Numbered from the stretch's first letter, positions 1-64,000 are shown. The stretch: DNA of 64,000 bases from Flectonema sp. DT1601 (GCA_964019425.1 OZ025792.1:1302001-1366000); one strand, 5' to 3'. Notes: a model not told the origin generated them from the letters alone. Translations and numbers: made by a program.

Positions 1-966
1 AGCGGATGTTAAATCTGCCTTTGTAGAATCATGAGCACTACGCTGTGATTCAAATGCTTCAGTTGTTTGAATTATGTCATCTCTTAGAGATACCAGTTTT
101 TGTTTAACTCTCGCCATAGCAGACTCATTTGAACCCCTCACAGCAGGTTGAAGACTTGTCTTTGTGTTTAATGTATCAGTCTTTTGAGAGAGTGATTTAA
201 TGGTTGCTTTTTTCTGATCAACTTCTTGAGAATAAATTGCTGTTTTTGAATGGACTTCAGATAAGAATCTTGATAAGGCTGTATCAGCCTGATCATTATT
301 CTCCTTCGGGAGGATGGCTGCTTCAGTGATGGTAGTGGAGCCTCGGGAAATAACCCAAGTTGGAATTGGTATTTTACTTGGCTTTGTACGCTCATTATGA
401 ATATATTGAGTCACCTCGTCCATTATTTGTTTACACGCATTGTAAGAGTCTGGTTCTCTATATCTCTGAGGTGAGAATTGATTACCTTGTTGTGGACTAC
501 TAGGTAACGGTACAGTAGGTGGTGTAACTGTAGACATTGTTGATAAAGGTATAGCTGTCCTACCAACTGGATGATGTGGTGGATCTGTTCCTGCATGGAT
601 TGTGGATTTATTTCCTATCTTTGCTCTCGCAGCCATCAATTCCGTCGCTAAAAAGTTAACGTCACCAGCTAGTCTTCTGACTTGATAGCATTGAGAATAC
701 TTCTCCCAAAGTAATTTTAAATGTTGATTTTCAATACAACCTCTGCCTGACTTCTCTTCAGCAGCAATCCTTCCCTTTCCTTCTTCTGATAATCTACTTC
801 TGAGAATAGCTAGCTCCGCATTCATTACCGAAACTTTCATTTCAGCGCTACTACTTGTTCGTTTTGATAAACCTGCAATTGGGACTGGGTCTGTACTGAA
901 ACTAGTCTTCCGTGAGAATTCAGTTACAGGACTCGTTGGTGTTTCCATCGTACTCGGACTCGTCAT
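1..966 (-). CDS. Hypothetical protein with predicted coiled-coil segments, 3' end runs off the window
   Basis: Read by hand: ATG at 966 opens a frame (MTSPSTMETPTSPVTEF...MKVSVMNAELAILRSRLSEE...STKADLTSA) with no stop down to base 1. It is absent from the ORF track because it lacks a stop. Confidence 0.7.
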   Translation of the reverse strand, partial: MTSPSTMETPTSPVTEFSRKTSFSTDPVPIAGLSKRTSSSAEMKVSVMNAELAILRSRLSEEGKGRIAAEEKSGRGCIENQHLKLLWEKYSQCYQVRRLAGDVNFLATELMAARAKIGNKSTIHAGTDPPHHPVGRTAIPLSTMSTVTPPTVPLPSSPQQGNQFSPQRYREPDSYNACKQIMDEVTQYIHNERTKPSKIPIPTWVISRGSTTITEAAILPKENNDQADTALSRFLSEVHSKTAIYSQEVDQKKATIKSLSQKTDTLNTKTSLQPAVRGSNESAMARVKQKLVSLRDDIIQTTEAFESQRSAHDSTKADLTSA

Positions 967-1592
967 ATTTTATAACTCTTGATAAAAATAAAATTAAAAC
1001 AACTAATGTCACAATGTACGTATTCCAATCATATAAAGTCAACACCGCATGAGCGAAGAAACCAAAAAAAAAATAGGTCACCAGGAGCTCTGTTATACTC
1101 ACACGATGTTGCCGTACGGAGATAAAAAGAGAAGAAAAAATAATTGTTGCAAAAAAACCCGAGATGCATCGAATTTGATGAAACCAAAAAAAAAAAAAGA
1201 AAAAATGCAGCAGGCTGATTGCAGGCTGATTTGGAAAAATAACTAGAGTGGAAGTAATAAAACTAAACAGGCGAGTTCCTCGAATTTAGGTACAAAACCC
1301 GAATAAGAGATCAGCAGTTTTTATAACAGAAAAAGAAAGCAAGCTCTCAAAAGGAATATGCTTGAAACAAATATGTAATATATTTCTTTTTTTTTTTTTT
1401 TTTTTTTTTGTTCTTTTCTAATACTGCGGCTCTCAGATGAGAATAATGCACGCAGGTTTACAAAATATCTTAATTTCATAATCTTGTTAAAAATAGTAAG
1501 AAAAACAAATAAGCAACGCGAATATCTACATAACGAAACTGTTCAGTTTCAAGGCGTGAGTGCAGTAATGATGTGAAGTTATGTTTTAATTT

Positions 1593-3392
1593 TTATGCGG
1601 CAGAGGCCAGGTTGTTTGTTTTCATCTGAGCCATCTTCGCAGCATCAGCAGCCCCATCACCACAAGGAGTAATTCCGTAGTTCTTAACTAAGAAATCAAC
1701 CAGGTTTGGAGTTAAGAAAGCTGGAAGCTTTGGTCCAAGATGTATGTTCTTAATGTCAAGGTGAAGTAGTGTAAGAAGTACAGCTACTGCTTTCTGCTCA
1801 AACCAAGAGACTCCAAAGTGAATTGGTAAATCATTTACAGATCCAGCACCCAAGGCGTCTTTCAAAGCCAAGGCTACCCGGACTGCTCCGTAGGCGTCGT
1901 TACACTGACCGACATCGAGCATACGAGGGATGCCACTGTTCCCAATTTCTCCAAATGGAAGCTGATTAAATCTAAACTTACCACATCCAAGTGTTAATAT
2001 AACTGAGTCTTCAGGAGCAGACTGTGCTAGTTGAGTAAAGTAAGATCTGGTTGATTCTCTTCCATCACATCCTCCAATAACATAAAAGTTTTTAATATCA
2101 CCCGACTTGATAGCATCGACAACAACATCAGCCTTACTGATGATTGTATCGGCACCGAATCCAGTTGTCATCTTACCTTCTGGGTGGGATGCAACTCTCG
2201 AAGGAGAGAATCCATCACACTCTTTAGCAGACTTAATCACTTCAGTATAGTCCTCACCTTCAATATGACGAACTCCTGGCCAACCAACAACTGTTCTGGT
2301 GAATAGTCTTTTCTTGTAAACAGGTTTTGGTTCAATAATACAATTAGTTGTCATCACAATTGGACCTGGGAAGTTAGCGAAGTCTACTCTTTGCTTTTGC
2401 CAAGCACCACCGTAGTGACCCTTAAAGTGAGAATACTTCTGTAGTTCTGGATAACCATGAGCTGGTAACAGCTCTCCGTGGGAGTAGACGTTGATGCCGG
2501 TACCTTCAGTTTGCTTTAAGATGTTAGCAGTGTCGCGGATGTCATGACCAGATACTAAAATACACTTTCCCTCAACTGGATTAGTTGGAACATCCTTTGG
2601 AACTGGAATTCCGTATGAACTGATGTGAGCCTTTTCAAGAAGTGCCATAACCGCCAAGTTAATTTCACCAACTCTCAAAGCAACAGGAAGTAAAGACTCA
2701 ACAGATACTTTTGGTTGACAAATAGCAGACATCACTTCATGAAGACCAGCATAGGTCTCAGAGTCTTCAAAACCCTGAACAGCAGCGTGGTGATTGTATG
2801 CTGCCATACCCTTAGCTCCGTAAGTTATTAATTCAATCAAACTAAAAGTATCCTCATCTACACCAACAGATCTAGCGAGTACTCCAGCAACATCCTCACC
2901 AAGTTCAGTGAGAGTAGTAACATCGTCAACAGAGACCATCCAAGTTGCTGGAGAATTTGGGAATGCGTGCTTTTGACCCCCAACCGACTCGTACAGTTCT
3001 CTGGCTTTTGTACGAATTTGTTCGGCTTTTTTGATAAGCTCGTGGAATCTTTCAGAATCGTTGTTAACATTGGTCATAGTTGCGAAGAGCAGTTCTCCAA
3101 CAAAGACATCAATTTCAGAATCCTTTCCGTTAGTTGGGTCTAACTGTCTTGCAGCATGAGCGTACATACAAATACCCTTAGTGAGGTGAACAGAAACATC
3201 CTGCAGGACTGCTACCTTTGGTCTCTTTCCACACATTCCAATTCTATCACATCCACGTCCTGAGTTAGTTTGTTCGCACTGCATGCAGAACATGATCGGA
3301 TTCTGTTCTCTCATCTCAGCCAAATTCACACAAGTACGTCCCTGGGATCTGATTGCCGCCAAACGGGCTCCGGTTTGCATTGCGCGTCTCAT
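1593..3392 (-). CDS. hcp: Hybrid cluster protein (hydroxylamine/NO reductase, prismane), class I-type spacing, with a putative mitochondrial presequence
   Basis: N-terminal CMQCEQTNSGRGCDRIGMCGK (Cx2Cx8Cx5C cubane motif). Hybrid-cluster motifs SGHD, HGE, TTNC, GGCDG, LGCGK, GQCND and WFEQKA are present. Intronless. The start was moved to the ATG at 3392 (MRRAMQTGARLAAIRS) because the 20 upstream codons look like AT-rich UTR. Confidence 0.95.
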   Translation of the reverse strand: MRRAMQTGARLAAIRSQGRTCVNLAEMREQNPIMFCMQCEQTNSGRGCDRIGMCGKRPKVAVLQDVSVHLTKGICMYAHAARQLDPTNGKDSEIDVFVGELLFATMTNVNNDSERFHELIKKAEQIRTKARELYESVGGQKHAFPNSPATWMVSVDDVTTLTELGEDVAGVLARSVGVDEDTFSLIELITYGAKGMAAYNHHAAVQGFEDSETYAGLHEVMSAICQPKVSVESLLPVALRVGEINLAVMALLEKAHISSYGIPVPKDVPTNPVEGKCILVSGHDIRDTANILKQTEGTGINVYSHGELLPAHGYPELQKYSHFKGHYGGAWQKQRVDFANFPGPIVMTTNCIIEPKPVYKKRLFTRTVVGWPGVRHIEGEDYTEVIKSAKECDGFSPSRVASHPEGKMTTGFGADTIISKADVVVDAIKSGDIKNFYVIGGCDGRESTRSYFTQLAQSAPEDSVILTLGCGKFRFNQLPFGEIGNSGIPRMLDVGQCNDAYGAVRVALALKDALGAGSVNDLPIHFGVSWFEQKAVAVLLTLLHLDIKNIHLGPKLPAFLTPNLVDFLVKNYGITPCGDGAADAAKMAQMKTNNLASAA

Positions 3393-3710
3393 TGTTAGTG
3401 TTGAGTGTTGTTTATTAAGCTTTTCATTGAAATATTTTATAAAAAAAAACATAAACTACCCAACCAATAATACACCATGCGTACCTTATACAGTAAACCA
3501 TATACCTGACGGATGGGAATATAATGTACTAACGTAAAGCAATCACCACATCTAATTAATAATAATAATAATATCTAGGAAGTATTCTTTGAGTAAAGAA
3601 AGGCACTTGATGGCTGTAAAGCCATTCGTATGCGTAAAATTTAAACAAAAAAAAATAAATAAATAATAACCACACAGGAACTAACTAAAAGTTGAAAAAC
3701 AATAGAAATC

Positions 3711-6700
3711 TCAGGGTGTGGATAGATTTTGACCAATACTCATCATCGATAATGTTACTGAAGTAGTTTGCACAGATTCTTTAGAAGGTAAGAACGACGA
3801 GTCTACTGGAGTGTAGCTCAGTATCTCAATCTCTGAAACAGATAAAACCATATCGATATTCGTGATACTCGCAGTATTAGTCTTCCTAACAACAACAACA
3901 TTACCGTACATTGGAGATACTGGTTGTACTGAAATAACACTGGGACCTCCATCAACATTACCTGGGTTCTGAACAGTTGATGTCCATACAGTGAATGTAT
4001 TAAAAAGTATAGTGACTGAGATATCTCGTAGTCGGCTCTTACAACAATCTAATCTGTTATAAATATTTATTGAATGTAAATGCATTCCAACAGGTAACTG
4101 AATACTTATCCATGGTGATGTGTCTTGATTCGGAACCATACTTTCTGTCATTGTATATTCCAAGACATCAGTTGGGCAAACTTTTCTGTTAATTGCGATG
4201 GCTGCACTGCAAGTTTTACAACCGGCTGCGATTGAACTCTGATTTGTCTTTCCAACCCACGCGACATTATAAAGAAAAATATCATCGTCTGGTTCAAAGG
4301 GAGGATACTGAGGAGCAAAGACTGGTGGCAGTACTGGTGCCTGAACCACAGCAACCACAGGAGCAGGTGTACTAGCGACATCATAAGAGAATAGCTCCAC
4401 TTCAAGAATATTTAAAGTAAGGATCATACCGTGACCGGGGACGGGGATATTATTTTCTAAAAATTCTAAATTTTTGAATATTTTAACCTCGTCGGCGACT
4501 ATGAGAAGTTTACTGAAATCAGAACGGAGGTAGACTGGACCCCTGTCCTTGTCGTTAGGATTCAAAAGAGGAGATCTAAATATGACAACATCATCTCTGT
4601 ATGCGATGAACGTTATGTTAACAAAACGATTTCGACAACAATCAATTCTGTTAAAAACCATAATATCACGGAGAGCGTAAGGACGATCAAAACTTAAACT
4701 AAACCACGGATACTGATCAATTGGATTATCATAAGAAGATATAAAACAAGACCCATTTAAAGTCCGATCTCGATCAATCACACTCATCGGAGAACAACTA
4801 ACAGCAGGACAATTACTTGGTAAGCTCGACCAGCTTATACTTGACTGAGGTGCGATGTTTTGAGGTGTTTTTTGTTGTTGTCTTCTAACAAATATCCTCA
4901 TTGGTGGTGGAGTGTCTATTGTGTCATCAACAGCTTCGAATAATAATTTATACACCCCAGCCTTAACTGGATATATATAGTACGAACTACTTGTTTCATT
5001 CGGTGAGAACATGACCGTGTTCGGACTAACGACAACACCGCTCTCTGAAATAATATTAATAGTCACATTGCCTTCTATTGAGTCGCTTAAATTAGCAACA
5101 AACAATTCCCTTTCTCCCAGAAACACGTCATTCTTGCCATACATTGAAACCCATTCTCTACCACCACTGCTTAGAATTACTTTTTTAGGTGAAATGTTGC
5201 TATATTCTCCAACAGCTCCTTTTAGGATTATTTCTATTGGGATTTGATATAAGTGATGTCCTGAGTCGACAGCGAATAAAGGATCAGCAGCTGCAAACAC
5301 AACACTCACATTGCTTTGATTATTTATATCATTTGGGATTGTTATCGTTCGATTGGCAGTGATTCTGAAAGTTTGAATTCGAGTATCGTTGATCGAGAAT
5401 GTTAGTTTTTTTGGATAAAAATCAACTCCAGGAGCAAACAGCTCCACCGTTAATTTATTTCTTTTAGGAGGTGCTGATAACGTAATGGGGATCGGCTCAG
5501 ACAAGTCTTCAAAGTGTAAATGAGGAATCTCTCCAACGATAATATCCTCTGGCAGGTCTCTAGCCATTAGCATACAGACAGTGGCGAAGTTGTCTTGTTG
5601 TAGTCTGGACCAGGGTAACTTTAGTTCTGTTTGGTATATTAAAGAGCAAGACATATTTCCAGGTCTCCACGTATCATGAAGAACACCAACACAAAATGCT
5701 GTTTTTTCACATCGTTTTTTGCAATGAAGTAGTGGTATACCACAGCTGACTGGTTGTTTGCTCATTTTACAATCATCCCATTGTTGTGATGCTGGTTTGC
5801 ATATTCGATCAACACAGACTGTGAGACTATTCGGAAGACATCTACATCGTGATGTCCAGGGATCGACTTCTAGACCTATTTTATTATTATAAGTTTATAA
5901 TGTTTTGTAATATTACAAAACTGTTTTAAAATAATTAAAGCATACCATCATTACAATAAGATCCTGCAGCACCTTCAGGAAGGGATAAATCAACTACTTC
6001 CCCACATTCCATACCGTCAGTTACTAGTTGTGGTGAATATATAACCGTTTCGGTAACTAACTTTGGAGGTTCAATTGGTATAGCAACTTCTACAATGGAT
6101 TGTTCAACTGGTGGTTTTGAGGCTTCGACATCAATATCGATGTATAGCTGAGATATAATTATAAATCCGAATCTACGAAATGCCGAAGAACTAACAGCGT
6201 CACGACCAATATTCATATCGGAGTAGACTGCTGATGTCAGTCGTGAGATTGCATCGATGACTGATACTTCTGTTGGAAGGTTTAAAAACTGAAAGTAAAC
6301 ATTCACTGATCCACCCCAAACCTCCCAAACCAGAACTGAATAATCTGGTACAGCTGCTTCTACAGATATCGCTTCTATGAAAGGAGCTTCACGCCATAAA
6401 GATATGTCTCCCTCGAAAGATAAAAACATAACACTTGAGTTGTATGCTCCGTAAAGAGTAGCTTCAGGTGATTTCTGTCCCCTTGCAAATAAGAAGATGA
6501 ATATCATAACGATTGTCCCGACGAGTATAATTCCAAGTGCGATTCTCGCTCCTATCTTTGCTCTTCCAATACGACCACTTCGGACAGCTACTCTGTCTGA
6601 TATGATAGGCATGAATCCTCTGGTGTCTTGAAAATTGTCAGCTCGTTGCATCAAACCTTTTCCTACTCCAAGTGATTCTTTATTATAATTATCGATATCT

Positions 6701-6804
6701 ATGTCGTTCATTTCAACTACAGACTTCTCTGTGACAGCACTGCAACTAGCGCTACGTCCTCTGTCACTAATAGCGGTCGACGTGTTTCTGGTTTGTTGTT
6801 GCAT
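3711..6804 (-). CDS. Type II membrane protein with two F-type lectin (fucolectin/FTP-like) domains; 2 exons, about 1007 aa
   Basis: ORFs 5935-6804 and 3711-5765 join in frame through a GTATGC...TAG intron at 5945-5876. One hydrophobic TM segment (IALGIILVGTIVMIFIFLF). Motifs PWFSL...NRIDCCRNRF...LEVELF and PWISI...NRLDCCKSRL...SEIEIL. Confidence 0.8.
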
Positions 6805-9245
6805 TGATAAGGACTTCTTATTCTGTGGAAAAATTTAATAATAATATTTCAAAAAAAAAAAGATGTCGGAATTAATTATCGTCAGCAGAGTTATCTTTTC
6901 ATTTATCTTCCATCCTGTAGACAATAATAAAAGTAACTAAATAATAAAAATAATATCATTTCTGTCGCACAACTCACTAGCAACTTTTTTTTTTTTTTTT
7001 TTTTGCTACATCGTTGGAGGGGAAAAACAGTAATGTGATGTATCCTGTTTGCTTTACGGCTTTTTATCAAGTGCACTTCGTGGAGTAAATTACTGTGAGC
7101 TCCTCTCTCACCTTTATTGAACTTCTACTGATTGCAGAAGGTACCCAAAAAGGTCGGCATCAACGGGGGAAATAAAAAGCCAAAACAACGGTCCAGGGGG
7201 AGGGGTCGAAAAGGGCTTGGGAAATGTGGGTTACGAAGCCTTGTAAGAAAAGAAGATAAAGCGGCTGTTTCGTTCTTGGCATAGTTAAATTCGGATTGTT
7301 TCATTTTTTTTTTTCTCTCGCTTTCTTTCAGACTAATGGAATTCACATCAAATCAGGCAACAAGCTCTTAACGAGGTAGTTACCAAATTCGAATTGTGTA
7401 CTCACGAAGCTTGTTCTGCATTCGTTCTTTTCTATTGCCATTTATGCTGCATTGGAGGCCAGAAAGCACCCCAGGCATGAGGTCTGAATTTCGATTTTTT
7501 TTTTTTTTTTGAAAACTCTCTAGAGAGAAAAATACTACCGACTTCAAACTTTATAGACAGAAATTGTTTTACTACTAACAATCAATTAAAAAGAAAATTT
7601 GGGAAAGCTATTTTTATACAACAGGACCGGAACACGCAGACTGTCGCCAGAACAAGCCCAGGACCAACTGCATGCTGTATCATCGGAATTAAAGATCACT
7701 AGACGTTCTGTTTAGGGACTTATGAAGTTTTGCTCTGAAAAATGGAAAAAAGAAATTTTTTTTTTTTTTTTTTTTTTTATTCCTCTGTATGTTAACGCAT
7801 TTCTTAAAGTTTTCCGTTGAGCATGATGAACCAAAAACGTACGGGTTTGTTTTTTTTTTCTTGTTTTGTTTTTGTTTTTTTGTTTTTTCTTGACCTACAG
7901 ACCCCCTATTTGTAATAAATGAAATAACACCAAACGTGTCCAAGTCACTGCTGAGGAAAGGATCTGTGAAAACCATCACTGAGATGGATGCTGCTTATAG
8001 CAATCGAGTAATAAAATCACTTTAAAAGATTATTTTTTTTTAAAAGAAATTCGAACACAGAAGGAAGAAGTGAACCTCCCGAGTTGCCAAACATCATTTT
8101 CTGCAAAAGAAGCCAGACGGAGTCAAATAGGGGACACACAGAAATGTCCAAACGTGGGGGGAAAAGACACAAAAAAAAAAAAAAACACCAACGTGCAGGT
8201 TCTTGCAGGAAAATACTCATCAGTTTTCCCCAATAAGCTTTTTCTTAGGTAATATATCGGTAACAGCGAGAAGTGAAGTTGGCTTGACAACAACAGACAG
8301 AGTGGTCGGAGAACCAACCGAATGCGCAACCAACACCAAAGCAAAGTGCTGTCGAAAAGTAACGTAACGGAGTGAGGAAGAAAAGCCTTTAAAGGTTTTT
8401 TTTTAAATTTCTTCTTTCATTATTTCGTTCTACTGTTTGCTTTTTCTTTTTTTTTTTTTTGAAAATCGGCAGGCTGATCATCCTCTTAGCCGTGAATCCA
8501 TTACAACAGGTATCACTGCACTTTTCTTTTTTTGGTTTACTTTTTGTGCCTTGGAAGGAATAATAATAATTTAAAAAAAAAAAAAAAAAATTAAAAAAAA
8601 AAAAAAAGAAACATAATAATAATCAGACTAGTCAAAGTCAGCGGGTTTCCAAAATTTTCTTTTTTTTTTTCTTGTTTTTTTTTTTTTTTCTCTTGACCTT
8701 CTTCTTCCATTATTCCCCTGACGTGTCAAAAAAACAAAATTTTCAAATGATAGTTGCACGCCAACATCCGAAGTAAGATTCCATAAAAAGAACGATCAAA
8801 AAGTTCGTAACATAACGGACAGTTTTTTCTTTTTTTTTTTTTTTTTTTTTCCCCCGAGAAGGGGAATATGTATTTAAAAAGAGACGTAAGAAAAGGTATT
8901 CCGGGGTGGGATGGGACGTTGATGCCAACCATTGAGCTAACTGTATCCTTCGACTCTAAGCAACCAGTAACCTATAGTACTACCAGGGAGGTTCTTGATA
9001 GTGTAGTCAGCTGTATGCCATGCAGGTATGGAAGGGGGAATGGAGATTCACATCACAAGAAGAAAAAAAACTTTGGGCTGGGGGAAACATATCATAAAAG
9101 AAAAAGAAGTGGGGGGAAAGGAGCCCGAGTAAAACTATTGTGCAGCCAGCCTCGGCGAGTTCCAGCCGAAGGAATACTGGGCGAAAAGAAAAATTTCCAC
9201 ATAAAAAACAGCTTCCTCATAACAGAGGAACTGACGATTCGTCGC

Positions 9246-12200
9246 CTAGAGTTCAGCAGCCAAACGAGCTTCCAGCGTTGTCATCGTACGCAATTCAGAC
9301 TTCGATTGGGTAACCTTTGTTTTTCTTTGTCTTGGTGCATACATCGAGTGAACCTTGACATATACAGCACAGTTTCTTGACGTACGGAATGGCCAATCAT
9401 CTCCATCAGAAATAGGATGGTTGAGAAGAGACAACTGAACTTGTTCACTTGGTCCTTGGAACATATAAAAACTCTTAATGCAGCTTCTAAATTCGGCTAC
9501 GGAATTAAACTTTTCGGACTTTACGAAGTTGATAACCTTCCCGTCACCATCTGTGAAGTAAACATCTTCTGTCTGAAGATCATCAAATTCATTACGAGGG
9601 TCTAACTCCATCTCTTCAGGTGTTAGTGATGAGCTGCTGCTTTCTAGAACCATTGGACCATAAGCACCAGTGTTAAACCTGCTGATGTCACCTGCCTTTG
9701 CTTTTGGTGGTGGCCCGTGTTGTGGATTATGCCATCCATGAATAGGATTACTACCAGGTTCCATTTGTTGTCTTGACTTATTCCATGATGAGGTCAGACC
9801 CGATGGGGTCTTAGACAACCTTGCAGATAATTGTAAACCAGAAAACGAACGAGTGGCATCAGTGAATGATCCCTTTCTACTAGTAGCAGGAGGTGCTAAT
9901 AAAGTAGGAGATAGTAAGTCAGCAGGTGGTGGTGGTGGTGGAGGAGGAAGTGGTAATTCAGTAACAGACGCTCCAACTCCCTTTGAAGGACTCTCAATTA
10001 CGTTCATCATATTTACTCTGTTACCATTTACATTTGGATCAGTCACCTGACACATTTTATTACTAAACAATATTGGATCTGTGTTGGTACCAGCATCAGC
10101 TACTATTCTACCTAGACATTCATCTTCTTGAATCATGTTGGACTTGTCAGCGACGTAGGTGCTGTCAGTTGGGTTCTTTTTGTATTGTTGACCGTCTAAC
10201 AGCTCACCTAGGAATCGGAATCCTTCCTTTATTGATCTGAATATCAACATAATGATTCCGAATATGAATTGCATTAAACCAATCATGACTGCTAACAACT
10301 GTCTGGCTAATAGATAATAAGGAAATCCCCACATGTACCTCTCGTTGCTGTCACGTAGTAGAAGAACAAGACAACGTTCACGCTGGCTGTCTAACTCTCT
10401 TGATCCTTCTTCTAATATCCATTTCCTGTTTGTTATTTATTGTTATATCTGTTGTTGAAACTTTTAAAGAAGAAAAACAAATCAAAAATTGCATACTTTC
10501 TTCTCAAGATGTAAGGACCAAACGCAGCCCAGAAACTAAATTGGAGATCAATTGCCACGTGAAGTAGAGCGTATGTCATAACTATGGTTGGGTAGAATAT
10601 ATTGTCAACCTGTTTTGTTTTTATTATTGTGAAAAAATACACTTTAAGGTGGTTGATAGTTAAGATAAGACCAGAGTAATAAATACAAACCCGAATCATC
10701 TGAATGAGTCTGAAAATAATAAAAACGGCAATCCCTCCTCTAGCGACCAACGTCACCGGTCCGATGTTTGAGATAGTTAAGAAGTAGTCCCATGTCATAG
10801 CGAGTACCATGTAGAATACTTCCCAAGTAATATCCTGTTGTGAGTTTTTTTTTTTTTTTTTTTTTCCCTGTAGCAATAGCATTACGACAAAAGGGTATAA
10901 ATCACAAACCTGCCACAGGGAGAAGTATGCGAACAACCAAAGACCTGTCATACAACATGAGAACAGGAATCCAGTTGGAGTAGAACATCCTCTAAATCCT
11001 AAAATGATAGAAACCTTCCAATGATGTTTAAGAGAGTTAGATTTAACGATTGACTTGTCTTCAGTAGAGTCCTGAAACTCAACCTTGAACTCACGTCTAG
11101 TGTTGTGTAGAACAGTAAGAGCAGCCATCTTTTCAGCTTCGTCTTTCTTTGATAAGTATCCTCTACGTCCCTTTGTTAACTGATGCTGAATATGACGAAG
11201 TTCTCTATGACGAGCTCTGTTGATATCAACAACAGCTCTACCAATTCCGTAGTCAGCATGTCCAGCTTCTTCTCCATCAGCTTTGTGATAACAAACAACA
11301 AATTGAACGAAATCAATTTCACGTAATCCTAACCCAAGAAGAAGTTCCTGACAGTCTCTATCCTCAACGACCTTTCCGAGCATTATGAAACCCTTTTGCA
11401 TTGTCTTCCAGTCAATTGTTTTTGCTGGTGATCTGTCTGGTAGTATCGCTCCAACAATTGGAGTTCCATTTAAAGACTTAAACACCTTGAGGAACTTTTC
11501 GAGTTCGGCTTTTTGCTTTTCAATTTTACAAAGCCAGTCGTAGTCAAGATCCATCTCTTCGAGTTCTTTGGTCTTTTCAGTTTCAGCAACAGTAGCAGTG
11601 TCGGCCTTTAGTCGTTGTGTTAATAAAGTTTTACCACCGTCCATTGATGAAGGACCTAGTCGATCACCTCTTGCAGTTCTGTAACCAGCAGCTGTTCCTC
11701 TAGCGTTATTTAATCTATCGATTGTTAAGACTGGAACATTCGACGGTCTGTCGTGTGATGCTGAGGCATCTTCTCTTCTTGATTCTCCAAACAGAGAACC
11801 ACTGCTCTCAGTAGAATCCTCAATAGGTGTACTTGCATAAGTGCTATTACGCATTAAACCATGCGCTGTATGTTTGTTCTGACCTCTCTTCTGCTTACCA
11901 GATCCTGCCACAGATAAGACATGCTCTGATTGCTCTCTTCTAATACCTTCTAACATCTGCATTGAACCAGCTCCTGAAGTTTCACTTTCGGCACCCATCG
12001 AAGCGTTCTGTGTTTTGTGTTTATTTATTGGGTTTTGCTGTTTCGATATAAAACAATGTGAGCACTGCATCAAAAAAAAAAGTTTTTTAAAAAAAGAACT
12101 ACATACGTGGGTTCTGACTCCCTTTGTACGTGCATTAGACTTTGCTCTGGACATGTCACCCTTTGGACCGCTGGAGTGAGCATCGCTGCCAAAGCCGTGG

Positions 12201-15200
12201 AGGCCGCTGTCTCCAAAGTTTCCAGTCATAGGCATAGTTGGGTCTCCTAAAGTAGATGAAGTATCAAGAGGCCACACAGGTGGTGGAGCAACACTACCAG
12301 GTGGTGAGTGCGATGGAGGACCAGCCGGTGGTAGTAGCGGCATTTCTGAAGCCAACGAGTCAGACTGATCTCCACCTGAATTTAGAGACAGTTGTTGCAT
12401 TGGCATATCAATAACATCAATTGGTATGTCATCATCACCAGCAACTGGTGGTGGTGGTAAACCCATTGATAAGTGTTCAGGTGATCCTAAACTATCATCC
12501 ATTTCAATCATCTGCATTCCTAAAGGAGGTCCACCAGATGGTGGAGGTGGTAAATTAGTTGGCATCATCATCTCAATCTCTTCACTTGAACTATCATCCA
12601 TACGAGGCATACCATGCTCTTGATACCTGTTGTTTGTTTCTTAGGATATTTTATAACTTTAACTTGATAACATCATAAAGAAGTAATTACACACCTGTTT
12701 GGAAGGGTTCCAAAGTTGACGGGTTCTAAGTCCTCATCATCTTCGTCCCAATCATCGTGACCGCCGGAGCCATCAGGGACACCTGAAAATCCGCCGCCTC
12801 CAAAGAATGTTCTTGGAAGGACTACAGCGTCCATTTCATCACTGTAAGTGTCGCTTTCTCCTTCAGCTCCTCCGAATTGATTTCCAAATTGACCTCCGAA
12901 TTGTAACTTACACTGTCCTTCAAGAGTGTCAGAATCACCATCACCAGTGTACTCGGTCTCGTAGTGGAATTTCCTGCTGTGTCCATCGTCGGTGTCTCCA
13001 CCTGGACCCTTGTGGTGCTTACGAACGAGTTGCTCGTATGCCTTTTCCCATTGCTTGTCTTTCTTTGATTGAACTTTGTTCTTTGTTAAGACATCGACCT
13101 GTTTCTTTAAACGTTCGATCTTGTCTCCGAATACCCACAAGTAGTACTGTTTTAAGTCAGCCCAGAGACCTTCTAATGAGATTGCAGGGTTGAAGACACA
13201 AGGAGTTACGATAAGTGAAATACCAACACCCCAATGCCAGAATGTTCTCCACAAAGATGCTTCAGGTGTTTTTGTTTCAATATCCATGTAAAGCCAGACA
13301 ATCATAAATAAAAGCATTCCAGGCATGAAGTGAGTTGATCCATAGTATCTAAACATATGTCTGAATGATCTTCTGAACAGAGGATCTGTTCTACCAGTCG
13401 CAATGTAAGCAGCGGATCCGTTCAAAGAACTCTGCATGAAATATGAGAATCTTGTCATAATTACAAACAAGAAGTACAACGTTGCAGGAAGCACATCCCA
13501 AATAAAAGCAATAACACCAGTGAAACCATAGTCAAGAGTAAGTTGCAAAAACAAAGGAACAGTTTCAATCAAGGACATTTGAACCATCCATTCAGCTCCA
13601 TACGGTGATCCTCTACTAGCTAAAGCGTAATCAGTTTTGTAACTATAAGTCAAAGCGATATTAATAAACAACGTGGTGTAGATTAATATAACGATCGTGA
13701 TCAAATAAATGTAAGGACCAACAGATCCATAAAAGATTGAATGTCTTCTTAAAATATCCGATGTTCTCATTAACTCAAATTGATCTCTTGTTCTGTACTG
13801 CATAGAAGCTCCGAATGCAAGCTTCATTTGAAAACCGTTGGCTCCATCAAAGTTAGTTTCACGTCCCTTTCCATCTCTCATGCAGTCAACGTGTTCAACA
13901 GATTCACCTGATCCTGTGACGTGAAAACCGGCGAAAATATCTTCGTTAAGATTGATAAGAGGGTTCGACTTAGACATACCACCTTGCGTTGCACACCATG
14001 AGAAGTCAAAAAAATCGGGGTGACCGTAATGCATTCTCACTCGTAGTGGTCTAGCTAACACCTTTTGAAACAAGTTAACGAAGATATATTCAGAGTAACC
14101 AGCAATACGTCCAATGATACCTGAACGAACAGTAATAGAGTATTCAGGGAAACCAACAATCTTGTAACGCGACCATTTCCTGTCGGAGGTTGGGAAGAAT
14201 TTGCCCAAAACTGATCGGAGTTTCAAAGCCTCATCAAAGTATCCATCCTGGTTAGCATCAATTGCTTGAATCAGTTGATTCTTTGCGAACATTAAACTGT
14301 GAGCCTGATTGCAAGCCTTACCTTGCATGAGACCGTTGAGTCCAAACTTTGCTTTCTTTTCAAGACGAAGAGGGTTACGTCTGGCGTAGGCAGATGAGAC
14401 AAACCAATCACCGTGTACTAGTCGATCATCATCTTCTGTTTCACTGTCGTCAGCTGGTACCCAACAAGCAAGACACGATAAGTATTTTGTGCAATCCCAC
14501 AATCCAGATACGTGATCGTGAACCTTGCGAACTACATCAGGACTGTTTCTGTAGTTGAGAGTATCGACAACAAAGGTTACTTCAACTTTAGGATACTTGT
14601 CCCATAAATACATTAATCCGTCTTTATTCTTACTGTACCACTTGTTGTTTGCAAGATTCTGAAGACACAATAAGATTTGAAACTTATCATCCGTTAAGAA
14701 CATCATCTTATCTAATCTCGTCTTCTCAGTACGAGTGTACTCCTGTTCAAGTTGTAAGAGGAATTGGAATGCCTCTCGTTTCTTTTCCATTCCTCGGACA
14801 GTACGAGCAACTGTTTGCATGTGGAGTGAAGCCCACCACTGGATTGATACAGTCTCGTAGTCGCTGAACAAATGAGGTAAGGTGTGGATTTTATCAGAAA
14901 TAAGATCAGCAGCAGTGTACCTGAGGAGTTTGTCTCCTCTCATGTCTCGACGCTTCTTCTCATCTGTTTCCTCTTTCATGTCTTTAAGATCCTTAAAGAT
15001 TTGTGAAATCTGTTCATCAGTCAGAATATCTTCAAAGAAACCCTCAAACAGAACACAATGCTCAACAAAGTTAACCCACTCGTCATGGTAGCACTCAATT
15101 AGGAATCTGAGTTGTGTTTTTTCTTGTTGATGGGATCGGATTTTCTCGTTAAACGCACCGTCTTTACCAGCAGCAGGACACATGATATCTTCACCATAGA

Positions 15201-18200
15201 CTGGAATAACAATAGTCACACTAGGGTATGTAGAACATGGACCCAGCTCTTCATTTTCGACACTTTGAATGTACTCAAGGAAGTTACTAAGACGTTCCAT
15301 GGCAAAGACGTTCTTCAACTGAAATTGAACTTCAGAAACGTGAACGTGAATCAACAGGTTCTCATATTCAAAAGCAGACAGCAGCCACTCGTCCCACATT
15401 TCTCTGATCACTTTATTCCACACTTTACGAGCAACAGAAGTATCTCTTGGATCCGTAAACCCAAGAAGCTTTACGTTCAGTGTTCGCAGAATGTAGGCAG
15501 TTTGAATCTTTTTACCAACCATAGAACGTGACTTTCTGGACGTCCATTGGTTGGAGAAGTGAGAAAATGAACCGAAGAGAACGGTCCACACTAAGAAACC
15601 AGCGTTAACAACAACAATAAACATCGCTAATGATGAAATCCAAATTAAAAGGACGGCAACAAAACAACGAGGTTCTTCATTGGCACATTGGAACTTCCTT
15701 GCAAGGAAATCATGAGTGAACTCCGTCACACCACGTTGAGTAATTCCTGAATAGTCGTCATCACAGTCACAGAATGACCAATTAATAACTTCTGTTCTAA
15801 ACATGACCCATGCTTGGAATATCTGAACAGATGCGTATGTCAGCGCCCAGAACAAAACACTTCCCAAGAATTGTGATATAACTCCCTTTTGAGTGAACTT
15901 TTGACCGTTTCGAGGAGCACCACGCAACTTCAACGGATAAGCAATAAGAATCATATTGTTGACTACAATACCAAATATTCTTATTAAGACGTAGATTAAG
16001 ATAATTTCAAGTGGAGCAGCGTTAATGTCTCCGAATAACGTGTTCCTCATTAGACACATAAATGCGATAACTGAGGTGTAGGCTGACCACCTAAGTTTGA
16101 AATAATCACGTCTTGAGATACGACCATGAGTGGGTGCCCAATCTTCAGGTGTCCAGTGGTAGTAACCGCCTTGCATCCATACGTCTAATATCTCACCAAT
16201 AAGAACTAACCAGAAGTCAACCTTTGCTGTAGTTGTTAGAACCCAGGCAAACTCATCAGGTCTGTGGAAGAATACTAATTCTATTCTGTCGAACATTGCA
16301 GATATTCCTTGGTCAACAAGCTTTGCACTACCTCTTGATACGTTGGTTACAAATGCCCAGAATATGAATGAAATGATCTGCGTGTGTACAATAAAATACA
16401 CGTTATGAATGACCGAGAAGATTATACCCCAACGACGAGGTTCGCGAAAGGTTTTTCTGAATGGATAACGTTCGATCTCTACCATGTTGTAACTGTCATC
16501 GTCAAACTTGAGTACATTCGCACCCTCATCTACACCCTTAGTCCCGGTAATGTCAAAGTACTTTGTCATCACACATGATTCTGTGATGTCGTCCATTGTT
16601 ACTGTACGACGTTCAAAATGACGAGGGTCGTTGAGGACAGTTGTTGGAGGGAATTTCATGTGTCTCTGCACGTAGTGAAATACCCAGGCCAGCCAATGGC
16701 CGTTGAACCAGGTCATTTGCTCACCGAGATGCCAAAGTGAAAGGACGACTAATAAATCAATTACCTTATCGTTTGTTGATTCTCCCAGACCACGACGAAC
16801 TCTTCTGTAGGCAGATCCGATAGGAGCATCTTCACCTTCTACACGATGGCTATCAAGTACTTGTGCGACGTCTCTTGTTGGTGATTCTAACGGGTCGATT
16901 ACTAATTCGTATTCTCTGAATTTATGAGTGAATGGAATAACAATCATTTCGTCTTCATCAACGTTGGCGCTCTCATTCCAAACTCGTTCTACTTCTTCAT
17001 TCATATCAGCGCTCATTGGAGGGAAGATTGGATCTTCTTCTGATCCAAATTGTAATTCCCATCGAACATGTTCACAGTCTCCAAGTTCAGCACCTGCTTT
17101 TTCTTGTGCATCATACCAACCCATGTAAGAGTTCATGTAACGAGCGTGAAGTGAGTCTACTGCTGTTGCGAAACCCTTTAAGTGTTCGCCAACATCCTCG
17201 TAGTCACCTGGTTTGGTTTTGTTGGATATGTTTTGTTATTATTATTTTATCCATTAGAAAGTAAATTAAATAAAAACACAATACCTGACTTAATCTGACA
17301 AAGCATCTCATCAAATATTAAACGTTGCAAGTGATCGAGTTGAATAATTACAACTTGCCAACGAGAGAATTCCCAGGAATCTACTTCGACGTCATCGTCG
17401 TCAGAGAATTCGTCTTCTTCGAGATCGCGACTGACATTCATTCCTTCGAATGGTGCTTGATCAAGTACTGTTGCAGTACCTGTAGTGATGATTTCATAAA
17501 TCTCATCAGTGTCTGCCTGAACCCATCTTGGACGGTCTTTTTCATCTTGCAGAACATCAAAGAACTCTTCTGCCTGAATCTCATCTTGACAACAAACAAA
17601 TATCGTCAACAGAATACAAGCAACGGCTACAACAGCTGTTCCTACTCCCAAGAATATCCACATCGATTCTGGAAGTGAAACAAATACACAGCTAACCAAT
17701 TGATCATCAGCTAACAGTTGTCCATTAAAGATCTCAGCCAACGTGAAGTACGCATCTTTATGACGCAAGCAATGTTTAAACCATGTTTGGTATTGAGCAT
17801 TTATTCCCATATACTCAGATGTGAGCATTCCATCATAAAACTCAGCTACACGAACACCACAAACAGAGTGACGAAGTCTAGAAGGGTCAGGACAATCGAA
17901 ATCAGGATCTGAAGCCTCACCTCTCCAATACTGATCAACCCATTCAGTAATAGTAACACCAGAAAGAAGTTGTCTTGGGTGTAATGGCAAAGCTCTGGTG
18001 ATTTGAACTCTTAAATAAGATGCGTGTGCTGGTTCATCTTCTACTTCCTGGACATGATTCCATGAGTCGGATTCATAATTTAAAATAATCGGATGATTTA
18101 AATATGTAATCGTCTCCGTCAGTCTCTCTACGTTTACTTCTAAAGTTGTTAAGATAGCAGCCTCAACTGCGAGATCATATAGTGTTTTATCAACCGCAAG

Positions 18201-21084
18201 TTGTGGTGCTGTGAACTCTGTCAGCGGGATGATAATTGGTCTCCTGAATGGATCCAAGTGATCCCTCAACAGTCGAAGCTTTCTAAGTAATACGTAGTAG
18301 TCGTAGGCGTTTCTATCAATGTTTCGTAATGCGGTGCTATCAATAGACCACATGACAATATTGTCATGAGGAGATAAATACTCCAACATCTGAGTAAAGT
18401 CTTCCTCAGCAAGAAACTTTTCAGTCCTAAACCCGCCTCCAGGTAACACCTGAGCAACGATAACATTTATATCTAATTGTTTGCATTCCATCAAAAACGG
18501 TTCAACAGTAAAGAAATCAGTTGAAATTTTTACAGTATTAAAACCCATCGCTTTAATATTTCTTAAATCTCTTCTCAGAATGGTTGAATACTGAGTCATG
18601 TCGTAGATGTTACTGGTGGAGACCTTATTACCAATCAAGGTTGGTTGATAATCCATTACTTTAAAAAAGTAATTAAAAGAATCGTTGTACCATATCGTCG
18701 ATCCCAAAATACGAATTGGTAGTCTGTAGTCAGCTGCACAAACAGCATTCGGGGACAAGGACTGTAATTCTTCTAAGTCTCCAACACGTGTGTCAAGACC
18801 ATTAAATCTGTATGTGAGATCTTCAGCGATGACTAGTTTTTTGTGAACTTCAAGTGCCTCCATAGGATTAATAAGTGATAAAAGCATTATATCAAAAGGA
18901 GTATCAGTCGGTTTTAAAATTAAATCTTGCTGATTAGGCCATTCTACCTCAGCCAACCATGAGTCTTCACGAGCAACATATCTCGCGACCTCTCTGTCAA
19001 AGTGGGAACTAAAAGCTCTATCAAAAGGTGCAATAGTTGTGAAATTTAAACTGAATTTTGTTTCAGTTGCAGTGAATCCACTTCCGACTACACCAGCAGA
19101 AGCATCGGCTTTGTACTTCGTTGCTTGGTACCAGTAGGTATCAACTCCGAATGATTGCCAAGAGAGTAAAAGCTGACCGGTGATTATCATAAGTGGCTCC
19201 TGAACAAAGTTTTGACCACCCAGAATTGCAACGGCTGCGTAACCCATCATATCTGTTCCTGGTGGTGAAGTTCGTCTTCCAAGTAGTTGAGTGCCAGGTT
19301 GAACACCAGTGTCACCCCAACCTAAGAATGTGTAAAAATCGAAATTTCTAGCAACTGGAAAAAATTCATCTTCCTCGGATAAATTTGCTATATCTCTTAT
19401 TAAAAACCTCGCTAGTCTAGCCAAGTTATTAGCAAGACGAACTCTGCTAGTTTCTGCTTCATTTGCGAGAAGCTTTGGCCACATTCTCGCCAATCCCATC
19501 AGAATTTCAGAATAGTGTTCTCCGTGACCAATACCCCAACAGGTCTCGTGAGTACCACCAGTTGAATATGTAGTACAGACAGTACCCCAGTTAGATTCAT
19601 AAAATAAAACACCGTTAAGAAGTTCATTCACCCAAGTTCTCGCGTATGTTATTAAGTTAGAGTACTGACTGCTAGCTGCTAGGTTTGATGCTGTCTCTAA
19701 CATTAAAGAAATGTGATAGACTTGTAATCCATATTCATACTTGAAGTCATCACCAGTAAGGATCGTAGCATTACCAAGTCTAGCCATATCATCTAATAAA
19801 GCATTAAACTGTTGTACTTGAGTACACAATTGTCTTCTTTCTCTTGTGAGTGCGGTAGTGTTTGGTGCTATTGCTGGAACGTTGAAGATCCATTGTCTAC
19901 CTACAGCAGCTTGAAGCTCACCAAGCAATGAGTCATACTTTAAGTTATAAGTTAAAAACACATTCGATAAATCAGCAATTCTATGATGAGGAAGAGACAT
20001 CATGATAGGATTACAAGTCGGGGGTTCGGTTCTCCAGGTAAAAATGGTTTCAATTTTCTGGTCTGGTTGTAATTCCGGGTTCAAAGGATCAGGGACGGTG
20101 TGATTATGAGAAACAGCACCACCAATAACAATACAACTAGCTCTACTTTGAAGGGTATCAAAGTACTCATGAGCAAGATTACCTGCAGTACTTTGATGAT
20201 TACGTACCTCAACTGGAACATGCGACACTCGTATCGCTCCATTAACATTTTCCTGAATTGTTACTCTACCGTCTGAAAAAACCTCAATTGTTAAAACAGA
20301 CGGCAACGATATCAACCATCTATCACCAGCCTTGTCTGTGAGATCAATATACTCTCCGACGAAAGGAAGAGATCCACCATCCGGAATATCAATACGAGAT
20401 AGCTTAGCAACCCCAGCTGATATAAAGACTGACATCAATCGATTATTCGCTACAACAGTAGAATAAGGATGTCCCCTAGCTAACAAGATCGATCCCAAAG
20501 CATCACGCTCCGTGCGAGTGTTGTCATTCACAGTAAGATTCACTCCAAACCTATCGTGATCTGCAACATGAGGAAAGCATCCAACGGTGTCTCTAAACGA
20601 GACTTGCACTCCGATTTTAAATACTTCGTATGTGTGAGATGGGTCGCTTGCGTTTACCTGTTATGTTTGTTGTTTTATCGAATTCATTCTTGATTCTTTA
20701 TTCTTTTTACCAACACAGTAAGAAATAGATTTCATAAATACATACCACAGGTGCCATCTTTGATACTTCCAGAGAGCAGGTGTGCCAAGCTGCGCGCACC
20801 ATCAAAGGATATTGTGAAACGACAGCTGTCGTTAAATTGTGTAAGACCATATCCATCCACCAAGCATTGGTAGGCGGGGCTCTTCCAGATCTTACTTGAG
20901 ACGTACGAGACTTAAACATTGTAATTGGGTATCCAGTCAGGTTAGAAAACGCATCTATCGCGTTTGCTTCTAATCCGAGAGGCTGGATGTCATCACCGAA
21001 TAACGGAGCTACTATAACCTGATCAGGTCTATCAACTACTTGACCATAGCTAATTGCTACAAATGCCAACACCAGTAACCACAT
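9246..21084 (-). CDS. Giant beta-1,3-glucan (paramylon/callose-type) synthase, GT48, fused to N-terminal GH81-like and clan GH-A TIM-barrel-like domains; 8 exons, 3759 aa
   Basis: Exons 21084-20746, 20657-17285, 17207-12695, 12626-12107, 12007-10910, 10834-10691, 10609-10497 and 10425-9246 total 11280 nt. All introns are GT-AG and preserve frame. Signal peptide MWLLVLAFVAISYG. GT48 motifs QGKACNQAH, IQAIDANQDGYFDEALKLRSVL, RMHYGHPDFFD, GGMSKS..INLNEDIFAG and GKGRE. GH81-like motifs PPTNAWW, LPHH and LIRDIAN....FFPVARNFDFY. Confidence 0.9.
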
Positions 21085-22345
21085 TGCAGACTCCAAACCA
21101 GGTCGAGGCGTTGCCTGACCTGGAAATGCAATAAATAAACGACTGGTGTGATCCTGTGAGGAGTAAGTAAATATAAACACCAATAGAATGATGGACTCTA
21201 ATTAAAAATACTACATTCATTTGACATAACTGCGTGCATATGTTCCATTTCTGCGAAATTAAAGTGTGTTTTTATTTATTGTGCATTGTGAAAATCCTTA
21301 TGTGGGCTTATTTATTCATCAGCTATTTTTTTTTTTTAAAAAGTTTTTTTTTTTTTTTTTTTTTTTCCTTTCATTTTTTATTTGTGGTCCCCCCACTGAC
21401 ACCACCCCTTTTGAATGCTTTTTCCTTTTTTTTTTTTTTTTTTTGTGATATTTTGTTTTGTTTCATTTCGTTCAGACTTCTGGGATGCATTACGTTCCTT
21501 TCTTTTGAAAAAAAATGATATGGGGTATCCCTTCCGCATTCGGGTGGGGAAGGGGGGAGGGTGGGGGGAATCACAACAAGTCTCAGCATTTAGTTGTCAA
21601 GGTATACAGCTGAATTGATCTAGGAAACAACAAACAGTTGAAAAATAAAAATAAGGGGTGGGGTATCTTAATAATGATAAAACAATAAGGAGAAGTCGCT
21701 GCTAGTTGTTACTTCATTTTAGTAGCTATATTCTCCATAAATATGATAAGCAATCCCAGAAACCGAAGAAATGATGTAAGGAAGCCTTTTTTTTTTTTTT
21801 TTTTTTTGTGGTTTTCTTTCTAAATTTTGCTTTTTCAAATTTTTTTTTTCCGTAATAAAATAGGGTGGGGAAGGGGGAGGGGTCGTAAAACATTTGAGAA
21901 ATTCTTGTTTTGCCAAACAAATTTAAGTCGGCACTGATGTAAGGTAAAAAACACTATGAAATACGTGATATTTTAGCTAAAAGGCAACAGGTACGTTATT
22001 TCGCTTTTAAGGTATCACTGAAAGGAATTTTCAAAAAAAAAAAAAAAAAAATGAAAGAGGGCGATTGAGGGGCGGGAGAAGAGAAAAAGAAAATAGAAAA
22101 AAAAATAATGAATAGAAAGGGAGGGAACTTTTGATCACCAATCGCTTTATGCATTCAAGAATGAGGGGAAAAATCGAATCCTGCTTTTGAAAAAATAAGT
22201 AGAACTTGCACTTATTTCTTTTCCCCTTCTTTCTTAATTTTTTTTTTTTTTTGGCACAAAAAGGGAATGTAACAAGAGCACACTGCACTCCCTGTACAAA
22301 CACTTCAAAATGTATTCTTGTGGGCAGATGGAAAAGGCAGTAGGC

Positions 22346-24064
22346 TTATTTCTTCTCCTTTTTGGCCTTCTTCTCCTTCTTTTCCTTCTTCTCCTTCTTC
22401 TTCTTCTTGTCAGGCTTTGGGTCGGCTTCTTCGTCCTGTTTGATAGTTGAGTTGTTTCGTAATATTAGAACGTTGTCATTAAAACATTAATGAGGTAATT
22501 AATTATCTAAGCAATTTGAAACTGGACCAGTAGTTAATTGAAATATAAATAAAAACATACACGGCCTCTCTTCTGCTTTTCCTTCTCACCAGCGCCAGAC
22601 TTCTTCAGCTCAGACTTGAATGACTTAAGAGCGTCTTCCATTGCCTTGACGTTGGTCATTGGTTGATGCTTTCTCTCCTCGTAGTAGTTAAGTCTGTCAT
22701 CAACTTGGTCCTTCAACTTTTCACCAAATACTCTGGTTGGAGTCTCTCCAAACATATCGATTCTGCAGGCAATGGATGCCTTGTTGGCCAAGTATCTTGA
22801 AATACGTCCCTTGTTCTTTCCCTTAGCACGTCCGATGAACGAAGTGTTGTAGATAATTCCGTACTTTGGGGTGTTTCCACGCTGCTTCAGGGCTCTGAAT
22901 TGTTATTAATTTGACAGAAAATGTTTTTTTCTAAAGAAAGAAATTCATAAACTAAACGAGAGACTACATACCTGAAGAGCGCCTTCTCAGCTCCCAAAAT
23001 CTGAACAGTTGAGGCAGGGTACTTGGCCAAGTTGATGAGGGAACCAGCGTGTGCGATAAGTCTGTATTGTAGTAATTGGTGTTGCCATATTTTGGATAAA
23101 AAGCAAATGGAAAACCCAAACAAAGAATAAAAACATACTTAGCGGCAATAGTGTCTCCCATCAAAGATCCCAAGTTGGGTGAGACAGCAGCGACCTTGTT
23201 CTTGAGGTACTCGGAAGAGATGCTACGGAGCTCCATCAGATTCTTCAAACGAAGAGCGAAGGACTCCAAGTGAACCATGTCAACTTCAGACATGGCACCT
23301 CCCATTGAGACCTTTGACATGGCAAGTACTTGAGCTGCCAAGTCGTCGTCATTTACAATTTCAACAATCTTTGGAAGGATGTCATCGGAAATGTTTTCCT
23401 TGTGACGGAGCAAGTGAACCAACCTACAGAACTGTTCAGCGTCAACAACCATCTTTGTAAGTTCTGGGAAATGCCATCCGTACCATTCCTTGAGTCTCAT
23501 GTTGAAAGTGTTGATATCCTTATCAAGCTTTTCAGTGATAGCAATAGCCTGGATAATCATATTATCAGCTCTGTTAACATTGAACTTAACCTTACATCTA
23601 CTGTAAGAGTGAGCAAGACCAAGGTAAGCTCTTTCTAAGTCTCCCTCTTTCAATCTAGGGACCAACTTCTCAACGTGAAGACGGCACATTCTCTGCATCT
23701 CGTAAATGTGTTCGTTGGCAACACATGGAATTCCAAGGTTGGATTTAATAGCTGAACCCATAGTGCTTTCTATAACTCCGAGTTCGAACTTGTCCTTCTT
23801 GGATGGGAGGGTGTCCTGAAGGAAGGCAGCCAAGAATTGGGTTACCTGACCTTCCGAAAGGGCGTTGATGTTCTCAAGAGCAGCTTCTGAGTCACGGAAA
23901 GGTGCAAAACTGACATAGCTGACGACCTTCTTGAATCGGCCGATGTCCTGCCAAGACTTCTGTATCTCCAAGTCCTCGGCACCAATCTCCTCTCCTTCTT
24001 CCTTCTTGAAGAGAGCGTAACCCGCTGAAGTCTCGTGGAGTAAGTATAATTTCTTACCTCCCAT
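22346..24064 (-). CDS. NOP56: Box C/D snoRNP protein Nop56; 4 exons, 479 aa
   Basis: Motifs [68 protein letters not shown] and NTPKYG, plus a KKE-repeat tail. Introns 23138-23062, 22971-22895 and 22560-22436 restore the frame. The NRxDNMIIQ motif favours Nop56 over Nop58. Confidence 0.95.
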
Positions 24065-24400
24065 TTTGAATGTAGGTGTTCACCTGTTGTAATAATAATT
24101 TATTATTCTTTTCCCTTTCAACAATACATCTATCTTACGTGTCCCGCGGGACCAGACTGCCAATGTGATTAAATAAATCCGACAACTAAAGTAATGTAAA
24201 GCTACACCTCTAGTTATTTTCATTGTCACTATTCCTGGGGTGACAAAGTCAACGATGTGTTGACAAAGTTCCAAAGACAGAACTAATCAATCAACAAAAT
24301 TAAACAATTGAAACTGCCTTGTCACCATCTTACCTACATCGTCATTACTATAAGTGACAGTAAGCACCTGAAAGTAACGAATATCACAACACGGATATCG

Positions 24401-25134
24401 CTATGCCTTTGCGCTGTAGTACGTTTCTGCTGGCTTGCAGATATTTTCAATCTCTTCCGGTGTGCGTACTCTGTTCATTTCCTCAGTTGTCGGATCGACA
24501 TATGACTCAGGGTGAACATGCTGTTGATATTGTTGTTGTTAATCAGATGTAATAAGAAGCTGAATTAAAAATAATAATAAAAAGACATACCTCCTGAGCT
24601 CTTGGGACATCAGCGAATGCTCTAAATGTGGAGTCGTACTTGTCTTCACTCTTCTCGTCGAGAAGTTGTTCAACAAAAGGAGATCGGCGATCGTAGAAAT
24701 GTCTTCGCTGTTTTGCTTCCCAAATAAATCTACGCAACACTAGTGGGGTTGGTTCGTAACAATCTTTTTCACTTTGCTGAAATTCTTTAGTCATGTGTTT
24801 ACGAGCCATTTCATCGATTTCCATTCTTTCCATGTAAGTTTCTTCAGCATTATCTATCAGTTTCTGCTGATGAAGAAGTAGTTTCTTCGGAGTGTTCAAT
24901 CCAAGGTATGCCATAAATCTGTTACCATGGGGACCAGTAGAGATTTTACCGTTTACACCAATTCTGTTCCGACTGTTGGTTTATTGAAAATTATAACTTT
25001 TATTCAACAAGAAGAATAAAAAAAAAGAAAACAGGGGTACAATAGTTAACATACGTATTTCTGTGAGGAATGAAGTTATTCACAACCCTTCTTCGCTTCA
25101 AGTTATTTAAGTTTGGTGTTGTGTGCTTAAACAT
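24401..25134 (-). CDS. Hypothetical protein, probably mitochondrial (weak resemblance to mitoribosomal bS21m); 3 exons, 193 aa
   Basis: Exons 25134-25055, 24972-24591 and 24520-24401 are joined by GTATGT...CAG introns. The N-terminus is basic and free of acidic residues (MFKHTTPNLNNLKRRRVV). YEPTPLVLRR only loosely resembles the bS21 YEKP..RRR motif. Confidence 0.6.
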
Positions 25135-37732: not shown

Positions 37733-38998
37733 TTATGAGTCTAGAGGCTTGACTAAAGCTTCCAACAGGTTGGTGATACTAACCTGACCGTAAGGAATGC
37801 CATGCTCGTTTACGATGCAGGCACGATGTAGTTTTTTGCCTACGAAAGTAGAGATAACATCCCAAAGTGTCTCATCTTTTGTAAATGTTATCAAAGCTCT
37901 TGGAGTACCAAATAGAGAAACTGATGATATCAAAGTTGCGAACGACTCTGGTTTTAATCCTCTCAAATCAGATGCTGAAAAATGACGAACCAATTTATTG
38001 TTTCCATCAACAACAGCAATAGCCATCGCACTATAAATATTCATTTTATACAACGCGTAGAGTACCGGAGCATCTCGGCTAACAACCAAGACTCGTCTCT
38101 TGTGCAAACCTAAATCTTCAAGGGTCATATTCGCTGTTTTTGAAGCTGCTTTCACAATAGTTGCCTTTGTGTATAAATATTTCAGAAGGTCTGTTTGAGA
38201 AACGAGAGACATAACGTTGCCTGTTTCACTCAAGACAACTACCCGATGAGTCTTGTGTCTGATATACAATTGAAGTAAAGCACTGACACTTGAAGTCATT
38301 CTTACTTTTGTTGTCGCTACAGCGTCTCCCTTCGTGTGACGTTCTTCGAGAAGCTTTCGTACAGTTCCAGCAGCTAATACTTTCTTACCTCTTAATGATA
38401 ATTCATGCCATGTTGATTGGGAATTTAGATTCTTTATATCACGTGATTGGAGGACTTCTTCAGCGTTGAAGCCGCCCACAACTGAACGAAGGATGTCAAA
38501 AACATCAACGATATCAACGTAAGCACCTTCATTGTCTGCTACTGGTAGTGACAAACAGTTCTTTGAACACATCTTTCCGAGAACTACTTCAAGAGTGTCT
38601 TGCATACTTGCAGAGATCATTTCTGTGTGGATAAACTCATGTGGAGAGAGTTCCTTAACCATTTGAATAACTGTTGATGTAAGTACCCCTCCAAGATCGT
38701 GTAGGCTGGCTCGTGATGGACTAGCCATGACGTACAATGGTGATGCTGCTCCATATGACGGTGATGAAGATCCTCCTGTTGAAATCTGACCATACGCTGG
38801 AGACATTCCAACTCTCCTTGCATATCCAGGAGATAGTCCTCCAGTAGTCCTTCTTAGATTCAAAGTCGCTTTGGGTTTCGTATTAACGCTGTCTGATGAG
38901 ATATCGATCTTCGGAATTGTCTTTACCGCTGACTCTAAGTCTGCTTCATCTTGTTTCCGCTTTGACTTCTTCAACGGAACTTTCAGCGGTTTGTCCAT
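37733..38998 (-). CDS. CBS-domain protein (AMPK gamma/SNF4-like, four CBS motifs)
   Basis: SLPVAD...VDIVDVFDIL, HRVVVL...LVSQTDLLKYL, AIAVVD..NKLVRHFSASDLRGL and LHRACIVNE...GQVSITNLL. Confidence 0.88.
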   Translation of the reverse strand: MDKPLKVPLKKSKRKQDEADLESAVKTIPKIDISSDSVNTKPKATLNLRRTTGGLSPGYARRVGMSPAYGQISTGGSSSPSYGAASPLYVMASPSRASLHDLGGVLTSTVIQMVKELSPHEFIHTEMISASMQDTLEVVLGKMCSKNCLSLPVADNEGAYVDIVDVFDILRSVVGGFNAEEVLQSRDIKNLNSQSTWHELSLRGKKVLAAGTVRKLLEERHTKGDAVATTKVRMTSSVSALLQLYIRHKTHRVVVLSETGNVMSLVSQTDLLKYLYTKATIVKAASKTANMTLEDLGLHKRRVLVVSRDAPVLYALYKMNIYSAMAIAVVDGNNKLVRHFSASDLRGLKPESFATLISSVSLFGTPRALITFTKDETLWDVISTFVGKKLHRACIVNEHGIPYGQVSITNLLEALVKPLDS

Positions 38999-39820
38999 TT
39001 TATTTGTTTTCTTTTCCTAATGAGATTGAATATAAAATAAAGCCACAGAATTCATCTCTACCTCCGACATCTGTTATCAGGTAAGCAGGCATATCATTTT
39101 GTGAAATATAGTGTGAAAAGAATAATGAAACACCAAAACTACGTAAATAGACTTAGTCATCTACGCCAGGATGTGTGAGATCCATAAATACTAAAATAAT
39201 AATATTAAGCTTGTCATTGATGCTAGAATTGAGGTAGTACGATAAGGTCTTCCCAGTGTGAGAGATGCAGGTAACTACCAAAGTAATACCAACAGTGGTA
39301 TGGTTTCTTCTTCATTGCCGATAGAGCTGCTCGCAGTGCAAAAAGATGATCTCGGATTTCAAGTCTTTGTAGCTGACTGAGCTTCCCACAGCGCAAAAAA
39401 AAAAAAATAACACAGAAATACTTGATGAATGTCTCTGTGAGGGATTCAGGTAGCCTGTCACAAGCCGCTCTGATTTATTTGTGAGAACAATAAAACACCA
39501 ATAACGATACTTCAAAACTACTTACTTGCTCGCAATACAAAAGGTGACCACACCAATCTATTTGTATAAAGAACAGAATAAGCACAACAATCATGTCTCG
39601 CGCTTTACATCTTTGAAAGCTGACTGAAGTTTGCAGCCCAACAGATGCCACAGCAGAGATCATCTGATGTAAGACACTTCTGCGATTTGAACCGCAGAAG
39701 ATAAACACGAGAAAGGTGCTCTTAGTCACCGCAACGTGTTATGTAAGGTTTGTTATTACCACCGAGTCCAAAGACATCAACTTATTAGTAAACAGTACTC
39801 ATTGACTTATAGTATAGTAA

Positions 39821-40766
39821 TCAAGAAGTGTTCAAGGTATTGTAGAGACCAAAGGATTCACCACTTGTGGATATCTTCTTTTTAGAGGATTTGTGATTGT
39901 GAGTGAGGAATGTTGCAGGTCCAGCAGGAAGAAGCAGATCTTCAGCGATGGGTGCAATCGAAGATCTTTTGATCACAGATGGAGGTGTGAACTCTGGTGC
40001 TTGAGGATTCAACACTGACCTTGATGGTGGTGTTGGAGTAGTTCTACTTTTCGGAATAAATTCCGCAGCCGAAGCATCCAACGGAGGAGAAGCCACCGAT
40101 AGAATTGGACTCGCAACAGAACTAAATGGAACTCTGTAAGTATTCGGAGCTGTTGATTCTCTAAACATTCCCTGATCAATACAACTACTTAAAGTATTAA
40201 ATAGACGAGGTGGTTTTATTGGACTTAACCAGTCAATTGATAATCCTCTTCTTGTTACTTCTAATTCTGTTTCTAATGCACTTGCGAATAATGGATAAGC
40301 ATCTAAGACTTCACAAAATGGCATAGAGAGTAACATCATTACATCTTGACCAGACCAACATCCTTGTGGGATTGCAGGTGGTGTGCTTAAGATTTCTAAT
40401 GGAGGAGCTGATCCTCTTCTTGGTCTCATATTGTATTCAACTTCAGGTGATGGGATCGGTTCCTGAAATGTCACTCGACCTTTTATTTGTCTTCTCTTGT
40501 GTTCTGGAAGCGGCTTCCCTCTTCCTGCTGGAAATGACTGTTCTTTTGTTCCCTGAATGATATTATTATTATTATTATTATTATTATTGTTTTTGTTGGT
40601 TAGTTTGATATAATACATGTCAAACACATACAGGTCCCTGCACAACAACAACACCCAACAATCGACCATGCGCAGGTCGTATTACTCTCGGTTCCAACAT
40701 TTTAGGTTCGGGTGTCCGTGAGAAACGAGTCTTGTCACGTCGTTTCTTCACTAGACTATCATACAT
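39821..40766 (-). CDS. PAM2-motif protein with a SUZ-C/LSA-like motif; 2 exons, 288 aa
   Basis: Exon 40766-40632 is spliced (GTATGT...TTCAG, intron 40631-40553) to exon 40552-39821. PAM2-like motifs LDASAAEFIP and LNPQAPEFTP. QGPGTKEQSFPAGRGKP resembles SUZ-C. Confidence 0.7.
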
Positions 40767-41257
40767 GGTGCTGGTCGGCATCACAGTCACTTTCGACATA
40801 AGGAAGGCAGCACTCTACTTCCCTACGATTACTGATTGGGGGAAATTAAAATAATTTCTCAATCAAATATATAAAGAGGTCCATAAATATCAGCGTACAT
40901 GTACATCACCTATGAGGGGGGGGAACAACACAATAATTAATTGCAGTAAATGGGTTTCCTGTTTAACAATAATAAGCAACCAAAACTTATTGACAAGCAG
41001 CAACAGTAATGTTAGCAACAACAACAACAAAAAAAAAAGGAAATTATTGACTTTACGGGTACTAAAGCAGTGGTTTATCTATGCCTTTGTGGCTAACACA
41101 AAAAAAAAGAAAAAAAAAGGGATATTATAATGTTAAAAATAACAAAGAGAAATTAAATGACAAGAAGAAATATTTATTTTGAAAACAAAGAAAGAAAAAA
41201 AAAGATCTAATTTAAAAGTTGGTGACTTGTGTGTACAAATATTTTTATTACATATTG

Positions 41258-43063
41258 TTATCTACCAATTGTAAAGGGCTGCGTCTCACTATAAAACGGT
41301 TGTGAGTGTGATAACAACGTCGGCTGACGCGGCTTCTCAGGAATAAGTACCGGCTGTACACCATTGGCTAAGAACTGTGTCTGTTGTTGATGAGCCTGCT
41401 GTTGCTTTTGCTGTTCCATTAAAGACAGTAAAAAATTATTAGTAGCTGCCTGAGAGTCAGTGAACTGAACTAAGGTTTTTTCAAACCTTGAAAGCATATC
41501 TTCAGTTCTGTCGGCTCTTTCGATGAGTGATTCGACGTCAGACGTGATTTTACGACCGGAGTTTGGCACGGCAGCTTTTATATTTTTATCAAATGTTCTC
41601 AACGGAGATCTGATGGCACTTTTAACTGAAGCAGGAGTACCAACTCGTAATGGAGAAGACACTGATCTTTGATACTTTTGTTCATCATCAAAACCAGAAA
41701 CAAAACCTGTCGGAACTCGAGTCACTGCAATGCCCTCCGACAGTGGAGATACTGGAAATTCGGGTTTTTTGATCGATTTTGTACTTCCCGTAGCCTCAAC
41801 AGTGTTTATCATATGAACCTCTTCAAGTAGGTCAGCATCAAGAGGACGTGGGACAGCTACATTACGAGGCTTTAATGGTTTTTGTTGATTTGAAAAAGAA
41901 ACCTGAAAAGGCTGAGCGGTGGGGGACAATGAAACAGGACTTGATAGTACTTTCATGGAATGATCAACAAAGAAAGGAAGTCTTAGCAGGTCATCAACAG
42001 AAGCACGTGTTGATTCATCACGGACAAGACATTGTTGAAAAACGAACACTAAATCAGGAGATTTAGAAACAGACTTAGGAAGCAGTAACTCTACAGGACC
42101 AGTTGTATTTGAAAAATCTTGAGTTAGGTGGGCCCATGGTCGTTCACCTGTTACTAATTCTAAAAGTAAACATCCAAATTGCCAAATATCAGATTTCAGA
42201 GAAGGAACTTTCTTAGAACGTCCGGACATCTCTTGCGGTGTCCAATAGCAACCATGACGAGCCCAGAACGAGTCTGATCGCACTGCGCTGTCAATTAATG
42301 GTGGGGGTAGAACAACTTGAATACCATCCGAGTCTTTAAAAGTATTTAAATACCTCCATAAAAGGAACCCGTGAGGGATTCCTTCAGAGTGTAAGTATTT
42401 AAGAGCTGACAGTATTGTGTAGGCAATCTTGCGAACGTCTGCCATCGTTGAGACCACCACTTTAGATTTCTGAAGGTCTTCTAAATAAATATTAATACAA
42501 TTACTTCGTTGTTCTGAAAATATATATTTCTGAATTGAACTCGCAGCTAACGTGGCTTGCGATAGTTTTTTAACAGCTCCGATTGCCTCAGATAGTCTTT
42601 CTTGAAGTGACAACATATCAGGTCGGGAGAGAGAGGAAAGATCAACTTTTCTTATTGTCATGAGAGTATTATTATCAAACATTACTCTCTGGCTGTCTAC
42701 AACACGATTGGTGCTTGTTGACGAACGCCTTTTCTTAATATGTGTTGGCTTCGGTCTGGGTGGTATCACAACTTCCTCTTGCACCGACACCGGTACTACC
42801 TTCTTCCTCACTCGGTTAGCAGTGCGTAATTGAGGTCCTCTAGTTGCTGATTTCGTAGATTCATCAACTTTTTTTGAGTCTTTCAGCTCATGTATTTCAG
42901 ACAATACATCTCTACTGTCTGCCTGCACCTTTTCAATCTTTACAGTGCTGCTGCATATGTGATCTGCAACATGTTTTTCCGTTCTATGCAGAGCCTTTAA
43001 GTTCATCTCCAGCATGTCTGCTACGAGAGTTATAAAACCGCTGTCTTTAAAACTGGTAGTCAT
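41258..43063 (-). CDS. Protein kinase-like pseudokinase with coiled-coil flanks
   Basis: C-lobe motifs ALKYLHSEGI, SDIWQFGCLLLELVTGERPW and CLVRD..TRASVDDLL. The catalytic loop reads HGFLLWRY, with no HRD and no DFG. Confidence 0.8.
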   Translation of the reverse strand: MTTSFKDSGFITLVADMLEMNLKALHRTEKHVADHICSSTVKIEKVQADSRDVLSEIHELKDSKKVDESTKSATRGPQLRTANRVRKKVVPVSVQEEVVIPPRPKPTHIKKRRSSTSTNRVVDSQRVMFDNNTLMTIRKVDLSSLSRPDMLSLQERLSEAIGAVKKLSQATLAASSIQKYIFSEQRSNCINIYLEDLQKSKVVVSTMADVRKIAYTILSALKYLHSEGIPHGFLLWRYLNTFKDSDGIQVVLPPPLIDSAVRSDSFWARHGCYWTPQEMSGRSKKVPSLKSDIWQFGCLLLELVTGERPWAHLTQDFSNTTGPVELLLPKSVSKSPDLVFVFQQCLVRDESTRASVDDLLRLPFFVDHSMKVLSSPVSLSPTAQPFQVSFSNQQKPLKPRNVAVPRPLDADLLEEVHMINTVEATGSTKSIKKPEFPVSPLSEGIAVTRVPTGFVSGFDDEQKYQRSVSSPLRVGTPASVKSAIRSPLRTFDKNIKAAVPNSGRKITSDVESLIERADRTEDMLSRFEKTLVQFTDSQAATNNFLLSLMEQQKQQQAHQQQTQFLANGVQPVLIPEKPRQPTLLSHSQPFYSETQPFTIGR

Positions 43064-43494
43064 GCTGTTATCATCAAATTCCTGATAAGAATGATAAAAA
43101 TTTTATTTTTTTTTTCAACATTCCCTTAACAATCAATCATGGGAATGCTGTATAAAGAAATTGTAGAATGAGTCTCATACCTGCGGGGAAAAAAAAAAAA
43201 AAAGATAAAAACTAATAGCAAAAAAGAAAAAAAGAACTTTAATAAAAATAAATATTTTTTGAAACACTTGAAAAACGTACAGAAAGATATCCCAGAAATG
43301 AAAAAATGGCTACTAAACGACTACCTGCATGGACTGAGCTCGGTTTGGTTTGATTTCGTGGTTGTATCGTCCCATCGCTTCGTTCGCCCTACCCCAAAAA
43401 AGTAAAAAAAAGAAAATAAAAAAGAATACCAAATAATTTTTCTTCGTTTTTTTTTTCTTCTGTTATTTTTTTTTTCTCCCAAGGGACACACTAC

Positions 43495-43907
43495 CTAGAA
43501 CGCTCTTGAACGGCTAGGGTCATACTTTGTGGACCATGGACAACCAGGGGTCTTGTGACCCATGTGAATAAAGTATTCAGTCCATGCAACAACCCAGAAG
43601 AACCAAACCATGTAATACGCTCTGAAGAATTTTCTCGTCTCACTTTTAGTCCAGACCGCCTGCTGGTTCTGGAAATCGTCCATCCACTGCACACAAGAGT
43701 GAGCGTTGTATCCGTATGTAGTTTCTCTTGAGTTGAAAGGTCTAACAGCGTCAACTGTTTATAGATTTATATGATTAAAACCGTCATCTATTTTATTATT
43801 AAACTACCACTAAATTACATACCAAAGAATCTTGGATCAGTCTTTGCATATCCACCCAACTTTGGGGCGGTTTTCTGCAACATGTTTGGGGCGGTTCTCC
43901 TCAACAT
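43495..43907 (-). CDS. Small single-TM protein with an MLRR-type mitochondrial presequence; 2 exons, 114 aa
   Basis: Exon 43907-43823 plus exon 43754-43495 via a GTATGT...AACAG intron gives MLRRTAPNMLQKTAPKLGGY...FFRAYYMVWFFWVVAWTEYF...SRAF*. Confidence 0.75.
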
Positions 43908-44946
43908 ATTAGTTATGTATTTCCCACACGCTTTTTGAAAAATATGTAAACCAGACAGACGGTATTTTCTAACTAAAGAGTTTCTGTGAAGCAGCACACA
44001 CAATTGAGCTCTGGGACACGTGTTTTGTTCTGTTAGAATAGAATGGAAATATTAATTTAAAAATGTTATGCTCAAAATCCGATCTTAAAGAGTGACTATC
44101 GGCATCGATGACCTCAAGAGAGGGAGAGAGAGAGAGAAAAGCGGGTAGAGAACGAAAGAAAAGAGAAAAAAAAACGTGAATCCGAAAAAATTCCGACTAA
44201 CTCCCGTATTATAACAGGAAGCTACCCCTCCAAAGGTTTCAAGGTTTTCCTTTCGTGATTCCTTCTGCGTGCTGTTCCGATACAAAGATCAATACGAGAA
44301 CGCTATTTAGGGATAAGGAACTTGGAACCTAAGTAGAAAGGCCTCAATGTAAGAAGAGAAGCCACCAGACTAATTCTTGTAAAAAGAATGATTTGATAGC
44401 AACTTCATACTTATAAAGAAGAAACGGAACTGCGGGTAGTAAAGGCCAAAAACAAAACAAAAAACTACGCAGATCAACTTCGCAAACTGTCAAGTGTTGG
44501 GGAAGGAAAGCAAAGTACAAATGAAGCAGTGCTGTTTCGCAATTAAGATCAACACCAGTTCTTACGCTTCTTCCGAGTGATAGACGGAGAACATCATAAG
44601 TTCATAATGCAATCAACTTCAAGCAGTTCACAAAAAGGATGTGTAAAAAATAATAGTTTCAAGTCGGTAATAACGCGCTACAAAAAATAAATAAATGAAC
44701 AATGCAAAATAACGCAACAAGTATCGCATATAAAAGATGACTACCAACATTAAGAACAAGACAATCCTAAACACTAGGATGCAGTACCGATTATTCCCAG
44801 CAAGCTACCTTGAATTTCAACAGCCATTTTGGGATTTGTTATTTTGGGATTCGCTACTAATTCATTTCAAGTACCTACTACGAACCCATAGTTAAATGGG
44901 ACGTACGGCGATTTTATAAATAAAAAGTTGCTTCACTTATAACATT

Positions 44947-47900
44947 CTAAATGCGAGTAACTTGGACTTCCTTGGGGGCAGGCGTAGACTGGACCTCCTC
45001 CATAGCGCTGAGGAACTCTCCACCTTCGATGCTCGTCTTGTTCTGATTCTTCTTGTAGACGGTGAAAGCAACCAACGCTCCTCCGATGCACAGGGCCGCA
45101 ACCGCTCCAACGATACCGTAGATGATGGAGCTGTTGTCATCCTTCTTGTCGTCGTTAGATGGAGATGGAAGTTCCTCCATGCCCTTACCAATGGGTTCAA
45201 CAATCACAGTGCTGCCATCACCATTGTCCCTCAGCGGGCCACCTCCGACACGAGACTCTTCAATCGAAGATCTGAGAACATCAGTAAGCGAGTCGACAAG
45301 AGCAGCATCGTCATCTTGGATATCGAGATCGATAAAGGATCCCTGATCTCCCATAGTTTGCTGCTCGCGAGTCGAACTGACACCGTGTCCGAGAGTCGCC
45401 ACACCCCTGTTGAAAGCGGTCGCATCCTCGTCGGCGAACAACTTTGTGTTCCACGATGACGGGATGGTAGTTCCCCACCTCTCGCGGGCATCTTGTGGAG
45501 GGACTGCGTTGTCCTTCATCAGACCACCAACGTACTTGATCAGCAGGTTAGATGGCTTCAGACCCTTTGACACTCTCAGGATGGTCTTTCTGAACTTTCT
45601 CAAGAACCTCTTTGGGTTCTCCAAGATCTTCGCAATCGATCCTTTGAATGATAGACGGATAGACCTCCTGTGCTTCTTCTCATCAACTGGGTCGACGTCC
45701 ACGATTTCATCCTTTCCACAGTGCAGACCCTTTGAGCTGCAGCAGTCCTTCTTCTCACTTTCCGCAAGCACGTTGGCATCGGCCCTGCAGTCTACCTTGC
45801 AAGCAATGTTTTCCTCATCGCAACACCAGTCCTTCTGGTGAGCACTCCACTTCGACATCTTTCTGCTGTCACCGTAGCAGTCGTACTTCTCAGTTGCGCA
45901 ACCCGCTCCCTCGTTGAGGCAACAGTATTTTCTGGTATCCTCTCCCCACGCCTGGCGCTCATCTCTCTTTGCCTGGCACTTCTTCTCTTCTTCGGTCTTC
46001 CCGCCTTCTACTTCCTTCTCAGGACAGCGAATTCCCTTCACAGCGCAACACCACTCCGACTGTGCATCGCTCCATGGGGCAAACGTCGTGGTGCTCCAGT
46101 CGCAGTCGAACTGATCTTTGTCAGCTGGGCACCCCACCTGGAACTTCTCACAGCAGTACGCCGCTCGCTTCTCGTCCCACATTGAAACATCGACAACGGA
46201 CGTCTGTAAAAACCCATCGGCGCCCTTCATGATCTGAACCGAGTCGTCAGGCACACTGCAGTCAAACTTGGCAACAGGGCATCCGACCTGCCTCTCTTCG
46301 CAACACCACTTGCGCTGCGCAAAAGACCATCCCTTCGGGTCAGACTTGCAGTCGAACTTGTCGTCCTCGTCCTTCTTGCAGTAGCGTCCAGTCTTCTCAC
46401 AGCAATATTTCATCTCCTCAATCGAAGCCGATCTCGTGAATCCAAAACAGCTGTAGGTCCTGCATCCCAACGTATCCCACTCGGATACAGGCTCCGTCAT
46501 GCAGTCGGTCTTGTCGTCCACTTTCTCACATGTCGGTCTGCATTCCTTGGTGCAAACCTTGTTGCCACGGACATCACACTTGCAGGTCTGCTGGCATCCG
46601 GTGCACGCGTATCCCTTCTGACACAAACCCCCTGCAGCACAGAGAATCGACCTGTCCATCTTTAGGTTACACTTATCGTCCACAGTCGGTGCGATGCACC
46701 TCACGCTGCCTTTCTCAATCACGCACTTCTCCTCGTCTCCACAAGACGTCGGGACGCAGCGGGCAACTGAGCTTACCACACACTTCCACTCCTTCGAGTC
46801 GCCCTGCATCGTGCACTTCGTTCCTTTCGGACAGTCAACACTGCGGTCCACAGCCATCCAGGTCGTCACATCTTCCACACGGCAAACCTCACCAACTGCA
46901 AGGATCGGTTCCACACAAGTTCCAGGGGCATCCATGATCATCTGAGAGGTCACACACTTCAGTGAAGACAAGCAGACGCTGTGGTAACACGGGGTCGTGT
47001 ATCCTCCGCACATGTCTCCCTTCTTCGCTCTCGGGGTGCAAACCATCTCTTTTCCGCATCCCGAACTCTTCGCGTCTTGAACCTGACGACAGAACTCAGA
47101 TTTCGCGCAATCGTCACTCGACTTGCAAACCTTACCCGACACTGGACGGTCTTCCTTGCAGGTTCCCATGCAGTCCGTCATCCCTGGGGGACAGCTACCC
47201 TCACACTTGAAACCGACAGGACAACGCAGCCCACCAATGCCACCACACCGCTGTTCGCACGCCTTTTCAGTACACACAAACATACCCTTCCTGCAGGTGC
47301 AAGTGTTGCAGTCTTTCTGCTTCTTCTCTCCGTCTTTACATTCAGCAGGTGACTTAGTGCCAGGAGCCGCTGTCTTCGTAATCATTTCACATGTTCCCAT
47401 GCAGTCCGAAACATTTGGTCCGCAGGTCTTCACGCACTCATATGCGGCAGGGCAACGGAATCCAGCGATACCTCCACATTGCATTGCAGTTGGTGGCTTC
47501 GTGTCAGGAGTAGAAGGCCTGGTGGCTGGGGCAGCAGATGGAACACATTCACCTCCCTTCGCGGAATCCTCACAAACGTACCCGGCACCACATCTCATCA
47601 TGGAGCAAGTAACAACTGGTGGTTTGGTGTCAGGAACGTCCTTCTTACAGATACCCATGCAGTCAACAATACCCGCACACTGAGTTCCCAAGAAACAACT
47701 ATGTCCATCAGGGCACTGTAGACCAGCCTTTCCACCACATTCCTGAGGTTTCTGTTCCATGCATTCTCCAATACAGTCCGTAGTACCAGCAGCACATGGA
47801 GGCATCATACAATCGTATCCAGTTGGGCACCGAAGTCCTGCAATACCACCACACTTTGGTGTAGTTGGTGGTTTGGTGTCAGGAGTTGTTGTCTTTGGTA

Positions 47901-50547
47901 CAATCATTTCACATGTTCCCATGCAGTCCGAAACATTTGGTCCGCAGGTCTTCACGCACTCATATGCGGCAGGGCAACGGAATCCAGCGATACCTCCACA
48001 TTGCATTGCAGTTGGTGGCTTCGTGTCAGGAGTAGAAGGCCTGGTGGATGGGGCAGCAGATGGAACACATTCACCTCCCTTCGCGGAATCCTCACAAACG
48101 TACCCGGCACCACATCTCATCATGGAGCAAGTAACAACCGGTGGTTTGGTACCGGGAGCCGCTGTCTTCGTAATCATTTCACATGTTCCCATGCAGTCCG
48201 AAACATTTGGTCCGCAGGTCTTTACGCACTCATATGCGGCAGGGCAACGGAATCCAGCGATACCTCCACATTGCATTGCAGTTGGCGGCTTCGTGTCAGG
48301 AGTAGAAGGCCTGGTGGATGGGGCAGCAGATGGAACACATTCACCTCCCTTCGCGGAATCCTCACAAACGTACCCGGCACCACATCTCATCATGGAGCAA
48401 GTAACAACCGGTGGTTTGGTACCGGGAGCCGCTGTCTTCGTAATCATTTCACATGTTCCCATGCAGTCCGAAACATTTGGTCCGCAGGTCTTTACGCACT
48501 CATATGCGGCAGGGCAACGGAATCCAGCGATACCTCCACATTGCATTGCAGTTGGCGGCTTCGTGTCAGGAGTAGAAGGCCTGGTGGATGGGGCAGCAGA
48601 TGGAACACATTCACCTCCCTTCGCGGAATCCTCACAAACGTACCCGGCACCACATCTCATCATGGAGCAAGTAACAACCGGTGGTTTGGTACCGGGAGCC
48701 GCTGTCTTCGTAATCATTTCACATGTTCCCATGCAGTCCGAAACATTTGGTCCGCAGGTCTTCACGCACTCATATGCAGCAGGGCAACGGAATCCAGCGA
48801 TACCTCCACATTGCATTGCAGTTGGTGGCTTCGTGTCAGGAGTAGAAGGCCTGGTGGCTGGGGCAGCAGATGGAACACATTCACCTCCCTTCGCGGAATC
48901 CTCACAAACGTACCCGGCACCACATCTCATCATGGAGCAAGTAACAACCGGTGGTTTGGTACCGGGAGCCGCTGTCTTCGTAATCATTTCACATGTTCCC
49001 ATGCAGTCCGAAACATTTGGTCCGCAGGTCTTTACGCACTCATATGCGGCAGGGCAACGGAATCCAGCGATACCTCCACATTGCATTGCAGTTGGCGGCT
49101 TCGTGTCAGGAGTAGAAGGCCTGGTGGATGGGGCAGCAGATGGAACACATTCACCTCCCTTCGCGGAATCCTCACAAACGTACCCGGCACCACATCTCAT
49201 CATGGAGCAAGTAACAACCGGTGGTTTGGTACCGGGAGCCGCTGTCTTCGTAATCATTTCACATGTTCCCATGCAGTCCGAAACATTTGGTCCGCAGGTC
49301 TTCACGCACTCATATGCGGCAGGGCAACGGAATCCAGCGATACCTCCACATTGCATTGCAGTTGGCGGCTTCGTGTCAGGAGTAGAAGGCCTGGTGGATG
49401 GGGCAGCAGATGGAACACATTCACCTCCCTTCGCGGAATCCTCACAAACGTACCCGGCACCACATCTCATCATGGAGCAAGTAACAACTGGTGGTTTGGT
49501 GTCAGGAACGTCCTTCTTACAGATACCCATGCAGTCAACAATACCCGCACACTGAGTTCCCAAGAAACAACTATGTCCATCAGGGCACTGTAGACCAGCC
49601 TTTCCACCACATTCCTGAGGTTTCTGTTCCATGCATTCTCCCATACAGTCCGTAGTACCAGCAGCACATGGAGGCATCACACAATCGTATCCAGTTGGGC
49701 ACCGAAGTCCTGCAATACCACCACACTTTGGTGTGGTTGGTGGTTTGGTGTCAGGAGTTGTTGTCTTTGGTACAATCATTTCACATGTTCCCATGCAGTC
49801 CGAAACATTTGGTCCGCAGGTCTTCACGCACTCATATGCGGCAGGGCAACGGAATCCAGCGATACCTCCACATTGCATTGCAGTTGGCGGCTTCGTGTCA
49901 GGAGTAGAAGGCCTGGTGGCTGGGGCAGCAGATGGAACACATTCACCTCCCTTCGCGGAATCCTCACAAACGTACCCGGCACCACATCTCATCACGGCGC
50001 AGGTAACAACTGGTGGTTTGGTGTCAGGAGTAGAAGGCCTGGTGGCTGGGACAGCAGATGGAACACATTCACCTCCCTTAGTGGAATCCTCACAAACGTA
50101 CCCGGCACCACATCTCATCACGGCGCAGGTAACAACTGGTGGTTTGGTGTCAGGAGTAGAAGGCCTGGTGGCTGGGGCAGCAGATGGAACACATTCACCT
50201 CCCTTCGCGGAATCCTCACAAACGTACCCGGCACCACATCTCATCATGGAGCAAGTAACAACCGGTGGTATGGTACCGGGAGCCGCTGTCTTCGTAATCA
50301 TTTCACATGTTCCCATGCAGTCCGAAACATTTGGTCCGCAGGTCTTCACGCACTCGTAACCAGCAGTGCACTGAAGCCCGGCAATACCTCCGCATTGAGC
50401 AGGCGTACTGGTGACAGAAGCACACTCAGGCTGCTTAGTCGCGGCATTCATAACGCAAGTTGTACCAACTTGGCATCTCAAGTTGGCGCAAGTTATCTGC
50501 TGACCTTGAGTCAGATATGCCAGCATGCTTAAGATTAGAATCCTCAT
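44947..50547 (-). CDS. Cys-rich tandem-repeat type I membrane (surface) protein, 1866 aa
   Basis: Signal peptide MRILILSMLAYLTQG. Repeated 4-Cys modules (CSMMRCGAGYVC..CVP; CGGIAGFRCP..YEC...DCMGTC), a pacifastin-like module (DCNTCTC...CTEKAC), W..WCC...GC repeats, and a C-terminal TM segment (IIYGIVGAVAALCIGGALVAF) followed by KKN. Confidence 0.9.
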   Translation of the reverse strand: MRILILSMLAYLTQGQQITCANLRCQVGTTCVMNAATKQPECASVTSTPAQCGGIAGLQCTAGYECVKTCGPNVSDCMGTCEMITKTAAPGTIPPVVTCSMMRCGAGYVCEDSAKGGECVPSAAPATRPSTPDTKPPVVTCAVMRCGAGYVCEDSTKGGECVPSAVPATRPSTPDTKPPVVTCAVMRCGAGYVCEDSAKGGECVPSAAPATRPSTPDTKPPTAMQCGGIAGFRCPAAYECVKTCGPNVSDCMGTCEMIVPKTTTPDTKPPTTPKCGGIAGLRCPTGYDCVMPPCAAGTTDCMGECMEQKPQECGGKAGLQCPDGHSCFLGTQCAGIVDCMGICKKDVPDTKPPVVTCSMMRCGAGYVCEDSAKGGECVPSAAPSTRPSTPDTKPPTAMQCGGIAGFRCPAAYECVKTCGPNVSDCMGTCEMITKTAAPGTKPPVVTCSMMRCGAGYVCEDSAKGGECVPSAAPSTRPSTPDTKPPTAMQCGGIAGFRCPAAYECVKTCGPNVSDCMGTCEMITKTAAPGTKPPVVTCSMMRCGAGYVCEDSAKGGECVPSAAPATRPSTPDTKPPTAMQCGGIAGFRCPAAYECVKTCGPNVSDCMGTCEMITKTAAPGTKPPVVTCSMMRCGAGYVCEDSAKGGECVPSAAPSTRPSTPDTKPPTAMQCGGIAGFRCPAAYECVKTCGPNVSDCMGTCEMITKTAAPGTKPPVVTCSMMRCGAGYVCEDSAKGGECVPSAAPSTRPSTPDTKPPTAMQCGGIAGFRCPAAYECVKTCGPNVSDCMGTCEMITKTAAPGTKPPVVTCSMMRCGAGYVCEDSAKGGECVPSAAPSTRPSTPDTKPPTAMQCGGIAGFRCPAAYECVKTCGPNVSDCMGTCEMIVPKTTTPDTKPPTTPKCGGIAGLRCPTGYDCMMPPCAAGTTDCIGECMEQKPQECGGKAGLQCPDGHSCFLGTQCAGIVDCMGICKKDVPDTKPPVVTCSMMRCGAGYVCEDSAKGGECVPSAAPATRPSTPDTKPPTAMQCGGIAGFRCPAAYECVKTCGPNVSDCMGTCEMITKTAAPGTKSPAECKDGEKKQKDCNTCTCRKGMFVCTEKACEQRCGGIGGLRCPVGFKCEGSCPPGMTDCMGTCKEDRPVSGKVCKSSDDCAKSEFCRQVQDAKSSGCGKEMVCTPRAKKGDMCGGYTTPCYHSVCLSSLKCVTSQMIMDAPGTCVEPILAVGEVCRVEDVTTWMAVDRSVDCPKGTKCTMQGDSKEWKCVVSSVARCVPTSCGDEEKCVIEKGSVRCIAPTVDDKCNLKMDRSILCAAGGLCQKGYACTGCQQTCKCDVRGNKVCTKECRPTCEKVDDKTDCMTEPVSEWDTLGCRTYSCFGFTRSASIEEMKYCCEKTGRYCKKDEDDKFDCKSDPKGWSFAQRKWCCEERQVGCPVAKFDCSVPDDSVQIMKGADGFLQTSVVDVSMWDEKRAAYCCEKFQVGCPADKDQFDCDWSTTTFAPWSDAQSEWCCAVKGIRCPEKEVEGGKTEEEKKCQAKRDERQAWGEDTRKYCCLNEGAGCATEKYDCYGDSRKMSKWSAHQKDWCCDEENIACKVDCRADANVLAESEKKDCCSSKGLHCGKDEIVDVDPVDEKKHRRSIRLSFKGSIAKILENPKRFLRKFRKTILRVSKGLKPSNLLIKYVGGLMKDNAVPPQDARERWGTTIPSSWNTKLFADEDATAFNRGVATLGHGVSSTREQQTMGDQGSFIDLDIQDDDAALVDSLTDVLRSSIEESRVGGGPLRDNGDGSTVIVEPIGKGMEELPSPSNDDKKDDNSSIIYGIVGAVAALCIGGALVAFTVYKKNQNKTSIEGGEFLSAMEEVQSTPAPKEVQVTRI
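47353..50400. repeat. Coding tandem repeat array: 270-bp units, 126-bp subunits and a higher-order duplication offset by 1872 bp
   Basis: Lines at 48001, 48541 and 49081 are near-identical (540 = 2 x 270). The block around 47598-47795 recurs at 49470-49667. Three 42-aa units lie at about 49890-50270. Confidence 0.95.
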
Positions 50548-53500
50548 CGTTTGTTTGTTTTGTAATCTGAAGGTAAGAAATCAGACTGATTAAGAAGCTA
50601 CCAAAGTGATTAAATTTAAAATGCAAACACACCAGCAGCAGACATGAATAATGTTACCCAATACTGTAAGAGAAGGTGTGAATGAAACTCGTATCAACCA
50701 GAAGTACTAAAAAAAATACCAATCAAACACGTGTGGAGAATAGGTCGCCCTGAAGAGACTGGCAAAACAGACTACAAAACCTAACGTAAATTTGAAATAA
50801 ACTAAAAGAGAGAGAAGAGAGAGAAAAGAGAGATGCAAAAAGATATGAACCAAAAACAGTTCAAGAAGGCGTTGCTTGGTTGAGAGAAAAGGGATCCAAA
50901 AAAAAAGAAAGAAAAAAGCAACGAAAATCCCTGACCAAAAATATCATGTGGGACGAATGAAGATATCTCTTTCATTCATTTTGCCAATGGAATTGTTAAT
51001 CACATAGCCATCAAATACCTATTTCTGAGTAAAACAGTTGTCTCTCACATCAGAAAGAGTAAGCATGATTGATTGTTGTACCGCAGGACCGAAGTCATTA
51101 TCGCTGTGTTTACTTGTGTTGACTAAAGCTGTCTGTAACTAAGTTCTTATAATACACTCGCGCCAATGAAATATGCTATGCTCGTATATAAAGGGAAAAA
51201 GACCCACAGGCTCGCTTTACTTGCAGAGTAAGCGGGAAGAAAGTATGCCCAGAGTAGTAAAATAAAAATATATTTAAGAAGAAAAAGAATTATAAACTGG
51301 AAGAGCAGAGCAGAAGAACACAGCGCTGCAGTGATTTCTTCGCAAGATTCGAACCTGCCAACTAAATATCTCTCGTGGGGTATGTCAATACGAAAAGTGT
51401 TCACAAAATGCGTTCACTCGAAAACAAAAGAAAATAACCAAACAATAAGAAAGTACGAGGGGAAAAAACCCCCAGCTTAATATGAAAAATGAAAGCACTG
51501 ATGGAAAGCAACAGAAACCTACTACGGCCCCCTTTATCGCCCTTTAAAGGGGAACACCCACAGAAGATTTCACGACCTGTAGCTAAACAGTTGAGAAACT
51601 TAATAGTGAAGAGGGGATGATGGAAAAAAGGTAATATATAAAATAAAATTGTGGTCAGCTAATGGGCAAATTGAGGTCAGCTAATAAGGGGTAAAAAAAT
51701 AATTAATAGATAGATAGATAGAAAATAATAACCGACTCTCACTAAATGCTGAAATATAATAACGGGAAGTAAGAAGAAGAAAAAAAAAAAAAGAAAACAG
51801 AGAGAAGGTCAAAAGCAACCAACCAATGCTGTCAGTGAGAATTCCCTTTTATCTCAGATAGAATTTGAGTTAATTATAAGATAATACACTGAATCAAAAC
51901 ATATTGTTCTGCTGTGAAATCTTATACTACTTGTTTCAGGTAGTTGGGTTAGTGTATTTTTTCAAACAAATATGCGACGTTCCACAAATCAGCTAGCTGC
52001 GCAATGGACCTCGCATCCTAATAGAAGGATTGCCTTGGGTTTATCATGTAAGAAGAGATGACTACACAACCCTTGTCCAATCGCAAAAGACAGCCAACAT
52101 TAACGAAGAACAGACGAAGAGAATTGCTCTATACATTAAAATAAAAAAAAAAAAGACAAACCGTCTTATTCGATAACGGTGACTAAATAAGTAAAGAGCG
52201 TGTGTGTGGGTCCATAAGAAAAATGAGATTTAAATAAAGGTTTTTGGTAGTGGTACAAATTTAAATGATAAAGTTGAAAACTCCTATGAAATATTTCAGG
52301 CATTAGTTATTGAGTCTGCAATGTGTTACACTTGACTCTCTTGAACACCTCGTATCACCATGTGGTAGTAGTAACGTGTGTCATCATCAGGAGGGAAAAA
52401 ATGGATAGCCACAACAAAAACTTCTGGACTGGTAAACTCTATTCGAAAAATTAAAAAAAAAAAAAATGAAAAAAACAAGTAGGAAAAACAGAACAAAGAA
52501 AAAAAAAAAAAAAAAAAATAGGAACAATACTCTAAGATGAAATGAAGAACGTAGGGGGGGAAAAAAAAAAGAAATAAAAAATTATATAAATTATTAGCAC
52601 ACCAAAGAACCATAACAACGTTGAGAGGTTCTGTATAAAAAAGAAATTCTCATATTATGGTATTTCGATTTTTATTTTGAATATTATTTCTATCGACAAA
52701 GCAAGGCTCTAGACACTGAGCTCAATCTATTATCGCTGTACGCAACACACAAAAGTAACAAAAGAGGATCAGTAAATAACTAACCCGGATATATTTGTAA
52801 ATGACCGACATATGACAAAGTGATGCCTATTTCATCTACACTCCTGCTCTTTTAACCGTTACTGAAAGAATAACCGTAAACGAATACCTGCTAAAAGGAT
52901 TGATATGAAAAAAAAAAAAAAAAAAATTAAAAAAAAGCTTATAAATGAAGTGAACCAATCCTTAGCCATAAGAATTTCCGCTAAAAAACGGAGTTAGTAG
53001 AAATGAGTAAGAAGTTAAATCAAAAGAAGAGAAAGAATTCGGCATCTCACTAAATATTTCTCACATTTTATTTTGGTTTTGTTTGTACGCAACCGAAAAC
53101 AAGCCAATAAAGTAATGGGTGTCAACGTTTCGTTACGCTGCCATAATTCTCTTTCGCTCATCTTCGAGATGGGAAAAAAAAAACACTCCCGTGTGTGCTT
53201 TTTTTTTTTTTTTTTGAGTTGAAAAATTGTTTTGACAATAAATATTTGGAACCAGCTGGTCACCATCTGAAAAGTGATGCTCGTTCCTGTGGTCTGTATT
53301 TCGCACAAGTTAAAACAAAAGGAATGAATAAGAAATAGAAAATGGAAACTAAAACATAAGTAACAGAGCTAAGCTGTATTGAAGTTATCAACACACAACA
53401 GGTACAGAAACAGTAACATTAAAGACACCGCAATGCTCGACGACACCAGAGGAAGTTCCAACAGTCAACGTACATGACGAACATTAGTAATCGTCTAGAG

Positions 53501-54318
53501 AGTTGCCGGGCGTGTTTGGATCCGTAAGTCTCGAAAAAAAAAAAAAAAAATGAAATTTAAATTGAAATTGCATGTTCTGTAATTCCCAATTAAAACATTT
53601 GGGACATAGACGTGATGACGCTTGCCTTAACAAGGGAGTTGAGGCAGCATCAGGATTGCTTTTTTTTTTTTTTTTTTTTTTTTTCAATTATTAGTGGTGT
53701 AGTAGATCTAGGTTTATATATTCAGGGGGGGGATCGATCCTCGTCGGATCACGTTATTACTTATATTCCAATTGGATAAAAAAACGTAAAGTAATACCCC
53801 TCCCCCTGTTGGATAATAAAATAAGGACAACAAAAAGTAAAGTAGTTCTCTCTGTAGTTGTTATAATAGACAAAGGCTTCAAGCTTTAATTCCAGGGAGA
53901 GTTACTAAAATAAACGATTTATGATACAATAGTTGACTAAAGATTTAATTTCAGAGAGGGTGGGGAAAAAAAATTGATTAAAATTTTAGATAATTCTTTT
54001 TTCCTTTTTTCTTTAAATTAGACGGAAGGGAGCACAAGAGACAAATTGATTTTGCCCCACCACTCCCACTCCCACTTCCATTTTCTTATTACTCATTTTC
54101 TAATTGGATAAAATAAAGAATACCCCTTCTCAACTCTTAGAACAAGTTTGAGTTGGAATATACATAAATGGGATAATCAAACTGGTAACCAAAACAACGA
54201 GAAAACGTAAGTAACGATACACGATGAATTCTTAATGTTTCTTTCTTTTTAATTCGAAATAATACTTTTTATAGACCATTAGTCATGATTAGCACCAACA
54301 CAACATGTGATTTCAATA

Positions 54319-56580
54319 TTACTTACCAACGTAAGGATGCATTCCAAGAATACCAACCTCAGGTCTATCAGAAGCTACTTCCTTTAGACATTGAGCGGCA
54401 AAGTCATGTGCATCGTGTCCACCCATCGCTTCAATACTTGGAAGCTCAATATCGACTTCTCCTTTTGACATTCTACGACAGAATAAGAAAGGGCTGAAGT
54501 CACCTGTTAATGAGAATGGAATCTTTCCTGTCGCACACTGACAGGCCAGAATACCTAATCCCCAAATGTCAGTTGGCTTTTCTGCTTCACCTCTACAAGC
54601 CTCAGGTGACATGTAGATTGGAGTTCCGACAATTTTACCGGCTTCAGTTTTACCCAACTTTGCAGTACCAAAGTCAGCAATTTTGCATTGACCGTCTGTG
54701 TGTAGAAGTACATTCCCAGGCTTTATATCATAGTGAGTAATATTACGACCATGTAAGAATTTAAGTCCCTTCATTATGTCTTTGACGTATCTTCGTAGTG
54801 CGGTGTGAGGTAATTGACCGAACTGTTCTATAAGTGATTGTAAGGATCCACCAGGTACATATTCCATACAGATGACAACACTTCCAGTGACGACACCACT
54901 TCCAATGTATGAGACAATATTATCGTGTCGTTGTTGTGATAAGATAGTGACTTCATTAATGATTGATTCCACTTCTAGTTGTTGTTGAGTTTGTTTATGA
55001 GGACTTCCTGGTCGTGTGTTTAGTTTTAATGTTTTTAACGCAACGAGACACCCGTTTGATCCGAGTCCAAGTTTTACAGCACCCAGAGCACCACAACCAA
55101 GTATTTTATCGGCTATTCTCCATGGGTCTCCGTGAGTATCAATGAAATTAGTTGCGAATTCTTCTTCTTCATCAGATGTGTACGTCGATGAGCTGCTGAG
55201 AAGATCATCCGCAGCTCCTTTAATTGCTTCACGGAGTCCAAGTGCATCAGACTCATTGTGATTTACTGGTGCGTCCAGATACCTCATTGTCATGGAGATA
55301 GAAAATGATTTGCAAGATGAGTCGGGAAGAAGTTGATTAGTACTTCCATACTTAAACTCTTCCCAATTATCTAACCGTCTGACGTAAGGGTTTGGGATTG
55401 GTGCTCGGCGGATACCCGAAGTTGCTATTTTTCGAAGTCTCTTCACTTGTCTGTCCGAATCGATCTGATCGAGTGTTTGAGCTGCTTCCTTAAACTTGTG
55501 AAGACGAATATCACGAAAGGCAGATGCGAATAGTTGTGTGTTTGGTTGATTCTCAAGAGTTTTATTATCCTTCTCACCCAATACTTCATGAACTACTATA
55601 GTTGGTCCACAATGACGAGGCATATCAGCGTGAACCACATCAACAGGTCTTGATTCGATAACGCTGTCGACAATATCGATGACTGACTCAGCAGCTACAA
55701 AATGACAGTTTATAAAAGACCCTAATGATGATAAGTGAGGTAATTGTAACATTGCATCACCAACAGCACAGGGTGATTTGTTAGTTTGTCCTACTACCAG
55801 TTCTCCTGATGACGCGGCGATGACCCATCCACGACCCCCAACTTTTCTCAATTCGTTTGCACAAGCAAGACCACATTGGACTGCATGAAGAGCATGTTGA
55901 ACGTCAGGTTTGTGTGTGTTCCAACTACAGGTGACTTCATTGTGACTTGTTTGAAATATTGTTCCGTGAAAATTCTTAACTTTACGAGCAATACACTGAA
56001 TGGCTGCAACTGATGTTCTAAAATGTGACTCCGAAGGGGATCCAATGGCTGGGGGTTCAGCAACAACAATACTGAGAACTGTACCTCTTTTTATTTTAAT
56101 TTCTCTAGGAGACATTACCATTGGAGAGAGGCAACGATCCCTATCGAGAGTACTGAATGACAACAGTTTAGAATCGTTTGGATCATCTTCTTCAAAGAAG
56201 TCAGTTGTGACAGCTGGACAGGTATTAAACCTTTTTGGAGAACCAAGAAACGAAGAAGATTCCGAAGGACACTCTCGCAGTAAAGAGTCGTCCGCATCAT
56301 TATCATTCTGATTATCATAAGTAGACGATGCTAAAGTTGCGGGAATATGAACATCACACATAAGAGAACCTGATTGAATAGGCATCTCATAAAGATTTGA
56401 CATCTCAAAGAGAGATGCGCTCCTGACACTTACAACCATCGACTCCATTGCCTGTCTTATTTTATCATCATCAATACCACTGCACTCTGATGTTGACCAT
56501 TCGGTTGGATGAGTGGCAGCCAGTTGTTCCAAAACGAGTATTAATTCATCGCGTTCTGAGTCTAAATTATAACGTTCCAT
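54319..56580 (-). CDS. Degenerate class III nucleotidyl cyclase-like domain fused to an STE11/MEKK-like Ser/Thr kinase
   Basis: Kinase motifs LGCGALGAV, VALK, HDNIV, MEYVPGGSL, HYDIKPGNVL, DFG, GTPIYMSPE and DIWGLG. The upstream region (HGTI.....NEVTCSWN, HALHAVQC, SSGELVVG, AVGDAM, RPVDVV, VHEVLG) has a cyclase-like order of motifs but lacks clear catalytic Asp residues. Confidence 0.85.
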   Translation of the reverse strand: MERYNLDSERDELILVLEQLAATHPTEWSTSECSGIDDDKIRQAMESMVVSVRSASLFEMSNLYEMPIQSGSLMCDVHIPATLASSTYDNQNDNDADDSLLRECPSESSSFLGSPKRFNTCPAVTTDFFEEDDPNDSKLLSFSTLDRDRCLSPMVMSPREIKIKRGTVLSIVVAEPPAIGSPSESHFRTSVAAIQCIARKVKNFHGTIFQTSHNEVTCSWNTHKPDVQHALHAVQCGLACANELRKVGGRGWVIAASSGELVVGQTNKSPCAVGDAMLQLPHLSSLGSFINCHFVAAESVIDIVDSVIESRPVDVVHADMPRHCGPTIVVHEVLGEKDNKTLENQPNTQLFASAFRDIRLHKFKEAAQTLDQIDSDRQVKRLRKIATSGIRRAPIPNPYVRRLDNWEEFKYGSTNQLLPDSSCKSFSISMTMRYLDAPVNHNESDALGLREAIKGAADDLLSSSSTYTSDEEEEFATNFIDTHGDPWRIADKILGCGALGAVKLGLGSNGCLVALKTLKLNTRPGSPHKQTQQQLEVESIINEVTILSQQRHDNIVSYIGSGVVTGSVVICMEYVPGGSLQSLIEQFGQLPHTALRRYVKDIMKGLKFLHGRNITHYDIKPGNVLLHTDGQCKIADFGTAKLGKTEAGKIVGTPIYMSPEACRGEAEKPTDIWGLGILACQCATGKIPFSLTGDFSPFLFCRRMSKGEVDIELPSIEAMGGHDAHDFAAQCLKEVASDRPEVGILGMHPYVGK

Positions 56581-56744
56581 TTTATTACTGTCGAGGATAA
56601 TAAATTAGATAAAAGAAGTATCAATACTGTCGTCGGGGATAACATATTTCTGACAACCATATTTATATTATCAAACCTGTGTTGTGTAATGAACGAAATG
56701 AGATGGAATCATTAAAAAGATAAAAAGGAATCGAATAGAATCGA

Positions 56745-57884
56745 TTATCGTTCGGATTCACATTTTGAGCATCTGCAGATAAACCCGTATCCTATCAAAT
56801 CTTTGTCTCGTTCTGTCTTTGACAGCGAATGATCAATATAAGAAATACATATCTCATCACCTATTTGAATATCCCTAACAGCGATCATATGACAATAAGC
56901 AGACTGTTGTGACACATCAGTAACTATCTCAGCATTAGGATTACAGCTATGATTAGCACAAGACTGAATTGTGTATAAAGCTGTTCCACTAGCTGGTGAT
57001 AAACAGTCGAGACCAGAATACTTATTACACTCTTCCGGAAACTTATCCAAGTATTGATGGACTGGTGATGGTATGGTAACTGCAAGTGCATTCTTCTCAA
57101 ACATTGAAATTATCGAAGAAAAGTTCTCTGTGCACACTAATGCTGATGTCCACTCGTCAAGGTATCTACTTAGACCAGACTGAAGTAGTCTTACTGCCTG
57201 AAATGTTCTGATCTTCATGTCTGTGATTTCTTTTTTACTAGTCTCACCTGTACCATCCCACCAGGTTTTAGCCCTGCAGACTCCAGCATACGGTTCCCAG
57301 GCAATTGAAAATGACTTTGATGTCATGTACCGTACAATTACAGAGGCGACAACTCGAGCAGCAGCGTAAAATATATAATTCTCCGAATGGGAAATACAAT
57401 AGCGGTCGAAAGACGACATTCGAGGATTCTTTGATGAACATAAGACCTGATGATAATCACAGAATGCACTCTTCTCACACTCGACGCTACAAAAATAAGT
57501 CCCGCAATTCATACGACAAGGGATTGGTACACCAATGTCTGAAGGCTTCTTCAATGCGGCTACAGACTTGCATTCCAGACGGATAAGAATCTCCGCGCTG
57601 ACTAAAAACTTTTTGCAATTATGACAAAGTTGATCTTCTCCTTCTTGTTGACTTACTAGCGGTTGTTCATTTAAGATTGTTTCTCCTTTTCTTATCTTTT
57701 TAATCGCAAATAGTCCCTTACCTCTAAATTTATTTGCATATTTCACGACTATCTTTGATTTTGGTTGCCGTTTTGGACATTTTTGGGTTATTGCAATTTT
57801 TACTTTTTTAGAGGCTCGGCGATTGCATCCCCACACTGCACCTTTTTGAAATAATTTCCATCTGCTATTTAGATGTTGTACCAT
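56745..57884 (-). CDS. SET and MYND domain lysine methyltransferase (SMYD5-like)
   Basis: GKGLFA...I.KGETILNEQPLV, a split MYND finger (CHNC...CRMNC..YFCSVEC...YHQVLC), ANHSCNPNA, GDEICISY and post-SET FICRCSKC. Confidence 0.9.
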   Translation of the reverse strand: MVQHLNSRWKLFQKGAVWGCNRRASKKVKIAITQKCPKRQPKSKIVVKYANKFRGKGLFAIKKIRKGETILNEQPLVSQQEGEDQLCHNCKKFLVSAEILIRLECKSVAALKKPSDIGVPIPCRMNCGTYFCSVECEKSAFCDYHQVLCSSKNPRMSSFDRYCISHSENYIFYAAARVVASVIVRYMTSKSFSIAWEPYAGVCRAKTWWDGTGETSKKEITDMKIRTFQAVRLLQSGLSRYLDEWTSALVCTENFSSIISMFEKNALAVTIPSPVHQYLDKFPEECNKYSGLDCLSPASGTALYTIQSCANHSCNPNAEIVTDVSQQSAYCHMIAVRDIQIGDEICISYIDHSLSKTERDKDLIGYGFICRCSKCESER

Positions 57885-58008
57885 GGAACTATAAAGAAAA
57901 AATGATCGTGAGAATTTTTTTTATTTTTTTTTTCGTTGCTGAATTCGAACGACGTGCTATAATAACAACTAATAAAAATAACAAATAAAATACAAACAGA
58001 ACGATTTC

Positions 58009-58039
<31 letters not shown>

Positions 58040-58178
58040 TCTTCTTCCTGTTTCTTTTTTCAACCTTATCTACTGTAAAGCAGAATCAGCAAAAATAGAA
58101 AAAGAGAAAAAAAAAGTGAAAAGATATAGCGATAAGAGTGTAAATGCAACAAAAAAAAAAAAAAAAAAAAAAAAAATC

Positions 58179-64000: not shown

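Follow-up and report, generated by a model that had tools for sequence, protein, structure and literature searches.

Among the closest described systems are the yeast proteins Fks1 and Gsc2 (CAZy GT48; PDB 7XE4, 7YUY, 9WZS), which resemble the synthase core reported here in the GT domain and in the transmembrane (TM) helices that follow. Fks1 has 1,876 residues, is activated by Rho1 and has no ectodomain, whereas the present chain is twice as long and carries in addition a likely signal peptide, two candidate pseudo-glycosidase domains, a further TM helix, a tail and, within a long insert, an EF-hand lobe. GH81 and GH158, the parent families of the two ectodomain folds, both act on β-1,3-glucan, and chains resembling a triple helix are a ligand of the GH81 enzyme from B. 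halodurans (PMC8949617, PMC7915573). Another glucan synthase-like enzyme tied to paramylon is glucan synthase-like 2 of Euglena gracilis, which citing papers describe as essential for paramylon (PMC6530250, PMC8219788); no Euglena-named protein was among the homologue matches looked up. Paramylon is a triple-helical crystalline granule within a membrane (PMC6530250), and we found no explanation in the literature examined for the step from single GT48 chains to such a granule.

Diplonema papillatum is reported to make paramylon (PMC10161547) and to be genetically tractable (PMC8611851), and the label 'GH81-GT48' has already been given to its gene DIPPA_09258 (PMC10161547, supplementary file 3). 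The GH81-GT48 fusion itself is thus on record. By protein length, we equated that row with KAJ9444635.1 ('putative callose synthase 8', 3,893 aa), which is an orthologue of the present protein with like modules in like order (identity 59% across residues 14-2664 and 44% across 2845-3756). The record is a label only; we found no description of the second barrel, the catalytic losses, the EF-hand lobe or the tail in the searchable literature. The original prediction named a Euglena precedent for the fusion and knew of no description of the extra domains; the record found here is that for D. papillatum.

Gene structure and splicing

The analysed stretch of DNA (the window) is 64,000 nt long, and the gene occupies 9246..21084 on its minus strand, as do all features below, with an ATG at 21084 and a TAG ending at 9246. 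Splicing and colinear orthologues together indicate that the locus is a single eight-exon gene for a giant membrane protein, with exons at 21084-20746, 20657-17285, 17207-12695, 12626-12107, 12007-10910, 10834-10691, 10609-10497 and 10425-9246. Removal of seven predicted introns leaves 11,280 nt, corresponding to 3,759 aa plus one stop, which bears out the proposal that five ORFs are joined into one protein by seven GT-AG introns. The predicted introns measure 68-99 nt, begin with GT and end with CAG in all seven cases, and have a G+C content of 21-29% compared with 41.6% in exons.

Keeping intron 1 (20658..20745, 88 nt), intron 2 (17208..17284, 77 nt), intron 3 (12627..12694, 68 nt) or intron 7 (10426..10496, 71 nt) would create a premature stop. 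Introns 4 (12008..12106, 99 nt), 5 (10835..10909, 75 nt) and 6 (10610..10690, 81 nt) are in frame and stop-free, so the reading frame by itself is no proof of them. Intron 1 is backed by splice signals, composition and orthologue alignment, and intron 7 by frame and alignment. Intron 2 links the ectodomain exon to the GT48 exon, and its junction is aligned without a gap in 7 of 8 orthologues; conserved motifs flank intron 3 on both sides. For introns 5 and 6, six of the eight aligned rows cover the region, and in these the alignment crosses the junctions uninterrupted by any insertion. Intron 4, which sits in an unconserved stretch and is predicted from signals and composition only, is the least proven of the seven, and its retention would give a protein of 3,792 aa.

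Full-length colinear homologues give the strongest proof that this is a single gene. In all eight homologues (3,264-4,552 aa), five of which are ORFs of Trinity transcripts, the ectodomain and GT48 lie in one chain, and in the comparison with the Diplonema japonicum protein a single HSP of 54% identity covers residues 10-3755. The full-length colinear orthologues, found on comparison with diplonemids as had been suggested, come mostly from diplonemid transcriptomes, and the gene is by sequence comparison conserved across marine diplonemid protists. It is highly improbable that the frames are instead separate trans-spliced genes of a polycistronic cluster. The long genes seen in the window do all share one strand, exons 2 and 3 are stored as distinct database ORF calls (P0010, P0066), and a look-up listed no RNA run for this organism, but the single-chain ORFs, mostly transcript-derived, are colinear across the junctions and the gaps are just 68-99 nt. 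Moreover, the intron 3′ ends are A/C-rich (64-89% A+C, 3-28% T), whereas pyrimidine-rich tracts precede the AG sites that lie 5′ of the start codon.

Databases carry exons 2 and 3 of the locus as separate ORF calls, and the gene model corrects such calls, which break the locus apart.

The GT48 core and the C-terminal half

The Fks1-like GT48 synthase (13120..17399, about aa 1200-2600) spans intron 2 and is laid out as an N-terminal cytosolic part, a TM bundle, the GT domain and a second TM bundle. Its assignment, made earlier from the sequence, held up against both Pfam Glucan_synthase PF02364 (E=2.4e-87, 294.4 bits vs a curated cut-off of 37.2) and the solved Fks1/Gsc2 structures (E=1.6e-33), although Pfam FKS1_dom1 was not matched by the protein. 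The GT domain lies between two hydrophobic bundles (aa 1498-1771 and 2404-2582), the second of which aligns with Fks1. Among the Fks1 active-site residues named in PMC10499315 and lying within the alignment (D-x-N, H, N-E-D, K-x-R, K), 12 of 14 are identical. The motif N2325-E2326-D2327 (13939..13947) corresponds to Fks1 N1220-E1221-D1222 (PMC10499315) and is present in 17 of 17 fusions; overall, five GT48 motifs occur in 17/17 fusions and a sixth in 16/17. The two differing residues, D1080 (Q2199 here) and K1172 (S2276 here), count against the synthase reading, since mutation of either in Fks1 blocks complementation (PMC10499315). Taken from sequence, the core likely makes β-1,3-glucan, and likely paramylon.

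The product could also be a surface, cyst or secreted β-1,3-glucan made at the plasma membrane, with storage paramylon coming from another GT48, although we regard this as unlikely. In fungi and plants, the glucan made by GT48 enzymes is that of the wall, and at least three types of GT48 occur in diplonemids: the present clade, another clade fused to GH81, and P0021, whose GH158-like domain is intact. Expression of the orthologue in D. papillatum is also modest, near the genome median (1.33 vs 1.25), and it may account for only part of paramylon synthesis, as this species also has a GT48 paralogue of 5,525 aa. On the other hand, paramylon is the β-1,3-glucan reported for D. papillatum (PMC10161547), Euglena paramylon is cited as needing a GT48-type gene (PMC6530250), and the D. 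papillatum CAZyme table lists only two GT48 genes, the present orthologue being one of them (PMC10161547).

The synthase is followed by a low-complexity Pro/acidic/Gly insert (11573..13062, about aa 2620-3060) that spans introns 3 and 4 and is 21-39% identical to orthologues. After it lies a degenerate EF-hand lobe (11261..11527, about aa 3076-3164), whose model matches centrin/calmodulin-type proteins. The EF-hand-like module that had been predicted is supported by fold, with a modelled match to centrin at Z 8.3 (rmsd 2.4, 72 residues), a value near 8 being modest for a helical domain. EF-hand proteins dominate the structural match list of the lobe, with Foldseek E values of only 0.04-0.17, and a weak Pfam EF-hand was seen in paralogue P0068, while exon 5 gave no Pfam EF-hand match at E up to 1. 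On inspection, canonical 12-residue acidic calcium loops are absent, the first loop being enlarged and the second shortened.

The distal TM cluster (10191..11020, about aa 3245-3445) spans introns 5-7 and is defined by hydropathy and conservation. In position it fits the TM helices at the C-terminus of Fks1 (beyond about residue 1510), but it showed no significant match to Fks1, and comparison with three ordinary GT48 C-termini gave an hhalign probability of 0.9% and hmmsearch scores below those of shuffles. A Pro/Ser-rich linker (9591..10028, about aa 3500-3645), delimited by sequence and orthologue comparison, leads to a small conserved C-terminal domain (9336..9578, about aa 3650-3730). This is possibly a beta-grasp (ubiquitin-like) fold; it has no Pfam match, and its Atlas leads score 0.83-0.87, below the 0.9 mark, with Rad60-SLD, Ubiquitin_GT-1, CIDE-N and GRHL1_C at 0.83-0.86.

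Two degenerate glycosidase folds in the ectodomain

The protein begins with a likely signal peptide (21043..21084, aa 1-14), a hydrophobic N-terminus with similar counterparts in full-length homologues, and a single TM helix (17589..17660, about aa 1113-1136; hydropathy 2.7), also present in orthologues, separates the ectodomain from the synthase. In 6 of 6 proteins, N-glycosylation sequons are denser in the first 1,120 residues (0.71-1.96 per 100 aa) than elsewhere (0.03-0.42). The likely signal peptide, the lone anchor and the excess of sequons lead us to predict a luminal ectodomain, on the exit side of the synthase. Its reading as a luminal GH81-like domain joined to a GH-A TIM barrel, likewise put forward beforehand, agrees with Pfam, Foldseek and structural comparison; the term 'hydrolase-like' suits the folds but most likely not their catalysis.

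The GH81-like domain (18762..20967, about aa 40-745) spans intron 1 and matches Pfam GH81C (E=2e-10, 40.9 bits vs a cut-off of 25.6); GH81 structures are the best 14 Foldseek matches listed (E 1e-13 to 1e-10). Sequence and fold match the endo-β-1,3-glucanases RmLam81A (4K35), CtLam81A (6FOP) and BhGH81 (5T49), from which the present domain differs in having its triad replaced, a divergent last third and a fused synthase. The catalytic Asp/Glu/Glu, which we take to be D475, E553 and E557 of RmLam81A, are here G490, S577 and T581. None of 16 diplonemid fusions has the complete triad, these positions being occupied by many different residues, whereas it is intact in the kinetoplastid Papus homologue P0013. 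Out of 60 columns conserved among 25 free GH81 proteins, 38 are kept here and 50 in Papus, and many of the lost ones sit in two active-site motifs. Around the catalytic Asp, a Tyr, a His and a second Tyr have given way to other residues, and all 16 diplonemid fusions lack a match to the final third of the catalytic-domain profile (positions about 225-340); both observations count against glucan binding. The GH81-like fold thus looks catalytically dead from its sequence.

The second fold is a clan GH-A (beta/alpha)8 barrel, GH158/GH157-like (17712..18734, aa 755-1095), recognised by structure matches and residue mapping. The ectodomain was modelled with low confidence (mean pLDDT 47.8), and a direct search with the barrel gave no match below E=0.6. 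The secondary structure fits (beta/alpha)8 and the model matches GH-A structures at Z 16.9-14.5 over 230-270 residues (top rmsd 3.7, 268 aligned). GH157 (16.5), GH72 (16.1) and GH158 (15.2, 1.7 Z below the top) are level with GH5 and GH2. The GH158 link is indirect, through one free homologue, P0056, whose best solved relative is GH158(Pro) (E=1.2e-13). On these models, the barrel can be placed beside the GH158/GH157/GH72 β-1,3-glucan enzymes.

Mapped through P0056 to Glu143/Glu229 of GH158(Pro), the acid/base position is T888, preceded by S887 at the Asn position, and the nucleophile position is N973. The nucleophile Glu is missing in 17/17 fusions and the acid/base Glu in 16/17, no fusion keeps both, and the preceding Asn is Ser in all 17. 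Of the four stacking aromatics in GH158(Pro), Trp77 and Phe278 map by two-step alignment to Ser and Thr1017, which counts against binding. The barrel fold is thus like that of the GH158 endo-β-1,3-glucanases (GH158(Pro) 9ORO, BuGH158 6PAL) and their neighbours (GH157 9FZ9, GH72 Gas2/Gel4), but neither catalytic glutamate is kept, two stacking aromatics have changed, and a Cys-rich loop and TM anchor stand in place of the Ig-like domain that follows in GH158 enzymes. It also looks catalytically dead by alignment.

A possible role for the ectodomain

The gene would place two catalysis-stripped β-1,3-glucan folds, conserved across diplonemids, at the predicted exit of a synthase. Since the catalytic pair or triad is missing from both folds, hydrolysis is unlikely, and any product handling is most likely non-enzymatic. 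We propose, as a reading with about an even chance of being correct, a paramylon synthase whose luminal folds guide glucan without catalysis. By analogy with Fks1, the cytosolic GT domain would add glucose from UDP-glucose and send the chain through a TM channel into the lumen of the granule vesicle, where the signal peptide, single anchor and sequons would put the ectodomain. There the GH158-like barrel, close to the membrane, and the GH81-like domain, farther out, may together form a glucan-binding collar, which would hold the synthase on the growing granule and help chains assemble into triple helices and microfibrils. The EF-hand lobe and C-terminal domain, earlier put forward as cytosolic regulatory modules, may serve as interaction sites in the cytosol, and any calcium control would be speculative.

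Alternatively, the dead ectodomain may no longer touch glucan and may be a scaffold for folding, trafficking, oligomerisation or partner binding, for example in clustering synthases or pairing two diplonemid paralogues. This is possible but doubtful. It is favoured by the loss of groove aromatics and His along with the catalytic residues, and by the finding that Rhynchopus, Namystynia and Sulcionema each harbour members of two paralogous clades that share this ectodomain. Identity to six orthologues is 64-79% in the GT domain, 55-66% in the barrel and 21-39% in the Pro/acidic insert; the distal TM cluster has 47-61% and the GH81 part just 33-44%, the last again in line with a scaffold. However, the barrel appears to have been kept under selection despite its lost catalytic residues, and residues at its strand ends and in the Cys-rich loop (for example Y-x-P, MW, D977, D-x-x-W) are common to catalytically intact homologues; the aromatics W883, W979 and W1024 of the barrel are also conserved. 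Descent of both folds from β-1,3-glucan enzymes, and their place at the predicted exit of a β-1,3-glucan synthase, also speak for contact with glucan.

That one or both folds are still an active glucanase or transglucosylase, using other acidic residues to trim, release or splice nascent chains, seems quite improbable; this would be the 'product-handling module' of the original prediction taken as an enzyme. The barrel residues D977, E1018 and D1021 are conserved and E975 lies two residues past the nucleophile position, but E975 is Glu in only 2/17 fusions, and D977 and D1021 are no replacements because homologues in which both glutamates are present conserve them just as well. In the GH81 part, the diversity of residues at the catalytic positions argues against activity. 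An enzymatic version is nevertheless present in the family, given the complete GH81 triad of the Papus homologue and the catalytically intact GH158-like barrels joined to GT48 sequence in P0021 and P0072.

These proteins form a natural series, with GH81 intact in Papus, GH158-like barrels intact in P0021 and P0072, and both folds dead here. A more specific form of the guide proposal, which we offer tentatively and consider less than probable, is that the synthase bears its own crystallisation chaperone, in which two stepwise-disarmed β-1,3-glucanases would catch extruded chains and wind triple helices; the barrel would have been dead already in an ancestor shared with Papus and GH81 disarmed only in diplonemids. 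If true, this would be a single-chain β-1,3-glucan counterpart to the accessory proteins that order cellulose, and the orthologue is available in the tractable D. papillatum.

Gene structure and domain composition

Five long stop-to-stop frames were found to span 9246..21084 in an ORF scan of the window, and seven short introns (68-99 nt, 21-29% G+C) with GT..CAG ends connect them on the minus strand. The spliced reading frame, from the ATG at 21084 to the TAG ending at 9246, comprises exactly 11,280 nt and encodes 3,759 aa followed by one stop, in full agreement with the original prediction of seven GT-AG introns and one 3,759-aa protein. Retention of intron 1, 2, 3 or 7 would lead to premature truncation, and introns 4, 5 and 6 are in frame without stops. 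For introns 5 and 6, the orthologue alignment has no space for retained residues in the 6 rows, of 8, that cover the region, the other two being ENA gene calls that are out of frame there; for intron 4, splice signals and composition are the evidence that points to its removal. The region 9246..21084 is a real, single gene, and the alternative that its five frames represent separate genes is extremely improbable. A plus-strand ORF overlapping the stop codon (8811-9377) had no Pfam match and was regarded as spurious.

The acceptors of all seven cis-introns (e.g. 17208-17243) contain 64-89% A+C and 3-28% T in their final 36 nt, and a pyrimidine tract is absent. Upstream of the start codon (region 21120-21200), a pyrimidine-rich tract precedes each of the AG sites at 21154 and 21120, which are likely to serve for spliced-leader addition. 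The contrast between A/C-rich and pyrimidine-rich sequence may be the way in which cis and trans sites are distinguished. A/C-rich CAG acceptors were also seen in other genes of the window, although a simple scan fires on the opposite strand too (24 against 30 sites).

The original prediction of a GH81-like domain and a GH-A TIM-barrel-like domain in the ectodomain was borne out. The first fold is GH81, supported by a match to Pfam GH81C (E=2e-10), by sequence matches to solved GH81 enzymes and by a Foldseek search in which the first 14 rows were GH81, using an ectodomain model of low confidence (mean pLDDT 47.8, too poor for groove analysis). The second fold, at model residues 654-983, is a clan GH-A barrel with Z up to 16.9. 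Searched directly against solved sequences, the barrel gave no match below E=0.6. Free-standing homologues of it matched Pfam GH2_C and GH72, and the best solved relative of one of them was GH158(Pro) (E=1.2e-13). Because structural scores fail to separate GH5, GH157, GH72, GH2 and GH158, we keep the label GH158/GH157-like. The hydrophobic N-terminus, the single TM helix (aa 1113-1136) and the enrichment of N-glycosylation sequons in the N-terminal 1,120 residues, seen in 6 of 6 proteins, together place the ectodomain outside the cytosol, on the side where the GT48 product emerges.

Behind the synthase and a low-complexity insert lies a lobe of four helices (aa 3076-3164), for which EF-hand lobes of centrin and calmodulin type gave matches (Z 8.3, rmsd 2.4, 72 residues; Foldseek E 0.04-0.17; model pLDDT 59.6). 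The EF-hand-like assignment made earlier is therefore upheld as to the fold, but the loops differ from canonical calcium loops. The lobe is followed by a conserved distal TM cluster (aa 3245-3445), which might represent the C-terminal TM part of GT48 in a displaced position; comparison with three ordinary GT48 C-termini, and with Fks1 by full-length profile, gave no significant match, a result that is either underpowered or negative. The terminal domain (aa 3650-3730), predicted earlier to be ubiquitin-like, shows conservation, and its beta-grasp leads are weak.

Homologous fusions in diplonemids and Papus

Among longer proteins, an exon 2 query matched 8 of 6,146 candidates (3,264-4,552 aa), and all eight carried Glucan_synthase in the same chain. 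The named sources were Diplonema japonicum, D. papillatum, Lacrimia lanifica, Rhynchopus euleeides, Artemidia motanka and Namystynia karyoxenos, with R. humris as a cluster member. The transcript ORF of D. japonicum is 54% identical and aligns over residues 10-3755. Twelve module profiles occurred in identical order in the six complete scanned members of this diplonemid clade, the exception being one 5'-short ORF in which the N-terminal part of GH81 is missing; the member from Sulcionema specki stops after the GT48 core.

Two further searches revealed a second diplonemid clade, whose proteins share this ectodomain (P0011, P0012, P0068, P0069 and P0070; 3,295-6,125 aa). This paralogous clade, to which P0060 and P0074 also belong, has proteins of up to 6,360 aa and an ectodomain that looks dead too; the tails of P0011 and P0012 are very long and consist of repetitive Pro/Trp or helical sequence. 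The free-living kinetoplastid Papus ankaliazontas has a homologue (P0013, 2,959 aa) that shares the GH81-barrel-TM-GT48 layout of the diplonemid proteins and carries about 260 additional N-terminal residues. This homologue has no EF-hand lobe, distal TM cluster or last domain, and its ORF is possibly incomplete. GT48 sequence is also fused to GH158-like barrels with intact catalytic motifs in P0021 (Namystynia) and P0072 (an ENA record); P0072 apparently has two tandem barrels, the first shortened at its N-terminus, and its GT48 lies outside the diplonemid clades.

A quick GT-region tree, calculated without P0004 (a near-duplicate of P0009) and P0021 (motif absent), placed the window's protein within the first diplonemid clade (SH-aLRT 99), which makes a diplonemid the most likely source of the window. 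Since the tree is a quick one, and long branches converge at Papus and the outgroups, its use was limited to the two diplonemid clades and to where the window's protein falls. When the N-terminal portion of the GT48 region was searched against proteins of 826-2,631 aa, only its own locus was matched (1 of 2,472 candidates); shorter relatives such as the Euglena GSL proteins were therefore not reached, and the search is weak evidence of their absence.

Catalytic residues of the synthase and the ectodomain

Exon 3 matched PF02364 with 294 bits and the solved structures of yeast Fks1/Gsc2 at E=1.6e-33. Of the Fks1 active-site residues named in PMC10499315, 14 fall within the alignment, and 12 of these, counted along it, are identical (D1102/N1104, H1195, N1220/E1221/D1222, K1246/R1248 and K1261 among others); the two changes are D1080 to Gln and K1172 to Ser. 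All 17 fusions of the ectodomain with GT48 (16 diplonemid proteins and Papus) share five GT48 motifs, and a sixth occurs in 16. As judged by these residues, the synthase looks intact.

The catalytic residues of the GH81 enzyme RmLam81A, which we take to be D475, E553 and E557, coincide in the alignment with the NDHH and QESxxE motifs, and the window's protein has G490, S577 and T581 at these positions. None of the 16 diplonemid fusions has the complete triad, P0070 having the Asp only and P0069 the first Glu only, and Papus keeps all three residues. In 25 free GH81 proteins, 60 columns show an identity of 85% or more; Papus matches 50 of these and the window's protein 38.

For the barrel, the catalytic residues of GH158(Pro) are Glu143 and Glu229 according to PMC13195107, and the two aligned glutamates of a free barrel homologue show the same spacing of 86 residues. 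These positions correspond to T888 and N973 in the window's barrel. The nucleophile Glu is absent in 17 of 17 fusions, including Papus, the alignment having a one-residue gap there and the neighbouring E975 being Glu in only 2 of the 17. At the acid/base position, Glu is absent from 16 fusions (P0070 retains it, and in four Asp takes its place), and every one of the 17 has Ser instead of the Asn just before it. Identity of the barrel to six orthologues is 55-66%, close to the value for the synthase TM bundles and much higher than that for the insert (21-39%), and the GH81 part reaches 33-44%. Both ectodomain folds thus appear to have lost their catalytic residues and hence catalysis. Residual enzyme activity is very unlikely. 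The double, disarmed ectodomain is what distinguishes the clade of the window's protein.

Possible role of the ectodomain and genomic surroundings

In the mechanism that we propose, the GT48 core would synthesize glucan from UDP-glucose, the chain would leave by way of the TM channel to reach a vesicle lumen, and the ectodomain would capture it as it emerges. We give about an even chance to the ectodomain being a non-cutting glucan collar. According to PMC8949617 and PMC7915573, the GH81 enzyme of Bacillus halodurans binds three chains that are wound together like a triple helix. Paramylon is described as a membrane-enclosed crystalline triple helix in PMC6530250, and D. papillatum as a paramylon producer in PMC10161547 and PMC8611851. 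Some groove aromatics have been lost too, which counts against a glucan collar, and for this reason weight is given to a plain scaffold role, itself rather unlikely. A bolder and likewise rather unlikely reading would make the ectodomain a built-in crystallisation chaperone for paramylon. That the enzyme makes a different product is quite unlikely.

The NCBI entry for the D. papillatum orthologue bears the name 'putative callose synthase 8'. A 3,893-aa D. papillatum gene is labelled 'GH81-GT48' in supplementary file 3 of PMC10161547, and the main text of that paper mentions neither GT48 nor GH81. A full-text literature search, whose coverage possibly excludes Additional file 1 of the same paper, found no description of the architecture or the catalytic losses, and the fusion is absent from the accessible parts of PMC7965971, PMC8219788, PMC6260743, PMC5745450, PMC6630311, PMC5827456 and PMC7052976.

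Every long gene seen in the window (1-64000) is on the minus strand, in line with a polycistronic cluster. Neighbours on this strand include a Nop56/58-like gene (22967-24079) and SAM, WD40, CBS, kinase, SET and GWT1 genes, and none of the Pfam-annotated neighbours in the window is linked to glucan metabolism; the neighbour at 3714-5894 encodes a galactose-binding-like domain. Prismane/hybrid-cluster proteins are mostly prokaryotic and anaerobic, and one is encoded at 1596-3455 on the minus strand (E=8.9e-145), with an N-terminus resembling a mitochondrial targeting peptide. An intronless 1,866-aa ORF (44950-50547, minus strand), with G+C above its surroundings, gave no convincing family in a Pfam search. 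With a signal peptide, many near-identical Cys-rich repeats, Pro/Thr linkers and a single C-terminal TM helix, its predicted product appears to be a protein of the cell surface or of adhesion.
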